Made by a program: the position numbers and the translations under genes. Positions 1 through 58,830 of a stretch of DNA of 58,830 nt are shown piece by piece. How positions within the stretch are numbered: the first letter of the stretch is position 1; every line of letters begins with the position of its first letter. The notes beneath the pieces are model-generated. The model searched no databases and had not been told where the DNA came from. It saw only the letters and a program-made list of their open reading frames with translations. The DNA comes from Patescibacteria group bacterium. Lineage in GTDB: Bacteria > Patescibacteriota > Patescibacteriia > UBA2591 > JABMQE01. The stretch spans positions 1 through 58,830 of the forward strand of contig JAHIMF010000062.1 of NCBI GenBank assembly GCA_018896645.1, read 5' to 3'.

Positions 1-17
1 ACCTGGCTCGGGACAGG

Positions 18-70
18 TAAATGATAGATTACAATGTGTCTTTTATCCTTGCTGAAAACCATAAACCAGT
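18..70. repeat. 53-bp direct repeat, orphan copy of the 3' end of the MFS transporter gene (minus strand reads ...TGLWFSARIKDTL-stop)
   Basis: Identical to 2086..2138 except one mismatch (pos 32 c vs pos 2100 t). Similarity stops at 71 and 17. Confidence 0.9.
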
Positions 71-73
71 CAA

Positions 74-96
74 AACCAAAACCTAAATAAAATCAA
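74..96 (-). repeat. 23-nt inter-cassette motif AACCAAAACCTAAATAAAATCAA (copy 1 of 3)
   Basis: Near-identical copies at 683..705 and 1323..1345. The minus strand reads TTGAYTTTATTTAGGTTTTGGTT. Confidence 0.85.
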
Positions 97-115
97 ATTA
101 AAAAATATTGAAAAA

Positions 116-403
116 TTAAAATACAAACAACCTTTTTCTTAATAAATAATCTTTTTTGCTTTTTTCAATAAACAAATCAATCACTTCAATCAATCTCTTG
201 TCAGCTTTGAGAGAATATAAAATTCTCCATCGACTAACTCTTAAACGATAACCATATTCAGTACCAGAGATTTTCTTGACATTACTCTTAGAAAAAGGGT
301 CTTGAGCTAATTTTTCTACTTCTATCACTATCTGTTGTTGGATTTTTCTGTCCAGCTTGCCAAAAATTCTTTCAGCTCTGGGTTTAAAAATAACTTTATA
401 CAT
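116..403 (-). CDS. RelE/ParE-family type II toxin
   Basis: 95 aa. N-terminus MYKVIFKPRAERIFGKLDRKIQQQI and central GYRLRVSRWRILY are typical of the RelE/ParE fold. Starts 11 nt after the antitoxin gene. Confidence 0.75.
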   Translation of the reverse strand: MYKVIFKPRAERIFGKLDRKIQQQIVIEVEKLAQDPFSKSNVKKISGTEYGYRLRVSRWRILYSLKADKRLIEVIDLFIEKSKKDYLLRKRLFVF

Positions 404-413
404 TTTAACATCA

Positions 414-671
414 TTATTTAAGACAATATTTCTTTTTTAATTGAGCCAGAGAAATGCCTTTTTCTCTTTTTGATTCTCTAAAAGCGTCTAAATACCGTCC
501 CTTTTCTTCTAACTCATCCATTAAAGAAAGAAAGACATTATAAGAAGTGTAATCCAAAATTACAGCCACTGGCTCATTCTCACCATATATGACTTGAGGG
601 CTTTTAGTGTTAATAGCTTGGGTTAGAACCTGAGATAAATTTTTTTGTGATGATGTAGCAGTTAATGGCAT
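414..671 (-). CDS. Phd/YefM-family antitoxin
   Basis: 85 aa. The 'SQVLTQAINTKSPQVIYGENEPVAVILDYTSY' N-terminus is Phd/YefM-like. Lies immediately upstream of the RelE-like gene. Confidence 0.7.
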   Translation of the reverse strand: MPLTATSSQKNLSQVLTQAINTKSPQVIYGENEPVAVILDYTSYNVFLSLMDELEEKGRYLDAFRESKREKGISLAQLKKKYCLK

Positions 672-677
672 ATTTTT

Positions 678-705
678 ATTATAACCAAAACCTAAATAAA
701 GTCAA
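678..705 (-). promoter_or_regulatory. sigma70-type promoter, TTGACT-N16-TATAAT, ending 6 nt before the phd ATG (leaderless geometry)
   Basis: Minus strand has TTGACT at 705..700 and TATAAT at 683..678, with the ATG at 671. Overlaps motif copy 2 (683..705). Confidence 0.6.
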
Positions 706-769
706 ATTATATATCCTTCTTAACTATTTTTAGTTTACCTCTTTCAGTAAAAATAGTCAATGTGGATAA

Positions 770-1258
770 CTAAAAACTTATTCTTTCTGGCTTTTTAGAA
801 TAATGTTTATAATGCTCTGGATCTTTCAAGAACTCGGCTGATTTAGTAATATCCTTCTTTTGAAATCCTAAATCAGCCCCAGCCATTAATAGTTCAACAT
901 TGTTAACAAAATCAGAGCTATGAGCAATGATTTTTGGTTGTTCAATCTCTTCTATACTTCTGATTTCTTTAATCAAATTAGCTCCTTTTCTTAACTCTTC
1001 TTGATCTTTTTCTAATTCACCATCAACAAAAACTAAGTCTGGTAGTTTCTCTTTTGATTCTTTTCTTCTTTTAATCTCTTCTAAAGCAGACTGCCCTGTT
1101 TCAAAATGCTTAAAACCATAACCAATGTCTTGGGTCTTCATTTGCCAAAACCTTAAAATTCCTTCTATTGTTTCTTTATCATCATCAATAATCCAGATCT
1201 CTTTGGCAGGAGCTGGCTCTTGTTCTGAATGTTTTTCTAAATTACCTTCAGTAGACAT
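770..1258 (-). CDS. CheY-like receiver-domain protein (stand-alone)
   Basis: 162 aa. IWIIDDD acidic pocket, DLVFVDGEL putative phospho-Asp, AHSS and a later Lys match receiver layout. No output domain. Confidence 0.55.
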   Translation of the reverse strand: MSTEGNLEKHSEQEPAPAKEIWIIDDDKETIEGILRFWQMKTQDIGYGFKHFETGQSALEEIKRRKESKEKLPDLVFVDGELEKDQEELRKGANLIKEIRSIEEIEQPKIIAHSSDFVNNVELLMAGADLGFQKKDITKSAEFLKDPEHYKHYSKKPERISF

Positions 1259-1322
1259 AAGTATTGGGGAAAAGGTTGGAATAAAAATAATTCACTTATT
1301 CTCTTTCTCTATTTTTAGAGAG

Positions 1323-1345
1323 AACCAAAACCTAAATAAAATCAA
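1323..1345 (-). repeat. 23-nt inter-cassette motif (copy 3)
   Basis: AACCAAAACCTAAATAAAATCAA, between the 55-aa ORF stop (1371) and the receiver gene start (1258). Confidence 0.85.
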
Positions 1346-1370
1346 GTTAAATTTTATAATTAAAAACAAA

Positions 1371-1538
1371 TCACCGCGTCTTTACCACCCGGCTGTCTAA
1401 TTGGTATTCTCTTGCCACCTTGCTTGCTTCTTCTCTTATCATCTGAAATAATGCTTTAGGATTTCTCCCAGACTTTCGCCACATTCTATCTCTTATTTTG
1501 TCAAGTTCTTGCTCAATTGGACAAGGAAATTTAAGCAT
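1371..1538 (-). CDS. 55-aa ORF downstream of the PIN gene, possible cognate antitoxin or partner
   Basis: Hand translation gives MLKFPCPIEQELDKIRDRMWRKSGRNPKALFQMIREEASKVAREYQLDSRVVKTR, with ATG at 1538 and TGA at 1373..1371. Below the ORF-track cutoff. Starts 19 nt after the PIN stop. Confidence 0.3.
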   Translation of the reverse strand: MLKFPCPIEQELDKIRDRMWRKSGRNPKALFQMIREEASKVAREYQLDSRVVKTR

Positions 1539-1556
1539 AAGTTATGTTTTTAATTA

Positions 1557-2024
1557 TTAAATTTCTAAAAAATCATTCGGCGTTGAAATGCTAGGAATTG
1601 ACAAACCAAATTTCTCATTAAATTCTATTATTTTCTTTCGCTGTACTGCCCCAACTAAGTGCCGATAATTCCATGAAACAAGGTAGTCAATATTATTAAC
1701 CGTAGCAATTGCTAAATGGATAGCATCTTCCAATTTTGATCCGGGTATTATTTTAAAATTTATGTATTCCTGCGATAAATTTTCTATTTTACTGCTTATT
1801 CCCAATCTCTTCATTCCTCTCACCTTGCTTAAAAGTTTTTCCCTGTTTTGTAAATCTGTAATCTTATTTAGCTCCGCAACTACTAAATCTGAAATTACTA
1901 AATCATAGCATGGAATTATCTCCTTCCAAAAATGAATGGTAATCTCCTTTCGTTCGGCATCTTGCCTTTTAAAGTCAAAATAAGCTGAAATTACTGAAGT
2001 TTCTAAATATATTATCTCTTTCAT
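1557..2024 (-). CDS. PIN-domain (VapC-like) ribonuclease toxin
   Basis: 155 aa. N-terminal 'IYLETSVISAYF' and later acidic residues (DLVVAE, EDAIHLA, VSWNYRHL) follow the PIN pattern. Confidence 0.65.
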   Translation of the reverse strand: MKEIIYLETSVISAYFDFKRQDAERKEITIHFWKEIIPCYDLVISDLVVAELNKITDLQNREKLLSKVRGMKRLGISSKIENLSQEYINFKIIPGSKLEDAIHLAIATVNNIDYLVSWNYRHLVGAVQRKKIIEFNEKFGLSIPSISTPNDFLEI

Positions 2025-2030
2025 GATATA

Positions 2031-2059
2031 AGTATATTAAATTTTTACATAAAAGTCAA
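2031..2059 (-). promoter_or_regulatory. sigma70-type promoter TTGACT-N17-TATACT, 6 nt before the PIN ATG
   Basis: Minus strand has TTGACT at 2059..2054 and TATACT at 2036..2031, with the ATG at 2024. Confidence 0.6.
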
Positions 2060-2085
2060 ATTACAGATGATAAATGGGGAAATGA

Positions 2086-2138
2086 TAAATGATAGATTAT
2101 AATGTGTCTTTTATCCTTGCTGAAAACCATAAACCAGT
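2086..2138. repeat. 53-bp direct repeat, copy attached to the intact MFS gene
   Basis: Matches 18..70. Contains the real stop codon (2097..2099) of ORF 2097..3287. Confidence 0.9.
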
Positions 2139-3287
2139 TAATACTAAAACTCCAGCTAAAACAAAAATATACTGAAATCCAAAAAAATGCAAGACAAGGG
2201 TAGCGAGGAGCGGAGTGATGACATAAGCCAGCGGTCCGGTATTTCGAAAAAGATTAATGATATGAATATCCTTGACATCAACTCTTTTGAAAAAATAAGT
2301 ATCGCGCATAATTTCCACTAAACTGGCGCCAATGCGAGTGCAGACAAGAATAATAAGCCAAACCCAAAAACTCGTGGAATCGGCAAGGCCAAAAACAATA
2401 GCAGAAACGCCCATGATAAAAATACCAATTGTGAGCAGTTCTTTTTCGCCAAGATATTTATCAGCCAGCCAGCCGGCCGGATAGGTAAATAAAACAAATG
2501 TTGAAAGCATAACTGTGAACATAATGCCAACCTGGTGCCACTGGAAGCCAAGATATTTAGTGAGATAAATTGGCGCGTACACGATAAAAGCGCAATAAAA
2601 CGCATGCAAAAGAAAGGCGATTATAAAAATTCCATTTAGCAGATTATTTTTATAAATCTTTTTTATGGCCCTTAAAAAATGGGGTTTAGGAAAATGATTA
2701 ACTTTTAAATCCTTAAACTTTACGTAAAAGCCAATCATCACCAAGAATACTAAAACCGAAGCAATTAAATATAAAAATGAATAATTAAATTTTTTTAAAA
2801 TCTGGCCAGTGGCCAAAGGCGACAAAAACCAAGCAATGTGCAAACCAGTCATATAAGTTCCACGAATGCGGCCAGTGATTTCATCGCGAGAAAAATGTTC
2901 AACATAAATATCAAAGGATATCCAGACTAAATTTAGGAAAACCACATAGGCTAAAAAAGAGATAATAGCCGGGGCAATACTGTTAGATAAACCTAAGCTA
3001 ATTAAACAGACGATCATTGCCAGAAATACCGCGATACTGGCTTTAAAAATCTTCAACCAATTAATGAACTTGGTATAATTCAAAATCATTAAAAATACCA
3101 AGAAATGAGCGACGGTAAAAACAAAGCCGACATTTTTCTCGCCGACAAATTGACTTAGGTAAGATGAATGAACATACGCAGACAAAGCATTGGCAACAGC
3201 TAAAACAAAACCAAAAACAACAAAAAGTTTAAGATGGGATTTTGCTTGTTTTTGGGGTGGTTGATTTTTTGATTGGCTTTTTTGCAC
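2097..3287 (-). CDS. MFS transporter
   Basis: 396 aa with about 12 hydrophobic segments and a central loop, an MFS-like layout. Confidence 0.75.
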   Translation of the reverse strand: MQKSQSKNQPPQKQAKSHLKLFVVFGFVLAVANALSAYVHSSYLSQFVGEKNVGFVFTVAHFLVFLMILNYTKFINWLKIFKASIAVFLAMIVCLISLGLSNSIAPAIISFLAYVVFLNLVWISFDIYVEHFSRDEITGRIRGTYMTGLHIAWFLSPLATGQILKKFNYSFLYLIASVLVFLVMIGFYVKFKDLKVNHFPKPHFLRAIKKIYKNNLLNGIFIIAFLLHAFYCAFIVYAPIYLTKYLGFQWHQVGIMFTVMLSTFVLFTYPAGWLADKYLGEKELLTIGIFIMGVSAIVFGLADSTSFWVWLIILVCTRIGASLVEIMRDTYFFKRVDVKDIHIINLFRNTGPLAYVITPLLATLVLHFFGFQYIFVLAGVLVLTGLWFSARIKDTL

Positions 3288-3388
3288 GAGTTAGTAAATA
3301 GTAACTGGAAATTAGTAATTAGGGAATTGGAATATTTGAGTTTATGTTTTTAAAAGTGGAAATTTGTGTAATCGTGTGCACGAATATG

Positions 3389-3646
3389 CTACTTGCGTTT
3401 TCGCCTGAAAAACAACGTAGATATTGGAAAAGACAATATAAAACAACTTGGTGTTGTCCATAAAAGATGAAATTTAGAAATCTGTGGATTAGCTAAAAAA
3501 ATGATATTCATTACCCATAAAAGGACCACATCAATGATTAAGGTTTTATGACCTCGGCTAAAATTTTTATATCTAAACCAATTTATCGTCCATAGTAAAG
3601 TAATAATTATTGATAATATTTGTAATATTGTGCTGATTGTTTTCAT
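3389..3646 (-). CDS. small membrane protein, hypothetical
   Basis: 85 aa with three hydrophobic segments and no recognisable family. Confidence 0.4.
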   Translation of the reverse strand: MKTISTILQILSIIITLLWTINWFRYKNFSRGHKTLIIDVVLLWVMNIIFLANPQISKFHLLWTTPSCFILSFPISTLFFRRKRK

Positions 3647-3675
3647 GAAATTTCATAAAAAATAAAAATAATTCG

Positions 3676-4896
3676 TTATTCTATCACTCCCCCGCCGAGA
3701 ACTTCATTCTTAGAATAAAAAACAACTGACTGGCCAGGGGTTATTGCGCGTTGGGATTTTTTGAATTTCACAAAAATTTTGTGTTGTTTTGTGATATTTT
3801 TGGTTAAAACAGCCTCAACCGCTGGGTGCAGGTACCGAATCCTCGCTCGACACTTCAGTGGAAACTTTGGTTCAAACCCTGAAATCCAGTTGATATTCTT
3901 GGCTGTGAGCTGATCTTTAAATAAGAGTTCCTGATCAAATTTATTAGCCACATACAAAATATTCTTCTGATAATCTAATTTTACCACATAAAACGGGCCA
4001 ATGCCACCGATAAGAATTTCCCGGCGCTGGCCGATTGTGTATAATGGCAGGCCTTGATGCTCGCCGATGACTGAACCGGGTTTAATCCCCTTCTCTTTGA
4101 CACCGTCGAGGGTGATGATGGGACCGGGTTTGAGTTTGAGATGACGGCGGAGGAAATCATAATGCCGTTTATCTTTAATAAAACAAATGCCTTGAGATTC
4201 GGCCTTCTCGAACACTGGCAATTTTTTCTTTTTAGCGACTTTGCGGACTTGGGGTTTGGTGTAATCACCGATTGGAAATAAACAATGTTTGAGTTGGGCT
4301 TGGGATAAGGTCCAAAGGAAGTATGATTGGTCTTTGGCTTTATCGTTAGCCATTCGTAACTGGTAACTGGTAACTAGTAACTTAGTTTGTTTTTTTGCTT
4401 TCTTGTTTTTTTGCTTTCTTGTTTTTTTGACGTAATGACCAGTGGCAATATAATCACAGTCAAGCCTTTTAGCGCGTTTTAAAAACTCACCAAACTTGAC
4501 ATATTTGTTGCATTCAACGCAAGGATTAGGAGTGCGACCGCGAGAGTATTCGTCTAAAAAATTATCAACCACGCGTTTCTTGAAAATTGATTTCATATTC
4601 ATGGTGTAGAGTTTGATATTGAGCTTGTCGGCAACGCGCCGGGCATCTTCATAGGCCTCGATAGAGCAACATTTGTTTTCGGGTAAGATAGATTGGGTCA
4701 AGGGACCCAATCTACCCCCAAGCTGGGTGGGTCGGATCCCTTGACCCGACCCGGTTAAACTCTCTGACCAGAATTTCATAAAAATACCGATGACCTCATA
4801 ACCCTGTTCCAATAACAAAGCAGCGGCGACTGAAGAATCAACGCCGCCGGACATGGCTACAAGAACCTTTGGCTTATTTTTATTCATAATAATCAA
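3676..4896 (-). CDS. mnmA: tRNA 2-thiouridine(34) synthase MnmA, carrying two in-frame insertions
   Basis: SGGVDSS PP-loop, TPNPCVECN, ATGHY, KDQSYFL and GICFI motifs. The likely start is MNKNK at 4887. Confidence 0.92.
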   Translation of the reverse strand: MIIMNKNKPKVLVAMSGGVDSSVAAALLLEQGYEVIGIFMKFWSESLTGSGQGIRPTQLGGRLGPLTQSILPENKCCSIEAYEDARRVADKLNIKLYTMNMKSIFKKRVVDNFLDEYSRGRTPNPCVECNKYVKFGEFLKRAKRLDCDYIATGHYVKKTRKQKNKKAKKQTKLLVTSYQLRMANDKAKDQSYFLWTLSQAQLKHCLFPIGDYTKPQVRKVAKKKKLPVFEKAESQGICFIKDKRHYDFLRRHLKLKPGPIITLDGVKEKGIKPGSVIGEHQGLPLYTIGQRREILIGGIGPFYVVKLDYQKNILYVANKFDQELLFKDQLTAKNINWISGFEPKFPLKCRARIRYLHPAVEAVLTKNITKQHKIFVKFKKSQRAITPGQSVVFYSKNEVLGGGVIE

Positions 4897-5107
4897 AATC
4901 GATTTTAATTGATGAGTGATCTTCTAAAATGTAGTTACGGGCTGAAGAAAATTGATAATCTTCTGGGCGCTCGCATAAACCGGCTTTGGTTGGATTGTTG
5001 TGTATATAGTTTAATTTTTCATCAAACTTGTGCGGAGTTAAAACATTGAAATCGTAAAATTTAGGTTGCCAGATACGATATTTGAGACCACGCCGGTGTG
5101 CCCTCAC
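4880..5107 (-). pseudogene. C-terminal remnant of a REP-associated tyrosine transposase (RAYT / IS200-like Y1 family)
   Basis: 'WQPKFYDFNVL...KLNYIHNNPTKAGLCERPEDYQFSSARNY' matches the RAYT C-terminus. The N-terminal HUH/Tyr part is missing because uppP ends at 5181. A 9-bp GC hairpin (GGGTTGAGC/GCTCAACCC, about 5118..5139) lies next to it. Confidence 0.55.
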
Positions 5108-5180
5108 CTGTTGGGTGGGGTTGAGCCTCTGCTCAACCCGTTGGGGCGCGAGCTGAGGCTCTTGTCTACCCGTGATGAAT

Positions 5181-5978
5181 CTACAACAAAATCAAAATCG
5201 CTGCTCCCAACAAAATCCGATAAACCGCAAACAATTTAAATCCAAATCGTTTTATAAATGCTAATAACAATTTAATCGCTATAAAACCGCTAATAGCAGC
5301 AGCCGCAAAACCCACTAACAAGCTCTTTGCTTCTTCTATAACAATCCCTTCTCGCAATAAATTAAACAACTCATAGCCGGCGGCAGCGGCAATAATCGGA
5401 ATAGAAATCAAAAAGGAAAACTCCACAGCTGTTTTTCGATCCATCTTAGTCAGCATGCCAAAGCTCATAGTAACCCCACTGCGCGAAGTTCCGGGAATAA
5501 GAGCTAACGCCTGACTTAACGCCACTGTAATTGTTTGAAAAATTCCAACAGAATTAACATTTTTGGTTTTAAAATGAGCTCGCTTGCTGTAACTGTCTGC
5601 CAGCCATAAAACTAAACCCCAAAAGATCAAATTGGCAGCTACCACAATATTGGAACGGAAATTATTTTCAACCAAATCCTTGAATAAAAAACCAGCCAAT
5701 CCGGCTGGAATAATAGATAAAATAATCAAAGCTCCAAGGCGAGCATTAGCTTCCTGTCCCCTGCCCCTGCCAAAAACACCCTTGAATATATCTCTCAACT
5801 TTTTACGAAACGCAAACAAAACCGCGACTAATGTTCCCAGGTGAACAATTACATCAAAATCCAAACCCTGGTCACGAATACCTAAAATCTTGGGCACTAA
5901 AATCAAATGCCCAGAGCTGGAAATTGGCAAGAACTCTGTTAATCCTTGGATAATGCCGAGAATGATGGGATGGGACAT
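5181..5978 (-). CDS. uppP: undecaprenyl-diphosphate phosphatase
   Basis: 265 aa. 'GIIQGLTEFLPISSSGHL' and 'PGTSRSG' are BacA/UppP signatures. Confidence 0.92.
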   Translation of the reverse strand: MSHPIILGIIQGLTEFLPISSSGHLILVPKILGIRDQGLDFDVIVHLGTLVAVLFAFRKKLRDIFKGVFGRGRGQEANARLGALIILSIIPAGLAGFLFKDLVENNFRSNIVVAANLIFWGLVLWLADSYSKRAHFKTKNVNSVGIFQTITVALSQALALIPGTSRSGVTMSFGMLTKMDRKTAVEFSFLISIPIIAAAAGYELFNLLREGIVIEEAKSLLVGFAAAAISGFIAIKLLLAFIKRFGFKLFAVYRILLGAAILILL

Positions 5979-6077
5979 ACGTTAAAAATAAAAATTTACT
6001 ATTCATTATTTACTATTTACTATTCACCAATCAAACAACTTCCAAACTTCATTAGGTAAAAATAAAAAGAATAGTAT

Positions 6078-6128
6078 CAGCCAGAGGCTGACCCCTCCAA
6101 AGGCGGGCAGGCACCCTTTGGCTGGAAT
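6078..6128. repeat. GC-rich REP-like palindrome, family 1 (...CCAAAGGCGGGCAGGCACCCTTTGGCTGGAAT)
   Basis: Hairpin CCAAAGG/CCTTTGG ending in GGCTGGAAT. Related copies at 24429, 25450, 42988, 51837 and 55624. Confidence 0.8.
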
Positions 6129-6159
6129 AATAAATAGTAAATAATAAATCACCCAAGTC

Positions 6160-7848
6160 TCACCTATCATTCTGATCATCGTTTTTATTTTTCTTTTTCC
6201 CGTCAAAGGCCACGGTTCCCTGACTCATAGCGTCTTTTAAAGAAACTTCTTCGGGTACTTTTTTAGTTACCGGCTCGGGGCCGGCACTGGGTTGTGGCTG
6301 GGCGGAACCTGATGGTCGTCTGGGCGCTCTAGCCGGTTTAACTTCTCCGCTTCTTACCTTTTGCAAACACTCCCGGCAATAAACTGGCCGGGCTGGGTCC
6401 GGCTTAAAGGGTAAATCCGTCTTTTCACCACAATGAGAGCAAGTAGCTTCAAATTTAGGTGAGGTATCTCTACCCGCCGACCCGGTTGGACGAAATCCTA
6501 CTTTTTTTCCGGCCCCTCCGCCATCCCCTTCACCAACGCCATTTTCCCGGCCCTCGTCCATCATTCCGCTCCAGCGATTTATTTTTTCCTCAACCTCTTT
6601 TCGGGGTTCAGCATAGCGTTCACGCGAAATTTTAATTATTTTTTCACGATTTCCTTCTTGGATGTCTGCGGCCAGAGGCGGCAGGGTACCGGCAGAAAAA
6701 GGAGCCGAAGACACGCCATCAATCATCAACTTCATATAAACATCAAATTTGGCTAAATTTACCAAATCTGTTTCAGTAAATTCTGGCTCAAACTCTTTGA
6801 CTACCGCTTCGGCATCAGCTGCACCAATCCGAAAACACATAATAGTTCCCACATTACCAAATACCGCTGCTTGAACTGTCTCGTCTAATTGCTCAATATA
6901 CTGATGCGCAATAATAAGATCAAGGCGATATTTTCGGGCTTCGGATAAAATATTAGCAAATGACTCGGTGGCAAAATTTTGGAACTCGTCAACATACAAG
7001 TAAAAATCTTTGCGCTCTTCTTCTGGTATATCAACTCGGCTCATAGCCGCCAATTGAACCTTGGTAATCATAATCGCGCCTAATAATGCCGAAGAATCTT
7101 CGCCGACACGGCCTTTTGCTAAATTCATAATAAATATCTTCTTGGTATCCATTATCTCGCGCATATCTAATTTTGATTTCACCTGGCCAACAATATTTCT
7201 AATCAAAAAAGTTGATAAAAATTGGCCAACCTTATTTTGAATTGGAGCGATTGCTTCGGATTGAAACCTATCCGGGTATTTTGAATATTCATCAACCCAA
7301 AAAGATCGGACCACCGGATCAGTAACTTTACTGATTACTTTTTTCCGATATGCCTTATCAACTAACAGTCTCATAATCCCCAGCAAAGAACTGCCGGGAT
7401 ATTCTAAAAGAGCTAAAATAGCATTCCGTAAAACATATTCCAAACGCGGACCCCAAGAATCTGCCCAAATCTTTTTAAAGACTCCCACCAAACCCGAGGA
7501 AACTAAGTGGCGATGGCTAGCGTCAACTTGTTCCAAAACATTAAAGGCAACAGGAAAGTCTAAGTCCGCCGGATTAAAATAAACCACATCATTAACCCTG
7601 TTTGATGGAATGTAATCAAGAATTTTATCCGCAATATCGCCATGGGGATCAACTAGAGCCACCCCATTACCCGCCCGAATATCCTGAATAATCATATTTT
7701 CAATAACTGTTGTTTTTCCCATACCGGTTTTACCAATCAAATACATATGCCGGCGACGGTCATCTTCTTTGATACCAAATTTCACCCGTCGATTGCGGAA
7801 ATTGGTTTCGGCTAAAAGAGTTAAGTTTTGATCGTTATCTGTGGGCAT
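6160..7848 (-). CDS. VirD4/TraG-TraD-like coupling ATPase (DUF87-type P-loop) with C-terminal CxxC...CxxC zinc ribbon
   Basis: Walker A GKTGMGKTT and Walker B 'FYLYVDEFQNF'. C-terminus CSHCGEKTDLPFKPDPARPVYCRECLQ. The start is probably MPTDND at 7848 rather than 7896. Confidence 0.7.
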   Translation of the reverse strand: MPTDNDQNLTLLAETNFRNRRVKFGIKEDDRRRHMYLIGKTGMGKTTVIENMIIQDIRAGNGVALVDPHGDIADKILDYIPSNRVNDVVYFNPADLDFPVAFNVLEQVDASHRHLVSSGLVGVFKKIWADSWGPRLEYVLRNAILALLEYPGSSLLGIMRLLVDKAYRKKVISKVTDPVVRSFWVDEYSKYPDRFQSEAIAPIQNKVGQFLSTFLIRNIVGQVKSKLDMREIMDTKKIFIMNLAKGRVGEDSSALLGAIMITKVQLAAMSRVDIPEEERKDFYLYVDEFQNFATESFANILSEARKYRLDLIIAHQYIEQLDETVQAAVFGNVGTIMCFRIGAADAEAVVKEFEPEFTETDLVNLAKFDVYMKLMIDGVSSAPFSAGTLPPLAADIQEGNREKIIKISRERYAEPRKEVEEKINRWSGMMDEGRENGVGEGDGGGAGKKVGFRPTGSAGRDTSPKFEATCSHCGEKTDLPFKPDPARPVYCRECLQKVRSGEVKPARAPRRPSGSAQPQPSAGPEPVTKKVPEEVSLKDAMSQGTVAFDGKKKNKNDDQNDR

Positions 7849-7867
7849 ATAAAATATTTTTAAAAAA

Positions 7868-8005
7868 TCAACCAAGCTGTTGCAATAGTAAGGCAATCGT
7901 TGCCGCTGCCGTTACAAAAATGGAAATAACCGCCACTACTACATTAACCAGCACTAAAGTCATTGAAATATCAAATCTTTTCTTTTTGAAAAATGGAAAT
8001 TTCAT
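7868..8005 (-). CDS. 45-aa single-pass membrane mini-ORF upstream of the ATPase
   Basis: Hand translation gives MKFPFFKKKRFDISMTLVLVNVVVAVISIFVTAAATIALLLQQLG. Sits between the membrane protein gene and the ATPase gene. Confidence 0.3.
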   Translation of the reverse strand: MKFPFFKKKRFDISMTLVLVNVVVAVISIFVTAAATIALLLQQLG

Positions 8006-8143
8006 AAATATTAAAAAAACTAGAAATAAAGCCATTCGACAAACTCAGGCCAGGAAAATTAAGAAATAAAGGGTCGAGTGTTAAATTTGAAAATTGTTAT
8101 CCTTAATTTCTTAGTTTCTTTATTTCTCCTCGCCTTCCAGTTA

Positions 8144-9547
8144 TTAAAATTCCTCAACTTCCGCTTCTGATACCTCCTCACCCCTCTCACCTTCTATAGC
8201 CTCTGTCTCTTGTCTGGGCGCTTGTTCAACTGGTAAAGCAAAAGGCGGTTCCATGCGCTTGGCTTCGGTTTTCTTGAGCAAAGGAGTTCTGATGTCCATC
8301 ATTGGAAAATGCCAAAGAGTTGCCAACTCCTCAATATTCAAAACAAAGCGCGCCCGACCCCGCCAATTACTTCGATATTTATAAGCTAAAACCAATCTCC
8401 GTTGCCTGGCCGCAACCCGACGTTTTATAAAAAAATAATCAATTGTCGTCTTGCTTTTGGGGTGAGGCTTAAATCCGTTTAAATCAAGACTGTTAAATTG
8501 AGCAATGGATCCTAATATCCCATTGACGCCGCGAGGCTTGGAAAAAATATCTCTAGGTCCCCAGTACATAAATCGAAATTTAGTATCAAAACCATGTTTA
8601 GAAATCTTTGCTTCAACAGCCTCTACTGCTGTCCGCTCACCAGGAGATAAATAAAGCATTTGTGAACGCAACGCTTGTTGCTTTCGAGCCACTTCCGTCT
8701 CACTAGTCTTGAAAGAAGCTGTGGCCGTATCAAAAGCGCCCTTAGCCAATTTCTGGCCGGCTTGACCCAATTTGGCAAAGTAAGTGCTAGCCCCATCTGT
8801 TTCTGGCACTTGGGCTCCTATTAATTTTCTAACCAGCCGTACCCCACCCTTAATCCAATCAGGCAGAATGGGTGTAATAACCAGCTGAAGCCAAATGTGC
8901 TCCGTAGGACTGATATTGCTCATAATTTCCAAAAGGGACGCCATGGGGTCTTTAAATTCTTGCGTTAAGCCGTACTCAAAAAACGGATAAGTTCTAATGG
9001 GGTAATGATCCTTGTTATAGGTAACAAATTCCGTGCCCCAAAGATTATACGTTTTATTGGGGTATGCCGTTGGCACGGCCCCGGCATAGTCTTCTACTTC
9101 CGTAATTTCAGCATCCGGATATTGAGCATAAATTGCGGCTTCCACCAAATTCCTAAACAGGGTTGGGGAATGAACTAAAAACTGTAAATACCCGCCATCA
9201 CTAATAATCTCAAAACTGAATTTTGGCGTTAAAAAACCCTGCCAGTACTTTTCCACTAAATTTGGCGTTTTATAACTCCCATAAATTTGGGCAAAAAGAT
9301 TTTCTACGGCTTTCGGGCCTTGCTCATTCTCTTTGGGGACATCCACCGCCAAAAGCACATATTTCTGCTTGCTATAATAAATATTCTGCCGCCAATAAAG
9401 CCAGGCTTCTTTTAAGCCCCAAAGTAAAACAATCAGAAGCAGGACCCAACCGCCGTTTTTTATCAAAAACCAAACACCTTCCCAAGCATTATCAAAACTG
9501 CTTAGTTGGGTCAGGAAACTTGAGATTGAATTCATGACGTTGACCAT
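8144..9547 (-). CDS. membrane-anchored hypothetical protein, upstream partner of the VirD4-like ATPase
   Basis: The long ORF has an N-terminal TM (WVLLLIVLLWGL). The start at MVNVMN (9547) is preferred because 9548..9652 is a GC-rich repeat. Confidence 0.55.
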   Translation of the reverse strand: MVNVMNSISSFLTQLSSFDNAWEGVWFLIKNGGWVLLLIVLLWGLKEAWLYWRQNIYYSKQKYVLLAVDVPKENEQGPKAVENLFAQIYGSYKTPNLVEKYWQGFLTPKFSFEIISDGGYLQFLVHSPTLFRNLVEAAIYAQYPDAEITEVEDYAGAVPTAYPNKTYNLWGTEFVTYNKDHYPIRTYPFFEYGLTQEFKDPMASLLEIMSNISPTEHIWLQLVITPILPDWIKGGVRLVRKLIGAQVPETDGASTYFAKLGQAGQKLAKGAFDTATASFKTSETEVARKQQALRSQMLYLSPGERTAVEAVEAKISKHGFDTKFRFMYWGPRDIFSKPRGVNGILGSIAQFNSLDLNGFKPHPKSKTTIDYFFIKRRVAARQRRLVLAYKYRSNWRGRARFVLNIEELATLWHFPMMDIRTPLLKKTEAKRMEPPFALPVEQAPRQETEAIEGERGEEVSEAEVEEF

Positions 9548-9587
9548 GTTTTTATTATAACAAAAAAATGAATACAATGCCAATCTA

Positions 9588-9650
9588 CCTCTCGGCCATC
9601 CCTCGACTCCGAGGTCGCTCAGACTCGAGGAAAGCTCGAGGCTGAATGGC
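9588..9650. repeat. GC-rich repeat, family 2 (CCTCTCGGCCAT...CTCGAGGCTGAATGGC)
   Basis: Homologous copies at 19405..19495 and 41780..41809, plus a partial inverted copy at 8031..8054. Confidence 0.75.
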
Positions 9651-9788
9651 AAATGAATGTTTACCCCAATAACGACCGGGGCAGGTCTACAAATGTGCGA
9701 ATACCAAAAAAGCTCCAGACTTTAGTATCCTGAAGCTTCTTGGTTGAAAATATAAAAAATGAAAATATGGATATGTGGATATATTTAC

Positions 9789-10949
9789 TTATTCCAAATC
9801 AACCACATTATATCGTCCATCATCCAATCTCTTAAACTTACTCTTGTCCGAAAGCGCCAAAAGCACGGTGCCGGGTTTCACCATCCGTTGCTTTAGCACC
9901 TCATCAATTATTTCTTCGCGAGCTAAAGGCCCTTTCTTTTTTATAATACCAACAATAACATCAGGCACTATTCCGGGAATATAGCCCCAGTTTTTTAGAG
10001 CGTACACACCCCGGCCAACTAGGATATACTTATCACCCATAATTAACTCATTATGGACAGTAGCCGGGTTAGCGGTTTTGGAGTCAAAACCCTGCTTATT
10101 AATTGCCTCGGCAATCTCGTTAAAATGCAATGGCTTGCCAGTTTTTTCCAGCACTAAATAAATCTTATCGCTCATTCTTTTGGGAACAATGGTTCGCCAA
10201 TCAATCAAACCCCATTCGCCAAAAGAATTTCTCTTGGTTTTAGCGCTGGCTTCCAGGGCTGACAAAATTATTTTATCGGTTGCCTCATAATCTTTATCAT
10301 GAGAATAATCTTTAAAACCAGCCACCAAATTCTCTGCTAAGGTTGGTTTGCCTTGGTTTTCGATAAAGCTATGCAACTCATCTAAAATTTTTCTAAAAAG
10401 CTCAACATCGGCAATCTTTAATTTCCAGCCCGGCATAAAATATTCATCTGCCCTTACCTTTTCTAAATTTTTATCTAAAAGCTTGGAAATAATAAAAAGG
10501 AGGGCTTGTTTTCCAAAATTGGAAACCGATTCATCTTCACTTATCTCTAAAAGTTTGTTTACTAAAAAGTCTTCCTGCATAATCCCGCCATGGAATTCTA
10601 AAGTATCAAAAACAACAGCCTCAAACGGACTCACTAAATCTTTAAACTTGCCGTCTTGTTTGATCTTCTTGATCGCTCTGCTTTCTATCTGCCGGATTCT
10701 TTCGCGAGTAACTTTATAAAACTTACCAATCGCTTCTAGAGTTTGCTTTTTTATTTCCTCGGCTTCATACAAGGCATAGCGGCGTTTAAGAATCTCAACT
10801 TCTTGTTTGCTTAAGACAGCAAAAAGCCCCGCAATTAATTCTTGAGGTTGAATTTGCCCTTTTCTCTCGGCTTGCTGTTCTCGAAGCACCTCATCAAGCA
10901 GGGAATCGGTTTTTTGATTTTTCGATTGGTTGTCATTGTCATTCATCAT
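9789..10949 (-). CDS. sigma-70 region-4-like HTH protein with C-terminal HARE-HTH/winged-helix modules
   Basis: 'LSKQEVEILKRRYAL...TLEAIGKFYKVTRERIRQIESRAIKKIK' is region 4. 'KIYLVLEKTGKPLHFNEIAEAI...VHNEL...ILVGRGVYALKNW' is HARE-HTH-like. Confidence 0.6.
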   Translation of the reverse strand: MMNDNDNQSKNQKTDSLLDEVLREQQAERKGQIQPQELIAGLFAVLSKQEVEILKRRYALYEAEEIKKQTLEAIGKFYKVTRERIRQIESRAIKKIKQDGKFKDLVSPFEAVVFDTLEFHGGIMQEDFLVNKLLEISEDESVSNFGKQALLFIISKLLDKNLEKVRADEYFMPGWKLKIADVELFRKILDELHSFIENQGKPTLAENLVAGFKDYSHDKDYEATDKIILSALEASAKTKRNSFGEWGLIDWRTIVPKRMSDKIYLVLEKTGKPLHFNEIAEAINKQGFDSKTANPATVHNELIMGDKYILVGRGVYALKNWGYIPGIVPDVIVGIIKKKGPLAREEIIDEVLKQRMVKPGTVLLALSDKSKFKRLDDGRYNVVDLE

Positions 10950-11270
10950 ATATTTAATCTTTCTTGCATGAGAACAAAAGAAACTAAGAAATAAAGAAAC
11001 TAAGAAATAAAGGGCTAAATGTCAAATTTTATAAAATTATTATCCTTTATTTCTGTATTACTTTATTACTTTATTTCCCTGAATTTTTCTAACAACTATT
11101 TTCATGCTGACTTTATCTAATATTAGCTAAAAATAAGGCAATCCCTTATTACACAAAATAAGTATAACATAAACCAAAAAATATGTCAACGAAAAAAAAT
11201 TTATTCCAAAAATTTTTATCAAAAAAACAGCCCTATTAGAGAACTGCTTCTATACTCCTTAACTTTATCA

Positions 11271-11525
11271 TTATTTCAAAATCCTTAGCCGCCTCAAATT
11301 CCACTCTGTCCATTTCGCTTGCCTGGCAATCATACTTTTTAAGGTCTTTATCTTAAAAGTATCGCCCAAAGCATGAAACGAAACTGTCACTCTTCGCCCA
11401 TCTGGATGATAATAGCGCTGATGACTGCCTTTTTGCAAGTGAAGATAAAATCCATCTTTAATCAAAGCCCTAATTATCTCTCAAACAGTTACGGAATGAA
11501 GTTTTGAATAATCAATTCCTTTCAT
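11271..11525 (-). pseudogene. hicA: HicA-family toxin interrupted by an in-frame TGA at codon 15
   Basis: The ATG at 11525 overlaps the hicB stop (ATGA). Translation reads MKGIDYSKLHSVTV-TGA(11483..11481)-EIIRALIKDGFYLHLQKGSHQRYYHP..., and the KGSH motif is HicA-like. Confidence 0.65.
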
Positions 11526-11806
11526 ACGGAAACAGCTATGGGGAGATCAAAGGTAACTCTTTGACGTTCCTGAACCTTTATTGGGATCTCCTCCCCATCT
11601 TCGGTCATTTCTTCAGCAATCATCTCCAGAACTTCTTGAATATTTTTTAAAGCCTCCTCCTTGGTGTAACCCCAGGTAGCTGCCCCTTGTGATTCTAATG
11701 CTGGACAACAAGCAAACCATCTGTCTTCATCTGGCTCAACTACAACTCTAAAAATATAAGTCTTTGTGAGTCCCACTGATTTATTTTTGGTTAAAACTTT
11801 CTTCAT
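11522..11806 (-). CDS. hicB: HicB-family antitoxin (UPF0150 fold)
   Basis: 'YIFRVVVEPDEDRWFACCPALESQGAATWGYTKEEALKNIQEVLEMIAE' is typical of the HicB N-domain. The start is probably MKKVL at 11806. Confidence 0.7.
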   Translation of the reverse strand: MKKVLTKNKSVGLTKTYIFRVVVEPDEDRWFACCPALESQGAATWGYTKEEALKNIQEVLEMIAEEMTEDGEEIPIKVQERQRVTFDLPIAVSV

Positions 11807-11848
11807 ATTGGTAATTATAAAACCGATAAAATAATAAGTCAAATTTTA

Positions 11849-12958
11849 TTAATCTTCATCCCTTAGTTCCTCAAATAACTTCTTCTCTTTCCTGCTCAAC
11901 TTTTGCGGTGTCTTGACTATAATCTCTACCAAATGGTCTCCCCTGCCTCGGCCGCGGAGATACGGAATGCCGCGGTCTGACAGTTTGAATATTTTACCAG
12001 TTTGGGTGCCAGTGGGAATTTTAAGCTTAACCTTGCCATCCAAGGTTTCAACATCAATTTTATCGCCAAGAGCGGCTTGGGAAAAAGTTATCTCTTCTTG
12101 AGTAATGACATCATCTTCTTCGCGCTTAAAACGCGAGTGCTCGCGGATGATAAATGTAATATATAAATCTCCGGGTGCGCCACCCCTGATTCCAGCCTCA
12201 CCCCGGCCAAGCAGGCGAATTGATTTACCAGCAGAGATCCCAGCTGGCACTTTGAATTTAATTTTTTCTTTACTCTGAACTATGCCAGCGCCCCTGCATT
12301 GGCTGCATTTTTGACTAGGAACTTTGCCTTCTCCCTGGCAATCCGGACAAATACCGCTTGTTTGAATAGAGCCCAAAATTGTCCGCTGAACCCGAGTCAC
12401 CTGTCCAGTACCGCCGCAAGTTTTGCAGGTCTCAATTTTCGTACCTGGTTCAGCGCCATTGCCATTACACTTAGGACAAATCACATTTTTATCTAATTCA
12501 ATTTCTTTTTCGGCGCCAAAAGCGGCTTCTTTAAAATCAAGGGCCATTTGAATTTCTATATCCTGGCCGTGTTGAGTTCTGGTCCTGGCTCTTGCGGAAC
12601 GACCGCCCATACCAAATAAATCACCAACAATATCGCCCAAATCATCAAAGTCAAAATTAACTCCGCCGCCGCCTGAACGAAAAGCATCGGCAAAACCGGA
12701 AAAGTCGCGAAAACCGTTAAATCCGGAAAAACCGCCGCCAGCTTGGGCTTGTTCAAATGTTTGGCCGAACTGGTCATATTGTTTTCTTTTTTTCGGATTG
12801 CTCAAAACCTGATAGGCTTCATTGGCTTCTTTAAATTTTTGCTCGTCACCGCCGGATTTATCTGGATGATGCTGGTGCGCGAGTTTTCTAAAAGCCCGCT
12901 TGATTTCTTCTGAAGAAGCGGTTTTGGGGACTCCTAGGATGTCGTAGTAATTAGACAT
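11849..12958 (-). CDS. dnaJ: molecular chaperone DnaJ
   Basis: J-domain (YYDILGV...HPD), G/F region and four CxxCxGxG zinc motifs. Confidence 0.97.
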   Translation of the reverse strand: MSNYYDILGVPKTASSEEIKRAFRKLAHQHHPDKSGGDEQKFKEANEAYQVLSNPKKRKQYDQFGQTFEQAQAGGGFSGFNGFRDFSGFADAFRSGGGGVNFDFDDLGDIVGDLFGMGGRSARARTRTQHGQDIEIQMALDFKEAAFGAEKEIELDKNVICPKCNGNGAEPGTKIETCKTCGGTGQVTRVQRTILGSIQTSGICPDCQGEGKVPSQKCSQCRGAGIVQSKEKIKFKVPAGISAGKSIRLLGRGEAGIRGGAPGDLYITFIIREHSRFKREEDDVITQEEITFSQAALGDKIDVETLDGKVKLKIPTGTQTGKIFKLSDRGIPYLRGRGRGDHLVEIIVKTPQKLSRKEKKLFEELRDED

Positions 12959-12990
12959 GATACAGCAGATTACAGCAGATTTTTATTTTA

Positions 12991-13102
12991 TACAGCAGAT
13001 TTAAGCAGATTATAACGGATTATCACTTTGAAATTTTTTAGGGATTAAATATCCTTTATATTCCAAAAATAATCTGCTAAAAATCTGCTTAAATCTGCTG
13101 TA
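12991..13102. repeat. 21-bp perfect inverted repeat of locus-specific 'words' upstream of dnaJ
   Basis: TACAGCAGATTTAAGCAGATT (12991..13011) pairs with AATCTGCTTAAATCTGCTGTA (13082..13102). The word TACAGCAGAT is also tandem at 12961..12980. Confidence 0.85.
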
Positions 13103-13144
13103 TGATTTGAAAAAAGGTGGAGCCATCGCAAAAGGACAGCCCCA

Positions 13145-13468
13145 CTAATTGTCCTCCCAATCTATGCCGCTAATGGAAAAAAGAGCCCCAATTTTTCGCC
13201 TAATCCGCCTGACCAACCTCCATGGGTTTATGCGAAAGAAAAACTTCCTCAAACGCCTTTTCTTCTTTCCTTTCTTTCTGTCTGACCAAAGGTGAAAACC
13301 GTCTAAAGGATGCCTTAGGACATCCCCGAGGCAATGGGAAAAATAACGAACCCACCCGTTACTAATTTTCTTTCTGTGCTTAACGCCCAGATACAAATAA
13401 ACCGAAAAGCTAACAACAGTGGCAACACTCAAAACAATTTTCCGAACAACATTCCGGATTGCTCTCAT
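13145..13468 (-). CDS. hypothetical membrane-anchored basic protein
   Basis: 107 aa. AAGGAGGG lies 5 nt upstream of the ATG. One TM and a Lys/Arg-rich tail. Confidence 0.5.
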   Translation of the reverse strand: MRAIRNVVRKIVLSVATVVSFSVYLYLGVKHRKKISNGWVRYFSHCLGDVLRHPLDGFHLWSDRKKGKKKRRLRKFFFRINPWRLVRRIRRKIGALFSISGIDWEDN

Positions 13469-13555
13469 TTTTCCCTCCTTGGTTTTGGTGTATTTAAAAA
13501 ACTGATTGAAAAAGTGAGGGGGAGCTTGGTTGGGCTAAGCTCCCCAATCTCGTTT

Positions 13556-13768
13556 TTATGATACTTTCAAGCCGGCCCTCTGTCGCAGGCCAGCCCAAGC
13601 TAAGGCCTGGCTCGGTTCATCGCCGGAGCCCATGATATCGGCAAATATCTCTTTGTCTCTCTTTGTTGGCAAAACCCTCCTGGCAACCGCCAACATCCTG
13701 TCTTCGTCGCTCTTAACTCCTGCTTCAGGCTTTAATAAATTAACGCCCAGGCTGACGGACTTAGCCAT
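13556..13768 (-). CDS. hypothetical protein
   Basis: 70 aa. GAGGAGG Shine-Dalgarno site upstream. GC-richer than flanking genes. Confidence 0.45.
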   Translation of the reverse strand: MAKSVSLGVNLLKPEAGVKSDEDRMLAVARRVLPTKRDKEIFADIMGSGDEPSQALAWAGLRQRAGLKVS

Positions 13769-13801
13769 AATCGCCTCCTCTTTTTTGCTTATTTGCCAAT
13801 T

Positions 13802-14230
13802 TTAGTCATCAGTATAAACTGATCCGGATAGTCTCCATTCTTCAAGTTTTGCTTGAAATTCTTTAATGGCCTCCGGGCTCACAGCGATTTCTAACGCTGT
13901 TTTAAATATATCTCGGGCACATTCATCATCCAGTTCCACGCGCAATTGAGAAGAAATAACAAGCCGAAAAATATCATCAGCCTCTAAGCCCCTTAACAAC
14001 TTACAAAGACCGGGTAACATTGCCAACCTTGCCTCTTGAAGCACTGTTTCAATATTAATGAGAAGATGTATCACTGCTCGCATTACCCGCTGGACTGATT
14101 CAATTTGATCAAAACCCTGCAAGTCCACTAAAATCTCTTCAATTGTGGCAAGAAAAAGATTTCTATCATCAGCTCTTTCTTTTAATTTTAGACAAATTTT
14201 ATGCATTGCCTTTTTGGCCGCCTCTTGCAT
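13802..14230 (-). CDS. hypothetical helical protein
   Basis: 142 aa. AAGGAGGG upstream of the ATG. Confidence 0.5.
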   Translation of the reverse strand: MQEAAKKAMHKICLKLKERADDRNLFLATIEEILVDLQGFDQIESVQRVMRAVIHLLINIETVLQEARLAMLPGLCKLLRGLEADDIFRLVISSQLRVELDDECARDIFKTALEIAVSPEAIKEFQAKLEEWRLSGSVYTDD

Positions 14231-14329
14231 GAGCCCTCCTTGTTTGTTTTTCTGCCAGAATTGATAATGAACTATGAACTAAAAAATTCTTCTTTAAACA
14301 CATTTTCAAATTAACAGCCTTATCACTAA

Positions 14330-14740
14330 TCAGGCCTTTTTGCGTTCAAGCCTGTATCTATCTTCTTCTTTCCAAAACATTCCTTCCCGCTCCCACATCT
14401 TAATCCAAAAATCATTGACAATCCAAGTGGTGTAATGATGACGATACTCTAAAGCATCACAACGATTAATATCATGCATGGTTAAAATGCCCTTGACTTC
14501 CAGGCATTGTATTATCGTTGGAATGCCAGCAAACTTAACCGGTTGATGCAAGAAAAAATCTACTGTATAAGAAAATGGCTTGCCTTGTCTGTCATATACT
14601 TCGAATTTTACGTGGGGAGTAAAAGGTATTTCATACTTGTGAAGCAGGGTGGCCATTCTTGCTTCCAATTTGGAATCATACAGGACACCCTGAACCCACG
14701 TCTTCTTACCTCCATAATACGGCGCTTTACTTCTATTCAA
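14330..14740 (-). CDS. PD-(D/E)xK nuclease-fold protein, DUF1064-like
   Basis: 'VLYDSKLEARMATLL ... YTVDFFL ... CLEVKG' follows the DSK-E-A / D / E-x-K pattern of DUF1064-type phage nucleases. Confidence 0.5.
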   Translation of the reverse strand: MNRSKAPYYGGKKTWVQGVLYDSKLEARMATLLHKYEIPFTPHVKFEVYDRQGKPFSYTVDFFLHQPVKFAGIPTIIQCLEVKGILTMHDINRCDALEYRHHYTTWIVNDFWIKMWEREGMFWKEEDRYRLERKKA

Positions 14741-14791
14741 TTCCTCCTCCTTTGTTAGAATGTTGATATAAATAAAACGAACAGTCTCCCT

Positions 14792-15127
14792 TTATCCTTC
14801 GGGTTTCTCGGCGAAGCCGATTTCATTGTGCGGTAAATCCGCTTCCTGAATTTCGCCGAATTTATCTTCGTACTTTTTTATGTTCTCACCTAACGCCTTG
14901 ACCATCCGTTTTACATGGCCTGGTGTAGTTATCACTTTAGCGCTGACTCGCCCGCTTGGCGGAAAGATGTTGGCAAACATTAAATTAAACTCATCCCTAT
15001 TATGCCACACCTGCATCATATTGGCATAAGCGCCGCCCGGGATGTTGTCGGCGATCTGGATTTGCCTGCCCGCAGGAGAGATGGGTTGCCCTGCTTGTGG
15101 AGTTGGTTGAGATTGTTGTGATTGCAT
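14792..15127 (-). CDS. DUF3467-like protein
   Basis: 'GGAYANMMQVWHNRDEFNLMFANI...RVSAKVITTPGHVKRMVKAL' resembles DUF3467. Confidence 0.55.
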   Translation of the reverse strand: MQSQQSQPTPQAGQPISPAGRQIQIADNIPGGAYANMMQVWHNRDEFNLMFANIFPPSGRVSAKVITTPGHVKRMVKALGENIKKYEDKFGEIQEADLPHNEIGFAEKPEG

Positions 15128-15202
15128 AATGAATATTTTATTAATTTATTGGTTTATTGGTTTATTTTCACATTTTCAAATTAACGATATTATTCTAACT
15201 TG

Positions 15203-15224
15203 GAACCATTCGCCCGAATGGTTC
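15203..15224. terminator. 10-bp perfect palindrome GAACCATTCG-CC-CGAATGGTTC
   Basis: The same palindrome occurs at 40363..40384. Lies between two minus-strand genes. Confidence 0.45.
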
Positions 15225-15420
15225 AATACTATTTTGCTATATCTCACTATGATACTTCATAATATCATAGTGCAGTTGGTTTTTCGCGGTATGATAGTTC
15301 ATTATATCAAATCGCAGAAACCTGCCCCGAACCCTCTGGCTTGCCGGAGTGGTTTTAAGATCATTAACTTGAAAATATGGGGTCGGCGGTGTGAGCAACG
15401 ACCCCAGACATTTTATTACC

Positions 15421-15813
15421 CTAATGAGTGTAAGCGCACGAAACTGGTTTCGTGCGCTGCAAATAAGTTTGAAACAATTCAAGGTACCCCCCATCTACCC
15501 CATGCTTTTCCAGCTCTGATAAAAACCAAATTCGATCATCACTGGATAAACCACGGATACAATCATAAACCCATCCGCCTGCGTTAAAATCAGAACTGCT
15601 TTCATTCATACTACTGCCAACGAATCGACAGCCAATTTTGGAAATAACAAAATCAAACAAAACCTGCCGATCCGCCTGTCCTAGAATACGTTTTAACGAC
15701 CAAAGCGCACTCTCGATTCGAGTATCAAGTTTCTGTACAAGCCCCCTAAGAGTGCGGCTCGTTTCGTCATCATCTAGGAGCCTTGAGCAAAGCTCCTCAA
15801 TTCTGTCCGCCAT
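15421..15813 (-). CDS. hypothetical protein
   Basis: 130 aa. GGAAAGGAGGG upstream. Followed by hairpin GGGGTCG/CGACCCC plus a T-run (about 15375..15405). Confidence 0.5.
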   Translation of the reverse strand: MADRIEELCSRLLDDDETSRTLRGLVQKLDTRIESALWSLKRILGQADRQVLFDFVISKIGCRFVGSSMNESSSDFNAGGWVYDCIRGLSSDDRIWFLSELEKHGVDGGYLELFQTYLQRTKPVSCAYTH

Positions 15814-15979
15814 AACACCCTCCTTTCCATTTGTACTGCTGGTTAAAATGAACTACCAACGAAACGAACATCCAACTTCCACCCTTGCCCGCGATAGAGG
15901 TCAAGCTTAGCTCTCCGATGACCTCTGCCATGGGCAGGGTAGAATCTGCCTGCCCTAATTATCAATTATTAATTATCAA

Positions 15980-17905
15980 TTATTTCTTATCCTTCTCATC
16001 AACAATCTCTCCCTCTTCCGCTTCATCACTTTTCTTGTCTTGTTTCTTGCTCGCCTCGTCGTCACCTTGTTTCTTGTTACTTGTTTCTTGTTTCTCGTCC
16101 ACCGAAGAGGCGGCATACATCGCCTGCCCAATCTTCTGCGCAACAGTTGACAATTCCTCGGTCGCCTTTTTAATTTCCTCAATCTTATCAGAATCCTTTA
16201 TTTTTTTCAAGGCCTCCGCTTTTTCTTCAATGGCTTTCTTGTCATCTTTACTAATTTTATCACCAGCTTCTTTAAGGGCTTTTTCTGTGGTGTAACATAA
16301 AGTATCTGCCATATTCTTAACATCAATGGCATCTTTCTTTTTCTTATCCTCATCAGCATGAAGCTCCGCGTCCTTTTTCATCTTCTCTATCTCGTCTTTA
16401 CTCAAACCGCTAGAGGCCTCAATGCGTATTGATTGCTCTTTATTTGTTGCTTTGTCTTTGGCCTTCACGTTAAGAATACCGTTGGCGTCAATGTCAAAAC
16501 TAACTTCAACTTGGGGCACGCCACGAGGAGCCGGAGGAATACCGTCTAAAATAAACTTGCCAAGCGTCTTGTTGTCAGTAGCCATTTCCCTCTCACCCTG
16601 TAAAACATGAATTTCTACGGCCGGCTGATTATCCGCCGCAGTTGAAAAGGTCTGGGATTTGGAGAAAGGAACAGTTGTGTTGCCATCCACTAACCGAGTC
16701 ATCACACCGCCCAAAGTCTCAATGCCTAATGAAATAGGGGTAACATCTAACAATAGCACGTCTTTGACGTCCCCTTGAAATATACCAGCTTGGACTGCGG
16801 CGCCAACAGCTACGACTTCATCAGGATTAACAGAAATGTTTGGCTTTTTACCAAAGAATTTTTCCACAGTTTGCTGCACTAAAGGCATCCGAGTCATGCC
16901 ACCGACCATTACAATTTCTTCAATTTCCGAAGTTTTTAAACCAGCATCATCAAGCGCCTTTTTAACCGGCTTTAAAGTCCTTTCAACTAAATCGCCGATC
17001 AGTTCTTCTAATTTTGCTCTTGTTAATTTCATAACAAGATGTTTTGGCCCGCTTGAATCAGTAGTGATAAACGGCTGATTAATTTCTGTTTCACCGGAAG
17101 TGGAAAGCTCAATTTTGGCTTTTTCCGCGGATTCTTTGATTCTTTGCAAAGCCATCTGGTCATTGCCTAAATCAATGCCCTGATCTTTTTTAAATTCAGA
17201 AATAATCCATTCCATAATCTTTTGGTCAAAATCATCGCCGCCCAAATGCGTATCGCCATTAGTGGATTTTACTTCTACCGTATCTTCGGAAACATCCAAA
17301 ATAGAAATGTCAAAAGTTCCGCCGCCAAGGTCATAGACCGCGATTTGCTGGCCCTTCTTTTTTTCAAAACCATAAGCCAGGGCCGCGGCAGTGGGCTCGT
17401 TAATTATCCGTTTAACTTTGAGCCCGGCGATTTCTCCGGCGTCTTTAGTTGCTTGGCGCTGGGAATCGTCAAAATAAGCCGGCACAGTAATAACCGCTTC
17501 TTCAATTTTTTCGCCGAGCCGCTCTTCCGCATCAGCTTTCATTTTTTGTAAAATCATAGCGGAGATTTCTTGAGGAGTATGTTCTTTAGCGCCCATTTTG
17601 ACTTTGACGCCTTCTCCGGCTTTGACAATTTTATAAGACATAAGCTTAACATCGCGCTGGACTTCTTCATCTTCCCAGCGCCGGCCAATTAACCGCTTAA
17701 CGCTAAAAACCGTGTTTTCTGGATTAGTCACGGCTTGGCGCTTGGCTTGCACGCCAACTAAGCGCTCATTATTTTTTGAAATAGCAATAACAGAAGGCGT
17801 GGTCCGCATGCCCTCTTTATTCTCTAAAACTTTTGGTTCTCCACCCTCAATAATGGCCATGCAGGAGTTAGTTGTGCCTAAGTCAATACCTAAAATTTTT
17901 GGCAT
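15980..17905 (-). CDS. dnaK: molecular chaperone DnaK
   Basis: 641 aa. 'GIDLGTTNS', 'DLGGGTFD' and '[10 protein letters not shown]'. Low-complexity acidic/Lys C-terminal tail. Confidence 0.98.
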
Positions 17906-18123
17906 ATAATATTTTCCTTTATTACGCCAGCACTCAAAAAATATTTGATGAGTTGATGACGAAAGTTATTTATTGGTTTATTGTTAAATTATTATATTAT
18001 TTTCTTGTTCTTTTGTTTCCTTGATATTTAGTTTGACAAAAAAGTGATTTAAGAATATGATTATAGAAAATTCACAATAAATTTGCTCATTTTACAAAAA
18101 CGAAAAAGTGGGAGGAGCGAACC

Positions 18124-18336
18124 ATGTGGGTATGTCTAAAAAGAATGCAACCGTTGAGCGACCCGTTCAGGACAGAATTCTGCGAGGAGTGCTGGAGGAT
18201 TTATATGCAGGCATACTATATTGAGAATGACTTGTTCTTTGGGATGACAAGCCGACTTGCGTGTCAGGCAGATAATATCGTTAGGATAGAAGAGTTTGCT
18301 AGAATCATTGATAAATGGCTCGAAGAGAACGAGTGA
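18124..18336 (+). CDS. hypothetical protein
   Basis: 70 aa. GGGAGGAG lies 8 nt upstream. Promoter TTGACA-N17-TATGAT at about 18036..18064. Confidence 0.5.
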   Translation: MWVCLKRMQPLSDPFRTEFCEECWRIYMQAYYIENDLFFGMTSRLACQADNIVRIEEFARIIDKWLEENE

Positions 18337-18383
18337 GGAGTCACAGAAAACATTGTTTGAGCTGATTAAAGGGAGGTAAAAAA

Positions 18384-18740
18384 ATGGATATAATTGATTT
18401 TGGTATTTTTTGGAAAGCAGAAGAGAGCGAAATTATGTTTCAGAAGGATAATTTTACAAAAACGGAAGCGGCGGCAATTCTTTCACAAATAAAGCAAGCA
18501 TGGGGTATAAACACATCTTTAATGCACTTTGCAGATGTTTCTGGCAATATCCTTGTTTGCACAGAAGAAAATGGATCCCATTATATCTTCATTGACAATT
18601 TTGCTCTCGTAGGATTACCGAAGGATAAAGCTGGCGATAAGATAAGAACTGCTAACGATATGGATATCGCCAACTTCTACAAATTCGGAATCAGAAATTG
18701 GAACCCAGGAATCCCGCTAAGAAAACGAGGATTCTCCTGA
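18384..18740 (+). CDS. hypothetical protein
   Basis: 118 aa. AGGGAGG upstream. Followed directly by a terminator. Confidence 0.55.
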   Translation: MDIIDFGIFWKAEESEIMFQKDNFTKTEAAAILSQIKQAWGINTSLMHFADVSGNILVCTEENGSHYIFIDNFALVGLPKDKAGDKIRTANDMDIANFYKFGIRNWNPGIPLRKRGFS

Positions 18741-18772
18741 TGGTCGACTCTTTTGGGGTCGGCCATTTTTTT
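18741..18772 (+). terminator. rho-independent terminator
   Basis: TGGTCGAC-loop-GTCGGCCA stem followed by TTTTTTT. Confidence 0.75.
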
Positions 18773-18865
18773 AAACAACACATCTCTTTTCTGCCAATGT
18801 CATTGCGAAAACCAAAATCTATTGTCAAAATCTTTACTTAATTACTTTATTACCTAATTACTCGT

Positions 18866-19264
18866 TCACTTTTTTATCTCCACCTGTATCTTTTTTGGCT
18901 TAGCCCGTTCTGCCTTAGGAATAATCACTTTCAAAACTCCATTTTCATATTCTGCTTTTGCTTTAAGCCCATCAACACTAGCCGGCAAAGCCACGCTTCT
19001 ATGGAAAGAACCATAGCGGACTTCCTTGCGATAATAATTCTTTTCATCAACCTCGCTTTTGTGTTCGCTTTCGCCAGTAACAGACAAGACGTCATTTTCC
19101 ACGGAAATATCTAGTTTTTCCGGGTCAACGCCAGTGATCGGAGTTTCCACAACTACATTGTCTTTATCCTGATAAACATCCATGGCCGGGACAAATGACC
19201 TTGGCGCGAGGTCAAAATCATCCATAAATGGCTCCAAAAATGGAGACCAGTGGGTTAGGTGCAT
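18866..19264 (-). CDS. Hsp20/alpha-crystallin small heat-shock protein
   Basis: 'PAMDVYQDKDNVVVETPITGVDPEKLDISVENDVLSVTGE...GSFHRSVALP...AEYENGVLKVIIPK'. AAGGAG lies upstream of the Met at 19264. Confidence 0.88.
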   Translation of the reverse strand: MHLTHWSPFLEPFMDDFDLAPRSFVPAMDVYQDKDNVVVETPITGVDPEKLDISVENDVLSVTGESEHKSEVDEKNYYRKEVRYGSFHRSVALPASVDGLKAKAEYENGVLKVIIPKAERAKPKKIQVEIKK

Positions 19265-19404
19265 AATATATTTCTCCTTTTGGGGAAAATGATTCACTTT
19301 TTTTGTTGAGTCATTCCCCTTAAATTTCTAATTCACCTAATTTCTAATTTCTAATAAAATTTCTAAGATCAAAAACTAAAAGTTTTTTAACATTTGACAT
19401 TTTG

Positions 19405-19495
19405 CCCTCGGCCTTACCCTCAAGCTCCGAGGCTCTCTTCGAGAGCCTGAGGGCTCCTCAGAGCCTCGAACGGCGGGGCCGAAAGGGAATTTGGC
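19405..19495. repeat. GC-rich repeat, family 2 copy, inside AT-rich inverted 'word' arms
   Basis: CTCGGCCTTACCCTCAAGCTCCGAGGC... is homologous to 9588..9650. Flanked by AATTTCTAATT-type arms (19320..19365 and 19500..19550). Confidence 0.75.
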
Positions 19496-19571
19496 ATTTA
19501 TTAAAAATTTAGTATTAGAAATTAAGCATTTTATTAGGAATTAGGTGAATTTTAAAATGGTGAATTAAAAA

Positions 19572-20096
19572 TTACTCCGCGACTATCACCTTCGCCGGCA
19601 CAATCACTCTCCCGTTCATTGTGTAACCAGCACTGCACTCTTTTAAAATCGTGTCTGATTCTTTCCCTTTTTCTTGATGTTTGCTTACTGCCTCATGAAA
19701 CTCGGGACTAAACTTCTCGCCTACAGTTTTAATCTCTTCCACTCCCCTGTCTTTTAAAAATTTATCTAATTGGGATTTGATATGACGAATACCTTCAAGC
19801 CATGTATTTTGTTCATTGACTGGCTTACCGTTTTCTTTGTCTTTATTGTTTAATTGTTCAATTGTTACATTGCTGACATCTGATGCGTGTGCCAATGCTT
19901 TTTTGAAGTGGTCATGGATTGGGAGAATATCCAAAATTAAATCAGCGGCCATAAATTCCCGCAATTCTTGAGAGCGTTTTTCAATATCTTTTTTATAATT
20001 AGCCAAATCTGCTTTAGCCCGCTTCCAGCCGTTTAAGTACTCATCACATTGTTTTTTGAGTTTTTTAAGTTCATCTAGTTTTTTTGAGTCTTTCAT
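19572..20096 (-). CDS. grpE: nucleotide exchange factor GrpE
   Basis: 174 aa. Coiled N-terminus 'YLNGWKRAKADLANYKK' and C-terminal 'GYTMNGRVIVPAKVIV'. Confidence 0.9.
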   Translation of the reverse strand: MKDSKKLDELKKLKKQCDEYLNGWKRAKADLANYKKDIEKRSQELREFMAADLILDILPIHDHFKKALAHASDVSNVTIEQLNNKDKENGKPVNEQNTWLEGIRHIKSQLDKFLKDRGVEEIKTVGEKFSPEFHEAVSKHQEKGKESDTILKECSAGYTMNGRVIVPAKVIVAE

Positions 20097-20236
20097 ATTT
20101 TGAATTTATTAATTTATTTGTTTATTAATTTATTGAACAGCCGCAAAAATTATCAATTATCAATTATTAATTATTTTATTAACTTTGCCAACTCTTAATT
20201 TTCTGTTACTTACTAATTACTTAATTACTCAGTTAC

Positions 20237-20815
20237 TTAACCACGTTTAATCTTTATATCATACAGCATCTCCTCAAGCCTTCGTAAATTTCGCTTCGCG
20301 TCGTCAAACTTAGAACGCAAATGCCCGTTATTCAGATTTAATTTAATCAGTTCGCCGATAATCTCTTCTACTGTATCCCGATATTTTTCAACTTCCCTAA
20401 ACTTTCGTTTTGTCGCTTGATTAACGGCCTTACGGACAAGCTCGCCGGTAAGATCGCAAATTGCGCATAAATAACTCTCGTAGTTTAATTCCTCTTCTTC
20501 CAAAAAATCAATTTTTTTGCCGGCAAGAACATTATAAAAAAACTTGGCCTCCGCGTATTCTTCAAGCGCGGCCCGAAAAGCCCCTTCGCGGCGAAGCGAG
20601 GCATCGCGTTTAAAATAGGTCTGGAAATTCGCAAAAATATTTTCAACATCCTTAATCAATTTCCCGGCAATTTTCATGTCATCGCGATGCATTGAAAAAA
20701 TCGCCTGCTTGCTTAGACGCAAAGCATCGCTGGAATCCTTAATAATTTGATGCCGCTTTGAGCTGTAGTTGATGTAATCGGCTAAAAGTTGTTGGAAAAG
20801 TTTTTTATTGATCAT
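20237..20815 (-). CDS. translin/TRAX-family protein
   Basis: 'ESYLCAICDLTGELVRKAVN' and 'NLNNGHLRSKFDDAKRNLRRLEEMLYDIKIKRG' parallel eukaryotic translin 'DYLSGVLILASELSRL' and 'NLKNDSLRKRYDGLKYDVKKVEEVVYDLSIRG'. Confidence 0.7.
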   Translation of the reverse strand: MINKKLFQQLLADYINYSSKRHQIIKDSSDALRLSKQAIFSMHRDDMKIAGKLIKDVENIFANFQTYFKRDASLRREGAFRAALEEYAEAKFFYNVLAGKKIDFLEEEELNYESYLCAICDLTGELVRKAVNQATKRKFREVEKYRDTVEEIIGELIKLNLNNGHLRSKFDDAKRNLRRLEEMLYDIKIKRG

Positions 20816-20857
20816 AGGTTTTTATTTTAACTTATTAAATGGATTAAACGAAATCCG

Positions 20858-21520
20858 TTAAATTAACGTCTTAGCATATTTAAGTAAATTGATATTGCTG
20901 CGATAATCCATGCGCATGGGGCCAATAATCCCAATCATTTTGTTTTTGCTTTTAGTAATCACTAAACCACAATCAGCGCCAAAAGGATTGTCGGACCCGA
21001 TCCTCACTTCCACGTCATTCCCCACTTCGTTGTAGATTTGGGAAACAACCTCATCAAGATGGTCAATGACCGAACTAAAATTATAAACCAAATCATACTT
21101 ATGAAACTCTGGCTGGGAAAAAACATTGGAAATGCCAGTGTAGTAAACATCGTCTTTGCTAAAACCAACCACTACCGCTTCTTTGGAAATTTCTGCAATT
21201 CTTTTGGCGATGTCTTTCAGATTGCTCATATTCTTAAATCCTGGGACTTCTGTTATTTTACCACTTTTAATAAGATTTTCTAAGTAAAATTTATAGCCAG
21301 CTTCAGTGGGCACCCGGCCGGCAGAAATGTGAGGCTGAACAATTAAACCCTGCTTTTCCATCTCTGCCATTTCGTTACGAATAGTAGCAGATGAAATGTC
21401 ATTAAAATGCTTGTCAACCAATAAACTCGACCCCACTGGCCCAGCGGTCCTGATATGCTCTTCTATGATGTATTTTAATAGCTTATTTTGTCTGTTCTGC
21501 ATGTTCTTAGTATAAACCAT
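20858..21520 (-). CDS. hrcA: heat-inducible transcription repressor HrcA (short form, 220 aa)
   Basis: N-terminal wHTH 'IIEEHIRTAGPVGSSLLV...SSATIRNEMAEMEKQGLI.QPHISAGRVPT'. A CIRCE lies immediately upstream. Confidence 0.88.
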   Translation of the reverse strand: MVYTKNMQNRQNKLLKYIIEEHIRTAGPVGSSLLVDKHFNDISSATIRNEMAEMEKQGLIVQPHISAGRVPTEAGYKFYLENLIKSGKITEVPGFKNMSNLKDIAKRIAEISKEAVVVGFSKDDVYYTGISNVFSQPEFHKYDLVYNFSSVIDHLDEVVSQIYNEVGNDVEVRIGSDNPFGADCGLVITKSKNKMIGIIGPMRMDYRSNINLLKYAKTLI

Positions 21521-21523
21521 ACT

Positions 21524-21550
21524 TTAGCACTCGTCAAGCGAGAGTGCTAA
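21524..21550. promoter_or_regulatory. CIRCE operator TTAGCACTC-N9-GAGTGCTAA (perfect consensus)
   Basis: Read directly: TTAGCACTC at 21524..21532, GTCAAGCGA spacer, GAGTGCTAA at 21542..21550. Confidence 0.95.
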
Positions 21551-21554
21551 TTTT

Positions 21555-21582
21555 ATATTAACATAGGTAAAAATTTTGTCAA
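21555..21582 (-). promoter_or_regulatory. hrcA promoter TTGACA-N16-TAATAT
   Basis: Minus strand has TTGACA at 21582..21577 and TAATAT at 21560..21555. The CIRCE begins about 5 nt downstream. Confidence 0.6.
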
Positions 21583-21715
21583 GCCCAAAATAAAAAAGCC
21601 TCCCAGTAAAAACCGAAAGGCTCAATAATTTCCATCCCTCCTAAGCAGTGGCTACGGTTGCCGCTGTTGCCACTAATAGCCCGGGTAAAATTCGAATGTT
21701 CATAGCACCCGCCTC

Positions 21716-21919
21716 CTAATGAGCCCTGGATAAGGAAAACCAGCTCACTGCCAAGGGAACAGATAAAAGTAGCATAATGCCAGCGAGAATCCGGTTAATT
21801 AACGTGGGTCCCACCACAACAATAAAAAACCAAATTGGGCATAATCTAAAATTCATCCACAAGGCATCAGAATACCGCCAATACAAAGATACCGGTTTCT
21901 TCCTTAGTATCATTTCCAC
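21716..21919 (-). CDS. small two-TM membrane protein, paralogue 2 of a tandem pair
   Basis: 67 aa. AAGGAGGTGG upstream. Aligns with 21867..22112 (SLYWxY...W...F...P...SxPLxxxWxxL). Confidence 0.45.
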   Translation of the reverse strand: MEMILRKKPVSLYWRYSDALWMNFRLCPIWFFIVVVGPTLINRILAGIMLLLSVPLAVSWFSLSRAH

Positions 21920-22112
21920 CTCCTTGGTGAACTGTCAACTGGTACCACTTCATCACCAGTGGCAGAGAGAAAACCAAAAAAATACCGAAGACAAAACCTT
22001 TCATTATTGTAGAGGCTATCACAACCATAGACAGTGGGACAACATAGAAACGGGGGTCTCTCCACATTTTCTTAAAATACAACCAATACAAAGATGATAA
22101 TTTCTTCATCAT
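21867..22112 (-). CDS. small two-TM membrane protein, paralogue 1
   Basis: 81 aa. GGAAGGGGGG upstream. Its 3' end overlaps the start of the next paralogue. Confidence 0.45.
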   Translation of the reverse strand: MMKKLSSLYWLYFKKMWRDPRFYVVPLSMVVIASTIMKGFVFGIFLVFSLPLVMKWYQLTVHQGGGNDTKEETGIFVLAVF

Positions 22113-22198
22113 ATCATCCCCCCTTCCGCTTCAGTTATGAATACCAAAAAGAGCAAAAAACGCTTTGTTTATATATTTTTATAAATCGCGTTAATAGA

Positions 22199-22651
22199 TT
22201 AACTACCGGCAATTGCAATACCTGTTTTTATTTCAACTCTAACAACTCGTTCATCTAACTCCTCAAGTTTGTCATCCTGTCGTTTATCACACGCATATTG
22301 CGACTTCTGTTCGGTTCGCACGGTGTCTAATTTTTTAGCAACTTCATCATTAGAGGATAAAACCTCATTTCTCTGTATGCTTGTTTTTTCTATTATTCTT
22401 TCTTCTGTTTCCCTAAGATCCTGCTTGGTCGCAAAAATTTTGAAAGCTTTGTCAGTGAATTCTTTAAATCTTTTTTCGTTAACTTCCGTGAATTCTTTGA
22501 AGTTCTTTTGGGTGAGTCCTGTGAATTCTTTGAAGTTCTTTTGGGTGAGTCCTGTGAATTCTTTGAAGTTCTTTTGGGTGAGTCCTGTGAATTCTTGAAA
22601 ATGCCTCAAGGTTACCGGCTGATCTAAATTTTCTTGGTTTTTATTTTCCAT
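22199..22651 (-). CDS. coiled-coil protein with tandem 11-aa repeats (FKEFTGLTQKN x3 plus degenerate copies)
   Basis: 150 aa. The repeats are seen in both DNA and protein. Confidence 0.6.
   Translation of the reverse strand: MENKNQENLDQPVTLRHFQEFTGLTQKNFKEFTGLTQKNFKEFTGLTQKNFKEFTEVNEKRFKEFTDKAFKIFATKQDLRETEERIIEKTSIQRNEVLSSNDEVAKKLDTVRTEQKSQYACDKRQDDKLEELDERVVRVEIKTGIAIAGS
22455..22600. repeat. 33-bp tandem repeat (3 perfect units at 22488..22586 plus degenerate flanking units), coding
   Basis: GTGAATTCTTTGAAGTTCTTTTGGGTGAGTCCT repeated head to tail. Confidence 0.9.
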
Positions 22652-22737
22652 GGTAAGTAATAAAAATTAATGTATCTTTATGCTAATATATCATTAAAAC
22701 AAATCAAAGTTCAATCTGTTGATAGGTTCATAATAAG

Positions 22738-23313
22738 CTATTCAAACTTCACTGGGATCACCACTATGTTTTCTTCGCTACCGTCTTTAGCTGACTGGTT
22801 AAAGACTTCTATTACTCCTTCTTTAGTGGCGTGGAATTGATAAGAGAGCGTAATTTTAAAAGGCCCAAACTCGCCCGCTTCAGTGGCGTGAGCCGTTGCA
22901 ACCTGTTCGGGAATAACCACACCGCCATACTGATTTTTTACTCGAATCAAAACCGTGCCCTCAAAAACCCGGGCTTGGCCCCGGACTTCAAAAGGGCTAG
23001 TAAGCGTGGCGTGGGGCAAGGGCGCTTCTACGACTATATTTTCACTTGCTACCGGTTCTGGAGACTCTTCCTGGTCTACTGACTCATCAGGTTCACTTAG
23101 TTGTTCAGACGCCTCATCAGCCTCTCCAATAGTTGAATCTTCAGGTCCTTGCCCGACTTCCTCATCATCAGCTGTCTCTTCTGGGGTTTCTTCACTAGTC
23201 TTTTGTGATTTCTCAACACCATCGCTAGTATATACCTTACTTTCCTGATTCAAACAACCGCTAACCGCAACGGTCAGCATCAACAATATTAAAATGATGG
23301 AAAAATTTTTCAT
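22738..23313 (-). CDS. lipoprotein with acidic linker and C-terminal Gmad2-type Ig-like domain
   Basis: Lipobox LTVAVSGC. C-terminus 'SPFEVRGQARVFEGTVLIRVKN...FGPFKITLSY...GVIEVFNQSAKDGS'. Confidence 0.6.
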   Translation of the reverse strand: MKNFSIILILLMLTVAVSGCLNQESKVYTSDGVEKSQKTSEETPEETADDEEVGQGPEDSTIGEADEASEQLSEPDESVDQEESPEPVASENIVVEAPLPHATLTSPFEVRGQARVFEGTVLIRVKNQYGGVVIPEQVATAHATEAGEFGPFKITLSYQFHATKEGVIEVFNQSAKDGSEENIVVIPVKFE

Positions 23314-23564
23314 AGTTTTAGAACAGATATTGGTTCATCTTTATTATAGCACTTTTATTACAGAAAGAAAAGAAACAATAAGGCAAATGATTATTTTCAC
23401 TAATTACCCCAAGGTAGTCACTAGTCACTCGTCATTAGCAATTAGGGGTTAATTTCCCATCGTTATTGCAAATAAACGTGTGTTTATAACAAAATATAAT
23501 TTAAAGCTTCCTTAGTGGGATAGCGACGAGTGGTCAGTGACTGGTGAAATAAATAAAAAGAGGC

Positions 23565-23600
23565 GCTAATCTCTCGATTAAACGCCCCTGTTGAAACTTT
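23565..23600 (-). terminator. rho-independent terminator after ORF 23619..23918
   Basis: Minus strand reads AGGGGCG-loop-CGCCTCT followed by TTTTT. Confidence 0.6.
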
Positions 23601-23618
23601 GAATTCAACATCAACCAC

Positions 23619-23918
23619 TTATGCTTCTCTACTACCCCCCACGCGCCTGGTTAAGATACTAAAAGCCCAATCCCAATCAATCATATTTTTCCACTTGTAT
23701 TCTATTGGTGTAGGTCTAGCAGAAACACAGACAATCTGACATTGTTCGTTTTTTGCCAGCCAATTACAGGCTTCTGCTATACAACATTCCGGTATAGTCT
23801 CTTTCCGAGTACTGGTTAATTCTTCAAAACTCGCCAACTGGAGTCCCCCATCATCATACAACATCACAATCCCTGTCTTTCCATCAAGGTCTGTGATTAA
23901 CAGATAAGCCTTGTACAT
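23619..23918 (-). CDS. hypothetical protein
   Basis: 99 aa. AAAGGAGGG upstream. Confidence 0.5.
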   Translation of the reverse strand: MYKAYLLITDLDGKTGIVMLYDDGGLQLASFEELTSTRKETIPECCIAEACNWLAKNEQCQIVCVSARPTPIEYKWKNMIDWDWAFSILTRRVGGSREA

Positions 23919-24010
23919 TGTCTCGCCCTCCTTTCAGTTTCTCTAATTTCATTAATGTCATTAATACCTCGGTCAAACAAATATTGCTCTAAGCCAGCAA
24001 TCACTTCATT

Positions 24011-24259
24011 CTACCCACCAATTCGCACTTCTGGCTCGGCGCTGTATTCAAGGGGAATCCGTTTAGCTTCTACTGCAAAAAGCCTCATAAACACTTTGGT
24101 GTGACTTTCCCGAACCATATCCCCACCCAACAATCTCTTAACAGTTGCTTTAATCCTGGGGTCATCAACACTTTCAAAGGAAAACTCGTACTGCTTGTGC
24201 TCATCGCCTGCAAACTCATCAACCTGCAAAACCACATACTTGCCTTCATAAAGTTCCAC
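24011..24259 (-). CDS. hypothetical protein (GTG start)
   Basis: 82 aa. AAGGAGG upstream. Promoter TTGACA-N17-TATGAT at about 24320..24350. Confidence 0.5.
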   Translation of the reverse strand: MELYEGKYVVLQVDEFAGDEHKQYEFSFESVDDPRIKATVKRLLGGDMVRESHTKVFMRLFAVEAKRIPLEYSAEPEVRIGG

Positions 24260-24428
24260 TTTGACCTCCTTGTTGGTTTTGTTTGAAAAGAGCGATTATT
24301 TTTATTAATTTAAGGCAGTTTCTATCATACCAAAAATCTAAAAAATGTCAAACCCGTGTATAACTTTAGTTAACATTCGCCCTGGGTTTATTAACCCCAT
24401 TTATGGGATTTTGGACCCCAGCCCTAGA

Positions 24429-24460
24429 ATTCCAACCAAACGTTGGTCAACCTCTGGTTG
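24429..24460. repeat. REP family 1, degenerate AT-shifted copy
   Basis: ATTCCAACCAAACGTTGGTCAACCTCTGGTTG compared with ATTCCAGCCAAAGGCTGGTCGGCCTTTGGCCG at 55624. Confidence 0.6.
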
Positions 24461-24536
24461 ATATTCCCGGGCACAAAAACGCGGGCAACCAGCCAATTTT
24501 ATATAATTTTTTGGATGTATTAAATAGGTATTTTTA

Positions 24537-25238
24537 TTATTTCCCCATATAAAACTTCCTCTTTTCTTCTGAAAACTTCTCAATCGCATATCGCAACATA
24601 GTGCGCGGCATTTTGTGATAATATTTTTTCAAAAATTTTTCTTCAATGCCCTGATTTCTTTTGCCGAGCTCTCGTAACATCCAGCCCACCGCTTTATGGA
24701 TTAAATCATGCTCATCTTTAAGCAATATTTGGGATATTTTTAAAGCGTCAGTGAAATCATTATTTCTAATGAAAGCAAAGGTTGCAAGGACTGTAATTCG
24801 CCTTTCCCAGAGGTTTTTTGATTTGGCGAGTTTATATAAAATATCCCTGGGTCTCTTTTGGAGATAATCACCCACAATATTGGGCGCAGAAAGGTCAACC
24901 AAATCCCAATTGTTTATATTTTTCGCGTTTTTCAGATAAATTTTATAAATCTCTTGTCTGCCTTTTTCATTAGCTTTTTTGTACTTGGCAATAAGAATAA
25001 ACAAAGAAATTAAACGATGTTCGTGAATTTTGCCGGAAAGCAGTTTTTCTGCGTCTTGTAAAGCGAGGTCCGTGTATTTTTTCGCCACTATCCGCTGGAC
25101 CGGAACTTTAATGCCTAAAAAAACATCACCCTCGCCATACTCGCCTTTCTTAGTTTTAAAAAAACGAGCTAAAATTTTAGCCTGCTTTGGGTTGGCAAGT
25201 TTTTTTAGTTCTTGTTTTAGATGCTTGATGTTTAACAC
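24537..25238 (-). CDS. DNA alkylation repair protein (AlkD-like HEAT-repeat glycosylase family)
   Basis: 233 aa. 'NNWDLVDLSAPNIVG', 'NLWERRITVLATFAFIR' and 'HKAVGWMLRELGK'. Confidence 0.8.
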   Translation of the reverse strand: MLNIKHLKQELKKLANPKQAKILARFFKTKKGEYGEGDVFLGIKVPVQRIVAKKYTDLALQDAEKLLSGKIHEHRLISLFILIAKYKKANEKGRQEIYKIYLKNAKNINNWDLVDLSAPNIVGDYLQKRPRDILYKLAKSKNLWERRITVLATFAFIRNNDFTDALKISQILLKDEHDLIHKAVGWMLRELGKRNQGIEEKFLKKYYHKMPRTMLRYAIEKFSEEKRKFYMGK

Positions 25239-25254
25239 TTTCTGATATGTTTAT

Positions 25255-25329
25255 TGGTACCGCCTAGGGGAATCGAACCCCTGTTACCAGGATGAGAACC
25301 TGACGTCCTAACCACTAGACGAAGGCGGC
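25255..25329 (-). tRNA. tRNA-Glu (anticodon CTC), CCA encoded
   Basis: Hand-folded cloverleaf: GCCGCCT acceptor, anticodon loop TTCTCAT, GGGGTTCGATTCCCC T-arm, 4-nt variable loop. Confidence 0.9.
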
Positions 25330-25449
25330 ATGGTATCCCAAGATGCAAGATGCAAGGGCACAAACAAATTTCAAATTTCAAAATATCAACGACTCGGAGT
25401 TTGAAATTTGTATCTTGTATCTTATTTGTAATTTGTTTCTTGTGTCTTG

Positions 25450-25478
25450 CCGGCCAAAGGCTGGTCGGCCTCTGGCCG
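25450..25478. repeat. REP family 1 copy (CCGGCCAAAGGCTGGTCGGCCTCTGGCCG)
   Basis: 9-bp stem GCCAAAGGC/GCCTCTGGC with a TGGTC loop. Sits inside CTTGTATCTTG-type word arms. Confidence 0.8.
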
Positions 25479-25584
25479 ATATCTTGTATCTTGTCCCAAG
25501 CTTACCACAAAATCCGTTTTTTTTCAACCTTTTTGTGCGGGGATAAAAAAACTGCTTACCTGCCATCATTGGCAACTAAGCAGT

Positions 25585-26238
25585 TTAGAAACCATTTAAG
25601 GTTTCATTAATAACCTGCTCTAATAGAATAACTTCTTTTGCAATGATCTCTAGGAATTCTTGGTGGGGATCGCCAGGACCAATATTACTAAGCATCAACT
25701 TAGCAAATCCTCCGATGATCGCCAAAGGAGTCCTTAATTTATGCCTAAGTTCTTCGGCAGCTGTATGAATAATGGCTAAATCATGCACGCCCGCTGCTTC
25801 TATCTCCTCAATAACAACCTGGATAAGCCAGGTGAATCTCCTTAAATCATTCTGCTCCTTTCTAGAAAAAGAATCAGGGCCTTGCCCATTGAAAGCTAAA
25901 ATAAAGAAATGACCATTAACCATTACCGGTACAGGAACATAATACACCTTAAAGACACCCTTGGCTTCCAACCATCCTCTTTCTTCCTCACTTAAAAGAG
26001 GGCTGTCATGAACCCCAACAAGAAGCGGGATTTTTGTCTCGACCACGGTTTTCAGCTGAAGCCGTTTCGTAACATCAAAAGTATCTTCTACTCCAATCAA
26101 TTCATTAGGGCAGCCGCCGATAAGACGGAATCCTTCATTCTCTTGGCACCAAATAAAGAACCCGAACGGATCTACAATCCGATAACAGCTATCGCAAACT
26201 CTTTTCAAATTTGCTTCAACGCTCCCTGAAAGCGGCAT
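25585..26238 (-). CDS. GAF/PAS-like sensor plus HisKA (DHp) domain protein lacking an ATPase domain
   Basis: H-box 'AAEELRHKLRTPLAIIGGF'. The ORF ends about 45 aa later with no N/G1/F/G2 boxes. Confidence 0.6.
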   Translation of the reverse strand: MPLSGSVEANLKRVCDSCYRIVDPFGFFIWCQENEGFRLIGGCPNELIGVEDTFDVTKRLQLKTVVETKIPLLVGVHDSPLLSEEERGWLEAKGVFKVYYVPVPVMVNGHFFILAFNGQGPDSFSRKEQNDLRRFTWLIQVVIEEIEAAGVHDLAIIHTAAEELRHKLRTPLAIIGGFAKLMLSNIGPGDPHQEFLEIIAKEVILLEQVINETLNGF

Positions 26239-26282
26239 TTTTCGTCTGTCATGACGTATTCCCCCTATTTGTATAGTTAATG

Positions 26283-26463
26283 TACAAAACTCAAAATACT
26301 TTTGGAAAAAGTGAGATAAGTTGTGTCGGGGCTTTCTCGGCTCTATGTCCGACCTCGGCTCATGTCCCCATTAGAGGAGCGACTTTTTGACACTTCATGT
26401 CCTAAGACATGTCTTTGACTTATCTCACCATAAATGAAAAAATAATTTCCCCAAAAGTATTGC
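26283..26463 (-). ncRNA. candidate about 180-nt structured RNA or long leader upstream of the HisKA gene
   Basis: TATAAT at 26475..26470. Closing helices AATACTTTTGG (26295..26305) with CCAAAAGTATT (26451..26461), and GTGAGATAAGT (26311..26321) with ACTTATCTCAC (26418..26428). GC-rich core. U-run after the 3' arm on the minus strand. Confidence 0.3.
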
Positions 26464-26610
26464 GCTTCAATTATACTCTACCAATTTTATAAAATTATAC
26501 AAGTTTTTTAGTTAATTTAATCAAACTACAAAATCTCATACTTGAGCCAATAAGAATTTTTTTACTTATTTAATTTCAAATTATTTTTATCTTCTTGTAT
26601 TCTTGCATCT

Positions 26611-27885
26611 TTATCTCTTTAACCACTGCTCGCTCTGCCGCACTAAAAGTTTTTTCGCTTTTAAGGGCTCGGCCATGATTTCTTTAGTAATTTTTTCCAG
26701 ACGCATGCCTTGAGACCCTTTGATTAGAATAAGGTCCCCATGTTCTAATCTCTCCTGAATAAACTTCCCGGCTTCTTCACTGGCGGAAAATTTAAAAATA
26801 TCTTGCTTATCCATACCCGCTCGCAGGGCCGAAGTAGCAATGTCTTTAGCTGCCTCGCCAATTGTAATCAATTGATCAATGCCTAATTTGGCCACCAGTC
26901 TGCCGATTTCCCGATGCGCTTCTTCAGTATAACCGCCAAGTTCTAGCATATCTCCCAGAACAGCAAACTTCCGGCCCCTTGACGCAAGCCGCGCTAAAGT
27001 TTCCAAAGCTCGTTTACAGGCCGAGGGCGAAGAATTATAAGAATCATCAATGATTGTAGTTTGCTTAATACCTGGAATTCGCTTCATCCTACCTGGCAAT
27101 GACTTGTAGTTTTTCAAACTTTCAGAGATAGCTACCAGATTCAGGTGATAAGAAATGCCCACCGCCGCTCCGGCTAACGCCGCATAAATTTGGTGCTCGC
27201 CCAAAGCATCGGATAAGTGAATCGGGACAAAACTGCCCTTGTACATCAATTTGAAATTTATGCCCTTATCTTCGCTAAATCTTTTCTCGATTGCCCGAGC
27301 ATCAGCTTTTTCGTCCAGGCCATAGGTTAAAATCTTGGAGTTGATTCTTTCTTTAAGTTGACCGCTTCTTTCGTCATCTTGATTAATGATAGCCCAACCA
27401 TCATCGCGAACACCGGAAAGTAACTGCTTTTTTTCTTTTAAAACATTATCAATACTTTTAAAAAATTCTAAATGACTGGCGCCAATCGCGGTTACTATGC
27501 CAATTCTTAATAATTTTTTGGGAATAATTTTCAGAAGATAACCAATGTCACCCGGCTTATCCGCTCCCATCTCTAAAACTAAAATTTTTGGGTATTTCCT
27601 GCTCCCAATCAGAATTAGACTCAACGCCTTTAGGAAGACTCCCAACCAACCAAAAACTGATTTATTTGGCGACTCTTTGCCAATAATAGCTAAAGGCAAG
27701 CCAAGCTCATTATTATAATTCTTCTCGTTGCGCCTGACATTAAATTGATGCTTAAGCACTACAAAAACCGCTTCTTTTGTAGAAGATTTACCAACACTGC
27801 CAGTAATGCCGATAATATCTGGTCTATAACGTAGCAATACAAGCCGTGCAAGTATTTTTAAAATTGTTTGGATAATATTTTTCAT
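26611..27885 (-). CDS. murF: UDP-N-acetylmuramoyl-tripeptide--D-alanyl-D-alanine ligase
   Basis: 'GITGSVGKSSTKE' P-loop, Mur ligase middle and C-terminal domains, dcw cluster context. Confidence 0.9.
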   Translation of the reverse strand: MKNIIQTILKILARLVLLRYRPDIIGITGSVGKSSTKEAVFVVLKHQFNVRRNEKNYNNELGLPLAIIGKESPNKSVFGWLGVFLKALSLILIGSRKYPKILVLEMGADKPGDIGYLLKIIPKKLLRIGIVTAIGASHLEFFKSIDNVLKEKKQLLSGVRDDGWAIINQDDERSGQLKERINSKILTYGLDEKADARAIEKRFSEDKGINFKLMYKGSFVPIHLSDALGEHQIYAALAGAAVGISYHLNLVAISESLKNYKSLPGRMKRIPGIKQTTIIDDSYNSSPSACKRALETLARLASRGRKFAVLGDMLELGGYTEEAHREIGRLVAKLGIDQLITIGEAAKDIATSALRAGMDKQDIFKFSASEEAGKFIQERLEHGDLILIKGSQGMRLEKITKEIMAEPLKAKKLLVRQSEQWLKR

Positions 27886-27894
27886 AGAAACCAC

Positions 27895-28062
27895 ATGTCA
27901 TCACGGGCCCGCCATTTTTTCATTCCGAACGGAGCCGCAGCGCAGTGAGGAATCCCTTAAACGTGGATAATGGAAAGGCGGGTGGTAACCCCCCGTTTAA
28001 GGGATTCCTCGCTTTGCTCGGAATGAAAAAAGGGCGGCGACTCCGTTCGGAATGACGTTCGT
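27895..28062. repeat. nested perfect palindromes (MITE/REP-like) between ftsI and murF
   Basis: 17-bp GAGGAATCCCTTAAACG (27947..27963) pairs with 27994..28010. 14-bp CATTCCGAACGGAG (27921..27934) pairs with 28041..28054. Confidence 0.85.
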
Positions 28063-28063
28063 T

Positions 28064-29791
28064 TTAATAGTCAGGCGGTATTTGATAATAGTCTAACACA
28101 AACTTCGCAATTTTGCCAAATATCGGGGCGGCTGAATCCGCTGCGTACAGGACATTGGTGGGGTAGTCCAATTTAACCAAAGCAATAAAGGCCGGATTAT
28201 CTACTGGCACGAAACCAACAAACGAATGGATTGTTAGATTAGAATACCCACCACCTTTGGCCACCTGGGCCGTCCCGGTTTTTCCCGCCACATAATAACC
28301 CGGCACCCCTGCCTTTTTAGCATGGCCGCTTCTAACAACAGACACCAGCATCGCGCTTAACATCTTGGCAGTGGCTGGAGTAATCACTCCCGGCACCAAC
28401 CGGGGCTCGGTTTTAATTACCTCGCCGTCCGGCTTTAAAATACTAGCTACAATATGCGGCTTGACTAAATTGCCATTCATAACAATTGGAGTAAACGATG
28501 TTATCATCTGGATAGCCGTTACAGTAATCCCCTGGCCGTAAGAAGCTGTGGCTAAATAAATCTCGCCCCCCTTATTAAGCGAGGAAATGTTGCCTAAGCC
28601 CTCGCTTCCAAGTTCAATCCCGGTAGAAGAAGCAAAGCCAAATTTCTCTACATAATCTTTAAAATTCTGTTGCCCAACCTGCTGGGCCACAAAAACCGCC
28701 CCCAAATTTAAGGACTCTTCCAAAACTGTTGTCATGTTCACCACGCCGTGGGCCTTGAGATCGGAATTTCTTATCTTGTGATCGTCTATCTCCAGCATGC
28801 CAACATCTTCATAAGTTGTCTTGGGAGTTACTTTCCCGGAGTCCAATCCAGCCGCCATAGTAATCACTTTAAAAATGGAGCCCGGCTCATAAGCATGCGA
28901 TATTACTTGGTTGATGTATACATTTATGTTTTCTACTTGTGAATAGTTGTTGGGATCAAAATTTGGCTCCGCGCAAAGGGCCAAAATGGCTCCAGTGCGC
29001 GGATTCATAATAATCACACTGCCGGCCGAAGCCCCGTATTTTTCTATTCCTATCTTAAGCTCGCTGCAAGCCGCAAATTGAATTACCCGATCTAAAGTCA
29101 AAACCAAACCTGCCCCATCCTCGGCTTTTTGAAGCGTTCTCCTGGAAGTAGCAATCCAATTACCCAGTACGCCTTTTTTTAAAGTAATTCCCCCTTTTCT
29201 GCCAGCAAGCGTCTCCTCAAAAAAACCTTCAACTCCATACTGGCCCACCCGCTCATCGTCGGAAAAACCAACAAATCCTAAAACATGGCTAAAAAGATTT
29301 TCTTCCGGATAAAAACGCTTTATCTCGGGTTTAAAACCTATACCCTCCAAATCCAGGGCTTTAATTTCCTCTACTTTTTCATCAGTAACATAATGAGCCA
29401 AGGGTTCATAAGGATCATCTTTCTTGGATAATCTCATTTCTATTTCTTCTCTTGGCGCCTCCAAAACAGAAGTTAAAAGTTCGGCTGTTTTTTGATAGTC
29501 TTTAATAAGATTGGGTATGGCGTAAATTTCGTTTAAATCAATGTTGATAGCAACGGGATAAAAATCAGCCTCTTTTTGATTTTTTGAATCTTTAATAAAA
29601 ACCTCGCCTCGCCTGGGGTATAATTCTTTGTATATTGTATGGTTCCCGGCGGCTAGAGCTTCGTAAAAACTGCCTTGGATAATTTGTAAATTAAAAAGCC
29701 GTAAAACTATAGAAGACGACAAAATAAAAATAACTATGGCTAAAACTGAAATCCTATCAAAAACTTGCTTTCTGGAATAAGTAGATACCAT
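28064..29791 (-). CDS. ftsI: penicillin-binding protein 2 / FtsI-type transpeptidase
   Basis: SxxK (GSIFK), SxN (ESLNLG) and KTGT motifs. N-terminal TM. Confidence 0.9.
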   Translation of the reverse strand: MVSTYSRKQVFDRISVLAIVIFILSSSIVLRLFNLQIIQGSFYEALAAGNHTIYKELYPRRGEVFIKDSKNQKEADFYPVAINIDLNEIYAIPNLIKDYQKTAELLTSVLEAPREEIEMRLSKKDDPYEPLAHYVTDEKVEEIKALDLEGIGFKPEIKRFYPEENLFSHVLGFVGFSDDERVGQYGVEGFFEETLAGRKGGITLKKGVLGNWIATSRRTLQKAEDGAGLVLTLDRVIQFAACSELKIGIEKYGASAGSVIIMNPRTGAILALCAEPNFDPNNYSQVENINVYINQVISHAYEPGSIFKVITMAAGLDSGKVTPKTTYEDVGMLEIDDHKIRNSDLKAHGVVNMTTVLEESLNLGAVFVAQQVGQQNFKDYVEKFGFASSTGIELGSEGLGNISSLNKGGEIYLATASYGQGITVTAIQMITSFTPIVMNGNLVKPHIVASILKPDGEVIKTEPRLVPGVITPATAKMLSAMLVSVVRSGHAKKAGVPGYYVAGKTGTAQVAKGGGYSNLTIHSFVGFVPVDNPAFIALVKLDYPTNVLYAADSAAPIFGKIAKFVLDYYQIPPDY

Positions 29792-29887
29792 AGTTAAAAA
29801 TCCATTGTTACATTGTTAAATTGTTACATTGCTAATACAAATGATTAACAATTTAACAATGTAACGTAACAATTTAACAATGAAAAC

Positions 29888-30241
29888 TTATTTTATCGCA
29901 ACAGATATATCATCAGTAGAAATATATTCAACTATCCCAACCTCCACCATCCCCAATCCTTGCGTCACCTCTCTAATATGGCTAAGGGATTTAAGTTCGG
30001 CAACACTTGATTCTAATTTTTTGTTCATGCGCTCTAATTCCTGCGCCCTGGTCTCTAAGTTTTCCAACTTAAAACCAAGAGTAGCCATTCCGTTCACTTG
30101 AATAAGATAAAAAATGGCAACGGCAAAAAACAAAAGACAAACCAAAACGCTCCAGCAAACTGGCATATGGGCCGACATCCTTGATGGCGGTCGGCTGCAA
30201 TAATGTTTTGATTTTCTTGTAAACTTTAAAAATTTTGACAT
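29888..30241 (-). CDS. ftsL: FtsL-like cell-division protein
   Basis: TM followed by a coiled coil. Position between rsmH and ftsI. Confidence 0.55.
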   Translation of the reverse strand: MSKFLKFTRKSKHYCSRPPSRMSAHMPVCWSVLVCLLFFAVAIFYLIQVNGMATLGFKLENLETRAQELERMNKKLESSVAELKSLSHIREVTQGLGMVEVGIVEYISTDDISVAIK

Positions 30242-30448
30242 GAATTTTATTTTATTTGATTTATTGATTTATTAAAACCACAAAGGCACCTGCTTCGCCA
30301 GCCTCGTGTCTATGCGGACATTGAGCTCATCAAGGCGGACAAAACACCACAAATTATTAACTATATTAACTATTTATTAACCCTATTAATAACTGCATCA
30401 ACTTTCTCTATCACAAATCATTAATAACTTTCTAACCATTTTACAATC

Positions 30449-31492
30449 CTATATCTTTTCCCCAACTCTCATTTTCGCGCTCCGACTTCTAGGATTCGCT
30501 TTAACTTCCGCATCCGTCGAGACAACTGGTTTTTTAGTAATAATTTTTACTTGAGCTTTGTGTCCGCATCGGCACTCTGGAAAAGACGGCGGACACAAAC
30601 AATCTCGCGACTCTTGTCTAAAAAAATTCTTGACAATTCTGTCCTCTAGGCTATGATAAGAAATAAGTACCAACCGGCCCCCGGGCTCCAGGACTTCTAA
30701 AGCTTGCGGCAGTGTTTGTTTTAAATTTTCTAATTCATTGTTAACCGCAATCCTTAGGGCCTGGAAAACCCGAGTGGCTGGATGTTTACCCTGTACCGAA
30801 ATGGTATAGGGGTTGCCCCGAATCGAATTTATTCTGGTTCGGGATATGCCCTGTCCCTTTAAAGAACAGGGCTTTTTGGTTTTTTTATCCTGTCTTTGAC
30901 CCACGACAGATTTAATTGTTTTAACTAATTGTAAAGTTGTTGTAATGGGTTGAATTTTTCTCTGTCTAACTATTTCTCCGGCAATTCTTCTCGCCCTCGG
31001 CTCTTCACCATATTCTTTAAATATTTTTATTAGTTCTTCTTCTGACCGGTTATTAATAATTCCTGCAGCCGTCGGCCCCTTAATACTTAGCCCGTCATAG
31101 TTCATGCTTAGCTCCCCATCAGCTTGGAAAGAAAATCCCCGAGTTCTATCCTGCAACTGAGCTGATGATAAGCCAAGGTCAAATAAAATACCGTTAATTG
31201 GATGAGAAAATTGTGCATGGATGATTTTTATTAAATTTCTGTAAGTGTTATTGACAAAAATGACATTGTTTAATCCTTGAGCTTTGGCATTCGCCTCAAC
31301 TGCCGCAATCGCTCCCGGGTCCAAGTCTAGACCTAGAATCCTCCCATCCGGGCCAACTCTTTTGGCTATCTCAATTGCATGTCCCCCACCACCCGCAGTA
31401 CAATCCACAAAATTTTGGCCCGGTCTTGGATTAAGATACTCTATCACCGGCTCTAATAAAACTGGAATGTGGCAATACTTTATATTTGGCAT
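30449..31492 (-). CDS. rsmH: 16S rRNA (cytosine1402-N4)-methyltransferase RsmH with an in-frame insertion of about 28 aa
   Basis: 'HIPVLL', 'DCTAGGGGH', 'DLGLSS' and 'HPATRVFQALRIAVN'. Confidence 0.93.
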   Translation of the reverse strand: MPNIKYCHIPVLLEPVIEYLNPRPGQNFVDCTAGGGGHAIEIAKRVGPDGRILGLDLDPGAIAAVEANAKAQGLNNVIFVNNTYRNLIKIIHAQFSHPINGILFDLGLSSAQLQDRTRGFSFQADGELSMNYDGLSIKGPTAAGIINNRSEEELIKIFKEYGEEPRARRIAGEIVRQRKIQPITTTLQLVKTIKSVVGQRQDKKTKKPCSLKGQGISRTRINSIRGNPYTISVQGKHPATRVFQALRIAVNNELENLKQTLPQALEVLEPGGRLVLISYHSLEDRIVKNFFRQESRDCLCPPSFPECRCGHKAQVKIITKKPVVSTDAEVKANPRSRSAKMRVGEKI

Positions 31493-31704
31493 TTATCGTT
31501 TTACATTTATCATTTAAGTAATGCTCCTATGGCAGGTGAAAAATTTGCCGGCCCCCCCGCATCTGCAGGGGAGTCAAAATTCTGCCTGCTCTTGACAAAA
31601 ATTTTTAGGTGCGGCATAATCTTATTAGGTTGTCTTTTGTTCTTTTCGCCACGGGCGGCGCATCGCGCTTCGCTCACCCATCAAACCCCAACAAGGAGGA
31701 CGGC

Positions 31705-32013
31705 ATGATGAGAACAATGTTGCTCTTTTTTCTAATAATCGGCATTCTGTTGCTCGCTGGTTGCGCGGCAGGGCCGAATATTGCCAAAAATACTGGCAAT
31801 GAAGATGGAAATGTAGCCGGATTTTGGCAAGGACTCTGGCATGGGATTATAGCTAGTATAACATTTTGGGTTTCGTTGTTCACCGACGATGTTAGCATCT
31901 ATGAAGCGCACAATAATGGAGGGTGGTATAATTTCGGTTTTTTATGGGGCATGGGCATACTGATCACTCCTAATATCCGCGTTTCAAATTTTTTCATCCG
32001 TCATTTCCATTAA
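31705..32013 (+). CDS. small lipoprotein/membrane protein
   Basis: AAGGAGGA lies 6 nt upstream of ATGATG. Lipobox LLLAGC. A terminator follows. Confidence 0.55.
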   Translation: MMRTMLLFFLIIGILLLAGCAAGPNIAKNTGNEDGNVAGFWQGLWHGIIASITFWVSLFTDDVSIYEAHNNGGWYNFGFLWGMGILITPNIRVSNFFIRHFH

Positions 32014-32022
32014 TACCGTTGT

Positions 32023-32058
32023 CCCCGCGCGGCAAAGTCGTGTGGGGGCTTTTTTATT
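32023..32058 (+). terminator. rho-independent terminator
   Basis: CCCCGCGCG-loop-CGTGTGGGG stem followed by CTTTTTTATTTT. Confidence 0.7.
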
Positions 32059-32104
32059 TTCAAATTATTCAAAGTACAAAATTGTTTTTTTTGTTTTTTG
32101 AAAT

Positions 32105-33868
32105 TCACCACACCAACATCACCACTTTCTTAGCCTTAGGCAAAACAATACTTTCTTTTCTGTCTCTCTTAAAAAATCTGCTCACTCCTTCTTTGGCCAA
32201 CTTCACTGGTTCTTTAGGACCTTCTGACGACCCTGGCGTATTCCCGCCACTCTCACGCCGATGCTGGCGCCATTGCAGAATCATAACGATTATACAAGCA
32301 ACAAAAATTGTTAACACAGCAAATGATATTGGCAAAGCGTATGAATAACTAAATGCTGACCAAGATGGCGAATAGATGGCCATAATTTCGTACCAGCCAA
32401 CTCTCATTGCCCAAAAAAATAACACCCCAAATATTCCCAAAGTCACCACTAAACTCAAAAGTTGAAATACCCAAGCAATAGCCTGCGCTTTTCTATTTTT
32501 TGACAAAAATTGCAGTAAACTAAATCCAATAAATATCAAGCCAAAAGGTGAAAACAACCAGCCAATCACGGATACCATATAGATAATCAGCCATTGCAGC
32601 CATTGCCAACTTCTTACCGGCGAACCAGCGCCCACCTTGTCATTATCATCTGCATCCCGAATTACTAAATCATTGGTCATCTCGCTGGTCATCATGTGGC
32701 GATATAAATAAGTTAGCCAGTATTTTTTTTGCGCCGGCTGAATCAAGGGTTCACCCTTAATATCATAAGCTAAATCTTGTATTTGATTCTTCTTGATTTT
32801 ATCAGCATACGAGGTTGTGAATCCGGGTATGTCCTTTTTATGGTCAGCAAGAACATAAAGATGAATGGGTATATTGGGTGCATATTGATGACTGTTCTGC
32901 TCGTAATATAATCCTTGGCGATTGAAATAGGCATTGAACCAAAATTTTTCTAACTGGGGACGATAATAATTTTCATCTAAACCAGCGGCATATTTCCATG
33001 ATTCTGCAGTTGGATAATTTTTTTCTTTGGCAATTATTAAAGGATAGTCACTGGCTTTTGAATCTTCATAAGGCACCTGATTGACAAGATCTTCAATAAT
33101 TTGATTTATCACTTCTTCACCAGTAGTTTTTCTGATTAAATCGCCATACCCAATTTTTTTCAAATGAGCAATTCGAGGGCCATCTAAATAAAGATTATCA
33201 GAAATCTGAACTACTTTCGGTTGCGTAGTAATTGAAGAAATCCGTAACGGATAAATAATTGCACTTGAGGCAAATTCAATTTTCAAAGGTGTGGCATGGC
33301 CCTGTTTCAAACCCTCCCCAACCTCATCGGCCTCAACTGCGCTCGTATTAATCTTAACCGCAATAAAGTACCAATTATTCTCAATATAATCATTTAATAT
33401 ATAACCGGATTCCTCTGGGTATTCATAATCATTCTGATTCAACCATTTAGCCAAAGCGCCCGAATCTGTTGCTTGCAAAACCGTGATATCATAATAATCA
33501 ACCTTTTTGGTCTCAACCACAATCACTGCCTGTTCATCATTTGCCTTGCCAGCCAGCTCCATCATGGGCATTGGTCCTCGCCAAAGAACTGGTCTGGTAA
33601 TCTCTGCGAGTGAAGTAAAAATTTCATCAGAACCCTTGGTTACTTCTGGTTTTGAAGGAATCGGAATAACCCAAGCAAAATCCTTGGCGTCCCCGGAAAA
33701 ACTTACTGAAAGCACCATGGTTTCCATTCCATTCTCATGAAAAATCACGGCTTTCTGCCCGGTCTCGTTCATATAATAATCCGGCCGCGGCAGAATCATA
33801 CCGTCAGCGTTGCTCATCATCGGGATTGCGAGAGATAATAATATAAGGAGTAAAACGAATTTTTTCAT
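32105..33868 (-). CDS. DUF2330-family secreted/membrane protein
   Basis: Signal peptide, then 'GQKAVIFHENGMETMVLSVSFSGDAKDFAWVIPIPSKPEV', typical of DUF2330. C-terminal TM cluster. Confidence 0.7.
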   Translation of the reverse strand: MKKFVLLLILLSLAIPMMSNADGMILPRPDYYMNETGQKAVIFHENGMETMVLSVSFSGDAKDFAWVIPIPSKPEVTKGSDEIFTSLAEITRPVLWRGPMPMMELAGKANDEQAVIVVETKKVDYYDITVLQATDSGALAKWLNQNDYEYPEESGYILNDYIENNWYFIAVKINTSAVEADEVGEGLKQGHATPLKIEFASSAIIYPLRISSITTQPKVVQISDNLYLDGPRIAHLKKIGYGDLIRKTTGEEVINQIIEDLVNQVPYEDSKASDYPLIIAKEKNYPTAESWKYAAGLDENYYRPQLEKFWFNAYFNRQGLYYEQNSHQYAPNIPIHLYVLADHKKDIPGFTTSYADKIKKNQIQDLAYDIKGEPLIQPAQKKYWLTYLYRHMMTSEMTNDLVIRDADDNDKVGAGSPVRSWQWLQWLIIYMVSVIGWLFSPFGLIFIGFSLLQFLSKNRKAQAIAWVFQLLSLVVTLGIFGVLFFWAMRVGWYEIMAIYSPSWSAFSYSYALPISFAVLTIFVACIIVMILQWRQHRRESGGNTPGSSEGPKEPVKLAKEGVSRFFKRDRKESIVLPKAKKVVMLVW

Positions 33869-34023
33869 AATTTTATGGTTTGGTAATTTATAGTAATACG
33901 ATGGTAACACAGTTGTAATACAGTTGTAACACAGTTGTAATACGATTGTAACTCTGGGTATTACAATTGTATTACTATCGTATTACGCGAGGCGAGCCGC
34001 AGCGAGCCGAGCTTATTACTTTT

Positions 34024-34455
34024 TTAAACGCCAATCTCCCCCAGCGCTTCCGCAATATCGCCGCTATTCTTTTCAGTATTAGATTTATAAACATTCCACT
34101 TTTCTTCATCCCAAATTTCTAAACGATTATATAAACCGGTAATCACTGTTTTCTTTTTTATGCCGGCATATTTGCGAAGATAATCCGGCACTATTACTCG
34201 GCCCTGTTTATCTAGGTCGCCATCCATGGCGCCGGCCAACATCAGCCGCGCAAAGGCTCGGGTGTTGGCTTGGGAGATCGGTAGCTTGGAAAGCCGTTCA
34301 GCCAGCTTGCCCCACTCTTCTTTTGGATATAAAAATAAACAATCGTCCAGCCCACGAGTGATTACCACGCCTTGGGCTAAATCTTTACGGAACTTGACTG
34401 GCACTGCTAACCGTCCTTTTTCATCTATATTATGATTGTATTCGCCTATAAACAT
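34024..34455 (-). CDS. mraZ: transcriptional regulator MraZ
   Basis: 'MFIGEYNHNIDEKGRLAVPVKFR' and a second SpoVT-AbrB repeat 'DKQGRVIVPDYLRKYA'. Confidence 0.92.
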   Translation of the reverse strand: MFIGEYNHNIDEKGRLAVPVKFRKDLAQGVVITRGLDDCLFLYPKEEWGKLAERLSKLPISQANTRAFARLMLAGAMDGDLDKQGRVIVPDYLRKYAGIKKKTVITGLYNRLEIWDEEKWNVYKSNTEKNSGDIAEALGEIGV

Positions 34456-34629
34456 ATTAAACACGGATGAGCACGGATTATTTATGTACGGATGGCCACG
34501 GATCACGGATCTGTGATCCGTATAAATCCGTTATTAATCCTTAAAAATCCGTGTTAAACCTTTAAATTACAAAATTTGCTTTAATAATCTTTGTTGATGT
34601 GGAAAACAGTTATACACTTTTGCCATAAG

Positions 34630-34660
34630 TTATCCCCACTTTCATCCACATTCTCCCACA
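34630..34660 (-). promoter_or_regulatory. putative MraZ operator: three GTGGR repeats at 10-bp spacing
   Basis: Minus strand reads GTGGGAGAAT GTGGATGAAA GTGGGGATAA, just downstream of the promoter. Confidence 0.5.
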
Positions 34661-34668
34661 TCAATTTT

Positions 34669-34697
34669 ATTATACCCCACCTTGCCACACTCGTCAA
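34669..34697 (-). promoter_or_regulatory. dcw/mraZ promoter TTGACG-N17-TATAAT
   Basis: Minus strand has TTGACG at 34697..34692 and TATAAT at 34674..34669. Confidence 0.55.
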
Positions 34698-34887
34698 CAC
34701 TTTATATTTTATACTAATATTAGCCAAACTTATCCGATATTGTGAGTAAAGTGTGGATAAATAATACTTCTTACATTATTTACCCTGTTAAATGAAAGCC
34801 ATTGACAAAGTCAGTGGTTAACAAAATCAGTCGCAGTTGGTGGTCTAACGCCACCAACAAACGACATTGATTTAACAAGGGCTACTA

Positions 34888-34916
34888 TTGACAATATTTT
34901 ATAGAAAAGATAGTAT
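34888..34916 (+). promoter_or_regulatory. promoter TTGACA-N17-TAGTAT for the plus-strand island
   Basis: TTGACA at 34888..34893 and TAGTAT at 34911..34916. A leader of about 165 nt follows. Confidence 0.5.
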
Positions 34917-35087
34917 AAAAACAGCACCTTTAATTCCTGTTGCTGGATGCAGCCTCGACAAGACGGGGTGGTTGCAAGCAATAAATCGTTCCATTCACCT
35001 CTCAAACGCCTGGATGCGTAGTCGCCGCTAGTCTGCCGATGAGGGTCAGGAAAATGCGGGACCGGACGCAAGGCAAAGGAGGAATTC

Positions 35088-35855
35088 ATGTCTAAGTATC
35101 GGTTTTCTGATTTACCCTTTGATGGTGGCATTGGCCAGGAAATAGTAGTGGTCCAGCCAGGCCCAACCGCGAGTCTTGACAAGGAGAACTTCCTTGCCAG
35201 GGGTGAGTTTGAATCAGTTTTCGCTGCAGTTATGGGCGACAATGCGCTGGTTCACACTGGCACTCTGCACTGTGTTGATGGAGGTGAGCCCTTGAGATTC
35301 AACGAATGTGGTGGCTTTCTCTATCGTGATGTCCACCCCCTGTGCTCTATCCATCCTTTGCAAAATAGGGTGTATGTTGATTTGGAGAAGGATGGTTGGC
35401 CCGCGTTTCATTGTGCTGGTTGCGATACGACTGCAACTCCGAAAATGACAAAAAGAGAGTTCAAGGACTTGATGCTCCATCTAATGATTAAACAAATGGT
35501 CCCCAGCTGGTTTGCGTGTAATTACACCGACTGTAGTCAAATGTCCGAGGATTACCATCCACGAGGCAAAGAAGCAATAAGGGAATTACAAGCTCTTGGG
35601 GTTATTTCAATAGCCCCTAAAATCCTGTGGGGCTTATCACCGGAAAACGCAAGCCGTGAGCAATCTGGTCACTGCGGAATCATGGGTCATCACAGCTTAG
35701 GATTTATGGTGATGCCGGGTACTCGATCCCTGACCCACGGTTGTGATGGCTTTGACGAATGGTTGAAGCTTTTGTTCATTAAATATCGCGAACATATTAG
35801 CGATTGGAACAAAGCAGCAACCAAATCCGCTCTTGGCCCCAGACCAGCAAAATAA
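35088..35855 (+). CDS. orphan Cys/His-rich protein (255 aa)
   Basis: AAAGGAGGA lies 6 nt upstream. 9 Cys, mostly next to His (LHC, FHCAGC, GHCG, THGC). I recognise no family. Confidence 0.6.
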   Translation: MSKYRFSDLPFDGGIGQEIVVVQPGPTASLDKENFLARGEFESVFAAVMGDNALVHTGTLHCVDGGEPLRFNECGGFLYRDVHPLCSIHPLQNRVYVDLEKDGWPAFHCAGCDTTATPKMTKREFKDLMLHLMIKQMVPSWFACNYTDCSQMSEDYHPRGKEAIRELQALGVISIAPKILWGLSPENASREQSGHCGIMGHHSLGFMVMPGTRSLTHGCDGFDEWLKLLFIKYREHISDWNKAATKSALGPRPAK

Positions 35856-35916
35856 TGGTCAGAAGTTCAGATTCAACTCCTTGGGTGGGAGCCAAAAAGT
35901 GTTGCAAAATGAAACT

Positions 35917-35995
35917 GCGCCCGTAGCTCTAAATTGGATAGAGCGATGGACTCCAAATCCAGTGGTTGAGGGTTCAAGTCCCTCCGGGCGTGCCA
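35917..35995 (+). tRNA. tRNA-Trp (anticodon CCA), CCA encoded
   Basis: Hand fold: acceptor GCGCCCG/CGGGCGT (G1-U72), anticodon loop CTCCAAA, T-arm GAGGGTTCAAGTCCCTC, 11-nt D-loop, A-G mismatch at 27:43. Confidence 0.85.
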
Positions 35996-36003
35996 GAAAA
36001 ACA

Positions 36004-36082
36004 GCCGCTGTAGCTCTAACTGGCTCAGAGCAACGCCCTTGTAAGGCGAAGGCTATCGGTTCGAGTCCGGTCAGCGGCTCCA
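36004..36082 (+). tRNA. tRNA-Thr (anticodon TGT), CCA encoded
   Basis: Hand fold: acceptor GCCGCTG/CAGCGGC, anticodon loop CTTGTAA, T-arm ATCGGTTCGAGTCCGGT, A-A mismatch at 27:43. Confidence 0.85.
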
Positions 36083-36099
36083 AAATTTGTTCATTCAAT

Positions 36100-36466
36100 T
36101 TTGCCATGATAAGACGGTAGCCTACTCTTGCGTGAAGTAAAAAAGGAGTTATCCTGGAATATATCTCTACAGAAAAGAGATGAAACCCGAAGGAAAATGG
36201 CTATTAGTCTCGGGTGTTTTTTCATGGCTAACCTAGCAAGGCGGTGGTCTTTCCACTGTAACAAGTGCGCGAAGGGTTAAACATGGCTAATGTGGTCTGG
36301 CTGCGGCCGCGGTCAGATTATGTAGACAGCCGATGTTTCAATTCGTGCCAAGCAGTGCAGTGGCTTACCAGGACCCCTTATCCTCTGGTGCGCCGATTAC
36401 CTTTCAGGGGAGGATGAGCGGGCGATGCCAAGACCGAATATCCTGGCGCCTTGCGGGCCTTTCATT
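36100..36466 (+). ncRNA. unclassified GC-rich structured non-coding region downstream of the tRNAs
   Basis: No credible ORF. Hairpin plus T-run at 36185..36222. ATGGCTA occurs three times (36197, 36224, 36283). 12-bp helix 36374..36385 with 36410..36422, extended by 36368..36373 with 36441..36446. Ends at a strong terminator. Confidence 0.3.
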
Positions 36467-36512
36467 AAGGCATGACTTTAATCAAAACAAGAAGTCATGC
36501 CTTTTTCTTTTC
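36467..36512 (+). terminator. rho-independent terminator (11-bp stem AAGGCATGACT/AGTCATGCCTT plus T-run)
   Basis: Read directly. Convergent with the tsaB terminator at 36527..36555 (minus strand CAGTTTGTGT/ACACAGCTG plus TTTTTTT). Confidence 0.75.
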
Positions 36513-36573
36513 TCTAAACAAAAAAACAGCTGTGTAAAACACAAACTGCTTCCCTATTTACTCTTTTACTTGT

Positions 36574-36993
36574 TTACTTGGTTAACCACTTACTTCCAGT
36601 TATATTCGGTTCCCTCCCATAAAACGGTTCAACCGTCTCCCCTACCCTTGTCTTCTTTAATCTCAACTTACCCATTTTAATCAGGCCCTGCAAATCCTCA
36701 AACTCGCTCAACTTTACCCCAACAACTGGAATTTGTAAAGCATAACTTAAAGTATTAGCCACTACCACGCCCACCCGCACAGATGAAAAACCACCAGGAC
36801 CTTTCACAACCACTACCCCCTGCAAATCAGTGAGTTTAACTTTATTCTTCTTTAATAATTTATCAACAGTTGACAATAACTTTTCTGATTCCTTGTATTG
36901 AACCCTAACAACAGTCTTATCTAAAATAAAATCATCGCGGGTAATCGCGATAACTAACTTATTTGATTCAGCTGTGTTAATTACTAAAATCAT
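36574..36993 (-). CDS. tsaB: tRNA threonylcarbamoyladenosine biosynthesis protein TsaB (short form)
   Basis: 'MILVINTA...' and 'VVVVKGPGGFSSVRVGVVVANTLSYALQIPVVGV'. Confidence 0.7.
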   Translation of the reverse strand: MILVINTAESNKLVIAITRDDFILDKTVVRVQYKESEKLLSTVDKLLKKNKVKLTDLQGVVVVKGPGGFSSVRVGVVVANTLSYALQIPVVGVKLSEFEDLQGLIKMGKLRLKKTRVGETVEPFYGREPNITGSKWLTK

Positions 36994-37113
36994 ATTACTA
37001 CAAGTTACTACGAGTTACTACAAATTACGCGAGCCGAGCTGTAGCGAGGCGAGCTTATTACTATAAAACTGATTAAACTCCAAAGGCACAAATAAAAACA
37101 AACCAATTAGAAA

Positions 37114-37782
37114 CTACCCGCGCTTCGCCCTCACCGCAATCTTCTTCCGACTATGATCCTTTGTCTCCTCTTGAGTCTTTGCTGTGACCACATCAATCAG
37201 CACGATTTTTTCATTCTCAAAAATTGTATATAAAAACCTGTCTGTTAGCTGGTGTCGATATAAAAATTCTTTAGTGCTCATAACCGTATAGCGGATTTCC
37301 TGGCCCAGCTCTTTTTCAAAACGTTTAATTAAATCGGCTAGTTTTTTCTGATTAACGCGTCCAACAATTAACATATCAGTAGTTGCGTCCGCGACACCGG
37401 TAAAGCTACCGGTTAAAGCTAAATAATGGATAGCGCCAATATCCTTAATGTTCTCCATTAAAGAGGTTCGGAGCAAAAGCTGGGATTTCATAATCAAGCT
37501 CCGGAGCTCGTTATATAAAACAAAGCTGGTGTTGGCTTTATAATGAATCTTCTGGGTACCTTTTTCTTTTTTCTTCATCTTTTGAATCAGCCCTAAAGCT
37601 TCGAGATTATCGAGTTCCCGGCACACAGAATTGATATGCTCACTTATGCTCCTTGAAATTTCCCGAATATAAAAACCCTCGCCCCCCTCATCTAACAAAA
37701 ATAGACGCAAAAGCTTAACTCGCGTTTTAGAGCCAAACAGTTGCTCGAAAAAATAAAGAGCTGATTTTTTTGAAGATTTCAT
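37114..37782 (-). CDS. winged-helix (ArsR-like) transcriptional regulator with C-terminal domain
   Basis: 'FGSKTRVKLLRLFLL...FYIREISRSISEHINSVCRELDNLEALGLIQ'. Confidence 0.5.
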   Translation of the reverse strand: MKSSKKSALYFFEQLFGSKTRVKLLRLFLLDEGGEGFYIREISRSISEHINSVCRELDNLEALGLIQKMKKKEKGTQKIHYKANTSFVLYNELRSLIMKSQLLLRTSLMENIKDIGAIHYLALTGSFTGVADATTDMLIVGRVNQKKLADLIKRFEKELGQEIRYTVMSTKEFLYRHQLTDRFLYTIFENEKIVLIDVVTAKTQEETKDHSRKKIAVRAKRG

Positions 37783-37992
37783 CTGGCTTGTGCTTTAATT
37801 AGTTAATTGTTAGTAATCAATATCTGTAGTATAATATAAATGTAGTTAAAAGGCAAGAATAATTGTCGTGTTGTTTGTGTAATTTAATGCAAGTGCAGCC
37901 AAAAAGCAAGAAAAACATTAAAGCATGAAAGCACGAGAGCAGAAAAGCAAAAGAATTTGTTTTAATGCTTTTATGTTTTAATGTTTTGATGA

Positions 37993-40305
37993 ATGTACAA
38001 TCTCCAAGTTGCCAAATTAGTTATCTATAACTCTCAAAAGAGTCGTTCGCTCGTCTCTTGCTTTGTTACCCAGCCAAAAATCGGCGAAAAGGAGCGGGGC
38101 GGGCAAATTTTTGTTATCTCGGAAATCCAAAAGACCACATCCGAGTATACTTATCAAAAACTTATAGACAGCCTTATCAAATCAATGAAAGGCTATTATT
38201 ATAATGAAATCAACTATCGGGCCGGACCAATAGAACTTGTTTTTGAGGCTGCTCTGCAAAAAACTAATCAAGAATTAGGCTTTTATCTAACCAATAAAGA
38301 AAACGGCATCAATGACGATTTTCTGAATAATTTGAATGTCCTGGTTGGCGTGGCCCGCAACCATGAAATTCACTTTTCCTTGGCAGGCGATATCAAGGGA
38401 TATCTCATTAGAAAAAATAAAATTTCTGATATTGTTGCCGGCCCCGAAAAACTTCAGGGCCAACACCAAGAATCTCAAAAAATCAATCCCTTAAAAGTCT
38501 TTTCCCATGTGATTTCCGGACATTTGGAAACTGACGACGGCATACTGTTCTGCACCGAAAGCCTGTTGGACTACTTTTCTTTAGAAAAATTAAAAAAAAT
38601 CATTGCTGATAACCAGGCCTCTAAAGTCTGCCAAAACCTTCAGGATCTCTTAATAGAAATTGATGATAAATCTGCCTTGGCAGCTATTGCCTTAAAACTC
38701 CTGGCTACTCCCCAAATTGAGAAAAAAGGTCTATCATACCCGCCACATCACCCAGAAGAAAAGGGTTTCCCCGCGCTCCTAAAAAAAAGTGAAAAAAACA
38801 GCGTTCAAGACTCTATTGCTAAACTTTTGGATCAACAAACAGAAACTAATCAAATTATATCACCCCGCTTGGTTTCAAATCTAAAAAAAATATTTACCTC
38901 AAAACACACCCGACAGAAAAAAAGCAAAACATCCCAAGAAAAAACTATGTTTAGGACGATCAAGAATTACAGCCCGACTAATAATCTACCCAAAATTAAA
39001 CATTTCCCCGGCTATAAAATCACTCACAAATTTGGATCTATCCTAAAAATAGCGGCTGTGCCATTTGAACTTTTAGGCAAATTCTTTAAAAAAAACCCGG
39101 CCCGCTTTGATAAACTATCAACCAGCAGTTTAGAAAAAATCTCCAGCCAAGCCAGAACACCCAAAAAATATCTTCGCAGGCTCCCCCTGTCCAGTAAGGC
39201 TTTACTTTTTGTTTGCATTATCTTGGGCCTGCTTTTTATCCAAAGCATCTTTCTTCTAAATAAAAGACGGGATAACCAGCAAGATATCCAAACCTATAAC
39301 CAGCTGTTAGAGCAAGTGGAAACCATGCAAAACGAAACCGAAGCTTCTTTAATTTATAGCGACGAAGAAAAAGCGCGATTACTCCTTAAGAATATATTAG
39401 AATTAATCGCCGGCCTGCCGCAAAACACCGAGGAGAGAGCAGAAAAAGCCTCAACCTTGCTCGCAAAAGCTAATGCCCAGCTCAATCAACTTAATCGCCT
39501 AAGGACTATTAAAAACCCCAAGCAACTCTTGGACTTTAGCGCCCTGACCTTTTTTGCCGAAGAATTGCCGTCCGAAATAATCAAGTTACAAAAAAATATC
39601 TATACCTATCGCTCTCGCGATAATAGCTTTTATGTTATCAATCTAGGGACCGGGGAAATTGATAATCTTCAAAATTCCTCGGGCGAGATTGGCAAAATTA
39701 CTAAAATTAAAAAATTTGACGAATCCTCGTTTCTTCTTTATCACAACTTGGAGGGGGTTGCCAAGTTTGATACGAAAAAAAATACAATAATCTCTTTTGG
39801 ATTATCCAGCCGAGAAGATATTATCATAGCTGATGTAGCCGCTTATAATAATCAACTTTATGTCCTGGCCCCCAATAAGAACCTAATTTTAAAATACAGC
39901 CCAGTGGCTGGCAGCTTTAGCCGCGAAACCGAGTGGCTCAAAGATGGGACTGATATTAGAGAAGCAATATCTTTTATCATAGATAGCTCCCTTTGGATAC
40001 TTAAAGCCGATGGTTCAGTCATCAATTTGATGAAAGGGGTGGAAGCAGAGTTTACTAGGCCCACGATTGAGCCTCTGCTTATTGGGCCCACAAAAATCTG
40101 GACAGATGCTGACTCTAAAAATCTTTACATCTTGGATTCTCCCAGCAAAAGAATTGTCATCATCACTAAAGAGGGCATACTTAAAGAACAGCTCACCAGC
40201 AAATCGTTCGCTGATTTAAAAGATTTTGTGGTTGACGAGGAAGCCGGGAAAATCTATGTTTTAGCGGGCGCCAAAATCTACGAGGTAGACCTCGGTCTTG
40301 AATAA
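37993..40305 (+). CDS. large hypothetical membrane protein (N-domain, central TM, C-terminal repeat/propeller-like region)
   Basis: 770-aa uninterrupted ORF with a TM at 'ALLFVCIILGLLFIQSIFLL'. Confidence 0.6.
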   Translation: MYNLQVAKLVIYNSQKSRSLVSCFVTQPKIGEKERGGQIFVISEIQKTTSEYTYQKLIDSLIKSMKGYYYNEINYRAGPIELVFEAALQKTNQELGFYLTNKENGINDDFLNNLNVLVGVARNHEIHFSLAGDIKGYLIRKNKISDIVAGPEKLQGQHQESQKINPLKVFSHVISGHLETDDGILFCTESLLDYFSLEKLKKIIADNQASKVCQNLQDLLIEIDDKSALAAIALKLLATPQIEKKGLSYPPHHPEEKGFPALLKKSEKNSVQDSIAKLLDQQTETNQIISPRLVSNLKKIFTSKHTRQKKSKTSQEKTMFRTIKNYSPTNNLPKIKHFPGYKITHKFGSILKIAAVPFELLGKFFKKNPARFDKLSTSSLEKISSQARTPKKYLRRLPLSSKALLFVCIILGLLFIQSIFLLNKRRDNQQDIQTYNQLLEQVETMQNETEASLIYSDEEKARLLLKNILELIAGLPQNTEERAEKASTLLAKANAQLNQLNRLRTIKNPKQLLDFSALTFFAEELPSEIIKLQKNIYTYRSRDNSFYVINLGTGEIDNLQNSSGEIGKITKIKKFDESSFLLYHNLEGVAKFDTKKNTIISFGLSSREDIIIADVAAYNNQLYVLAPNKNLILKYSPVAGSFSRETEWLKDGTDIREAISFIIDSSLWILKADGSVINLMKGVEAEFTRPTIEPLLIGPTKIWTDADSKNLYILDSPSKRIVIITKEGILKEQLTSKSFADLKDFVVDEEAGKIYVLAGAKIYEVDLGLE

Positions 40306-40360
40306 TAACCAGAAAGCCAGCAAGTGTTTGCCGGCCTTCTTAAATTTTTTATATATAATA

Positions 40361-40386
40361 ATGAACCATTCGCACGAATGGTTCAT
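40361..40386. terminator. 12-bp perfect hairpin ATGAACCATTCG-CA-CGAATGGTTCAT between convergent genes
   Basis: Followed by TACTTTTT on the plus strand. The core is identical to 15203..15224. Confidence 0.6.
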
Positions 40387-40422
40387 TACTTTTTCAGAAT
40401 GAAAAATAATTTTTTTTAGAGC

Positions 40423-40941
40423 TTACTTCAAGCTCACTTTCGCCCCAGCTTCTTCCAATTTCTTCTTCATCTTTTCGGCTTCTTCTTTAGCTACGGCTTC
40501 TTTAACCATCTTTGGCGCCGCTTCAACCAAATCCTTGGCGTCTTTAAGGCCAAGTTCGGTTAATTCGCGAACAGCTTTAATCACGCCGATTTTGTTGCCT
40601 CCGATTTCGGTTAACTCCACATTAAAGCTGGATTTTTCTTCAGCTTCTTCACCTGCCCCGGCGCCTGTAGCGCCAGCCGCGGCAACTGCCACCGGAGCCG
40701 CAGCGGACACGCCGAATTTCTTTTCCAAAATCTTCACCAATTCTGCCAAATCCAGCACTGACATTTTCTCGATCTCCTCAATTAGGGACTTGAATTTATC
40801 AGGTACTTCAACTTCTGTCTCTTCTTCAGTTGATTCTTTGGCTGTTGGCGCATCAGCCTTTTTAGTTTCTTCTGGCTTTTGCTCTTCTTGAATAGGAGCA
40901 CTTTGTTGATCGTCTGTTTTTTGATTATTGTCTTCTGCCAT
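40423..40941 (-). CDS. rplL: 50S ribosomal protein L7/L12 with an acidic N-terminal extension of about 46 aa
   Basis: Canonical part '[30 protein letters not shown]...[20 protein letters not shown]...AGAKVSLK'. No in-frame ATG/GTG/TTG lies at the canonical start. Confidence 0.9.
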
Positions 40942-40977
40942 AGTTTTAACTTTAATTATTAATTATTAATTATTAAA

Positions 40978-41502
40978 TCATGCTTTCGACTCCCGAATCG
41001 CATCTAATACCCGCACTAATCCACGCAAATTACCAGCCATAACATTAACAAACCCAGAAATCGGAGCTTTGATTGAACCCACAAGCCGTGCCAACAGTTC
41101 ATCCCTATTGGGTAGCTTAGCCAATTCCCCCACTTTCGCCGTGTCAATAAATTTTTGTTCTAAAATCCCGCCCTGGATTTTCAGGGCCTCGTGTTGCTTA
41201 GCAAAATCCGCCATTATTTTGGCCGGCGTTACTTCGTCCTCACTGCTCACGGCAAAGCTCATCGGACCTTCCATGGCTTTGATATCAACATCCGAAAACT
41301 TAGAATTTTTTAAAGCAATGTCAAAAAGCGAGCGTTTGATTACTAACAAACGGGTATTTGCTTCCCGGAGCTTACTCCGCAGGTCTTCCATTTCGGAAAC
41401 TTTAAGCCCAGAATAGTCAGCGAAAACAGCGCCCTTGACATCCTCTAAGGTTTGTTCTAAATCCTTTACAATTTCTTTTTTTTGTTGTTTAGTCTTAGCC
41501 AT
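40978..41502 (-). CDS. rplJ: 50S ribosomal protein L10
   Basis: 174 aa. 'FADYSGLKVSEMEDLRSKLRE' and its position upstream of rplL. Confidence 0.92.
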   Translation of the reverse strand: MAKTKQQKKEIVKDLEQTLEDVKGAVFADYSGLKVSEMEDLRSKLREANTRLLVIKRSLFDIALKNSKFSDVDIKAMEGPMSFAVSSEDEVTPAKIMADFAKQHEALKIQGGILEQKFIDTAKVGELAKLPNRDELLARLVGSIKAPISGFVNVMAGNLRGLVRVLDAIRESKA

Positions 41503-41660
41503 AAGTCAATATTTATTATTTACTATTTACTATTTATTATTCATTAAACAAAAATCTGCGATTTTAAGCCGCAGAATATCTGAAAAAACACATTCTTGCC
41601 TGAATAGGTTTTACATGCCTTAGCACTACCTATTTTCTGCGGCTACATATTGTTGTTATC
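41503..41660 (-). promoter_or_regulatory. structured 5' leader of rplJ (candidate L10 autoregulatory leader)
   Basis: Long-range helix GCCGCAGAA...TTCTGCGGC enclosing an AATAGGT/ACCTATT hairpin, between the promoter and the rplJ ATG. Confidence 0.45.
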
Positions 41661-41689
41661 AGTATAGCAAATGCTAAAAAATATGTCAA
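41661..41689 (-). promoter_or_regulatory. rplJL promoter TTGACA-N17-TATACT
   Basis: Minus strand has TTGACA at 41689..41684 and TATACT at 41666..41661. Confidence 0.6.
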
Positions 41690-41779
41690 GCTTTAAGGTG
41701 TAACCATACCAACCCTAATGCTTGACATTCTTGGTTGCCTTGGCATGTCTGAGTCCCGCCCGCCGAAGCCCTGAGCTTG

Positions 41780-41809
41780 CCTCTCGGCCATGAGCTCGAG
41801 GCCGAATGG
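41780..41809. repeat. GC-rich repeat family 2 copy
   Basis: CCTCTCGGCCATGAGCTCGAGGCCGAATGG compared with 9588..9650. The surrounding 41741..41830 is also GC-rich. Confidence 0.7.
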
Positions 41810-41827
41810 TCGAAGGGCGCAGGCGGG

Positions 41828-42229
41828 TCAACTATTGACTGCTTCCGGCTTTAAATCGTCTAGCGTCGGGAATATTTTGAGCTCAATAATTCTTCTTTCT
41901 TCTTCCTGGACCAGCAAGCCCTTCCGCCTCAAAGCCCTATTAGCGATTAAAGCTTTTTCATCTATTTTTCTGTCCCGCACAACTGTATCGCCTTTTAAAT
42001 CTGCTAATTTTTCATCAAGGTAATCTTTGGTTACCATTTGATTGTCTACATGGTCAATCTTTTTCTCTAGTCTTTGCTCTACGTGGTCAATCTTTTTCTC
42101 TAGTCTTTGCTCTACATGGTCAATCTTTTTGTAAACATCGTCAAAAGAGGGTTTTATGTATTTTATAACCCCATCCTCAAAACTTTCATCAAAAATTCCT
42201 TTTATTTGTTTTAAGTCTTCTTTTTGCAT
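41828..42229 (-). CDS. coiled-coil protein with tandem 11-aa repeats (IDHVEQRLEKK)
   Basis: 133 aa. 33-bp tandem units at 42051..42083 and 42084..42116, plus a partial third. Leaderless-type promoter at 42236..42264. Confidence 0.6.
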   Translation of the reverse strand: MQKEDLKQIKGIFDESFEDGVIKYIKPSFDDVYKKIDHVEQRLEKKIDHVEQRLEKKIDHVDNQMVTKDYLDEKLADLKGDTVVRDRKIDEKALIANRALRRKGLLVQEEERRIIELKIFPTLDDLKPEAVNS

Positions 42230-42333
42230 ATTTCTATTATAAAGTAAAATTTATCCACAGTCAAATTATGGGGTAAAATAAAGGGACTCCCACTGAAGTC
42301 CCTTGTGCTTGATAACATGTCATTCGTCAATCT

Positions 42334-42585
42334 TTAAGTTTCCTTACCCTGGCTTTCTCTGGTGATCACATTACCTTGAGCAGTATTTACACTGTTCCCA
42401 ATCATGGCGTCCCCCAGCCATTGGATGTTGCCCTCATCATATTCCTCCACAATGAAGGCGCCGTGGGTGTCTTCATGACTTAAAGAAAAGCCGTGCCTCT
42501 TGCAGGCATCGACAATCTCTCCTAAAAAGGCTTCAACCAACCAATCTTCAACCCTCGCCTCTCTACCTAAATGAAACCGTTTCAA
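42334..42585 (-). CDS. hypothetical protein (TTG start)
   Basis: 83 aa. GGAAAGGAGGAGG upstream. Confidence 0.45.
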   Translation of the reverse strand: MKRFHLGREARVEDWLVEAFLGEIVDACKRHGFSLSHEDTHGAFIVEEYDEGNIQWLGDAMIGNSVNTAQGNVITRESQGKET

Positions 42586-42617
42586 TGTCCTCCTCCTTTC
42601 CGTAAATTAACCTGACC

Positions 42618-43331
42618 CTATTTAATGATTGTGCCTTTAAATTTCTTGCCCCCTAAAAACTTCTTAAAATTATCAAGATTAGTGCCTTTCATAATCGCCA
42701 CTTCAAGTTTCAGCTTAGCCGCAAGCTTAGCCGCAATCGGATCAAAAGGAGAGTTCATTCTGGGAATCCATTTGCCGCCGATTAGCTTTTTATACTCATC
42801 CCAGGTCATTTTTTTAATTGGCTTGGCATCTTTGACTTTACGCGGGTCAGCAGTATAAACATAGTCAATATTTGTTAAGTTGACGATTGTCTTGGCGCCT
42901 AAATTTTTAGCGATTAAAACCGCGTCTTTATCTGATGAGCAACCGGGCTTCCAGCCGCAGCCAATGATTATTTTTTTGTTGGTCTTCCCGCCAGAGGCGG
43001 ACCAGCCTCGGGCTGGAATTTTTTTGGTAGGGTCTGTTATTATTTTTTCATAAGCATAATCACCAAATATTGAGCGGACCAATTCAGCGTTGGCGCGGGT
43101 AAAGGAGATACCGAGCCAATCCAAATCAATCGGCTTGATCTTAGCAATCTTTTGGGCAAACCCGTTATAGAGTTTATTTATCTTGCCGCCGCCGGTAATG
43201 ATGGCTGCTCTATTACCACGCTTTGTGTAATCTAAAATTAACTGGCGGAATTTTTTAAGAAATTTGACATCAACTTTGTCTGGGGCGGGAATGATGATTG
43301 AGCCGCCAAGGGAGATGATGAGGGTTTTCAT
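42618..43331 (-). CDS. pyrH: amino-acid-kinase-family protein, archaeal-type UMP kinase-like, carrying an in-frame REP insertion
   Basis: 'LIISLGGSII', 'AAIITGGG' and 'DYVYTADPRK' fit UMP kinase. The loop 'IPARGWSASGGKTNKK' is encoded by REP family 1. Confidence 0.6.
   Translation of the reverse strand: MKTLIISLGGSIIIPAPDKVDVKFLKKFRQLILDYTKRGNRAAIITGGGKINKLYNGFAQKIAKIKPIDLDWLGISFTRANAELVRSIFGDYAYEKIITDPTKKIPARGWSASGGKTNKKIIIGCGWKPGCSSDKDAVLIAKNLGAKTIVNLTNIDYVYTADPRKVKDAKPIKKMTWDEYKKLIGGKWIPRMNSPFDPIAAKLAAKLKLEVAIMKGTNLDNFKKFLGGKKFKGTIIK
42988..43019. repeat. REP family 1 copy inside the CDS
   Basis: CCGCCAGAGGCGGACCAGCCTCGGGCTGGAAT compared with the reverse complement of 55624..55655, CGGCCAAAGGCCGACCAGCCTTTGGCTGGAAT. 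Confidence 0.8.
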
Positions 43332-43393
43332 GGATTTGCTATTTATTGTTTAACATTTATTGCCTATACCTATTTTTATCAAAACCCAAAACA

Positions 43394-43627
43394 TTATAAC
43401 CTCTTTTTTAAACTGAACTTAGTATCTTCTGGATAATTATGTTTAATATGCTCAAATGCTTTTATCTCGGCTACTTTGTATGCCTCCTCTTTGGTAGAAT
43501 ATTCTCCTGACAAATAATATGGAGTATCGTTTAATTCGCCATCACAGTATGTCTGGATTTGAAAATTTGCTTTGAATTTTCCATTTTTCAATTTTTGCGC
43601 AATAAGTTGGACAGTTAGATGTGTCAT
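43394..43627 (-). CDS. hypothetical protein
   Basis: 77-aa ORF, AT-rich, next to the R-M genes. Confidence 0.4.
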   Translation of the reverse strand: MTHLTVQLIAQKLKNGKFKANFQIQTYCDGELNDTPYYLSGEYSTKEEAYKVAEIKAFEHIKHNYPEDTKFSLKKRL

Positions 43628-43729
43628 AATGAAGTAAATATTTTTCTTTTAAATCTTGTTTTTCAATTGTAGCTTTTTGGTCACTCATATATTTTTACTT
43701 CCAAAACTCCAAGCTCTCCGCTTTAAAAT

Positions 43730-44758
43730 TTATGCCACATTCACTTGATTGAAAATAAGGTTGAACATATTTTCTTGCGTATTTGGCCATTTAAATAATT
43801 CTGTTTCTTTATTGGCAGTGGCTTTTATTTTTTTGAATCTGCCCAATCTTTCTTTAGATATTTTAATATACTCTGGATTTATATCTATTCCGATATAGTT
43901 TAAACCCAATTTTTTGGCGGCTACTGCGGTTGTGCCACTGCCAATAAAGGGGTCTAAAACAATTGCGTCCTTGTAAAACGCGGACAGTTTTATTATATAC
44001 TCGCAAATTTCAAGGGGCTTTACGGTTTTGTGGCCATTGCTCTCCCCTTTTTCCCGCTTATTTGGCTTGCCGATTAGAAAATGCTTGTCAATAATTTCAT
44101 TTATATTATCAACAGCTAATACGTTGGACGGAAACATATTATCTCCCACTCTAACTTCTGTATTTAACAGCCCTACATTATTTTTAATCATATTTTTTAA
44201 AAAGGTTCCATCTGTTGGTTTTTGGGCCATAACAATCGGTTCAAAACAAGATCTTATTTGGGGGGTTTTCCAACCATTATACTTTTCTATTAGCTTGTCC
44301 TTCTCCTCTTTTTTTATGTTTAATTTATTTATAAAATGGTCTAAACTCATTGCTTTGGCTTGGTTTTGCGTATATAGCCATAAAAAACAATCTCTTATCT
44401 CAAAACCAACATCATCTATCGCGCTTGCCATTCTATGATATAATCTCGGACTTGAAAATGAAAAGAAAAAACCGCCAGGCTTTAAAACTTTGAACAATCT
44501 CTTGGAGATTTCTAAATACCATTTGTAAAACTCAACTCCCTGTTTTCTGTCAAACTTCATGCCGGAGGGCAGGGATTTAATAACCCTTTGGTTTTTTTTA
44601 TTGGCGACTTTCTTATGTTCCCAATTATTATCTAATTTGTCTAAAAAATATGGCGGGTCTGTCAATACCAAATCTATTGAATTTTTATCAATTTTTTCTA
44701 AAATTTCTAAAGCGTCTCCCAATACAATTTTATTTATTAAATTTTTATTTTTTTTCAT
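43730..44758 (-). CDS. site-specific DNA methyltransferase (N6-adenine or N4-cytosine, beta class)
   Basis: 'DLVLTDPPYF' (motif IV) precedes 'LDPFIGSGTTAVAAKKLG' (motif I). GAGGAGG lies upstream of the Met at 44758. Confidence 0.85.
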   Translation of the reverse strand: MKKNKNLINKIVLGDALEILEKIDKNSIDLVLTDPPYFLDKLDNNWEHKKVANKKNQRVIKSLPSGMKFDRKQGVEFYKWYLEISKRLFKVLKPGGFFFSFSSPRLYHRMASAIDDVGFEIRDCFLWLYTQNQAKAMSLDHFINKLNIKKEEKDKLIEKYNGWKTPQIRSCFEPIVMAQKPTDGTFLKNMIKNNVGLLNTEVRVGDNMFPSNVLAVDNINEIIDKHFLIGKPNKREKGESNGHKTVKPLEICEYIIKLSAFYKDAIVLDPFIGSGTTAVAAKKLGLNYIGIDINPEYIKISKERLGRFKKIKATANKETELFKWPNTQENMFNLIFNQVNVA

Positions 44759-45491
44759 GGGGACCTCCTCTATTAAATTCTTTGTGAAGTATTTTATAAA
44801 TTTTTTGCCTAACATCTTTATCAAAGTTTTTCACAAAATTTGCATCAGCTAATTTTATAACCCGGCCATTATCGTCATAAACCCATCTATTTCTGTCTCC
44901 CCTGTTGCACTTTTGGCATTGGGGAATGGTATTTCCAGCAGCCAAGGGCTTATTTGGATCTTTATGGGCTTTTTGGAGTTTAGTTTTTGTCCCTGACCAA
45001 TGAAAGTGGGGTTTATTTTCCCGTGAACCACACGTAGCGCATCTAAAGCCATATTGTTCTTTAATTTTTAGCCAATTACCTGTCTCCGTGACCCTATGAC
45101 CCCTTTTGAAGCTGGGGTATGACTCTTCTAAGCTATAAAGTTGATAATTTCCTTTTTTAACTGTTAAAACGATATTATCTCTTCCGCCAGCAACAATCCA
45201 CCAACCGTCTTGAGCTCCCAAATGCCTTGCTTGCTGAACATCATTAGTTTCGGGATAAAATTTTCTCACGAATTGTGTCAATTCTGTTTTTGTTATTTCT
45301 CTAGTTTTTGGATAACCCAAAGAAAGATAAATTAAAACTAAGGCATTCTTGGTAATCTTTTTATTTTTATCATACAGTTTAGGCAATTTCACACCAAACT
45401 TTTTCAGATATTTACTGTGATATTCTTTAATAAATTTGTACTGTTTATTAATGTTCGCTTTTGTTAATTTTAAGAAAGCCATGTTTCTCAC
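44745..45491 (-). CDS. putative type II restriction endonuclease with HNH/zinc-finger nuclease C-terminus
   Basis: 'RCATCGSRENKPHFHW...KAHKDPNKPL...IPQCQKCNRGDRN'. Overlaps the methyltransferase start by 14 nt. Confidence 0.55.
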   Translation of the reverse strand: MRNMAFLKLTKANINKQYKFIKEYHSKYLKKFGVKLPKLYDKNKKITKNALVLIYLSLGYPKTREITKTELTQFVRKFYPETNDVQQARHLGAQDGWWIVAGGRDNIVLTVKKGNYQLYSLEESYPSFKRGHRVTETGNWLKIKEQYGFRCATCGSRENKPHFHWSGTKTKLQKAHKDPNKPLAAGNTIPQCQKCNRGDRNRWVYDDNGRVIKLADANFVKNFDKDVRQKIYKILHKEFNRGGPHEKK

Positions 45492-45643
45492 GTTAAATGT
45501 TAATTTCTATAATACTGGAATTTTATTAATAAATTTATTCGTCTTTATACTTTTATTTTACTTTATTACTCATTAAAAATCAATATCAAAATGCCATTTT
45601 TTTATGACATTTTTACATAAAAATAAATTTTAATCAAGTTTTT

Positions 45644-45838
45644 TCAAAACCTGGTCTTTATCTCCAGCCTTTCTTTGACTAATTTTATCGCCTGTTCCCA
45701 CTTTTCCTTGTCCCCTGATTCAACCAATGGCCTAATTTCCGAATCAAAAGTTATTAAATCCGAAACTCGCTCTGCATATTCTTTTACCCATTCAAACTGG
45801 GCATCATGTTCGTGTTCTTTAACGCCCATTATCCTCAT
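45644..45838 (-). CDS. hypothetical protein, intact paralogue of 46948..47220
   Basis: 64 aa. 'WVKEYAERVSDLITFDSEIRPLVESGDKEKWEQAIKLVKERLE'. Confidence 0.45.
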   Translation of the reverse strand: MRIMGVKEHEHDAQFEWVKEYAERVSDLITFDSEIRPLVESGDKEKWEQAIKLVKERLEIKTRF

Positions 45839-45957
45839 TAACTATATTTGAAAATGATTTTTGATTTTAACGTCCAAAGGTGAAAATTCAGCTGATTGTA
45901 TAGGAGTTGTTTCTAACATAAAACAATAAGTTAATTTATTTTAGTAAAAGACAATTG

Positions 45958-46221
45958 TTAAATTCCTTGCTCGGCCTCCTTTTCCATTTTGTCTAAGCGG
46001 GTGTAATAATCCGGAAATTCGTTAAGATGGGCCAGGGCGATCTTGCCAGTGGTTAAGGGGTCGTCATTGCTGACATTGGTTGCCGGATCCACTGTGCCGT
46101 GCTCAAGTTCCACATCCATACCCATCAGGAATTGCTCAACATCAAACTTGGTCCAGTCAAGACCTAATTTTTCGCCAATTTCTTTGGCTTGTTCGCTGGT
46201 AAAGTGTTGTTGGGTGCTCAT
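45958..46221 (-). CDS. DUF5661-like protein
   Basis: 'GMDVELEHGTVDPATNVSNDDPLTTGKIALAHLNEFPDYYTRLDKME'. Confidence 0.55.
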   Translation of the reverse strand: MSTQQHFTSEQAKEIGEKLGLDWTKFDVEQFLMGMDVELEHGTVDPATNVSNDDPLTTGKIALAHLNEFPDYYTRLDKMEKEAEQGI

Positions 46222-46289
46222 AAAATTATTCCTAAATAAATTAAAACTAAGCTGTCTTTATTGTACACGAAATTTGAAAAATAAAAAAG

Positions 46290-46510
46290 AGCCCAACTTA
46301 AGACTCATGAATTTGAGAAGAGGAGGGGCGGTAGGGTAAGGGGGAAAATTGAGAAAAAAGAAAGTTGAACAGCTGCCCCCTTAAACCCTACCGCCTTGAA
46401 ATGAGATGCTCGAGAGACAATGCGCAAAAGCACATGTCCCTCGAGCCCCTGGCTGCTCTTTTTGGCAGCCAATGCTAGTCTCGGATGCCCGAGACTAGCA
46501 TTGGCTCCCA
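46290..46510 (-). ncRNA. three consecutive long hairpins (candidate structured RNA or stacked repeat elements)
   Basis: 17-bp helix 46468..46484 with 46489..46505 (4-nt loop). 7-bp helix GCTCGAG/CTCGAGC 46408..46414 with 46440..46446. 18-bp helix 46327..46344 with 46376..46395 (2-nt bulge). Confidence 0.3.
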
Positions 46511-46512
46511 AT

Positions 46513-46815
46513 CTAATCCAAAACTTTTGAAAGGATTTTTTGGCTTTGCTCTAAACTATATCCCTCCCCAATTCGTTTGTATTCCGCAACATCAACTTGA
46601 TATCCTGCTTCGCGCATTTTTCCCCGAATGATTGCCAATTTTAAGGTAGTGATTGTAGCGTCAGCAAAATGTTCAGCCACTATTTGAGCGTGCTCTCGGC
46701 ACAATCGAGCGCCATAAGGCCTATCTTCACGAATAAAAGCTTGATGGGCATTCCCAACCTTGCGTCCGCAAATTACGCAACGATATCGATCTAATTGTCT
46801 ATTTTGATTCTGCAT
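46513..46815 (-). CDS. hypothetical protein with CxxC element
   Basis: 'MQNQNRQLDRYRCVICGRKVGNAHQ...RLCREHAQ'. The start at 46815 is preferred. Confidence 0.45.
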   Translation of the reverse strand: MQNQNRQLDRYRCVICGRKVGNAHQAFIREDRPYGARLCREHAQIVAEHFADATITTLKLAIIRGKMREAGYQVDVAEYKRIGEGYSLEQSQKILSKVLD

Positions 46816-46947
46816 AGGAGTTAAAAGCAAAAAACAGCCTTTGTAAAACCTCTCCTCGCGTAAAAAGGCTAATATTAGCACTTTTACGTCAAGAGAGATT
46901 GGGCTGTTCAACTTCTATTGTTATGTTAGCATGGGTAGTTTTTTTTG

Positions 46948-47220
46948 TCAAGGACTATAACTCTCCAACCTCTCTTTAACCAATTCTATCGCCTCTTCCC
47001 ACTTCTCTTCCTCACCAGATTCAACTCAGGTCCTAATCTCTGGATCCTTCTCAATCAATTCGTAAGCTTTCTTTGCATATTCTGTTACCCAATCATTCTG
47101 GACCCTCTTGTCGCCATGTTTAATTTTCATTGCTTCCATCAATGCTATCTGAAATTTCATTTTGATTTTCATATCTATAGGTGAGAATTCAGTTTGTTGT
47201 TCAGGTAAAACTTCTGACAT
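46948..47220 (-). pseudogene. paralogue of 45644..45838 interrupted by an in-frame TGA (47028..47026)
   Basis: ...DWVTEYAKKAYELIEKDPEIRT-TGA-VESGEEEKWEEAIELVKERLESYSP-stop. The TGA aligns with Leu of the intact paralogue. Confidence 0.5.
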
Positions 47221-47242
47221 AGATAGAATAGTAAATAATAAG

Positions 47243-48268
47243 TCACTTAAGCCACTTCTGCTTATTCCTCACATGCTCATCATGATCTTTGCCAAACACG
47301 GTCTCGCCGTTAGGCTTGGACAGATAAAACCAGTACTCATTTGGGGTTGGATAAATTGCGGCTTCAATGGCGCTAACTCCAGGATTACCAATGGGACCGG
47401 GGGGTAAATCTGGATACAAATAAGTATTATATAAAGAATCAACTTTTAAATCTTCCAGCGAAGGTGTGGGATCGCCCTTGCCGGTAATGTAATTAATCGT
47501 GGCATCAGATTGCAAAGCCACGCCATTATCCACCCGCTTCCAAAAGATATCCGCAATCATTTTGCGATCGCCGTCAGTCGGCACTTCCAACTCTATGATG
47601 GATGCCATGGTGATAATTTCAAAAATCGTTCTCCCTTGCTCTTTTATATCCTCGCGCATCTCGGGTGTCAACTTACTATCAAAATTATCAAGCATTTTAG
47701 TGATAATATCATCAAGGCTGGCATCTTTATAAATTCTATAAGTATCAGGGAATAAATAACCTTCCAGCGAAGCTTTCTTGGGCTTATCTTCCAAAAAATC
47801 ATACTTACCCCGCCAAATTCTGTCATCATAAATCGCTTCCAAAAAATCATCAGCTGTTACTACTCCTTGGTTTTCTAAAGACTCGGCGATTTCTCTATCG
47901 TTCCAACCTTCAATAATTTTAATTTCTTGCTCTTTGCTTAAAGCCCGGCCCGAGGTTAAAAGCTCAACTAATTTTTTGATGCTCCAACCATGAGTTAATT
48001 CATACTCGCCGGCCTGAAATTTATGCCCAATTTTTTTTAAATAAATATAAACTTCAAAAACTAACTTATTGCCAATCAAACCATCATCTTTTAGGTTTTG
48101 GCTGATTTGTCTAACCCCCTCACCCTTAGTAATCACAAAAATAACCGATTCCCTGGTCGGGTTGGAATTATAAATTTCCCGCAAAGCGTAAATGCCGGTG
48201 AAAATTACTGCTGCGAGAATGATGACAATTAAACCAAAAAATGCTTTTTTGGACATAAGTCTCTGCAT
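47243..48268 (-). CDS. mltG: endolytic transglycosylase MltG (YceG-like)
   Basis: N-terminal TM, 'ASIIELE', 'LQSDATINY' and 'YNTYLYPDLPPGPIGNPG'. Confidence 0.9.
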   Translation of the reverse strand: MQRLMSKKAFFGLIVIILAAVIFTGIYALREIYNSNPTRESVIFVITKGEGVRQISQNLKDDGLIGNKLVFEVYIYLKKIGHKFQAGEYELTHGWSIKKLVELLTSGRALSKEQEIKIIEGWNDREIAESLENQGVVTADDFLEAIYDDRIWRGKYDFLEDKPKKASLEGYLFPDTYRIYKDASLDDIITKMLDNFDSKLTPEMREDIKEQGRTIFEIITMASIIELEVPTDGDRKMIADIFWKRVDNGVALQSDATINYITGKGDPTPSLEDLKVDSLYNTYLYPDLPPGPIGNPGVSAIEAAIYPTPNEYWFYLSKPNGETVFGKDHDEHVRNKQKWLK

Positions 48269-48500
48269 GTCATTGCGAGTCTCGGCGAACGAAGCGAGCT
48301 GAGGCGTGGCAATCCCGTTGATATCCTGTGGACGTTGTTACTCTCCCTGTCTACAGGGTTTACCCTGAACCGATTCTGGTACAGGGTTTACAACGGGATT
48401 GCCACGCTCTTTTCTGGACTTACTGCCTACCTATATTTGATTATCGCCATGGTCAGTCTTGCTTGGCAAGTCCTACAGTCGCTCGCAATGACACCGATTA
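48269..48500. repeat. nested palindromic element (MITE/REP-like composite)
   Basis: GTCATTGCGAG (48270..48280) pairs with CTCGCAATGAC (48483..48493). 15-bp 48306..48320 pairs with 48393..48407. Inner CCCTGT-CT-ACAGGG hairpin at 48346..48359. Confidence 0.85.
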
Positions 48501-48522
48501 CATCACAATGATGCTTAATAAA

Positions 48523-49587
48523 TTATAAAAATTTCTCCCCTCCTCCTTTCTCCAGCTTCTTCACGACCTTCTTCACCTCCTGCGCTCTTCCGGCTGGACA
48601 AACCAAAATCGCATCTTCAGTCTCCACCACCACCATATCCTCCAGACCAACAGTGGCTAACAACTTGGTACCATAACCATACAACAAACAATTTTTTGAA
48701 TCAATGGTTAAAACATTGCCTCGGGTTAAATTCTGATTCTTATTTTTTAGAAGCAGTTCTTTAATTGCCTGCCAGTCACCAATATCACTCCACTGGAAAT
48801 TAGCCTGAATAAGCAAAATATCTTTGGTCTTTTCTAATACGCCATAATCAATAGAAATCGGCTCAATCTTTCCAAACTCCCTTTTTAAAACTTTTAACTC
48901 GCCCTTTTTGCCAATTGACTTCTCAATCGCCATCAAAATTTTATGCATCTTGGGCAGGTGGCGCTTATACAAACCTAACAAATAATCAACTTGCCAAGCA
49001 AACATCCCCAAGTTCCAGAAGTAACCGCCGTCTTGGACATACTTTTTAGCGGTTGCTAGATTTGGTTTTTCAACAAATCTTTGAACTTTGTAAACATTTT
49101 TGCTAAAAATCTTACCTCTTTGAATATAACCATAGCCAGTTGCCGGGCTTTTAGGTTTTAAGCCCACCGTGATTGTTTGGTTGGGATTAGCAGACAATAC
49201 CTGCTCAACCATATCCAGGGTCTGAATATACTTGGCTTCTTCACCAACGTAATGATCAGCATAGATAATGACTATCTTTTCTTCTGGGTTTTTATGATGC
49301 AGGTGAGTCGCTACCAAACCAATGGCCGCAGCCGTGTCTTTTTTAGCCGGCTCTAAAATGTACTGGGTCTTGGGTACTTTAGGAATTTGCTTGCGAATCA
49401 AATTATAATGACGTTCACCGCAGGAAATAATAATATCAGCAACTTTGAATTTTTTGCAAATTCGTTTGAAAGTTTTTTGTAACAAAGTGTCCTCGTCAAT
49501 AAGAGGGCGGGCTTGTTTAGGTGAATTTTTTCTCGACGCCGGCCAAAGGCGGGTCCCGCCTCCACCAGCTAAGATTATGGCTTTCAT
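48523..49587 (-). CDS. mannose-1-phosphate guanylyltransferase-like nucleotidyltransferase
   Basis: 'AIILAGGGGTRLWPASR'. Length and C-terminal domain fit the ManC/CpsB N-terminal half. Confidence 0.8.
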   Translation of the reverse strand: MKAIILAGGGGTRLWPASRKNSPKQARPLIDEDTLLQKTFKRICKKFKVADIIISCGERHYNLIRKQIPKVPKTQYILEPAKKDTAAAIGLVATHLHHKNPEEKIVIIYADHYVGEEAKYIQTLDMVEQVLSANPNQTITVGLKPKSPATGYGYIQRGKIFSKNVYKVQRFVEKPNLATAKKYVQDGGYFWNLGMFAWQVDYLLGLYKRHLPKMHKILMAIEKSIGKKGELKVLKREFGKIEPISIDYGVLEKTKDILLIQANFQWSDIGDWQAIKELLLKNKNQNLTRGNVLTIDSKNCLLYGYGTKLLATVGLEDMVVVETEDAILVCPAGRAQEVKKVVKKLEKGGGEKFL

Positions 49588-49612
49588 GGGCTTAGTCACT
49601 TGTCACTGGCAA

Positions 49613-49990
49613 CTAGTCACTGGGGTTTATGTTTCCCCCGACTGATGCTATGAGACCATTAATTAATTTTAATACTGTTACACTTTTGTTAAATAAATCA
49701 ATATAAGTGTCTTTGGAAATATATTGTAATTCATAAGATAGGATTAATAATGATTGAACTTCTTGGATTGAACCCCTGGCTTGATAATAAAATCTTTTTT
49801 TGTCTTTATAAAAGAATCTGCCAAAACCTTCAGCAATGTTTGAACAAACAGAAACAATTGCTCTTCTCATTTGACTAGTTATACCATAAAATTCTTCCTT
49901 GGGAAAATTCTTTGTTACCCTGTATATATCTTTGGACAATTCCTTAGCTTTTTGCCAAGCATCCAATTGATAGAAATTTTTTATACCCAC
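49613..49990 (-). CDS. four-helix-bundle protein (23S rRNA intervening-sequence protein / Avd-like family)
   Basis: 'FYQLDAWQKAKELSKDIYRVTKNFPKEEFYGITSQMRRAIVSVCSNIAEGFGR'. Confidence 0.8.
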   Translation of the reverse strand: MGIKNFYQLDAWQKAKELSKDIYRVTKNFPKEEFYGITSQMRRAIVSVCSNIAEGFGRFFYKDKKRFYYQARGSIQEVQSLLILSYELQYISKDTYIDLFNKSVTVLKLINGLIASVGGNINPSD

Positions 49991-50124
49991 AGAACTTAAT
50001 CTTAAATATAACTTAATTAAACTCGTCCCTAGTGACTAGTGACTGACAACTAATGACGCTCTTAAGATATCACTAGCCGCCAGAATAATCTAGTTGAAAA
50101 TTCCAGCGACTAGTGACCTATGTC

Positions 50125-50775
50125 TCATCCCTCAATCAATGGCACGAAACCAAAACCAGGATACCATTTTTCCTTATACTTATACTTGCCAGCCCTTTCG
50201 ACCATTGCAATACCTGAAGGCGTTCGATCAAGGGGAATTACTAATCGACCGCCAACCTTGAGTTGCTTGAGTAGTGCTTTGGGAATACGGACCGCGGCAG
50301 CTGATACTAATATTCTATCAAACGGCGCTTTTTCTTTCAAGCCCTTAGAGCCATCCGTACAAAAAAATTGTACAACCCCCATCTTGACAAAATTATACTT
50401 GCCTACATTGCGTTCACCAAAATCTTTTAACTTCGGGATCCGTTCAATGGCAAAAACTTTTCCTTTGATTTCGCCTGGTTGCTGTTGACTGCCCAAAACA
50501 ATATGCGCCAGCAAGGCAGTGGTCCAACCCGAGCCCGAGCCAATATCCAAAACTTTGTCGCCTTGCTTGGGCTGGAGCAGTTCCATCATGAAAGCAACAG
50601 TGTATGGCTGGGATATGGTTTGACTAAAACCAATGGGATAAGGGTGGTCACCCTCGGCAAATGATTCTGAACCTGGTGCCATAAAATCGACCCGCTTAAT
50701 CTCCTGGAATGCCTTGATGATTCGCGGGGTTTTTAGGGTTCCTTCTTGAATGTGCCAATTAATAAGTTTAGACAT
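50125..50775 (-). CDS. pcm: protein-L-isoaspartate O-methyltransferase
   Basis: 'TISQPYTVAFMMELL', 'VLDIGSGSGWTTALLA' and 'FDRILVSAA'. GGAGGAGGAG lies upstream of the Met at 50775. Confidence 0.85.
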   Translation of the reverse strand: MSKLINWHIQEGTLKTPRIIKAFQEIKRVDFMAPGSESFAEGDHPYPIGFSQTISQPYTVAFMMELLQPKQGDKVLDIGSGSGWTTALLAHIVLGSQQQPGEIKGKVFAIERIPKLKDFGERNVGKYNFVKMGVVQFFCTDGSKGLKEKAPFDRILVSAAAVRIPKALLKQLKVGGRLVIPLDRTPSGIAMVERAGKYKYKEKWYPGFGFVPLIEG

Positions 50776-51069
50776 CTTCTCCTCCTCCTTTCTCCTCTCA
50801 TGATGCACGATGCACGTATCACAATACAAGACGAGTTATTTGGGATTGTGTTCGTGTTATCGTGATATGAGTCGTGTTATGTGTAGCGTGAATCGTGATT
50901 GAAGCTCTTGACTTTTTTTTCTAGATATGATATAATGATAGCAGAAGAGTAAAAAACAAAAATATATTCCCAAGAAATTAAACGGAATCAGGTCCAAAAG
51001 GCCTAAAAAGTAAAAAATTCTTCTAAAAAACACAGATTCTTCCTTCTGCGGCAAACCAGCCGTAGTTGG

Positions 51070-51729
51070 ATGGAGTCCTATAAAACAAAAACAAAAAATA
51101 AAATGAAAAATTTGCTTGCCAAGATACGTTTTTTCGTATCTAAAAACATCCCTCAGCTGCTCAACTTCCCTCGGCATCGAATGCCCGTCATCGAGATGAG
51201 CTCGTCGATAAGTCGGTTTCTGAATATAGCGAAAAACAAAAAGATTATCCAAATTATCTCTATTATTTTAAGTGTTGAAATAGCGCTCTTTGGGGTGCTT
51301 TTTTTAGTTCCTAGTGTTGCTTATCTTTCTCAAGTCGATGCCGAGCATATAATTCAATTAACCAATAGCGAACGAACAAAATATAATCTGCCGCCGCTTA
51401 CAGCCAATGAACAGCTCACCCTGGCCGCTGAAAACAAGGCCAAGGATCTCCTGGCAAGGCAATATTTTAGCCACACAACTCCAGATGGAAAGGTATTCTC
51501 GGCTTGGATCAAAGGGGCGGATTATGAATATTCTTATGCTGGGGAAAATTTAGCCATTGGTTTTGTTACTAATCAAGGCGTGGTTGATGCCTGGATGCGG
51601 AGCGGCAAGCATCGAGCCAACATCTTGGGCAGCCAATACCAAGAAATCGGCCTGGCAGTCATTACTGGCCAGTTCAATGACCAGGAAACAACCATTATTG
51701 TGCAAACCTTTGGCAAACCAAGAAGATAG
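51070..51729 (+). CDS. CAP/SCP (YkwD-like) domain secreted protein
   Basis: 'NSERTKYNLPPL...AENKAKDLLARQYFSHTTPDG...GENLAIGF...VDAWMRSGKHRANIL'. The true start may be an internal Met (for example 51196). Confidence 0.7.
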   Translation: MESYKTKTKNKMKNLLAKIRFFVSKNIPQLLNFPRHRMPVIEMSSSISRFLNIAKNKKIIQIISIILSVEIALFGVLFLVPSVAYLSQVDAEHIIQLTNSERTKYNLPPLTANEQLTLAAENKAKDLLARQYFSHTTPDGKVFSAWIKGADYEYSYAGENLAIGFVTNQGVVDAWMRSGKHRANILGSQYQEIGLAVITGQFNDQETTIIVQTFGKPRR

Positions 51730-51836
51730 TTTTTGGGTGTTCCCCTACTCTCATTTTATTAGCAATCTGAATTACGAAATTTCTAATTCAAAATAATATC
51801 AGCCTCAGCTAAAGTCAGATAAGCGCTCCGTCGCTA

Positions 51837-51870
51837 CAGCTTTGGAGCGTCGGCGACCTCTGGCTGGAAT
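51837..51870. repeat. REP family 1 copy
   Basis: CAGCTTTGGAGCGTCGGCGACCTCTGGCTGGAAT. Confidence 0.7.
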
Positions 51871-52217
51871 AATAATTAATAAGGAAGAAACTTATGAACC
51901 CAAAAATTCGCGCCTTCCTGACAAAAAAACAACGAGCAGGAGAAATTTATAATATTCGCGGCTCACCATAATTTTTAAAAACAGTAGGCCCTGTACCAAA
52001 GTGTCGCCTGTTGGTGGCATTAAACCCCAAACCTGATGCGGTACAGGGTAAATAATCGCTCTTTTCTTAAAACGCCAAAGTAAGGAAAGCTCTTTAACAA
52101 TTCAATATCTAATCATCTTTTAAAACTAACCCCCAATAAAATAAGGCATGGGACTACCTCTTTTTGAGGGGGAAAAGCCCTGTACCATTATAAGTACAGG
52201 ATAAACAAAAACTAATT

Positions 52218-52739
52218 CTAACATCTCGTTGGGATTAGTTTTTTTATAATAAGGGCGAATATTATACCAAGGATTGCGCCCGCAAAAATATCACCGGGAT
52301 AGTGAACCCCAACATATACCCGGGATAGGGCAATCAAAGCCGCCCCAACTAAAAACCAAATGCCAATTTTCTTGTTGTACAAAAAAATTGTACAGGCCAG
52401 AGCAAAGGCAATTGTAGTGTGATCCGAAGGAAAAGATTTGCCTGCAAACAACTGTTCAATTAATTTGTTCACCTGGAAACTGACATAAGGACGAGGCCGA
52501 TAAAAAAATAAGCCCAAACCACGCGCCATCCCCCAGCCCAGTAGCCCTGCCAGCACTGCGCGAGCCGCATTCATCCTAGTCAATATTGCCCCTTGCTTGT
52601 GCGGCGGCAAAAATCCTAAAGCCAAAATTAAAAAAATCATCAACCAAATAGCGTAGGATGCAAAAAAGATTCCCAAAAAATCCAGGACATCATTCTTGCC
52701 GGCTAAGTTGTTGATGAGTTGGAAGAGTTGTAAGTCCAC
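52218..52739 (-). CDS. PAP2-family phosphatase (BcrC-like undecaprenyl-diphosphatase candidate)
   Basis: 'KSFPSDHT' and 'SRVYVGVHYPGD' motifs. Confidence 0.8.
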   Translation of the reverse strand: MDLQLFQLINNLAGKNDVLDFLGIFFASYAIWLMIFLILALGFLPPHKQGAILTRMNAARAVLAGLLGWGMARGLGLFFYRPRPYVSFQVNKLIEQLFAGKSFPSDHTTIAFALACTIFLYNKKIGIWFLVGAALIALSRVYVGVHYPGDIFAGAILGIIFALIIKKLIPTRC

Positions 52740-52847
52740 TCTACGATTTATTATTTATTATTTATTATTTACTATTTATTATTCTTTCGTTCAGTACTTT
52801 TTCTCTCTTCCATATCCTACGATGAATAATAAATAGTAAATAATAAA

Positions 52848-53714
52848 TTACAACTGACACTCTGAACAAAAATGCGTTCCCCGGCCATTCAACTTAATCT
52901 TCTTAATCGTCCCGCCACACCGTTTACACCTCTCCCCTCCCCGTCCATAAACTTTTAAATGTGAAGTATAACCACCTTGGCGACCACTGGCATCAACATA
53001 AGTATCAACCGAAGTGCCGCGAAGAGCAACAGCGGCCTTTAATATTTTTTTGATGCCCTGCTCAAGTTTTTTTATCTCCTCGTGTTTTAAGGTTCTGACC
53101 AAGCGCGTTGGGCGGATACCCGCGTAAAAACACGCTTCGTCTGCATAAATATTGCCTATACCCGCAATATTTTTTTGATCCATTAAAACTTTTTTAATGT
53201 TCTGGCGTCCCTTTTGAGCTAAAATCTGTTTAAACTTCTCTAAAGTAAAACCCTTATTCAAAGGTTCAATACCAAATTCTGAATCTAAGAAACTTTTAAC
53301 CTCGGACTTACTCATTATATTCATCCAGCCAAACTTGCGCAAATCATTAAAAAATAAATGGCTGCCATCGCTGAATTTAAAGATTATATGGGTAAACTTG
53401 TTTGGTAAATTTACTAAACCTCGAGGCACCGGATGACCGCCCGCTGTCAGTTTGCCAAATTTATCACGAAAAATTAATTGACCAGTGAGCTTCAGGTGAA
53501 TTAGTAATACTTTATTACTGTCTAATTCTATTAATATTAATTTGGCTCGCCGACCCACCTGCTTCACCTTCTGGCTAGTAACCTCTCGCTGGAATTGTTT
53601 AATAGACAACTTAACCAGTTTAGCCCCCCTAACTTCCACTGATTTAAACTTTTTACCTTTGATTTTTTTGTTGAGATCTCGGGCGATTGTCTCAACTTCG
53701 GGAAGTTCTGGCAT
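52848..53714 (-). CDS. mutM: formamidopyrimidine-DNA glycosylase
   Basis: 'MPELPEVET' and C-terminal zinc finger CKRCGG...HFCSECQ. Confidence 0.93.
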   Translation of the reverse strand: MPELPEVETIARDLNKKIKGKKFKSVEVRGAKLVKLSIKQFQREVTSQKVKQVGRRAKLILIELDSNKVLLIHLKLTGQLIFRDKFGKLTAGGHPVPRGLVNLPNKFTHIIFKFSDGSHLFFNDLRKFGWMNIMSKSEVKSFLDSEFGIEPLNKGFTLEKFKQILAQKGRQNIKKVLMDQKNIAGIGNIYADEACFYAGIRPTRLVRTLKHEEIKKLEQGIKKILKAAVALRGTSVDTYVDASGRQGGYTSHLKVYGRGGERCKRCGGTIKKIKLNGRGTHFCSECQL

Positions 53715-53834
53715 GTCTTACAATTTATTATTTAATAATTTATTATTTATTATTCTTTAAGTTGCCTTCCATGTTTGAAAAATACTAAGGCGGTCAAAAA
53801 AAAATAAATAATAAATAGCTAAATAATAAATAAA

Positions 53835-55403
53835 TTATATCAAGGGCTGTCCAGTTATTTCCTTTGGCTTCTCTATTCCTATTATTTTTAAAATCGTTGG
53901 CGCCACATCAGCCAATACTCCAGATGGAGCGGCCAAAGTTAAATCCGGCTTTTCATTATTTGTTCCGGATCTAAAAAAATCTTTACCCACGATAATGCAG
54001 GGCACAGGATTGGTGCTGTGCTCTTTATCAATATTACCTGTTTGGAGATTCACCATCTCTTCAACATTACCGTGGTCTGCCGTAATAACCGCCACCCCAT
54101 CTTGGGCCAGCAATGCCTTAACAACTCGGTCCAAACAAACATCCACGCATTCCACCGCCTTAACTCCGGCTTTAAAAACGCCAGTATGAGCAACCATGTC
54201 CGGGTTAGCAAAATTAACAATGATAAAATGATAAGTGTTGTCCGCGATGGCCTTAACCAACTTATCTGTTATTTCATAAGCAGACATCTCTGGTTTCTCG
54301 GCATAGGACGGGATGCGAGGCGAGGGGACAAGAATGTTGTCCTGACCTTTAAACGGCTTCTCATTACCTCCCGCGAAAAAAAACGTAACATGCGCATATT
54401 TTTCGGTTTCGGCAACATGAAGCTGTTTCTTGCCAGACTCACTTAATATTTTTGGCAATGGACGATTGATGGTCTCTGGATAAAAAGCAATGTTTACTGG
54501 TAAACCCTTCTCATATTCTGTCATAGTAACAAAAAACAGATTCTTCAAAACTTTCGGCCGGACAAACTCCTTAAAATCAGGAAGAACAAAAGCTTTGGTT
54601 AGTTCCCTGGCCCGATCCTCGCGAAAGTTGAAAAAGATTACTCCATCGTTATCTGTGATTAAGCCAATTGGCTTACCGCTATCGTCTAAAATATTCGTTG
54701 GCACAAATTCTTCATCATAAATTTTTTTAGCATAAGAATCTTTGATTGCCTGCATTGGATCTTTATTAGGTTGATCTGACTTGCCAATGGTCATCGCCGA
54801 GTAAACCCTTTCTATTCTTTCCCAATGGCTGTCTCTGTCCATGGCATAAAAACGGCCAGAAATTGTTGCTATCTCGCCCAAATTATAACCTTTTAATCCT
54901 TCTTGAAGCTGATTTACAAAGTTAATGCCCCTGTTATACTCCGTATCACGGCCATCCAAGAAAACGTGTATATAAAGCTCTTTTATCTTCTGCCTGTTTG
55001 CCAAATCCACCAGAGCAGAAAGATGTTCTATATAGCTATGGACCCCGCCGCTGGAAACCAGCCCCATCAGATGAAGCTTAGAATGGTTTTTCTTAACATG
55101 GGCGCAAACTTCCAGAAAAGCCTTATTAGTAAAAAAATCCCCATTCCAAATGGATTGGGTTATCCGTGGTAATTTTTGATAAACTATCCTACCTGCCCCA
55201 AGGTTCATATGCCCGACTTCAGAATTTCCAGGCTCGCCATACGGCAGACCAACGGCCTCGCCAGAAGCTTGCAAGGTCATGGCTGGATAAAAACTGGAGT
55301 AGGAATCAAAATTTGGAGTCTTGGCAGAAGTCACTGCATTACCAATACTCGGCGGAGCAACGCCCCAGCCGTCGAGAATGATGAGGGCAACGGGTTTGGA
55401 CAT
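53835..55403 (-). CDS. gpmI: 2,3-bisphosphoglycerate-independent phosphoglycerate mutase (copy A)
   Basis: 'LIILDGWG', 'NSEVGHMNLGAGR', 'FANPDMVAHTG' and 'TADHGN'. Confidence 0.93.
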   Translation of the reverse strand: MSKPVALIILDGWGVAPPSIGNAVTSAKTPNFDSYSSFYPAMTLQASGEAVGLPYGEPGNSEVGHMNLGAGRIVYQKLPRITQSIWNGDFFTNKAFLEVCAHVKKNHSKLHLMGLVSSGGVHSYIEHLSALVDLANRQKIKELYIHVFLDGRDTEYNRGINFVNQLQEGLKGYNLGEIATISGRFYAMDRDSHWERIERVYSAMTIGKSDQPNKDPMQAIKDSYAKKIYDEEFVPTNILDDSGKPIGLITDNDGVIFFNFREDRARELTKAFVLPDFKEFVRPKVLKNLFFVTMTEYEKGLPVNIAFYPETINRPLPKILSESGKKQLHVAETEKYAHVTFFFAGGNEKPFKGQDNILVPSPRIPSYAEKPEMSAYEITDKLVKAIADNTYHFIIVNFANPDMVAHTGVFKAGVKAVECVDVCLDRVVKALLAQDGVAVITADHGNVEEMVNLQTGNIDKEHSTNPVPCIIVGKDFFRSGTNNEKPDLTLAAPSGVLADVAPTILKIIGIEKPKEITGQPLI

Positions 55404-55623
55404 AGTTTATTGTTTATCCTTTATCATCTTGAATTAAATTATGGTTAATAAATTATGGTTAATACAATTGTTAATAAATCTGGAGATAATGTCTTTACTG
55501 AAAGCATCGTTCAGGGCGCTTAAAGTCATCATTCTGATTATTTAAGTTGTTAATAAGGTTAATAGGCGAGTTAATAGGGTTAATAAGCGACTCGTCGTCA
55601 TTATTAACTTTATTAACTACTGT

Positions 55624-55655
55624 ATTCCAGCCAAAGGCTGGTCGGCCTTTGGCCG
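55624..55655. repeat. REP family 1 copy between the two gpmI genes
   Basis: ATTCCAGCCAAAGGCTGGTCGGCCTTTGGCCG. Flanked by ATTAAC/GTTAAT word arrays. Confidence 0.85.
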
Positions 55656-55737
55656 AAACTACTTTATTAACAACCATATTAACCACATTAACCACCGTAT
55701 TAACTCCATACGTGTTAAACTTTGCCTAACATTCAAA

Positions 55738-57327
55738 CTACAGCAACCCGCTCCGCGTCATCTCCTTGGGCTTCTCCAGTCCGGCTAATTTCAAAATCGT
55801 TGGCGCTACATCAGCCAATACGCCGCTAGAGGCTAATTTTTTATTTTTAAGTTTATCACCAACCAGAATAAACGGTACGGGGTTAGTGCTGTGTTTAGTA
55901 TCAATCTCGCCAGTTTTTAAATTAATCATCTCCTCAACATTTCCATGATCCGCAGTAACAATCAAGATGCCATTCTGGCGCTTAATTTCCTGATACAGGA
56001 TCCCCACACACTTATCAACCACCTCGCAGGCCTTGACTCCAGCTCTAAGGTTGCCGGTGTGGCCAATCATATCGGGGTTGGCATAATTGAGAGTTATAAA
56101 ATTATAAACCTTATTTTTTAAATTGTCGATTACCGCTCCAGTAAGTTTAGAGGCAGACATTTCTGGCCTTTCATCATAAGATCTAACGGATGGAGACTGG
56201 ATTATTATCCGATCTTCTTTATTAACCGGATCCGGGTAACCGCCATTAAAAAAGTAAGTTACATGGGCATATTTCTCGCTCTCGGCAATATATAACTGCC
56301 GGTAACCGTTCATAGCCATCGGCAGGGTTCCTAATAAGTCGCGGGCAGGAAAAGCGGTCAAAAGATTGCCTAAATCAGGCCCAAAATCTGTCATCGCTAC
56401 AAAAAAAAGATTTTTTAAAATTTTTTTTCTTCGGAAAGCCTTGGGATTTTTTTTATTAAAATCACTCTGAACAAAGCACTTGCTAATCTGCCTGGCTCTA
56501 TCTGACCGCAAATTAAAAAATATAATCGCATCATCGTCTTTAATTAAAACCCGAGGTTTATTGCGCCCTTTAGCGCTATTACTTTTTGCGTCATTCTGGA
56601 TGATCAAACTCGGAGAAATAAATTCATCATTTTCTTCACGGTTATACGCTCGAATGACTGCCTCGTGGGCATTGGAAAAAGAATAGCCCTCGCCTAATAC
56701 CAAAGCATTGTACGCTTTCTCTGTCCTCTGCCAATTCTTCCCGCGATCCATAGCATAATACCGACCCATAATACTGGCGATTTGCTCGTTGGGTTCTAGA
56801 GTAGCCTCCCATCTTTTTAATAACTTGGCAGCAATAAATTTTGGGGAATCACGGCCATCAGTAAAAAAGTGCCAGTACACGCGCTTCACTTTCATTACTC
56901 GCAATAGAGTGATTAAAGCTAAAAGATGGTCTGGATCCATGTGAGCGCTCTGCTGCTCGGAAAGTAAACCCATTAAATGAAGGTCCGAACCATGTTCCTT
57001 GACATGGCTAATCGCTCCCAAAAGAGCAGGGTTTTTAAAAAATATACTGGTGGTTATTGTTTGGCCAATTTCCACGGAATCCTGTTCAACAATCCTGCCA
57101 GCTCCCAAGTTCATATGTCCGGCCTCGCTGTTGCCATCCTGTTTTCCCGGCAAGCCAACCGAGGTCCCATAAGACTGGAGCGTGGTAAAAGGATAATCTT
57201 TAGTCAAAGCATCAATAACCGGGGTCTTGGCTAAAGTAACGGCATTGCCTTTATTCGGCGAGGATAATCCCCAACCGTCAAGAATAGCCAGGACAATCGG
57301 CGAGGGGCAATTTTCAGTCTTAGACAT
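55738..57327 (-). CDS. gpmI: 2,3-bisphosphoglycerate-independent phosphoglycerate mutase (copy B, divergent paralogue)
   Basis: 'LAILDGWG', 'NSEAGHMNLGAGR', 'YANPDMIGHTG' and 'TADHGN'. Confidence 0.9.
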   Translation of the reverse strand: MSKTENCPSPIVLAILDGWGLSSPNKGNAVTLAKTPVIDALTKDYPFTTLQSYGTSVGLPGKQDGNSEAGHMNLGAGRIVEQDSVEIGQTITTSIFFKNPALLGAISHVKEHGSDLHLMGLLSEQQSAHMDPDHLLALITLLRVMKVKRVYWHFFTDGRDSPKFIAAKLLKRWEATLEPNEQIASIMGRYYAMDRGKNWQRTEKAYNALVLGEGYSFSNAHEAVIRAYNREENDEFISPSLIIQNDAKSNSAKGRNKPRVLIKDDDAIIFFNLRSDRARQISKCFVQSDFNKKNPKAFRRKKILKNLFFVAMTDFGPDLGNLLTAFPARDLLGTLPMAMNGYRQLYIAESEKYAHVTYFFNGGYPDPVNKEDRIIIQSPSVRSYDERPEMSASKLTGAVIDNLKNKVYNFITLNYANPDMIGHTGNLRAGVKACEVVDKCVGILYQEIKRQNGILIVTADHGNVEEMINLKTGEIDTKHSTNPVPFILVGDKLKNKKLASSGVLADVAPTILKLAGLEKPKEMTRSGLL

Positions 57328-57546
57328 ATCTAAAAATAATAACAAAAATAAAAATCATAATCCAAATCTACAAATACTACAAATGCTACCAATACTGCGA
57401 GAATTCTATTCGGGGCATTCGCCTGCCCGCCAGAGCCACCTTTTTATATAGATGACTTTAGTTGGTGATTGCACCGTCTAAATCTCTACTGACTTATTTC
57501 AACTGGCTGTGGCAGGCGGGAATACCTTTGTAGATTTGGATTTTGT

Positions 57547-57912
57547 TTATATAAAATTTTTTACTTTAGCAAGAATCTCTTCTCCAGTATAATCAGCTTT
57601 GACCATATACCCGCGAACGCCCAAAGATATCCCCTCAGAAACACTCTCGTCCTTGTCAACATTGGTAAGAAGAATCACCGGAATGTTTTTTGTTTTGCGG
57701 TTCTTTTTCATCCGTCTCAATACTTCTAGACCATCAATTTCAGGCATCAAAATATCAAGGAGGATAAGTTTGGGTTTTATTTTTTCGGCTAACCGCAAAC
57801 CCTTAGCACCATCAGCGGCGACCACCACCTCAAATTCCTGCCTTAAGGTTTTCTCCATTGCATTTCTAAAAAGCTCTTCATCATCAATAAGTAAAATTTT
57901 GGGCTTTTTCAT
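57547..57912 (-). CDS. stand-alone response-regulator receiver protein
   Basis: 'ILLIDDEE', 'LILLDILMPEIDG', 'VILLTN' and 'GYMVK'. Confidence 0.8.
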   Translation of the reverse strand: MKKPKILLIDDEELFRNAMEKTLRQEFEVVVAADGAKGLRLAEKIKPKLILLDILMPEIDGLEVLRRMKKNRKTKNIPVILLTNVDKDESVSEGISLGVRGYMVKADYTGEEILAKVKNFI

Positions 57913-58097
57913 AGAATTTATTATTAATAATTATAGTTATGGGAAATTGATGCTTATTAAATTATAAAACAAAATCCATTGTTAAATTGTTACATTGTTG
58001 CATTGCTCACATCAACCGAAAAACAATTTAACAATTTAACAATATAGCAATGCTCGTATCTTTCTTTGACATCACCAGAGCATTAGTAATATTAGTA

Positions 58098-58475
58098 TTA
58101 CTCCTTCTTGCCTATAAGTTTACCAATCTTATCTATAATATCCTGCAAGTGCACGTCGTCTTTCCTTAAAAAATCATCAGCGCCTAAAAGTTTAGCTTTT
58201 CTCTCCTCTTCCCCCCGACTAAGGCTAGTCAAAACTATCACGGGAATATGCCCGCCCTCATCTTCTGATTTTAATCTCTTTAAGACATCGTAACCATCCA
58301 TTACCGGCATCAAAAGATCCAATAAAATAAGATCTGGGTCCCATTGTTTCACTTTTTTAAATCCCAACTCTCCGTTTTCAGCAGTTTCTACCTCAAACCC
58401 GTTAGTTTTAAGCATGGAGGCAAACATGTGGCGCAATGACTCCTCGTCTTCGATGATTAATACCTTTTTGGCCAT
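58098..58475 (-). CDS. stand-alone response-regulator receiver protein
   Basis: 'VLIIEDEE', 'LILLDLLMPVMDG', 'VIVLTS' and 'DFLRK'. Confidence 0.8.
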   Translation of the reverse strand: MAKKVLIIEDEESLRHMFASMLKTNGFEVETAENGELGFKKVKQWDPDLILLDLLMPVMDGYDVLKRLKSEDEGGHIPVIVLTSLSRGEEERKAKLLGADDFLRKDDVHLQDIIDKIGKLIGKKE

Positions 58476-58712
58476 AAAATTTAATTTAAAAATAATATAT
58501 CTGGAAATGATTTTTATTATTTTTGGCTAATTTTAGCGGGCATTCAATATTTATACTACCGAAGATCATTGAGATCATTACGGTAACACAACTTCGCTCA
58601 ATAACGACCCAGGTCTTCTAATACGGCTTGGGTCAATTTTTATCCAAAAAAATAACAAAAATTATTTCTTTAAAAATGGAATAATAAATAGTAAATAATA
58701 AATAATAAATAT

Positions 58713-58830
58713 TTACCCAGCGGGCAATGTAAAGAAAAAGGTGCTTCCCTTGTCAAGCTGGGATTCCACTCCGACAACGCCGCCATGGGCATCTATGATA
58801 CCCTTGACAATCACCAACCCCAAACCCGTA
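58713..58830 (-). CDS. histidine kinase, 3' end only (HATPase_c G2 box), 5' part outside the window
   Basis: Hand translation gives [38 protein letters not shown]-stop (TAA at 58715..58713). Confidence 0.7.

Follow-up and report, generated by a model that had tools for sequence, protein, structure and literature searches.

In the genome of an ultra-small bacterium of Candidatus Falkowbacteria (CPR), a 2-kb islet of three small modules lies behind an MFS transporter gene, in the neighbourhood mnmA–MFS…alaS. It was analysed at the end of a window of 58,830 nucleotides (contig C43, positions 1–58,830), whose position 1 is the end of the contig. The modules are a PIN-domain gene with a 55-aa ORF, a gene for a stand-alone receiver-domain protein, and a Phd-family antitoxin gene with a ParE/RelE-family toxin gene. 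All five genes are on the minus strand, and the far end of the islet is a spare copy of the last 14 MFS codons, stop codon included. The features are the following.

1–17, no strand: fragment of a dispersed GC-rich repeat (CTCGGGACAGGTAA family) at the contig end; its 12–15-mers recur
18–70, minus: tail2, the orphan MFS end (last 13 codons, stop codon and 11 nt downstream), from the repeat match
74–100, minus: junction motif copy A (TAATTTGATTTTATTTAGGTTTTGGTT), between the ParE/RelE stop codon and the orphan tail, with no gene after it
116–403, minus: gene of a ParE/RelE-family toxin, 95 aa (PF05016, 26.9 bits, cut-off 23)
414–671, minus: gene of a Phd/YefM-family antitoxin, 85 aa (PF02604, 34 bits, cut-off 29.8)
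678–709, minus: junction motif copy B (683–709), also the phd promoter (promoter match 11/12)
770–1258, minus: gene of a stand-alone receiver-domain-like protein, 162 aa (PF00072, 26.4 bits, below the cut-off of 30.2)
1323–1349, minus: junction motif copy C (TAACTTGATTTTATTTAGGTTTTGGTT), 3′ of the 55-aa ORF, without a usable −10 box
1371–1538, minus: 55-aa ORF, putative PIN partner (antitoxin); no family match, constant company of the PIN gene
1557–2024, minus: gene of a PIN-domain protein, 155 aa, putative VapC-like RNase toxin (PF01850, 25.9 bits, cut-off 23.6)
2031–2063, minus: PIN promoter, including the 12-nt box TAATTTGACTTT at 2052–2063 (promoter match 10/12)
2064–2096, minus: native spacer of 33 nt, 3′ of the MFS stop codon; also found after the orphan tail on contig C51
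2086–2138, minus: tail1, the right repeat copy and functional MFS 3′ end, from the repeat match
2097–3287, minus: MFS transporter gene, 396 aa, the sole MFS gene of its type in the genome

The Phd–ParE/RelE module has the predicted gene layout of a type II toxin–antitoxin (TA) pair. The phd gene lies directly upstream of the ParE/RelE gene with a gap of 10 nt, both products score above their family cut-offs, and RelE homologues of 64–91% identity are always paired with Phd; TA activity itself is a prediction from family membership alone. The PIN protein likewise exceeds its cut-off and is always co-inherited with the 55-aa ORF, which lies downstream of it (the VapBC antitoxin is usually upstream). 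The ORF, which matched no family, also adjoins PIN on two related contigs, L025 and L021, with identities of 98% and 84%, and is a putative antitoxin partner of PIN. A 20-nt inverted repeat around it (1349–1368 and 1545–1564) was rejected as an RNA stem or MITE end because L025 differs there by changes that do not compensate one another. The third product misses the PF00072 gathering score (see above), and acidic-pocket-like motifs, IIDDD and FVDGE, were noticed in it by eye only.

Neither RelE nor PIN was found on viral contigs. PIN relatives in GTDB species genomes reached at most 44% identity and all came from other phyla, and no close RelE relative was present among 401 genomes of the class. 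Exact-protein searches returned no matches for RelE and Phd, nor for the RelE′ and GNAT proteins encoded on C51. Rfam gave no matches in 1–3400, a PADLOC search gave none, and a literature search for Falkowbacteria with toxin–antitoxin systems found no paper.

That the modules are independently promoted, as had been proposed from a sequence-only reading of the locus, is borne out by near-consensus promoters for phd and PIN. The phd promoter (TTGACT, 16 nt, TATAAT) is the best match in the region at 11/12, and the PIN promoter (TTGACT, 17 nt, TATACT) matches at 10/12. In both, 6 nt separate the −10 box from the ATG, a leaderless-type geometry. The phd promoter, with the junction motif as −35 box and spacer, is kept in the related contigs L020, L021 and L024.

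The islet is bracketed by two copies of the MFS 3′ end. Positions 18–70 and 2086–2138, described in the sequence-only reading as near-identical 53-bp repeats one base apart, indeed match at 52 of 53 positions, and the lone mismatch (31 against 2099) is silent because TTG and TTA, its two forms of the last leucine codon, both encode Leu. The same reading took the right copy for the true MFS 3′ end and stop codon and the left copy for an orphan. This holds: upstream of tail2 on the gene strand lies the ParE/RelE gene, with no MFS body. It also named an outcome that would overturn it, a left repeat that is the end of a second full-length MFS paralogue; this source was ruled out, since the genome contains a single MFS match.

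Differences between tail2 and tail1 are silent in 1/1, 2/2 and 7/7 instances, 10/10 in total, against an expected silent share of only ~21% for random single-base changes, and every tail2 retains the peptide of its own lineage. The orphan tails are not decaying like pseudogenes. The MFS 3′ end is a recombination mosaic: its last ~95 nt are 96–97% identical to L024 (lineage Z), against ~75% for the remaining gene.

The modules are separated by a motif of 23 nt, AACCAAAACCTAAATAAARTCAA, whose three reported copies were recovered at 74–96, 683–705 and 1323–1345 (chance expectation 0.01). The full conserved junction is longer, at 27 nt (TAAYTTGAYTTTATTTAGGTTTTGGTT; 74–100, 683–709 and 1323–1349). 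The −35 box of the following module lies within its first 12 nt, TAAYTTGAYTTT. A partial copy that had been placed at 2051–2063 does share these 12 nt, but what lies there is the PIN promoter's −35 region. Every copy of the motif has the same, direct orientation, and the three in the genome are identical over 18 nt whereas the copies in relatives differ. After GGTT, three continuations occur: phd, the receiver gene, or tail2 in two allelic forms. The 3′ end of the motif resembles the MFS codons for VLV.

A search of the genome for other copies, which the sequence-only reading had suggested, added only a fourth, on contig C51, again followed by an orphan tail; beyond the window and C51, the 1.33-Mb genome had none at ≤3 mismatches except one poor match. 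The motif was absent from 60 related genomes and from the genome contig collection, and the scans of metagenome and viral contigs each gave one chance match inside an ORF (L014 and L081, respectively). The motif is a genuine part of the phd promoter, but the concern that it might be a generic promoter sequence was ruled out because it is unique to this locus within the genome. Folding the three junctions as single-stranded DNA on both strands gave −1.7 to −7.8 kcal/mol (z −1.3 to +0.4), with no stem that includes the motif, and no dyad symmetry was found; attC and dif sites were ruled out on these grounds.

The suggestion that the array may continue left of the window failed, since on C51, L022 and L025 the orphan tail is its end. 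Bases 1–17 contain the same 12–15-mers, in the same context, as C68, C74, C81 and C20, and none of the other contigs of the assembly overlaps the left end of C43 there. The terminus of C51 has a 99-nt exact overlap with C43 392–490, and this contig carries RelE′, the motif, tail2′, the 33-nt spacer, GNAT, a TA pair and the genome's only alaS. A leftward extension in search of a recombinase, also proposed earlier, thus arrived at GNAT, the TA pair and alaS in the C51 flank, with no integrase. The two haplotypes, X (C51) and Y (C43 1–391), match at 84% through base 391 and completely (100%) from base 392; both are present within one assembly, whose graph branches at this place. An IS256-family transposase, part of a multi-copy IS, lies 4.6 kb off on C51. 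The sister genus has mnmA–MFS–(other, unrelated small ORFs)–alaS and lacks both the modules and the motif; MFS…alaS is the ancestral synteny.

Related contigs, several of them short (1–3.6 kb), carry different module sets between the same boundaries.

L025: MFS–tail1–(PIN–55aa)–motif–tail2
L024 and L022 (one sample): MFS–tail1–(Phd–RelE)–motif–tail2–alaS
Present genome: all three modules between tail1 and motif–tail2
L020: MFS–(Phd–RelE), without tail2
L021 (another locus): (Phd–RelE)(PIN–55aa)–motif

L024 and L022 do not overlap and are taken as one genome by assumption, as they come from the same sample. The module order of L021 is a circular permutation of that in the present genome. The motif–tail2 junction recurs on C51, L022 and L025 at a position constant across lineages, and a motif copy follows the 55-aa ORF at the same position in L021 and L025. 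Since related genomes hold other module subsets at the same boundaries, the locus is a swappable cassette array and not a one-off scar, and the first proposal of a cassette-like array is upheld.

The PIN–55aa module has been exchanged horizontally between lineages. At the nucleotide level, PIN matches its L025 counterpart at 93% and the 55-aa ORF at 95%, against 71% for the adjacent MFS genes, and the fractions of identical codons are 0.88 and 0.85 in the module against 0.52 in MFS. Identity rises abruptly at AATTTGACTTT, the 12-nt box, and stops at …GGTTTTGGTT, the 3′ edge of the motif. With an identity tract that ends exactly at the motif, and with the related contigs above, the claim that the motif marks the module junctions stands.

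No integrase or transposase had been seen between the repeats, and indeed the five ORFs include no recombinase gene. None was found adjoining the islet, nor in L022, L024 and L025, and no integrase lies between the two tails in any of six loci. PF00589 matched a single gene of the genome, which is Xer-like (321 aa) and adjoins an FtsQ-like gene on C21; the genome also has one large serine recombinase, on C90, and neither is on the islet contig. With no linked recombinase, no hairpin or dyad, and modules that bring their own promoters, the earlier proposal of attL/attR integration by an integrase, or of an integron, is not upheld.

The anatomy, the variable content at fixed boundaries, the PIN–55aa exchange, the mosaic MFS end and the silent-only divergence of the tails are direct observations; from them we infer a recombination route, and toxin–antitoxin function in the modules and circular intermediates, if there are any, are likewise presumed. 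We consider it probable, though far from settled, that the islet is a flexible one that has no integrase of its own and passes between lineages through recombination at the MFS tails and the junction motif. Islet-bearing DNA would also have carried a functional MFS 3′ end (tail1), which keeps the transporter whole. The resident tail (tail2) would have been displaced and would now stand, orphaned, at the islet's far boundary. The two tail copies may then act as portable homology arms for installation of the islet in a naive genome and for its loss. Each module terminates at the 27-nt junction, whose first 12 nt give the next module its −35 box, and this motif of 12–27 nt would serve the gain, loss and reordering of modules. 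The most likely catalyst is host homologous or short-homology recombination after DNA uptake; the main alternative is a recombinase acting from elsewhere in the genome. As 12–27 nt is short for RecA-type recombination, a dedicated recombinase could instead lie behind the sharp edges of the modules.

Such a recombinase is central to the best-surviving rival, a dedicated site-specific cassette system akin to integrons or dif modules, in which the 27-nt site is cut after TTGAYTTT or GGTT by an enzyme encoded elsewhere, for example the Xer-like one, and modules move as small circles. We regard this as a serious minority possibility. The identical GGTT breakpoint with its three or four right-hand partners, the 5′ boundary at the 12-nt box and the circularly permuted order in L021 are what it would produce, and the genome has one tyrosine and one serine recombinase elsewhere. 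Two contigs from another sample, L011 and L012, the latter derived from SRR11548473, share 99.9% identity with the window and break off at base 698, after TAATTTGACTTT, inside motif B; this break counts towards the preferred islet reading as well. A tandem CTTGATTTT/CTTGACTTT at the L025 junction looks like a footprint. The uniformity of the genome's three motif copies over 18 nt, although relatives' copies differ, points the same way. Against this, the site has neither dyad symmetry nor hairpin (fold z −1.3 to +0.4), its copies are all in direct orientation, the islet has no recombinase linked to it, the motif is absent elsewhere in the genome and in the searched collections, and its service as the phd promoter gives it a plain other function.

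Less probable, and in our judgement improbable, is a single old illegitimate insertion of a three-module block into the MFS 3′ end through GTTTT.G.T microhomology, followed by decay, with the differences between lineages being deletions between repeated promoter sequences and mobility now over. The variants can indeed be derived from an old three-module array by inter-motif deletions, which counts against our preferred exchange by recombination: L025 and L024/L022 are each one motif or box-repeat deletion away from it. The constant position of the motif–tail2 junction in all lineages and the likeness of the motif 3′ end to the VLV codons also fit. Such deletions, however, fail to explain the 93–95% identity of PIN–55aa across hosts whose MFS genes are 71% identical, or the permuted order of L021. 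The mosaic MFS 3′ end, orphan tails that differ silently only and follow the peptide of their own lineage, 16%-different haplotypes in one assembly, and module and MFS trees that already appear to disagree also speak against it.

A remnant of a classical integrative element (attL/attR), its integrase lost or beyond the contig end, is very unlikely: direct repeats of a gene 3′ end around accessory DNA, with the gene intact, are the classic geometry, but the flank past the orphan tail on C51, L022 and L025 holds housekeeping and other genes and no integrase, arrays of one to three modules all lack one, and the transposase on C51 is 4.6 kb away and belongs to the multi-copy IS256-family element. 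An assembly artefact, a mis-join or collapsed repeat at a contig end, can practically be dismissed: the left copy is 17 nt from the end and the graph branches there, but the RelE–motif–tail2 junction was assembled independently on C51 and L022, and after the 55-aa ORF on L025, in different samples and by different assemblers.

Parts of this architecture are familiar. Phage 21 and e14 at icd in E. coli, and islands at tRNA genes, target a gene 3′ end and carry a replacement end. As in these elements, direct repeats of the target end bracket the insert, MFS is intact and the displaced orphan end sits at the far boundary; unlike them, the islet is 2 kb long, has no integrase within it, consists of exchangeable modules and has an orphan tail with silent-only divergence. 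The rhs and cdiA loci have orphan C-terminal modules downstream, and the displaced end can act as a homology patch. There too an imported 3′ end with cargo displaces the resident end, which persists downstream, but the tails of the islet encode the same peptide with no toxin-domain swap, and the cargo is independent TA-type modules. Integron arrays and CALINs (attC clusters without an integrase) hold small, strain-variable cassettes, the chromosomal ones commonly TA genes. The islet resembles them in its site-bound small cassettes, variable content and junction at a fixed point of a repeated site; it differs in having no IntI with attI and no attC hairpins, in modules that are not promoterless, and in its anchor in a gene 3′ end.

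The dif (pdif) modules of Acinetobacter plasmids are small, often of TA type and without their own recombinase; ~28-nt conserved sites lie between them, dyad-symmetric for XerC/XerD and of alternating orientation, and content and order are shuffled among replicons (PMC13141974, PMC6449649, PMC6160057). The islet shares the small TA-type modules without a recombinase, the conserved separators of about that length and the shuffling, and its host has one putative Xer-like gene. In contrast, its sites are chromosomal direct repeats without the inverted 11-nt arms, 6-nt centre and alternating orientation of dif sites, and they double as −35 box and spacer.

The same geometry, a duplicated gene end or terminator around inserted genes, occurs on C42, C5, C79 and C21 of this genome, so that at least five small inserts are bracketed in this way. 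The greA–lysS islet (C21), which contains a paralogue of the receiver gene with 80% identity, and those on C42, C5 and C79 are also integrase-free; they are single inserts without an internal junction motif, whereas the MFS islet is a multi-module array with a series of related loci. It is the most informative of them: the related loci show addition, removal and reordering of modules at one 27-nt junction, one module was transferred between lineages 29% diverged in the neighbouring gene, and the orphan gene tail is free of pseudogene-like decay.

CPR bacteria (Patescibacteria) have tiny genomes with few classical mobile-element genes. More speculatively, and with considerable doubt, the locus may represent a cassette system of Falkowbacteria, perhaps of the wider CPR, that joins a promoter-embedded 27-nt recombination junction to reversible installation and removal of the array via duplicated host-gene tails, which alternate as the real gene end. 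If so, each captured module would arrive with, or gain, a −35 box, and the alternation would explain purifying selection on the orphan tail. Organisms in which classical mobile-element genes are very scarce would then have a route of cassette capture that needs no integron integrase. The mechanism, once worked out, would explain how accessory genes, among them TA and perhaps defence modules, are passed around in uncultured episymbionts. Should it amount to no more than homologous exchange between short repeats, the locus would still be a clear if fairly ordinary flexible islet.

Every gene between positions 1 and 3287 of the window lies on the minus strand, and the ~2-kb islet of three modules (PIN-55aa, a receiver-like gene and Phd-ParE/RelE) sits 3' of an MFS transporter gene. 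The 53-nt direct repeat proposed in the sequence-only reading is genuine, with a single mismatch between 18–70 and 2086–2138: TTG versus TTA in the last leucine codon. The right copy (tail1) is, as had been claimed, the terminus of the genome's sole MFS gene of its type. The left copy (tail2) is preceded on the gene strand by the ParE/RelE gene and is therefore the orphan tail it was taken for.

All differences between tail2 and tail1 are silent: one of one in this genome, two of two in L024/L022 and seven of seven in L025 (contigs from relatives), the last including a change of TAA to TGA. Only ~21% of random single-base changes are expected to be silent (p = 1e-7 to 4e-4, depending on assumptions). 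The tail2 peptide is its own lineage's version, TGLWFSARIKDTL in this genome and GGLWFSVRMKDTL in L025. Judged from these sequences, an orphan tail without decay is at odds with an old, inert scar. Provided that imported DNA crosses over within the tail, the silent-only divergence fits two functional alleles, with tail1 coming from a donor and tail2 being the end that the recipient already had. It also fits a reversible excision of the islet via the tails, with either copy able to act as the gene end.

The motif at the module junctions occurs three times in the window, as claimed, compared with 0.01 expected. Its length, previously given as 23 nt, had to be revised: the conserved junction spans 27 nt (copies A, 74–100; B, 683–709; C, 1323–1349) and reads TAAYTTGAYTTTATTTAGGTTTTGGTT on the gene strand. 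The only other copy lies on contig C51 of the same assembly. No further copies turned up when all 1.33 Mb of the assembly were searched under looser criteria, none was found in 60 relatives, and public metagenome, genome and viral collections yielded two matches, both chance and both within ORFs. A −35 box (TTGAYT) sits in the first 12 nt of the motif. The phd promoter (705–678) and the PIN promoter (2059–2031) have near-consensus geometry, with a −10 box 6 nt from the ATG, and are the top two promoter matches of the region; the phd version is kept in L020, L021 and L024. Because copy C lacks a usable −10 box and no gene follows copy A, the motif is not simply a working promoter. It shows neither a hairpin nor dyad symmetry and has no Rfam match. 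Its final 9 nt (GTTTTGGTT) look like the MFS codons that specify VLV or ILV (GTTTTAGTA, ATTTTGGTC), a microhomology that may have determined where the original join formed.

Position 1 of the window is the end of a contig (C43:1), and bases 1–17 are part of a dispersed GC-rich repeat, which probably halted the assembly at this point. Contig C51 (L013; 5,987 nt) terminates in a 99-nt exact overlap with C43 392–490, forming a graph branch, and upstream of this overlap it is 84% identical to C43 17–391. For the distal end of the islet, the assembly contains two haplotypes: X is on C51, and Y is C43 1–391. On the gene strand, C51 carries Phd, RelE' (its own RelE), the motif, a diverged MFS tail, a 33-nt native MFS downstream spacer, a GNAT gene, a second TA pair, alaS (one copy in the MAG), two further genes and an IS256-family transposase. 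The array, which had been thought possibly to continue leftward, ends at the orphan tail, since the flank beyond it can be read on C51. In the sister genus the order is mnmA-MFS-(~780 nt of unrelated small ORFs)-alaS; together with the C51 flank, this shows that MFS...alaS is the ancestral neighbourhood and that the islet occupies a variable spot within it.

Five informative contigs (the L020–L025 series), all short, were obtained by looking up RelE and MFS homologues by exact protein; L024 and L022 come from the same sample, do not overlap and were assumed to represent one genome.

Gene order at related loci (gene strand; MFS amino acid identity to that of the window)
L025, 72%: MFS-tail1-11 nt-CAATTTGACTTT-PIN-55aa-motif-TAAG-tail2-other flank
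L024 and L022, 79%: mnmA-MFS-tail1-8 nt-motif-Phd... and ...Phd-RelE-motif-TTGA-tail2-alaS
L020, 81%: MFS-100 nt-motif-Phd-RelE, without tail2
L021, another locus (not MFS): M10 peptidase-repeat element-motif-Phd-RelE-AATTTGACTT-PIN-55aa-motif-...
L023, away from the MFS locus: secY-Phd-RelE-adk, with similarity beginning only at ...GTTATAAT

The series indicates that the same two boundaries, the MFS tail plus a short spacer and the motif plus the orphan tail, hold one, one or three modules depending on the lineage. The same modules also occur at other genomic places in relatives (e.g. L021, L023), and the order in L021 is that of this genome, circularly permuted.

Comparison with L025 shows that the PIN-55aa module was transferred between the two lineages. 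Nucleotide identity is 93% for PIN and 95% for the 55-aa ORF, compared with 71% for the adjoining MFS genes, and the share of conserved residues encoded by an identical codon is 0.88 and 0.85 in the module versus 0.52 in MFS. In the alignment, identity climbs from ~0.7 to 0.9–1.0 exactly at AATTTGACTTT and stops at ...GGTTTTGGTT, past which lie the receiver gene in this genome and tail2 in L025. Phd-RelE follows the same trend more weakly (88–92% identity where MFS has 78–79%). Against L024 the MFS gene is ~75% identical, but its final ~95 nt reach 96–97%: the 3' end is a mosaic, and the functional gene end itself has been exchanged. A single breakpoint joins several partners: GGTT is followed by ATAAT-phd, CTCTC-receiver gene, TTGA-tail2 or TAAG-tail2. 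Two contigs from another sample, L011 (NCBI MAG contig JAHIPQ010000085.1) and L012 (Logan contig of SRR11548473), match window 698–11319 at 99.9% identity, and both terminate at base 698, directly past TAATTTGACTTT in motif copy B; this shared end suggests that the population may branch at the motif B junction.

The most economical reading is a flexible islet without an integrase of its own, whose module functions are putative, assigned from family matches. It would spread and turn over via short conserved sequences, with the duplicated MFS tail serving as homology arms and the 12–27-nt junction motif between modules as a second exchange sequence; the likeliest engine would be host recombination following DNA uptake. 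The main rival is that a recombinase encoded elsewhere in the genome acts on the motif; the genome encodes a single Xer-like tyrosine recombinase, on C21, and a single serine recombinase of 553 aa, on C90, and no recombinase was found within the islet. The earlier attL/attR or integron-type interpretation is not supported. At least one defining test goes against each of four readings: a classical integrase element (none of the islet genes is a recombinase), an integron (the junction lacks a hairpin), a dif module (the motif lacks dyad symmetry) and an assembly artefact.

The geometry of the MFS locus recurs at four other places in this genome. One is C42:20370–21678, where 52-nt exact copies of the 3' end of a 152-aa membrane-protein gene surround a prepilin-like gene (20954–21454). 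The last ~17 codons, at 20763–20814, recur at 21459–21510 directly past the insert, and the second copy terminates in ...GVINFVL* versus ...GVITISN* in the first. At C5:2616–4585, the 5' end of a MiaB/RimO-like gene is duplicated over 83 nt (89%), forming an orphan N-terminal fragment of 55 aa, and an AAA ATPase gene separates the copies; exact 58-nt direct repeats bracket another AAA ATPase gene at C79:439–1858. Between greA and lysS (C21:36220–38193), the greA terminator hairpin is duplicated exactly over 36 nt, and the copies bracket a receiver-gene paralogue (80%; 36312–36788) and a 336-aa gene, and the similarity to the window's receiver module reaches into the 3' flank (TTATCCAYATTGACT...AAAAATAGTTA).

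Past the orphan tail, C51:12–5233 encodes a GNAT acetyltransferase, a TA pair (73 aa and an 89-aa RelE/YoeB-like protein), alaS, an ATP-binding and STAS-like gene pair and the IS256-family transposase, the end of which is repeated on C31 and C2. In the sister genus (L018; G001:C123), the MFS-alaS gap at 1560–2335 holds three GC-rich, Cys-rich small ORFs (61–65 aa), not TA modules: different cargo in the same variable spot. The L025 junction past the 55-aa ORF (3275–3300) carries a 9-nt tandem, CTTGATTTT/CTTGACTTT, which is missing from copy C; it could have arisen by slippage or be the footprint of a recombination event. In the window, the 55-aa ORF lies between the arms of a 20-nt inverted repeat (1349–1368 and 1545–1564; 95% complementary); an RNA stem here is doubtful, because the L025 changes are not compensatory. 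Two more PIN paralogues of the same subfamily (43–44% identity) lie at C82:1575–2024 and C6:2723–3178, and among GTDB species genomes the closest relatives of PIN belong to Bacteroidota and Poribacteria (≤44% identity).

Follow-up and report, generated by a model that had tools for sequence, protein, structure and literature searches.

REP sequences are GC-rich imperfect palindromes of 20-40 nt that have a conserved core and a cognate RAYT gene, and REP/REPIN sequences are mobilized by RAYT tyrosine transposases. MITEs are recognized by terminal inverted repeats, a target-site duplication, a conserved interior and a related autonomous transposon. Intrinsic terminators mark the 3' end of a transcription unit with a U tract and a hairpin whose GC-rich stem is short and whose loop is small. 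To our knowledge, it has been unexplained for about 30 years how rRNA intervening sequences (IVSs) and PF05635/S23p originate, spread and function, and bacterial heptamer repeats (STRR, TAACTGA, GGGNATC) constitute a separate unsolved oddity. The STRR heptamer repeats of cyanobacteria are among the related intergenic tandem heptamers.

IVSs occupy helices 25 and 45 of 23S rRNA in Salmonella, Leptospira and Coxiella burnetii, some with an S23p/PF05635 ORF and some without, and their stems are cut by RNase III (PMC4990558). The Coxiella IVS contains tandem heptamers and has inverted, heptamer-containing ends; S23p is a pentameric four-helix bundle, and the Coxiella protein is apparently not expressed (PMC4990558). 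The rRNA genes of the Candidate Phyla Radiation (CPR) carry short IVS-type inserts and 23S_rRNA_IVP ORFs (PMC11270868). Direct repeats of the heptamer TAACTGA precede start codons in marine Beggiatoaceae, cyanobacteria and Bacteroidetes (MacGregor 2015, PMC4679880), and GGGNATC heptamer repeats occur in Xanthomonas and Nostoc (PMC4692102). A preliminary description of the DNA considered here knew of no described element that behaves as its intergenic hairpins do. This is partly right, but close precedents exist (PMC4990558, PMC4679880, PMC4692102).

The DNA is a stretch of 58,830 nt (the window) from a Patescibacteria group bacterium. A cyanobacterial origin was rejected: only 8 HIP1 sites are present, and DnaK assigns the genome to Patescibacteria. 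The left arm of its focal element (5995..6025) is an array of the word TTTAYTATT, which in minus-strand RNA reads AATARTAAA and forms the 3' arm, stopping 16 nt short of the uppP start codon (5978). The right arm (GAATAATAAATAGTAAATAATAAAT, 6125..6149) is the 5' arm in minus-strand RNA and begins 10 nt past the stop codon of gene 6160-7896. Positions 6001-6025 and 6125-6149 pair over 25 nt with 92% complementarity, and the predicted fold has an MFE of -53.9 kcal/mol (z -4.4). A nested GC-rich REP-like module with CAGCC-NNN-GGCTG mini-hairpins (6078..6124) lies in the loop. As the preliminary description proposed, it is plausibly a genuine, separate REP-type module, with 50 matches in the genome compared with 3 for a reversed control. 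The genome has RAYT-like genes, and a remnant of one lies beside the focal element (4880-5191; NF047646, E = 1.5e-13). These genes fit the separate GC-rich modules, not the word hairpins: the GC-rich palindrome, conserved core and cognate RAYT gene of REPs and REPINs are absent from the AT-rich word hairpins, whose arms are 0-35% GC and have no common core.

Similar hairpins are distributed along the window. Two belong to the AAGAAATAAAG family, at 8056..8127 (arms 8056-8072 and 8101-8117) and at 10980..11077 (arms 10980-11013 and 11044-11077), the second lying between a promoter-like site (TTGACA-N17-TATACT) and the sigma-factor-like gene 9789-10949, in the leader of that gene. Their loops had been called related, and this claim held up: 24 of 32 positions are identical, a score reached by 0 of 2000 shuffles, and homology extends over the whole element. 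The CAGCAGATT-word hairpin (12957..13113; z -9.2) has arms of 32 nt at 12980-13011 and 13082-13113 (88% complementary, with a perfect core of 22 nt), and further words reach the dnaJ start codon (12958). A AATTTCTAATTCACCTAAT-family copy at 19323..19556 (arms 19325-19348 and 19533-19556) contains a nested GC-rich insert at approximately 19400-19487. The ATTGTTAMATTGTTAC hairpin (29807..29865; perfect 20-nt arms at 29807-29826 and 29846-29865) fills a 96-nt spacer (29792-29887) preceding a PBP2-type transpeptidase gene. The GTAATACNNTT hairpin at 33893..33986, with an 11-nt period (arms 33893-33921 and 33958-33986), extends by its left arm into the start of gene 32105-33910, and inverted arrays of the words CACGGAT and ATCCGT occupy 34465..34560. 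In a divergent spacer, a CATTAAAGCA-family hairpin (37912..37987; arms 37912-37933 and 37966-37987; z -7.5) stops 5 nt before the plus-strand gene 37993-40305.

The focal family recurs as hairpins at 52746..52853 (arms 52755-52784 and 52824-52853; z -7.3), between genes 52218-52739 and 52848-53714, and at 53723..53831 (arms 53723-53758 and 53796-53831), between the gpmI stop codon (53835) and the start of gene 52848-53714. It also recurs as unpaired arrays: an AATARTAAA array on the minus strand at 41510..41546 stops 9 nt short of the start of gene 40978-41502, and another array, at 58683..58712 near the contig end, has no inverted partner within the window. The AATCCAAATCTACAAA hairpin (57353..57548; arms 57353-57374 and 57527-57548) has a 152-nt loop with GC-rich modules, and a second ATTGTTAAATTGTTAC-family hairpin lies at 57978..58043 (arms 57978-57999 and 58022-58043).

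According to the preliminary description, nearly every spacer of the window is built in this way, with arms that differ from locus to locus. The pattern is real, and every locus cited there exists, at the same position or a few bases away, but both its extent and its locus specificity were overstated. We scored a spacer as significant if it contains an inverted repeat longer than in any of 20 dinucleotide shuffles. By this measure, 15 of the 42 window spacers (about 36%) are significant, and one or more tandem-word arrays occur in 25. The genome as a whole also shows a clear excess: 229 of 674 spacers beat the best of their 20 shuffles, compared with 28 of 674 length-matched coding controls. 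Arms of window hairpins are 17-36 nt long and 79-100% complementary. Minus-strand RNAs (plus-strand for 37900-37992) are predicted to fold with stems of 20-30 bp and z scores of -3.4 to -9.2, and the MFE structures of the window spacers are single long hairpins that have the long complementary stem of an IVS-type element of 23S rRNA. The only matches to known RNA families (Rfam) in the window are three tRNAs.

The arms are not specific to their loci. Words form roughly a dozen families (at least 10-15), each present at up to tens of loci, with hundreds of arrays in this single 1.33-Mb genome. Polarity is constant within families, in the form X, loop, reverse complement of X. An inverted partner within the same spacer was found for 183 of 488 arrays (about 37%). 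The vocabularies are lineage-specific; of the 55 genomes of the order, for example, no other has the GTAATACNNTT word. In most AT-rich families, the arms are common and the loops unrelated. Searches with a profile of 16 full-length PF05635 paralogues found no PF05635 remnants in gene-less loops, and on this ground the idea that gene-less hairpins are decayed PF05635 cassettes was rejected. Given the unrelated loops and this absence of remnants, copying and pasting of whole elements is shown for a few families only.

These arrays resemble those of TAACTGA in having 2-6 tandem 7-nt words that end a few nucleotides before a start codon, in lacking a Shine-Dalgarno sequence and in their patchy distribution (PMC4679880). 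However, the TAACTGA repeats consist of one dominant word in nearly exclusively direct orientation, with only one inverted pair and no link to PF05635 reported (PMC4679880), whereas the present genome uses many words and pairs over a third of its arrays as hairpins. Like STRR and GGGNATC repeats, the arrays are intergenic tandem heptamers enriched in co-directional spacers near stop and start codons, are probably transcribed, and vary in copy number with a preference for small numbers; unlike those repeats, which are G-rich and proposed to form quadruplexes, they are rich in AT, repeat every 7-11 nt and form inverted pairs. With REPs, REPINs and MITEs, the hairpins share the character of short noncoding hairpin-forming intergenic repeats in many copies, but their arms consist of words in tandem, most of their loops are unrelated and no transposase partner was identified. 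With regard to MITEs in particular, inverted ends are present, but the interior is conserved in some families only, and the PF05635 cassette, the only candidate for an "autonomous" counterpart, lacks a gene for any known transposase.

The most informative copy is located outside the window, in the genome's own 23S rRNA gene. At the tip of helix 25 of this gene (C90:14366-14504) is an ORF-less word hairpin, part of a 175-nt insert at position 583/584 of the Rfam LSU model, where the hairpin immediately precedes the conserved CGUNCCUUUUGUA stretch. The insertion is homologous in arms and loop to intergenic sequences on contigs C46 (77% over 131 nt) and C42 (74% over 137 nt), and to window positions 19323-19404 (76% over 85 nt of arm and loop), which belong to the intergenic copy at 19298-19571. 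Arms in this comparison differ by insertions and deletions of whole words. With respect to transcription, both loop orientations were found, among five clear cases, too few for a statistic. The resemblance to IVSs thus includes complementary ends, a stem of about 20-30 bp, tandem heptamer-type repeats, an optional four-helix-bundle ORF in the loop, a member of a window family in helix 25, and the presence of RNase III genes, of which the genome has two. The hairpins differ from IVSs in that nearly all copies lie between protein-coding genes and not in rRNA, and in that a single genome holds about a dozen vocabularies and hundreds of arrays. The location typical of IVSs (helix 25 or 45) applies to one copy of one family, and the focal and other listed hairpins are ORF-less. 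Since the window copies are intergenic, we consider them relatives of IVSs rather than IVSs in the strict sense.

On balance, we lean toward the explanation that these are dispersed families of IVS-like palindromic foldback repeats, tolerated since they fold out of transcripts, where they are probably cut by RNase III. In each arm, a word of 7-11 nt is repeated in tandem, and at least one family is homologous to a 23S rRNA IVS. In the form that carries a gene, the repeats enclose a PF05635 (S23p/Avd-like) gene for a four-helix bundle; the hairpins listed for the window are gene-less. All are found at junctions between genes, where the arms frequently reach to about 12 nt or less from the preceding stop codon and the following start codon. 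Because of the genome-wide families and the 23S rRNA copy, the hairpins resemble a spreading palindromic element and not ordinary gene signals. The preliminary interpretation, which offered stabilizing hairpins, protein-binding arrays or footprints of a mobile element, is therefore supported in part, the dispersed or mobile element being the best supported of the three by the 23S-intergenic homology, the absence of hairpins in the sister genus and the lineage-specific vocabularies. Judging from short co-directional spacers and 5' leaders, many hairpins would be transcribed within operon mRNAs, and one within pre-23S rRNA. Their 20-35-bp AU-rich stems could push the insert out of the transcript and rejoin its flanks, which would make the insert nearly harmless, like an rRNA IVS. 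Such stems are expected substrates of RNase III, which would thereby sever operon transcripts at these junctions, and a start-proximal arm would constitute a leader free of Shine-Dalgarno sequences. New copies may be born with the help of the cognate four-helix-bundle protein, or by recombination or gene conversion among arrays that share a word.

Comparison with relatives bears on how such copies arise. Conservation of pairing in orthologous spacers, proposed earlier as a check, was not observed: in 41 spacers syntenic between this genome (G000) and one of a sister genus (G001), 10 hairpins are present in G000 and 2 in G001, and none is common to both. Spacers of G001 are often 4-43 nt where those of G000 are 96-264 nt; for example, the orthologue of the 29792-29887 spacer is 33 nt and lacks a hairpin. 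At two orthologous gene starts, G001 has a start-proximal array of the same word and no hairpin, so a history of "array first, hairpin later" fits at least as well as insertion. GTDB relatives are related at the level of the order, except for one genus of the same family; the closest metagenome match is 54% identical, and a single Logan contig matches the window exactly and breaks off within an array. No insertion event in the form of an empty/filled site polymorphism was seen directly, because close relatives are absent and the nearest comparison genome is of another genus. By-eye inspection noticed no target-site duplication.

The genome has 19-20 PF05635 matches, and an inverted repeat scoring at least 12 flanks 12 of 17 PF05635 genes, compared with 23 of 261 small control genes. 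These brackets use the same word arrays as the gene-less hairpins. The PF05635 gene of the window (49613-49990, minus strand; Pfam E = 3e-37, PDB 2GSC E = 1e-17) lies between GTCACTN arrays at 49594-49607 and 50031-50044, the whole spanning 49594..50044. Within one order, PF05635 copy number is patchy (0 to 19) and loosely tracks hairpin load in the five genomes sampled, with G001 as an exception.

A rival reading is that each PF05635 paralogue is a sequence-specific RNA or DNA binder of its own word and that gene-less arrays are its targets, the outcome being either post-transcriptional regulons or cis sites of protein-driven mobility. Protein clade and word do co-vary, which indirectly favors protein-binding arrays, every clade retaining its own word (for example, GTTAATAAAG for C39:2302-2673 and ATTGTTATATTGCTA for C57:13172-13552). 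The noncoding arms of paralogues are conserved while four-fold sites are saturated (28-53% identity), and purifying selection acts on the proteins. For most cassette words, further copies occur in about 4 to more than 90 other spacers, although counts for AT-only words are inflated; one cassette word was found nowhere else. The same word precedes orthologous genes in two genera at about 61% amino-acid identity, and arrays mostly have 2-5 copies, S23p being a homopentamer (PMC4990558).

The position of the arrays points the same way. The preliminary description located most of the repeats just upstream of gene starts, and a location in transcribed leaders, beside start codons, is supported: 28 of 75 3' arms (37%) end no more than 12 nt before one, as do 76 of the 252 arrays that lack a partner. 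Among the 47 AATARTAAA runs of the focal family, 15 stop at a constant 9-10 nt upstream of an ATG. An SD-like 4-mer precedes 6% of 124 array-led genes, compared with 18% of 783 others (p = 6e-4). Start-proximal arrays therefore stand in place of Shine-Dalgarno sequences, and the genome has the words near starts that characterize heptamer leader arrays; the TAACTGA arrays prompted a comparable proposal (PMC4679880). Against recognition by PF05635 proteins, several abundant words (GTAATACNNTT, CATTAAAGCA and that of the IVS family) have no cognate gene in this 96%-complete assembly, G001 has 16 paralogues and few hairpins, concerted evolution of dispersed arrays could keep words uniform without any protein, and the Coxiella S23p is apparently unexpressed (PMC4990558). 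We regard this reading as unlikely.

We consider it improbable that the hairpins are selected RNA devices that process, stabilize or translationally couple operon mRNAs, word repetition being a by-product. In this scheme, the stem would juxtapose an upstream stop and a downstream start codon, and RNase III cleavage would yield stable monocistronic units. Arms often adjoin such codons, since 43% of 5' arms begin no more than 12 nt after the upstream stop codon, in addition to the start-proximal 3' arms; some hairpins, such as that of the 29792-29887 spacer, fill entire operon spacers and leave no room for a promoter; the folds are stable, and RNase III genes are present. However, the sister genus lacks hairpins at the same junctions and manages with its very short spacers, the same type of element occurs in 23S rRNA and in divergent spacers, and the recurrence of words is left unexplained. 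Also, sense-strand arm mismatches show a weak, nonsignificant preference for G.U-type over A.C (59 versus 42, p = 0.11), so that selection for RNA pairing is not demonstrated by this test.

A pure mutational by-product is already disfavored, and we judge it quite improbable. Here, slippage would make arrays and intrastrand template switching would invert copies, with neither identity nor function. Compatible with this are the dominance of 7-8 nt among periods, an array density per base about six times higher in spacers than in genes, the whole-word indels between arms, the mostly unrelated loops, and a single G001 array at the site of a G000 hairpin. Yet tens of loci carry the same non-trivial words of 18-27 nt in a fixed polarity, some families, including that with the rRNA copy, are homologous in arm and loop, and words are tied to PF05635 genes, co-vary with their clades and are conserved beyond synonymous-site saturation.

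Promoter-like sites occur at 1.7 per kb in loops, 4.2 downstream of hairpins and 2.4 upstream; a "split hairpin" with the promoter within the loop is unsupported, site density being lowest there. Ordinary intrinsic terminators or chance palindromes in AT-rich DNA are highly improbable. Some hairpins do lie upstream of promoter-like sites, and T runs follow a few, but chance is excluded by the shuffles and coding controls. The stems are AU-rich and 17-36 bp long, and their loops measure 12-184 nt. Divergent spacers contain such hairpins as often (21%) as co-directional spacers do, convergent spacers less often (12%), and many hairpins abut start codons (0-12 nt) and leave no promoter room.

Under the preferred explanation of IVS-like foldback repeats, this genome connects IVSs, PF05635 genes and heptamer repeats, since one family comprises both the helix-25 IVS and intergenic hairpins. 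A bolder and rather unlikely proposal is that PF05635 homopentamers read tandem 7-11-nt words, one per subunit, in about 17-20 protein-word pairs. Gene-less arrays, in many cases masked by an inverted partner, would then lie 0-12 nt before the start codons of about 10% of genes and serve combinatorial post-transcriptional control or the propagation of the element, and the rRNA IVS would be a special case resident in rRNA. If the link among the three holds, IVSs represent only the conspicuous part of a widespread class of palindromic elements embedded in transcripts, and PF05635 gains a concrete, testable ligand. Annotation would also be affected, because array-led genes lack Shine-Dalgarno sequences and assemblies break in arrays. 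Such elements could moreover inflate the spacers of very small genomes; the present genome is 1.33 Mb, and the rest of the order ranges from 0.5 to 1.4 Mb (mostly 0.5-1.0 Mb).

We are fairly confident that the hairpins in the intergenic spacers of this genome belong to dispersed families of tandem-word foldback repeats (words being 7-11-nt units) that are kin, in build and vocabulary, to cassettes carrying PF05635 (S23p/Avd-like four-helix-bundle) genes. Sequence alignments also make us fairly confident that one such family is directly homologous to the intervening sequence (IVS) of 23S rRNA helix 25. The assembly comprises 92 contigs (1.33 Mb, 39% GC, 96% complete), of which the window is C43, and its DnaK shares no more than 80% identity with those of Patescibacteria/Parcubacteria-group MAGs. 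Almost all window genes, including uppP, dnaJ, dnaK, gpmI and a PBP2-type transpeptidase gene, lie on the minus strand. An Rfam search of the window returned three tRNAs and no other RNA family. A perfect CIRCE operator (TTAGCACTC-N9-GAGTGCTAA) at 21524-21550 shortly precedes the start of gene 20858-21520 and is itself preceded by a promoter-like site, TTGACA...AATATA; DnaK-region loci L024, L026 and L028, from related MAGs, contain similar AATTAGCACTCT palindromes.

Every inverted repeat listed in the preliminary description was found at or near the position it reported, and these repeats are predicted to fold as single long hairpins. For the focal spacer upstream of uppP (5979-6159), the MFE is -53.9 kcal/mol (z = -4.4), and eight further window hairpins have z from -3.4 to -9.2. 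Frequency was assessed in spacers of 50-450 nt by comparing the best gapless inverted repeat with the maximum of 20 dinucleotide shuffles. On rough gene predictions (1186 genes, 81% of the genome), this maximum is exceeded in 229 of 674 spacers genome-wide and in 28 of 674 length-matched coding controls, an excess far beyond chance. Within the window, it is exceeded in 15 of 42 spacers; tandem-word arrays, one or more per spacer, are present in 25. We conclude that the architecture is real and well above chance, but its attribution to nearly every spacer was an overstatement.

Nor are the arms locus-specific, as first supposed: they use a limited vocabulary common to the whole genome. The focal word, ATTTACTATTTATTATT, forms about 30 clusters genome-wide, a few inside genes, and other recurrent words include GTTAATAAAG, ATTGTTAMATTGTTAC, AATATAAAAATAAAATAATA, CATTAAAGCA, GTAATACNNTT, AATTTCTAATTCACCTAAT, AAGAAATAAAG and GTCACTN. 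The dominant array periods are 7 and 8 nt, copy number is at most 6.5 in 97% of arrays, and array density per base is about six times higher in spacers than in genes. Polarity is constant in the listed families: word array, loop, reverse-complement array. One main rival explanation holds that all this is a by-product of slippage and template switching alone. Arms of one locus resemble each other more than they resemble arms of other loci; for example, C81:5647-5732 and C2:9933-10007 each have a perfect 27/27 arm pair, but of different sequence. Window elements 8056-8127 and 10980-11077 are homologous, loop included; most other AT-rich families show no such relationship between loops.

Co-directional and divergent spacers contain a hairpin scoring at least 13 in 21% of cases each, and convergent ones in 12%, so the hairpins are not merely terminators. 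The idea that the loop carries a promoter is rejected because promoter-like sites are sparse in loops (1.7 per kb) and reach their highest density, 4.2 per kb, on the downstream side of the hairpin. Arrays concentrate at spacer edges: 43% of 5' arms begin at most 12 nt past the upstream stop codon, and 37% of 3' arms and 30% of unpaired arrays finish at most 12 nt from the downstream start codon. Of 47 A-rich runs (AATARTAAA) in the focal family, 15 are separated from an ATG by exactly 9-10 nt. A Shine-Dalgarno-like 4-mer is found for 6% of 124 array-led genes versus 18% of 783 other genes (p = 6e-4). In the divergent spacer C16:79810-80061, central promoters are conserved with the genome of a sister genus, and a hairpin or array stands between promoter and ATG, hence in the 5' UTR. 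The promoter region common to this spacer and the sister locus (L129:1884-2086) reads GTATATTATACCATAAAA...TTTRCAAACCAA...GGGTATAAT; the leader array beside it has switched word family, being AATAATAAATAG in the sister genome and a CATTAAAGCA hairpin in the focal genome. Some hairpins occupy a whole operon spacer (for example, 96 nt at window 29792-29887) and therefore must be co-transcribed with the operon. That the hairpins process operons and are under selection is another main rival; mismatch types within the arms gave no significant sign of selection on RNA pairing (59 G.U vs 42 A.C, p = 0.11).

The 23S gene at C90:13594-16268 contains 175 inserted nucleotides at position 583/584 of the Rfam model, in the hairpin directly 5' of the conserved CGUNCCUUUUGUA segment. 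From established 23S numbering, we take this hairpin to be helix 25, a classical IVS site. The insert core (C90:14366-14504), a AATTTCTAATTCACCTAAT-family word hairpin, aligns through both arms and loop with intergenic copies, namely C46:20284-20409 (77% over 131 nt), C42:20183-20313 (74% over 137 nt) and window 19323-19404 (76% over 85 nt), with further matches on contigs C7, C37, C35 and C21. Among intergenic copies, the loop is found in both orientations relative to transcription. At C21:44240-44746, the two arms of an IVS-family element are separated by ~370 nt and sit at either extremity of a spacer of 507 nt, with 8 nt between the right arm and the following ATG; such a copy may carry cargo or may have decayed. 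Close to its 5' end, the 23S gene (locus L139) has another inverted repeat, of 19 nt (C90:13710-13774), and it also harbours a group I intron (RF00028, 79 bits, L139 4180-4427). The IVS of Coxiella combines a 28-bp terminal stem with tandem GACAGAT heptamers in strain-variable number, RNase III cleaves IVS stems, and S23p, a four-helix bundle, forms a homopentamer (PMC4990558). Short inserts of the IVS type, as well as 23S_rRNA_IVP ORFs, occur in Candidate Phyla Radiation (CPR) rRNA genes (PMC11270868). The focal genome has two full-length RNase III genes (C61:10895-11554 and C88:2292-2954; TIGR02191, 242 and 238 bits), which is unusual at only 1.33 Mb and may be connected with the abundance of long dsRNA stems.

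PF05635 matches number 19-20 in the genome, including a window gene at 49613-49990 (Pfam E = 3e-37; E = 1e-17 to PDB 2GSC, Xanthomonas S23p). A word-array inverted repeat scoring at least 12 brackets 12 of 17 PF05635 genes versus 23 of 261 small control genes. A cassette opens with an array and a short leader to the ORF; an inverted array follows, often overlapping the last ORF codons, and after a few nucleotides comes the ATG of the next gene. The remaining main rival, and the most novel of the readings, is a protein-word recognition system, and word type does track protein clade: GTCACTN is used by all four paralogues at 73-84% identity, GTTAATAAAG by two at 75%, and GTAATCN/GTAATTA by the nearest outlier (57%), while unrelated clades have unrelated words. 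Most of the words found in cassettes turn up in other spacers too, about 4 to >90 per word. For the abundant words GTAATACNNTT and CATTAAAGCA, no cognate PF05635 gene was found in this 96%-complete assembly, and gene-less loops yielded no PF05635 remnants. The GTCACTN-clade proteins are under purifying selection. Because noncoding words are conserved among these four paralogues (junction AGTCACTAGGGACGAGTTTAAT is kept in three) despite saturated four-fold degenerate sites (28-53% identity), the cassette arms must be maintained by selection or by concerted evolution.

The "REP" reported at the focal locus is a distinct element, since the module nested in the focal loop (6078-6124) belongs to a separate, GC-rich class consisting of CAGCC-NNN-GGCTG mini-hairpins (50 matches in the genome vs 3 for a reversed control) and a GCGTGGCAATCCCG family. 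A RAYT remnant adjoins: the minus-strand open frame at window 4880-5191 has no start codon of its own and matches the C-terminal half of REP-associated tyrosine transposase NF047646 (E = 1.5e-13, profile positions 82-146 of 146), with GC-rich REP-like sequence in place of its 5' side. Two or three more Y1_Tnp matches occur elsewhere (C70:22443-22697, C66:3513-3695), and the GC-rich repeats may form a RAYT/REP system apart from the AT-rich words. The GC-rich palindromic family GAGCGTGGCAATCCCGT...ACGGGATTGCCACGCTC (window 48304-48407 and 27909-28037, and C91:9692-9799), whose loops match at 95.7% over 47 nt between contigs, is a conventional MITE/REP-like family and differs from the word hairpins.

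The sister-genus genome, the sole same-family genome compared, has ~61% protein-level identity to the focal genome. AATAGTAAATAATAAAT has 58 matches in the focal genome and 38 in the sister, and is practically absent from the order's other 53 genomes; the corresponding figures for GTAATACNNTTGTAATAC are 43, none and one palindromic site. Between neighbouring genes kept in synteny (41 pairs), an inverted repeat with a score of 12 or more lies in 10 spacers of the focal genome and 2 of the sister, and no hairpin is common to both. Median syntenic spacers are 120 and 67 nt, and focal hairpin spacers of 96-264 nt have sister counterparts of 4, 11, 15, 33 and 43 nt, so the genes function without the hairpin. 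At two orthologous starts, the sister has the start-proximal array alone and the focal genome a full hairpin of the same word; either arrays come before hairpins, or 5' arms are readily lost. PF05635 copies are patchy in the order (19, 16, 13, 8, 7 and so on, with zero in 18 of 55 genomes) and number 0, 0, 1, 1, 8 and 13 inside one genus. The 13-copy genome of that genus has an inverted repeat scoring at least 13 in 29% of spacers (median spacer 194 nt), and its zero-copy genomes in 9% and 12% (medians 72 and 117 nt). This correlation is weakened by the sister-genus genome, which has 16 copies, yet inverted repeats in 11% of spacers.

We propose that the foldback repeats are transcribed and that each would be extruded from its transcript by forming a long stem rich in A and U, bringing its flanks together. 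Such re-joining could explain why they are tolerated both in rRNA helix tips and between stop and start codons. RNase III would probably cut the stems, and the start-proximal arm might also act as a Shine-Dalgarno-free leader. A full-text literature search turned up no report of intergenic word hairpins across a Patescibacteria genome, nor of homology between them and an IVS; the pieces were described previously. STRR heptamers were likewise known earlier. Also in the literature are TAACTGA leader arrays (PMC4679880), GGGNATC heptamers (PMC4692102), IVSs and S23p. Word-type inverted repeats, with words such as AAGCAGCTAACGACAGCTAAAGGCAGC, TAGCGAGTAGGCAGTAGCGGGTAGCGAGTA and GTCATGAGTCATGAGAA, occur as well in DnaK-region spacers of distant MAGs (L049, L067, L086 and L090), the last being a non-CPR organism, Thermoflexus sp. 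(Chloroflexota).

Follow-up and report, generated by a model that had tools for sequence, protein, structure and literature searches.

A plus-strand block between tsaB and mraZ

The block described here lies between tsaB and mraZ at about positions 34806-36597 of the window, by which we mean the whole 58,830-nt stretch of DNA that was analysed. Its plus strand carries a sigma-70-type promoter (34888-34916; TTGACA, a 17-nt spacer and TAGTAT, with 10/12 consensus matches), a 5' leader of about 170 nt (34918-35087), a 255-aa ORF (35088-35855), a spacer (35856-35916), genes for tRNA-Trp (35917-35995) and tRNA-Thr (36004-36082), a GC-rich non-coding trailer of 384 nt (36083-36466) and an intrinsic terminator (36467-36512), in which a 13-bp stem (36467-36503) is followed by the U run UUUUUCUUUU (z = -5.25). 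On the minus strand, the convergent intrinsic terminator of tsaB (36515-36560) likewise consists of a hairpin and a U run (z = -4.4). Upstream of the promoter we found a strong 9-bp hairpin (34836-34858), whose folding energy is -18.9 kcal/mol (z = -4.3) when read from the plus strand and -21.0 kcal/mol (z = -5.0) from the minus strand. By GC content, the leader stood at 0.53, the ORF at 0.475, the tRNAs at 0.57 and the trailer at 0.48, compared with 0.395 for the window.

A first-pass annotation had described this stretch as a self-contained, GC-rich plus-strand island. The promoter, the convergent pair of terminators and the GC-richer composition were all as it had described them, as was the ORF, which reads directly as 255 aa with nine Cys, several of them adjoining His. 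The gap between the ORF and the tRNAs, given as within 62 nt, measured 61 nt from the stop codon to tRNA-Trp, and both tRNAs indeed had an encoded CCA and a mismatched 27:43 pair. The claim of a self-contained unit was not confirmed as such; the spacer holds neither a promoter-like site nor a terminator (z = +0.83), which makes co-transcription of the ORF and the tRNAs plausible. We infer the RNA ends of the unit from sequence, and transcription of the leader would start near 34918. The tRNAs are probably read from the ORF promoter and would be excised by RNase P together with enzymes that process 3' ends.

A tandem-hairpin leader precedes the ORF family

The leader contains two hairpins. Hairpin 1 (34941-34981; 12.4 bits, E = 1.1 with our covariance model R1) is built from P1 UUGCU/AGCAA, a 5' bulge GGA (34945-47), P2 UGCA/UGCA, P3 CCUCG/CGGGG and a 3' bulge UGGU. 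Its single-sequence fold (z = -3.2) concurs with R1, and the same architecture recurs across all homologous leaders. Hairpin 2 (35008-35074; 17.4 bits, E = 0.019, outside the training set) has P1 GCCU/AGGC, a 5' bulge GGA (35012-14), P2 UGCGU/ACGCA, a long P3 and a 3' bulge CGG (35063-65), and here the comparative model was identical to the minimum-energy fold. A Shine–Dalgarno sequence, GGAGG (35078-35082), is separated by 3 nt from the base of hairpin 2 upstream and by 5 nt from the ATG downstream.

This two-hairpin, promoter-proximal leader was present at 15/15 loci with sequence upstream of the ORF, most of which also have a readable TTGACA-type -35 element about as far from hairpin 1 as in the window. 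The Shine–Dalgarno sequence abuts hairpin 2 in 13/14 homologous leaders, 0-4 nt behind its base. Each hairpin follows a consensus of P1, a 5' bulge RGM, P2 UGCnn/nnGCA (4-5 bp, with invariant G-C and C-G pairs), a variable P3 and a 3' bulge GG(U), so that the conserved nucleotides sit in the internal bulges and the two invariant G-C pairs, and the terminal P3 loops vary in length and sequence. Covariation supported this model. With a MAFFT alignment, 97% of cells were paired and 9/13 pairs were compensatory, compared with 19-50% paired in slid controls; with a model-fitted alignment, 98% were paired and 10/12 pairs were compensatory, with 84 double-change cells compared with 24 +/- 4 in shuffles. 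When R1, trained on 11 hairpins, was used to scan 183 kb on both strands, it returned 26 matches, 24 of them inside leaders of the ORF family; these included untrained copies (five of hairpin 2 and eight of hairpin 1). The other two matches fell within ftsI of one locus (L026) and were judged false positives. The observation that the motif occurs only before this ORF family comes from loci picked for containing the family.

The leader matches no catalogued RNA family. Rfam 15 gave no credible match for six leaders (those of the window, L001, L006, L010, L020 and L022), and at E <= 10 the leader of the window matched only a 16.7-bit fragment of SAM-II on the minus strand (E = 6.5). The first-pass annotation had seen competing helices here and a faint likeness to a T-box. 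It was right that the leader is structured, and the pairing that it proposed (GCAGCC at 34949-54 with GGTTGC at 34970-75) overlaps the real hairpin 1, but the T-box likeness did not hold: the T-box model (RF00230) matched nowhere in 34700-36700 at E <= 10, and the ORF is not preceded by a terminator/antiterminator. We also rejected guanidine-II (mini-ykkC), since the loops vary and the conservation lies in the bulges. In the literature on the candidate phyla radiation (CPR) we found no account of such a leader motif. The two-hairpin leader is a new, previously undescribed motif.

The ORF belongs to an uncharacterized Patescibacteria family

The first-pass annotation could place the ORF in no family. 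For curated libraries this is correct, as the Pfam, NCBIfam and PADLOC profiles left it unmatched, but the ORF does belong to a real and coherent protein family that comprises 106 clusters at 50% identity in Patescibacteria, nearly all of 220-280 aa with a few fragments. Its Cys residues lie at positions 62, 74, 86, 109, 112, 144, 149, 195 and 219, and D8, H56, C74, C109, C112, K135, Q136 and W225 are near-invariant in the family. Only two of 71 family members matched Zn_ribbon_Top1, weakly (best E = 6.6e-4), and the protein of the window was not one of them. Searched with the family profile, IMG/VR yielded no viral member. Family genes are often found beside cell-wall genes (6/15 loci), with peptidoglycan and cell-division genes among the neighbours.

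AlphaFold gave a confident model of the 255-aa protein (pLDDT 90.1, pTM 0.89), for which Foldseek found no structural neighbour in either PDB (best E = 0.78, TM below 0.2) or BFVD (best E = 0.99); a sequence profile search of PDB returned nothing. Foldseek also paired the model weakly with ABBA prenyltransferases and with GNAT acetyltransferases (TM below 0.2, with a probability of no more than 0.08), matches that we did not count as evidence.

Ordinary tRNAs are followed by a trailer without detectable relatives

Both tRNAs are ordinary tRNA genes. ARAGORN identified them as tRNA-Trp (CCA) and tRNA-Thr (UGU), and their Rfam scores (56.3 and 57.1 bits, respectively) are above the tRNA (RF00005) gathering cut-off of 29 bits. 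Their non-standard 27:43 pairs are A.G and A.A.

The region behind them had been called structured, and this could not be upheld. Relative to its own shuffles the trailer folds with z = -3.0, yet 26 random 380-nt stretches of the contig had a mean z of -1.7 (sd 1.7) and five of the 26 folded better, so the trailer folds no better than the contig background. Rfam assigned neither the leader nor this 3' region to any family; for the trailer there was no match at the gathering score or at E <= 10, whether a 2-kb stretch or 446 nt was searched. Pfam matched neither the trailer ORFs nor any of the six frames, tblastn with 1170 ORF segments from related loci found no match in the trailer, and nhmmer found no homologue in 26 loci or the remaining window. 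Blastn against 50,697 phage records produced just chance matches of 22-37 nt, and a search of IMG/VR with exact 17-25-mers and the tRNA-Trp/tRNA-Thr tandem pattern gave only one 21-nt match, attributable to chance, which two giant-virus contigs share.

Another reading is that the trailer is a housekeeping RNA, such as RNase P RNA, that has diverged strongly, or else a new structured RNA that is specific to the lineage and transcribed together with the tRNAs. Its size, GC content and position behind the tRNAs would fit. CPR RNase P RNAs can score under Rfam thresholds (PMC8172020), and GGCUUA at 36362 and AAACAUGGCUAA at 36279 faintly resemble RNase P CR-V. These CR-V-like motifs are misplaced, however, and the universal CR-I GGAAAGUCC is missing, with AGUCC absent in 36083-36466. 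RF00010 and RF00011 had no match at E <= 10 on 36075-36520 (446 nt), a search that reaches scores above about 15 bits. As the trailer lacks the CR-I and CR-V (ACAGAAnnnGGCUUA) that form P4 and has no covariance-model match, we rejected bacterial RNase P RNA. A tmRNA was likewise rejected, as neither ARAGORN nor Rfam found one. Together with folding within the contig background and the absence of a homologue from all collections searched, these results make either kind of RNA unlikely. The trailer could be a functional RNA with relatives outside the searched collections. The simplest reading is that it is a 3' trailer specific to this lineage, or else left over from the rearrangement by which the block came to lie between tsaB and mraZ.

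The arrangement is local to this lineage

According to the first-pass annotation, the ORF might form a single functional system, protein-RNA or tRNA-related, with both tRNAs and the 3' RNA. Here, all of these lie within one promoter-to-terminator span that lacks an internal terminator, and the leader, ORF, tRNAs and trailer are all GC-richer than their surroundings. Homologues of the ORF do exist, but tRNAs or the 3' RNA lie near them at 0/14 other loci, and the proposal did not survive this comparison. At 12/14 homologous loci the ORF is directly followed by its own terminator, and the sole tRNA that we found, a tRNA-Val at L008, is about 4.7 kb downstream. Among the 15 loci, this lineage alone has the ORF followed by tRNA-Trp and tRNA-Thr without a terminator between. 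Considering also that both tRNAs are of the standard type and that the trailer has neither detectable conservation nor exceptional folding, we regard a single system as highly improbable. The conserved module is promoter, leader and ORF, and the comparison shows that the ORF-tRNA-RNA arrangement is a local accident and no system.

The block itself is also absent between tsaB and mraZ in the nearest relatives. In two loci whose TsaB is 64% identical (L016 and L017), tsaB is followed by 373 nt and then mraZ. In a third (L012; TsaB 51% identical), other genes lie between tsaB and mraZ, including a 267-aa gene that proved to be no homologue of the ORF. In the nearest NCBI genome, TsaB is just 44% identical. 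Absence from all three loci would fit a horizontally acquired or transposed cassette, a mobile-element relic as the first-pass annotation had suggested, and so would the GC content of 0.475-0.57 in the block compared with 0.395 in the window and the 48% GC of the contig that carries the closest relative of the ORF (L010). A repeat search found an 18-nt inverted repeat at both block edges, with a left arm (AAGTCAGTGGTTAACAAA) at 34808-34825 and a right arm at 36578-36595, the second copy being on the minus strand with two mismatches; 0.05 such matches are expected by chance in the window. The right arm sits within the last seven codons of tsaB, where it takes the place of the usual basic C-terminal tail of TsaB and leaves the atypical tail GSKWLTK.

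Against a cassette, the inverted repeat is a short one with a palindromic core, and a gapped extension of it was not significant. Judged as an insertion sequence or MITE, the block offers this repeat (16/18) and no apparent transposase-like ORF, and we found no integrase gene in it either. A tRNA-targeted genomic island was rejected, as there is no integrase and the 3' end of tRNA-Thr, which would have to recur for an att-like direct repeat, occurs only once in the window. In addition, tRNA-Trp is likely essential and single-copy in a small genome, so rearrangement would fit better than foreign cargo. We therefore consider a cassette possible but rather doubtful; it would be compatible with our account of how the parts work. 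Together, these data favour, with a probability of about 0.7, the reading that the region is one probable transcription unit built from unrelated pieces, a patchwork instead of an island, in which a cis-regulatory leader (an autoregulatory operator or a riboswitch) acts on an orphan gene and the tRNAs were juxtaposed secondarily.

The leader as a candidate translational control element

The position and conservation of the leader suggest that it acts in cis to control translation of the ORF. In the mechanism that we propose, a factor would bind the G-rich bulges of both hairpins and lock hairpin 2, which would hinder the 30S subunit at the adjoining ribosome-binding site. Because the motif was found only before the ORF family and the hairpins are near-duplicates, the likeliest factor would be the encoded Cys/His-rich protein itself, bound as a dimer in the manner of the E. 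coli thrS operator. No RNA-binding domain was detected in the 255-aa protein. When 14 leaders were tested for an anti-Shine–Dalgarno tract ahead of hairpin 2, the signal was only weak (mean z = -0.59).

Almost as probable as an autoregulatory protein dimer is a riboswitch for a small molecule. It would share the cis-regulatory reading and differ in the ligand alone: the leader would be a tandem riboswitch in which each bulged hairpin is an aptamer and ligand binding, possibly of a cell-envelope precursor or a metal, alters access to the Shine–Dalgarno sequence. Conservation in the internal bulges and the two invariant G-C pairs rather than in the terminal loops argues for this alternative, as do the adjacency of the ORF to cell-wall genes in 6/15 loci and the resemblance of tandem similar domains by a ribosome-binding site to guanidine-II and NAD+-I riboswitches. 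However, riboswitches usually control several gene families, whereas this motif stands before one only; the individual hairpins are small, none of the Rfam classes matches and no ligand can be named. We give the riboswitch a substantial chance, though short of even odds.

A large part of bacterial diversity belongs to the Patescibacteria (CPR), which have tiny genomes and cannot be cultured alone, and to our knowledge almost nothing of their gene regulation has been described. A structured, gene-specific leader that extends from Parcubacteria to Saccharibacteria offers a concrete, testable handle on it, one backed by strong covariation and attached to a protein family whose fold is confidently predicted, which has no known relative and whose genes recur beside peptidoglycan and cell-division genes. 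If the leader is a riboswitch, its ligand would hint at the function of the protein; if it is an autoregulatory operator, it would define a new family of RNA-binding proteins. More speculatively, and with less confidence, the leader might be a new Patescibacteria-specific riboswitch class or RNA operator that controls a novel-fold, Zn-binding protein of cell-envelope biogenesis, with the trailer perhaps a lineage-specific structured RNA matured with the tRNAs.

Comparison with known systems

Mixed tRNA-protein operons offer a parallel to the unit as a whole. In E. coli thrU-tyrU-glyT-thrT-tufB, tRNA and protein genes likewise lie between a common promoter and a common terminator. A long trailer without tRNAs behind the last tRNA also occurs in mixed tRNA operons and in tyrT, whose 3' trailer bears repeats. 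Here, by contrast, the protein gene comes first and has its own regulatory leader, and the arrangement is not kept even in near relatives. The trailer shares with the diverged CPR RNase P RNAs (PMC8172020) that it is a GC-rich RNA of 300-400 nt in a CPR genome that could be missed at standard thresholds, but it lacks their CR-I, CR-V, P4 geometry and even a sub-threshold Rfam match.

For the leader, translational autoregulation at the E. coli thrS operator, and in the leaders of ribosomal proteins generally, offers a parallel: two like 5'-leader hairpins again lie just before the ribosome-binding site of a single gene, and a hairpin pair would suit a dimer of the gene's own product that blocks the 30S subunit. 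Unlike the thrS operator, with which it shares no sequence or structure homology, the present leader conserves internal G-rich bulges rather than anticodon-like loops, and the 255-aa protein, a putative binder of the leader, has no known RNA-binding domain. Guanidine-II and NAD+-I (nadA) riboswitches differ in other ways: neither matches the leader in Rfam at E <= 10, the gene downstream belongs to an unrelated family, the P3 loops vary here and so do not show the ACGR tetraloops of guanidine-II, and the bulge sequences of nadA are not those of this leader. Both nevertheless share with it two small, tandem, like stem-loops, the second adjoining or overlapping the Shine–Dalgarno sequence, and in nadA, as here, the domains are bulged stems.

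A plus-strand block between tsaB and mraZ

The block opens with a sigma-70-type promoter (TTGACA at 34888, a 17-nt spacer and TAGTAT) and a leader of about 170 nt, which precede a Shine–Dalgarno sequence (GGAGG, 35078-35082) and an ORF encoding a 255-aa protein with nine cysteines (35088-35855). A 61-nt spacer, which folds no better than shuffles and carries no promoter-like site, separates the ORF from tRNA-Trp(CCA) (35917-35995) and tRNA-Thr(UGU) (36004-36082). These are ordinary tRNAs that score well over the Rfam threshold; each encodes its CCA end and has a non-standard pair at 27:43. A 384-nt non-coding trailer (36083-36466) then leads to a strong intrinsic terminator (36467-36512, the last of these plus-strand features), which faces the tsaB terminator on the minus strand (36515-36560). 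The GC content is 0.475-0.57 over the parts of the block, compared with 0.395 in the window. The first-pass annotation, made from the sequence alone, had described the promoter, leader, ORF, tRNAs, terminators and GC content, and checking each at its coordinates showed this description to be accurate for the most part.

Contig JAHIPQ010000025.1 (MAG GCA_018894455.1) is identical in sequence to the window, which a Logan contig also matches, with zero differences over the region of interest. Its genes, including mraZ, rsmH, ftsI, murE, tsaB and rplJ/L, are typical of Patescibacteria (CPR). A 26-nt direct repeat (20/26 matches) between the 3' part of the ORF (35771-35796) and the start of the trailer (36086-36111) is probably due to chance. 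Self-comparison of contig copies also revealed a 57-nt tandem duplication at 42042-42130.

A conserved leader and an uncharacterized protein family

A word-indexed protein search found only two relatives of the ORF. An exhaustive HMMER search with a three-sequence profile gave 106 clusters (50% identity), almost all of 220-280 aa, with a few fragments besides. The earlier statement that the protein matches no family therefore needs qualification: profile searches against PDB sequences and against Pfam, NCBIfam and PADLOC gave nothing, but the ORF belongs to this family of 106 clusters. AlphaFold2, given a 71-sequence alignment, produced a confident alpha/beta model (pLDDT 90.1, pTM 0.89), for which Foldseek returned no neighbour either in the PDB (best E 0.78, TM <0.2) or in BFVD. 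Near-invariant residues in this alignment were D8, P24, H56, C74, C109, C112, K135, Q136, P139, G171, W225, G250 and P251; a closer subfamily additionally conserves H131, C144, C149 and C219. H56, C74, C109 and C112 could plausibly form a candidate His-Cys3 metal site, and only a few family members gave weak Zn-ribbon matches.

For comparison, we collected 14 distinct ORF-homologue loci besides the window (L001, L002, L005, L006, L007, L008, L010, L020 and L021-L026). L021-L026 come from GTDB genomes bearing the labels Parcubacteria, Saccharibacteria and Patescibacteria and from one MAG labelled Gammaproteobacteria (L026, CAYILY010000007.1), which is likely to be mis-binned or mislabelled; its contig has an ORF of the CPR type together with the leader motif and a dcw cluster resembling those of CPR.

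One design was found upstream of the ORF in 15/15 loci: a TTGACA-type promoter, then two hairpins in tandem. Each is built from a base stem (P1, 4-6 bp), a 5' bulge of R-G-M, mostly GGA or GGC, a middle stem (P2, 4-5 bp, UGCnn/nnGCA) and a variable apical hairpin (P3). The 3' bulge contains GG in hairpin 2 and is frequently UGGUU in hairpin 1, and P2' and P1' close each hairpin, at times with a single U bulged out. In the window, hairpins 1 and 2 lie on the plus strand at 34941-34981 and 35008-35074, and the single-sequence minimum-energy fold agrees with both. A covariance model (R1) built from 11 short hairpins and searched over 183 kb on both strands (E<=10) gave 26 matches. Leader hairpins accounted for 24 of these, including untrained copies from the window, L002, L006, L010 and L021; the remaining two, weak and within the ftsI coding region of L026, were rejected.

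In a MAFFT alignment not fitted to the model, 97% of cells were paired and 9 of 13 pairs showed compensatory changes, whereas slid registers were 19-50% paired. The model-fitted alignment had 98% of cells paired, compensatory changes at 10/12 pairs and 84 double-change cells, compared with 24 ± 4 in shuffles. No variation was seen at two P2 pairs (G-C and C-G) or at the GG in either bulge. The first-pass impression of a structured leader was right. Rfam 15 matched none of the six leaders tested, and we found no description of the motif in the literature searched. The leader and ORF form a conserved module that joins an undescribed structured RNA motif to an uncharacterized protein family.

Individual leaders vary. 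About 70 extra nucleotides in L002 (3987-4050), between hairpin 2 and the Shine–Dalgarno sequence, contain a third GGAUGC-type hairpin; this insert is absent from its close relative L006. In L021 (378-479) and L008 (4922-4994), the two hairpins of one leader are near-identical, P3 included, which suggests recent duplication or concerted evolution.

The neighbourhoods of the ORF family also vary, although cell-wall and division genes recur in 6/15 loci. In the window the ORF is transcribed away from mraZ and the dcw cluster; in L026 (5680-7111) it lies immediately upstream of mraZ-rsmH-ftsL-ftsI. Nearby genes include PBP2-mreC-mreB in L023 (5977-10698), PBP2 in L024 (6001-8508), mltG/YceG in L008 (3362-5756) and an LD-carboxypeptidase gene in L005 (3971-6526). 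This recurrence hints at a cell-envelope role, but does not amount to evidence of function.

The tRNAs and trailer are a lineage-specific juxtaposition

The first-pass annotation had proposed that the ORF, tRNAs and 3' RNA may form one system, to be judged by synteny in relatives. By that criterion the proposal is refuted, because no tRNA adjoins the ORF in any of the 14 homologue loci, nhmmer found no similarity to 36083-36520 in them, and in 12 of them the ORF has its own terminator hairpin within ~50 nt of its 3' end. The arrangement is a juxtaposition specific to one lineage, a composite of the leader–ORF module, ordinary tRNAs and an unassigned trailer.

The trailer had also been described as structured. 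Its folding z was -3.0 (plus strand) and -2.5 (minus strand); 26 random 380-nt windows of the contig had a mean z of -1.7 (sd 1.7), and 5/26 folded better than the trailer. Thermodynamics does not mark it as structured, because these values fall within the contig background. Rfam searches (E<=10), including one of the trailer alone, gave no match, and we found no tmRNA, no protein similarity in any frame and no homologue in the collections searched. RNase P RNAs of CPR can be highly diverged (PMC8172020), which would allow the trailer to be one of them; however, this is unlikely, because the universal CR-I motif is absent and Rfam gave no sub-threshold match.

Origin of the block

In L016 and L017, which contain the closest of the TsaB relatives retrieved (64% identity), a stretch of 373 nt separates tsaB from the mraZ gene that follows it, and the sequence upstream of mraZ shows homology to 34598-34767 of the window. 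In L012 (TsaB 51% identity), genes for a membrane protein and a DUF2196 protein lie between tsaB and mraZ. The absence of the block from all three indicates that this ~1.8-kb segment is specific to the present lineage.

An 18-nt inverted repeat brackets the entire block (34808-34825 and 36578-36595; 16/18 matches, core GGTTAAC; chance expectation 0.05), with no significant extension. Its right arm encodes the last seven TsaB residues, GSKWLTK, an atypical C-terminal tail; nine TsaB relatives have a basic KPKKK-type tail at this position. The block is likely to be the product of a rearrangement or old insertion. The earlier suggestion of a mobile-element relic has weak support: we found no transposase-like ORF, integrase or att-like repeat.

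Three further features lie nearby. A strong 9-bp hairpin (GUUGGUGGU/GCCACCAAC; 34836-34858) with a U run on neither strand follows the left arm of the repeat and precedes the promoter. The mraZ upstream region (34590-34770) contains repeated GTGG(G/A) boxes resembling a MraZ operator, and its DNA sequence is conserved in L016 and L017. A DUF2330 membrane-protein gene (32105-33910) lies between mraZ and rsmH, an unusual insertion within the dcw cluster.

A model for leader function

A gap of 0-4 nt separates the base of hairpin 2 from the Shine–Dalgarno sequence; in L008 the two overlap. A pyrimidine tract 5' of hairpin 2 could often pair with the Shine–Dalgarno sequence, although the statistical signal is weak. 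We propose that the two bulged hairpins may control translation of the ORF. The controlling factor would be the encoded protein itself, in an autoregulatory circuit that we slightly favour over a small-molecule riboswitch; both readings are open to experimental test.

Follow-up and report, generated by a model that had tools for sequence, protein, structure and literature searches.

The window, by which we mean the whole stretch of 58,830 nucleotides of Patescibacteria DNA that was analyzed, carries chromosomal housekeeping genes, and no phage context was seen in it; outside the locus described here it is ordinary chromosome, including an mraZ-mraW-ftsL-PBP-murE cluster and rplJ-rplL. At the locus itself, a gap of 491 nt separates the end of a tRNA-Thr gene (36082) from the 3′ end of the convergent gene tsaB (36574..36993, − strand), which was identified by TIGR03725 (83.8 bits; cut-off 69.3) and which forms the right-hand boundary, outside the unit under discussion. 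The gap falls into three parts, all read on the + strand: an AT-rich 5′ domain (36083..36231, 36% G+C), a GC-rich core of 227 nt (36232..36458, 57% G+C) that is predicted to fold as a three-way junction, and an intrinsic terminator (36467..36512). Together they form the tail (36083-36512, ~430 nt, + strand), within which there is no credible ORF, and which we regard as a plausible and well-delimited candidate for a structured RNA gene rather than a demonstrated one. An initial annotation of this DNA had placed a candidate RNA immediately 3′ of the tRNA-Thr gene, and this is where it lies, the tRNA ending at 36082 and the tail beginning at 36083; each of the sequence features which that annotation listed was found at its position.

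The terminator is the most clear-cut of these parts. A 13-bp stem (36467-36479 with 36491-36503) encloses an 11-nt loop and is followed by UUUUUCUUUU; its predicted energy is −17.8 kcal/mol, and its z-score, taken like the other fold z-scores against dinucleotide-preserving shuffles (n=200), is −6.08, with 0/200 shuffles as good. The description of the 3′ end as a clean intrinsic terminator is thus well founded. A pattern scan with a loop limit of 8 misses the structure (36467-36503) because the 11-nt loop exceeds that limit. On the opposite strand, tsaB has a terminator of its own at ~36515-36560 (z −4.19 in the shuffle test).

Upstream of the tail, the last + strand consensus promoter ahead of the 36467 terminator is a sigma-70-like site, TTGACA-17-TAGTAT (34888..34916; 10/12 consensus matches), which lies 1.2 kb away from the tail. 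In scans covering 34400-37000, four further + strand promoter-like sites (9/12) were found, all of them upstream, and none between 34917 and 36700. Since the only consensus promoter is 1.2 kb upstream, the tail is most likely the end of one transcript. The promoter is followed by a GC-rich leader of ~170 nt (34917..35087, + strand) and by an orphan ORF of 255 amino acids (35088..35855, + strand, ~50% G+C), ahead of which stands an AAGGAGG Shine-Dalgarno sequence. The leader has a motif in common with the leader of a homologous gene at the locus L050 (local alignment score 30, shuffle mean 15.5, 0/300 shuffles as good); its stability is ordinary (z −0.38), it has no relevant Rfam match, and it bears no sequence similarity to the tail. 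The orphan ORF could be assigned to no family of Pfam, PHROG, NCBIfam or PADLOC. A search of a collection of 5.8 billion proteins, in which 230 candidates were scored, brought up two homologues (P0002 and P0003) besides the protein itself; the structure model of the protein (pLDDT 54.7) is too poor for use, and a protein atlas returned no match above 0.75.

Between the orphan gene and the tail lie two tRNA genes on the + strand, tRNA-Trp (CCA) at 35917..35995 and tRNA-Thr (UGU) at 36004..36082, each 79 nt long with an encoded CCA and a long D loop, and each the second copy in the assembly. The usual arrangement, tRNA-Thr(UGU)-rpmG-tRNA-Trp(CCA), is found on contig C70 with AT-rich flanks. The accessory tRNA-Trp (CCA) and tRNA-Thr (UGU) are built unlike these housekeeping copies: no other 79-nt tRNA of the assembly has its anticodon at position 37, and the body of the tRNA-Trp most resembles tRNA-Arg genes, in its own genome as well as in relatives. 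The orphan gene contains five TGG codons and one ACA codon and so makes no special demand on the two tRNAs. Eight anticodons are duplicated in the bin, which may therefore be heterogeneous to some extent.

The core stands out in its composition, with 57% G+C (52% with the terminator included) against 39% for the genome. Both the minimum free energy and the centroid structures, each predicted from the single sequence, are three-way junctions. A closing helix (36232-36242 with 36448-36457) would bring together a long arm (36245-36370), an arm B (36374-36386 with 36409-36422) and an arm C (36427-36433 with 36441-36447), all on the + strand, and most of the core helices have pair probabilities of 0.8-1.0. 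The long arm is predicted to end in an apical 15-bp helix (36290-36304 with 36309-36323) whose GGCC loop lies within the GCGGCCGC palindrome. Six of the pairs in this helix are G-U pairs, which are A-C mismatches on the other strand, and in this model they fit an RNA read from the + strand. The palindrome itself (36303-36310) had been singled out as odd in an AT-rich genome; it is present and is the sole copy in the window, but 0.51 copies are expected, and 37/100 shuffles contain at least one. As for the extended helix of about 90 nt that had been proposed, the pairing of CCCCTTATCCTC with GAGGATGAG-C-GGG (the CCCCUUAUCCUC helix) is recovered at a probability of ~0.95, but CCAGGA with TCCTGG is a minor alternative at ~0.09.

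The core alone (36232-36458) folds at −95 kcal/mol, with a z-score of −3.08 (1/200 shuffles as good), a value that is good, not extreme. Extended to 36223-36512 on the + strand, the fold reaches −114.6 kcal/mol and z −4.58 (0/200 shuffles as good); the opposite strand of the same segment folds worse, at −97.6 kcal/mol and z −2.54. As yardsticks from the same genome and the same procedure, RNase P RNA scores z −4.43 and tmRNA z −6.66. A genome-wide survey of GC-rich windows outside long ORFs yielded 284, a noisy set in which the candidate itself is masked by the ORF that begins at 36333.

The AT-rich 5′ domain folds less distinctly (z −2.23, 4/200 shuffles as good). It is predicted to be closed by a GCCAUGA/UCAUGGC helix (36103-36109 with 36222-36228, pair probability 0.99) and to contain one hairpin at 36162-36182 and a second, weak one with a U-run at 36185-36222, all on the + strand. 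This last hairpin had been proposed from the outset, and it is there: ACCCGA (36185-36190) pairs with TCGGGT (36210-36215) ahead of a T-run (36217-36222), with a mean pair probability of 0.81. It does not rise above chance, however, since over 36178-36224 its z-score is −0.43 and 66/200 shuffles fold equally well. The heptamer ATGGCTA, reported as a triple direct repeat, does occur at 36197, 36224 and 36283. The window contains 18 copies where 7.18 are expected, a number that 0/100 shuffles reach, and the three copies in 93 nt are a genuine local cluster.

Natural variants bear on the standing of the first hairpin. Contigs from four groundwater DNA runs, belonging to three studies, carry parts of the stretch nearly without differences. 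Those of two runs (X1 and X2), which may be the source sample, span the arrangement from the orphan gene through the tRNAs and the tail to tsaB; those of a third (X3) cover 35989-36483, and those of a fourth (X4) cover 36010-36243, 36311-36519 and 36511-36661. The sole differences, in the X3 and X4 contigs, cluster at 36185-36193, where they reduce the stability of the first hairpin from −9.2 to −2.8 kcal/mol; the fold of the core is unaffected. A hairpin that a variant weakens in this way is not a conserved terminator. The hairpin is both weak and broken in a strain variant, so that the unit is better read as a single tail of ~430 nt than as two units split by a terminator, and a variant that breaks the first hairpin with the core untouched fits read-through into the core.

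The earlier judgment that the stretch holds no credible ORF stands, since the frames tested match no Pfam or PHROG family. Three + strand ORFs gave 0 PHROG families, five stop-to-stop frames gave 0 Pfam families apart from a single line at E 0.13, and the translation of the 36333 ORF has no homologue in the collection of 5.8 billion proteins. That ORF (36333-36680) does, as had been noted, pass through the terminator at 36467-36512 and then the minus-strand tsaB terminator before it enters tsaB.

Known RNA families were sought with Rfam 15, whose 4227 models include GOLLD, ROOL, HEARO, OLE, raiA, T-box, 6S, SRP, RNase P, tmRNA and the group I and group II introns. At gathering scores, the only matches in the whole window are tRNAs, so that the suspicion that the tail belongs to no known family survives the search. 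At E<=10, over 35850-36750, no match falls inside 36083-36440, and the sole line that touches the tail is suhB/mmgR (36441-36517; 16.4 bits, E 1.4, where the gathering score is 41), which lies on the terminator. Two universal RNAs have copies elsewhere in the genome and were set aside as identities for the tail: RNase P RNA on contig C70 (143.6 bits) and tmRNA on contig C71 (78.8 bits).

The initial annotation had looked to related sequences in other genomes for support, and here the outcome was negative, no homologous sequence being found in any set searched. In the genome itself, blastn-short and nhmmer found the query only; BLAST against 41 related genomes found one further match, a 19-nt T-run; and BLAST against phage and plasmid collections found no match to the tail. 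A single-sequence covariance model built on the predicted fold and run with strict filters, which has a short reach that distant relatives could escape, had the tail itself as its sole match when it was run on 55 genomes from the order, 151 from the class and 151 from the phylum. It found nothing at E<=10 in G001, the family's only further genome, in which tsaB (51% identity) is followed by a protein gene, without tRNAs, and it returned only noise at nine metagenome tsaB loci that are 30-47% identical.

Searches that started from the neighbors of the tail gave a similar picture. Scanning genome contigs for the orphan gene uncovered one locus, L050, in a Candidatus Parcubacteria MAG, where the gene is directly followed by its own terminator, without tRNAs or tail, and where the covariance model has no match beyond noise; scanning viral contigs uncovered nothing. 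Since the homologue at L050 has neither the tRNAs nor the tail, the association of gene and tail is not conserved, and as far as can be seen from the sequences searched, the association of orphan gene, tRNAs and tail appears specific to this genome. The Trp-Thr tRNA tandem occurs in no relative searched, the best BLAST matches being tRNA-Arg and tRNA-Lys genes, and at 11 tRNA loci the covariance model gave noise only. Among 39 loci on viral contigs with the D-arm pattern of the two tRNAs, there was a single model match, at E 3.4. Three 18-nt words from the core hit seven, one and zero viral loci, all by chance, and in those eight loci the model again found only noise. In the passages searched of the literature on non-coding RNAs of CPR bacteria, no such RNA is described.

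Given these results, the reading that we favor, tentatively and at a little below an even chance, is that the tail ends an operon of orphan gene and tRNAs and is a structured RNA, functional and lineage-specific. The description of the tail as a non-coding, structured and terminator-bounded RNA without a family is upheld by its composition, its folding energy, the strand asymmetry of the fold, the lack of an ORF and the negative Rfam result, but not by homologues, of which none was found. Under the reading we favor, a single transcript would begin at the promoter at 34888 and run through the leader, the orphan 255-aa gene, tRNA-Trp(CCA), tRNA-Thr(UGU) and the ~430-nt tail to the terminator at 36467-36512, and co-transcription of the tail with the orphan gene and the tRNAs is the most likely arrangement. 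Excision of the tRNAs, by RNase P at their 5′ ends and by 3′ processing at the encoded CCA, would free the tail as a separate RNA, whose closing helices would tie its 5′ and 3′ ends and whose 3′ end would be capped by the terminator hairpin. The co-transcription, this release by tRNA processing, the stability of the RNA and any function it may have are what we infer. We take such an RNA to act in trans, its partners probably being other products of the operon, either the orphan protein or the pair of extra tRNAs; regulation of a downstream gene is not expected, because no + strand gene lies between the tail and its terminator.

Several other readings have to be weighed against this one, and the most substantial, which is possible although we think it rather unlikely, is that the tail is a functionless trailer. 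A foreign block of higher G+C, consisting of the orphan gene, the tRNAs and the tail, would have been acquired as a whole, the tail would be no more than spacer, whether transcribed or not, and its fold would be a by-product of G+C content and chance inverted repeats. The block 34950-36460 has ~50% G+C overall against 39% for the genome, and because the flanking orphan gene is also at ~50%, the high G+C could reflect a foreign 1.5-kb block and not selection for RNA structure. The atypical build of the two second-copy tRNAs, the near lack of relatives of the orphan gene, the failure to find a homologue of the tail in anything searched and a z-score of merely −3.08 for the core all accord with such an origin. 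Against it, the shuffles preserve dinucleotides, so G+C alone does not explain the z-scores; the fold is strand-asymmetric, with six G-U pairs in one helix; and the helices close the ends neatly, with a strong dedicated terminator directly after them. The tail sequence is also kept across four runs from three studies, a weak argument in that the flanks are identical too. Quite unlikely, in our estimate, is a cis-acting 3′ element, either a stabilizing 3′ UTR or an attenuator in which 36185-36222 would terminate transcription conditionally and alternative pairings would be provided by the three CAUGGCUA copies. Three ATGGCTA copies in 93 nt, the GCCAUGA (36103-36109) and UCAUGGC (36222-36228) pairing at a probability of 0.99, and a hairpin with a U-run ahead of the core are the kind of features that such an element would have, but the first hairpin is at chance level (z −0.43) and is largely destroyed in a variant that is otherwise unchanged, the alternative pairing of the ATGGCTA copy at ~36223 with 36328-36335 has a probability of ~0, and with no + strand gene before the terminator there is nothing to regulate.

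We consider it very unlikely that the stretch encodes small proteins, each ATGGCTA providing a Met-Ala start. Among the candidates would be ORFs of 27 aa (from 36197) and 45 aa (from 36283), both of them Cys-containing and basic. The three in-line ATG-GCT starts and the purine-rich stretches that shortly precede two of them invite this reading, as does a radical SAM gene that adjoins the orphan homologue in L050 and that could hint at peptide modification; yet no frame has a family match, the ORFs cross very stable helices as well as the hairpin and U-run, the purine stretch stands just 2-3 nt from the ATG at 36197, and a natural variant lacks the purine-rich stretch before that start. Least likely of all is that the tail is a divergent housekeeping RNA, an SRP RNA or a 6S RNA, that the Rfam models overlooked. 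The models for SRP RNA (RF00169, RF01854) and 6S RNA (RF00013) have no match in the 96%-complete assembly, so that the slot for these RNAs appears empty and a divergent SRP RNA was worth testing, but the tail has no Rfam match at E<=10 other than the suhB/mmgR line on its terminator. 6S RNA folds as a rod of about 180-200 nt with a large central bubble. The tail would share with it a stand-alone character, a length of a few hundred nucleotides and helices that are long and irregular, and the genome yielded no 6S RNA; the fold predicted from the single sequence is branched, with three arms, where 6S RNA would be one rod opened by its bubble. RF00013 does not match the tail, and 6S RNA is a very unlikely identity for it. 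In the case of SRP RNA, 230-290 nt would be an appropriate length for the large form, and the rest of the assembly yielded no SRP RNA. The tail matches neither RF00169 nor RF01854, however, and the partners that such an RNA would need were not found in the 96%-complete assembly: the genome searches recovered neither an Ffh M domain nor an SRP54-type GTPase domain nor FtsY, and the six frames contained no SRP-type GTPase motif (G3-box). Sampled relatives are alike in this respect. The SRP M domain PF02978 was found in 0/81 genomes of the phylum, and the GTPase model PF00448 gave no match above the cut-off in 21 related genomes and only short P-loop fragments in the 81, with four of the 81 genomes just over the cut-off, so that no genuine SRP GTPase turned up in the relatives sampled. 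According to one paper (PMC8080830), many CPR bacteria lack both subunits of the SRP. SRP RNA was rejected because Ffh and FtsY were not found in the assembly.

Returning to the favored reading of a functional, lineage-specific RNA, we can also entertain a bolder version of it, one that we hold to be unlikely. The locus might be an undescribed self-contained module, made up of an orphan protein family with a conserved leader motif, two accessory tRNAs and a dedicated RNA of ~230-430 nt released by tRNA processing. The RNA would then be the first of a new tRNA-linked structured class in CPR-type bacteria, and it would work physically with the protein or the tRNAs, in a role such as scaffold or decoy.

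To our knowledge, almost no non-coding RNAs beyond the universal ones are known experimentally from ultrasmall, CPR-like bacteria of groundwater. If real, the tail would be a lineage-specific structured RNA that derives from a mixed mRNA-tRNA-ncRNA transcript, and it would open a way into an orphan protein family with just a handful of occurrences among billions of predicted proteins. Its present value is that of a single sequence that makes a well-delimited experimental target, as distinct from an established new class. Two kinds of RNA invite comparison. GOLLD and ROOL are large ornate RNAs that are often found beside tRNA genes, and the initial annotation considered the position of the tail suggestive of them. 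The tail is tRNA-adjacent and non-coding, and it is much GC-richer and more structured than its surroundings, as they are; but the analogy depends on the tRNA adjacency only, neither covariance model matches at E<=10, the tail (~430 nt) and its core (227 nt) are well under the GOLLD and ROOL sizes, and it occurs as a single copy in a single species, without a family around it and without phage context. The other precedent is the 3′ETS of the Escherichia coli glyW-cysT-leuZ operon, an sRNA that is cut from a tRNA operon; RNAs of this kind are short and act as base-pairing sponges. Like the 3′ETS, the tail would reside in a tRNA-containing transcript, would presumably be freed by tRNA processing and would end at the operon terminator. 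It differs in being 5-8 times longer, in its compact predicted multi-helix fold and in belonging to an operon that begins with a protein-coding gene.

The orphan gene, a 255-amino acid open reading frame on the forward strand (35088–35855), belongs to a very small family, with only two homologues besides itself recovered among 5.8 billion proteins, and a structure model of its product was of too low a confidence to be usable (pLDDT 54.7). Invariant in the family are the motifs SDLP and HLMIKQM.P, four cysteines in the first half of the protein, and the cysteine within a CD.F.xWLK motif. A 32%-identical homologue lies in a locus (L050) of a Candidatus Parcubacteria metagenome-assembled genome, where its neighbor encodes a radical SAM enzyme.

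The leader of the orphan gene (34917–35087) was compared with positions 352–496 and 2345–2482 of that locus. In the alignment, the leaders of the orphan gene and its homologue have a motif in common, which runs in the order CCUGYUG..GCUGCAG, hairpin, GGUUGC, GCCGGAUGCG, and second hairpin; none of 300 shuffled sequences equaled this alignment. A second, weaker resemblance involves the leader of a different gene within the same locus, and it was equaled by 5 of 300 shuffles. The orphan-gene leader has no match in Rfam, and its predicted stability is not unusual (z = −0.38). The leader may function as a cis-regulatory RNA, or it may be an operator.

The adjacent tRNA-Trp(CCA) and tRNA-Thr(UGU) genes (35917–36082) are second copies in this genome, the canonical Thr-rpmG-Trp arrangement being found on another contig of the assembly (C70, 49249–49724). 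Both window tRNAs have 11-nucleotide D loops. The body of the window tRNA-Trp is closest to tRNA-Arg(UCG/CCG) genes, at 74% in its own genome and 77%–80% in relatives, and the genome's other tRNA-Trp is not its best match. For eight anticodons, spread over several contigs, the bin contains two copies: Cys GCA, Leu GAG, Leu TAG, Pro CGG, Thr TGT, Trp CCA, Val GAC, and Val TAC. These duplicates could be real accessory tRNAs, or two related genomes could be mixed to some extent in the bin. In the structured RNA candidate that follows the tRNA pair, strains from different studies differ at five positions within 9 nucleotides (36185–36193), comprising deletions of 2 nucleotides and 1 nucleotide together with two substitutions, and this cluster is the only variation seen over 2.8 kb.

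Ffh, FtsY, and SRP RNA were not detected in the 96%-complete source assembly or in the relatives sampled (PF02978, 0/81; RF00169, 0/41; RF01854, 0/40). The pattern is in line with a published statement that many CPR bacteria lack the SRP subunits (PMC8080830).

Two other features of the window deserve mention. A 222-amino acid protein encoded on the reverse strand (37114–37782) has no Pfam family and matches the PADLOC candidate defense family PDC-M05A (E = 6e-25); a weak similarity to winged-helix regulators was also seen. Upstream of rplJ, a GC-rich interval (41676–41850, 59% G+C) that has no Rfam match is possibly a divergent L10 leader.
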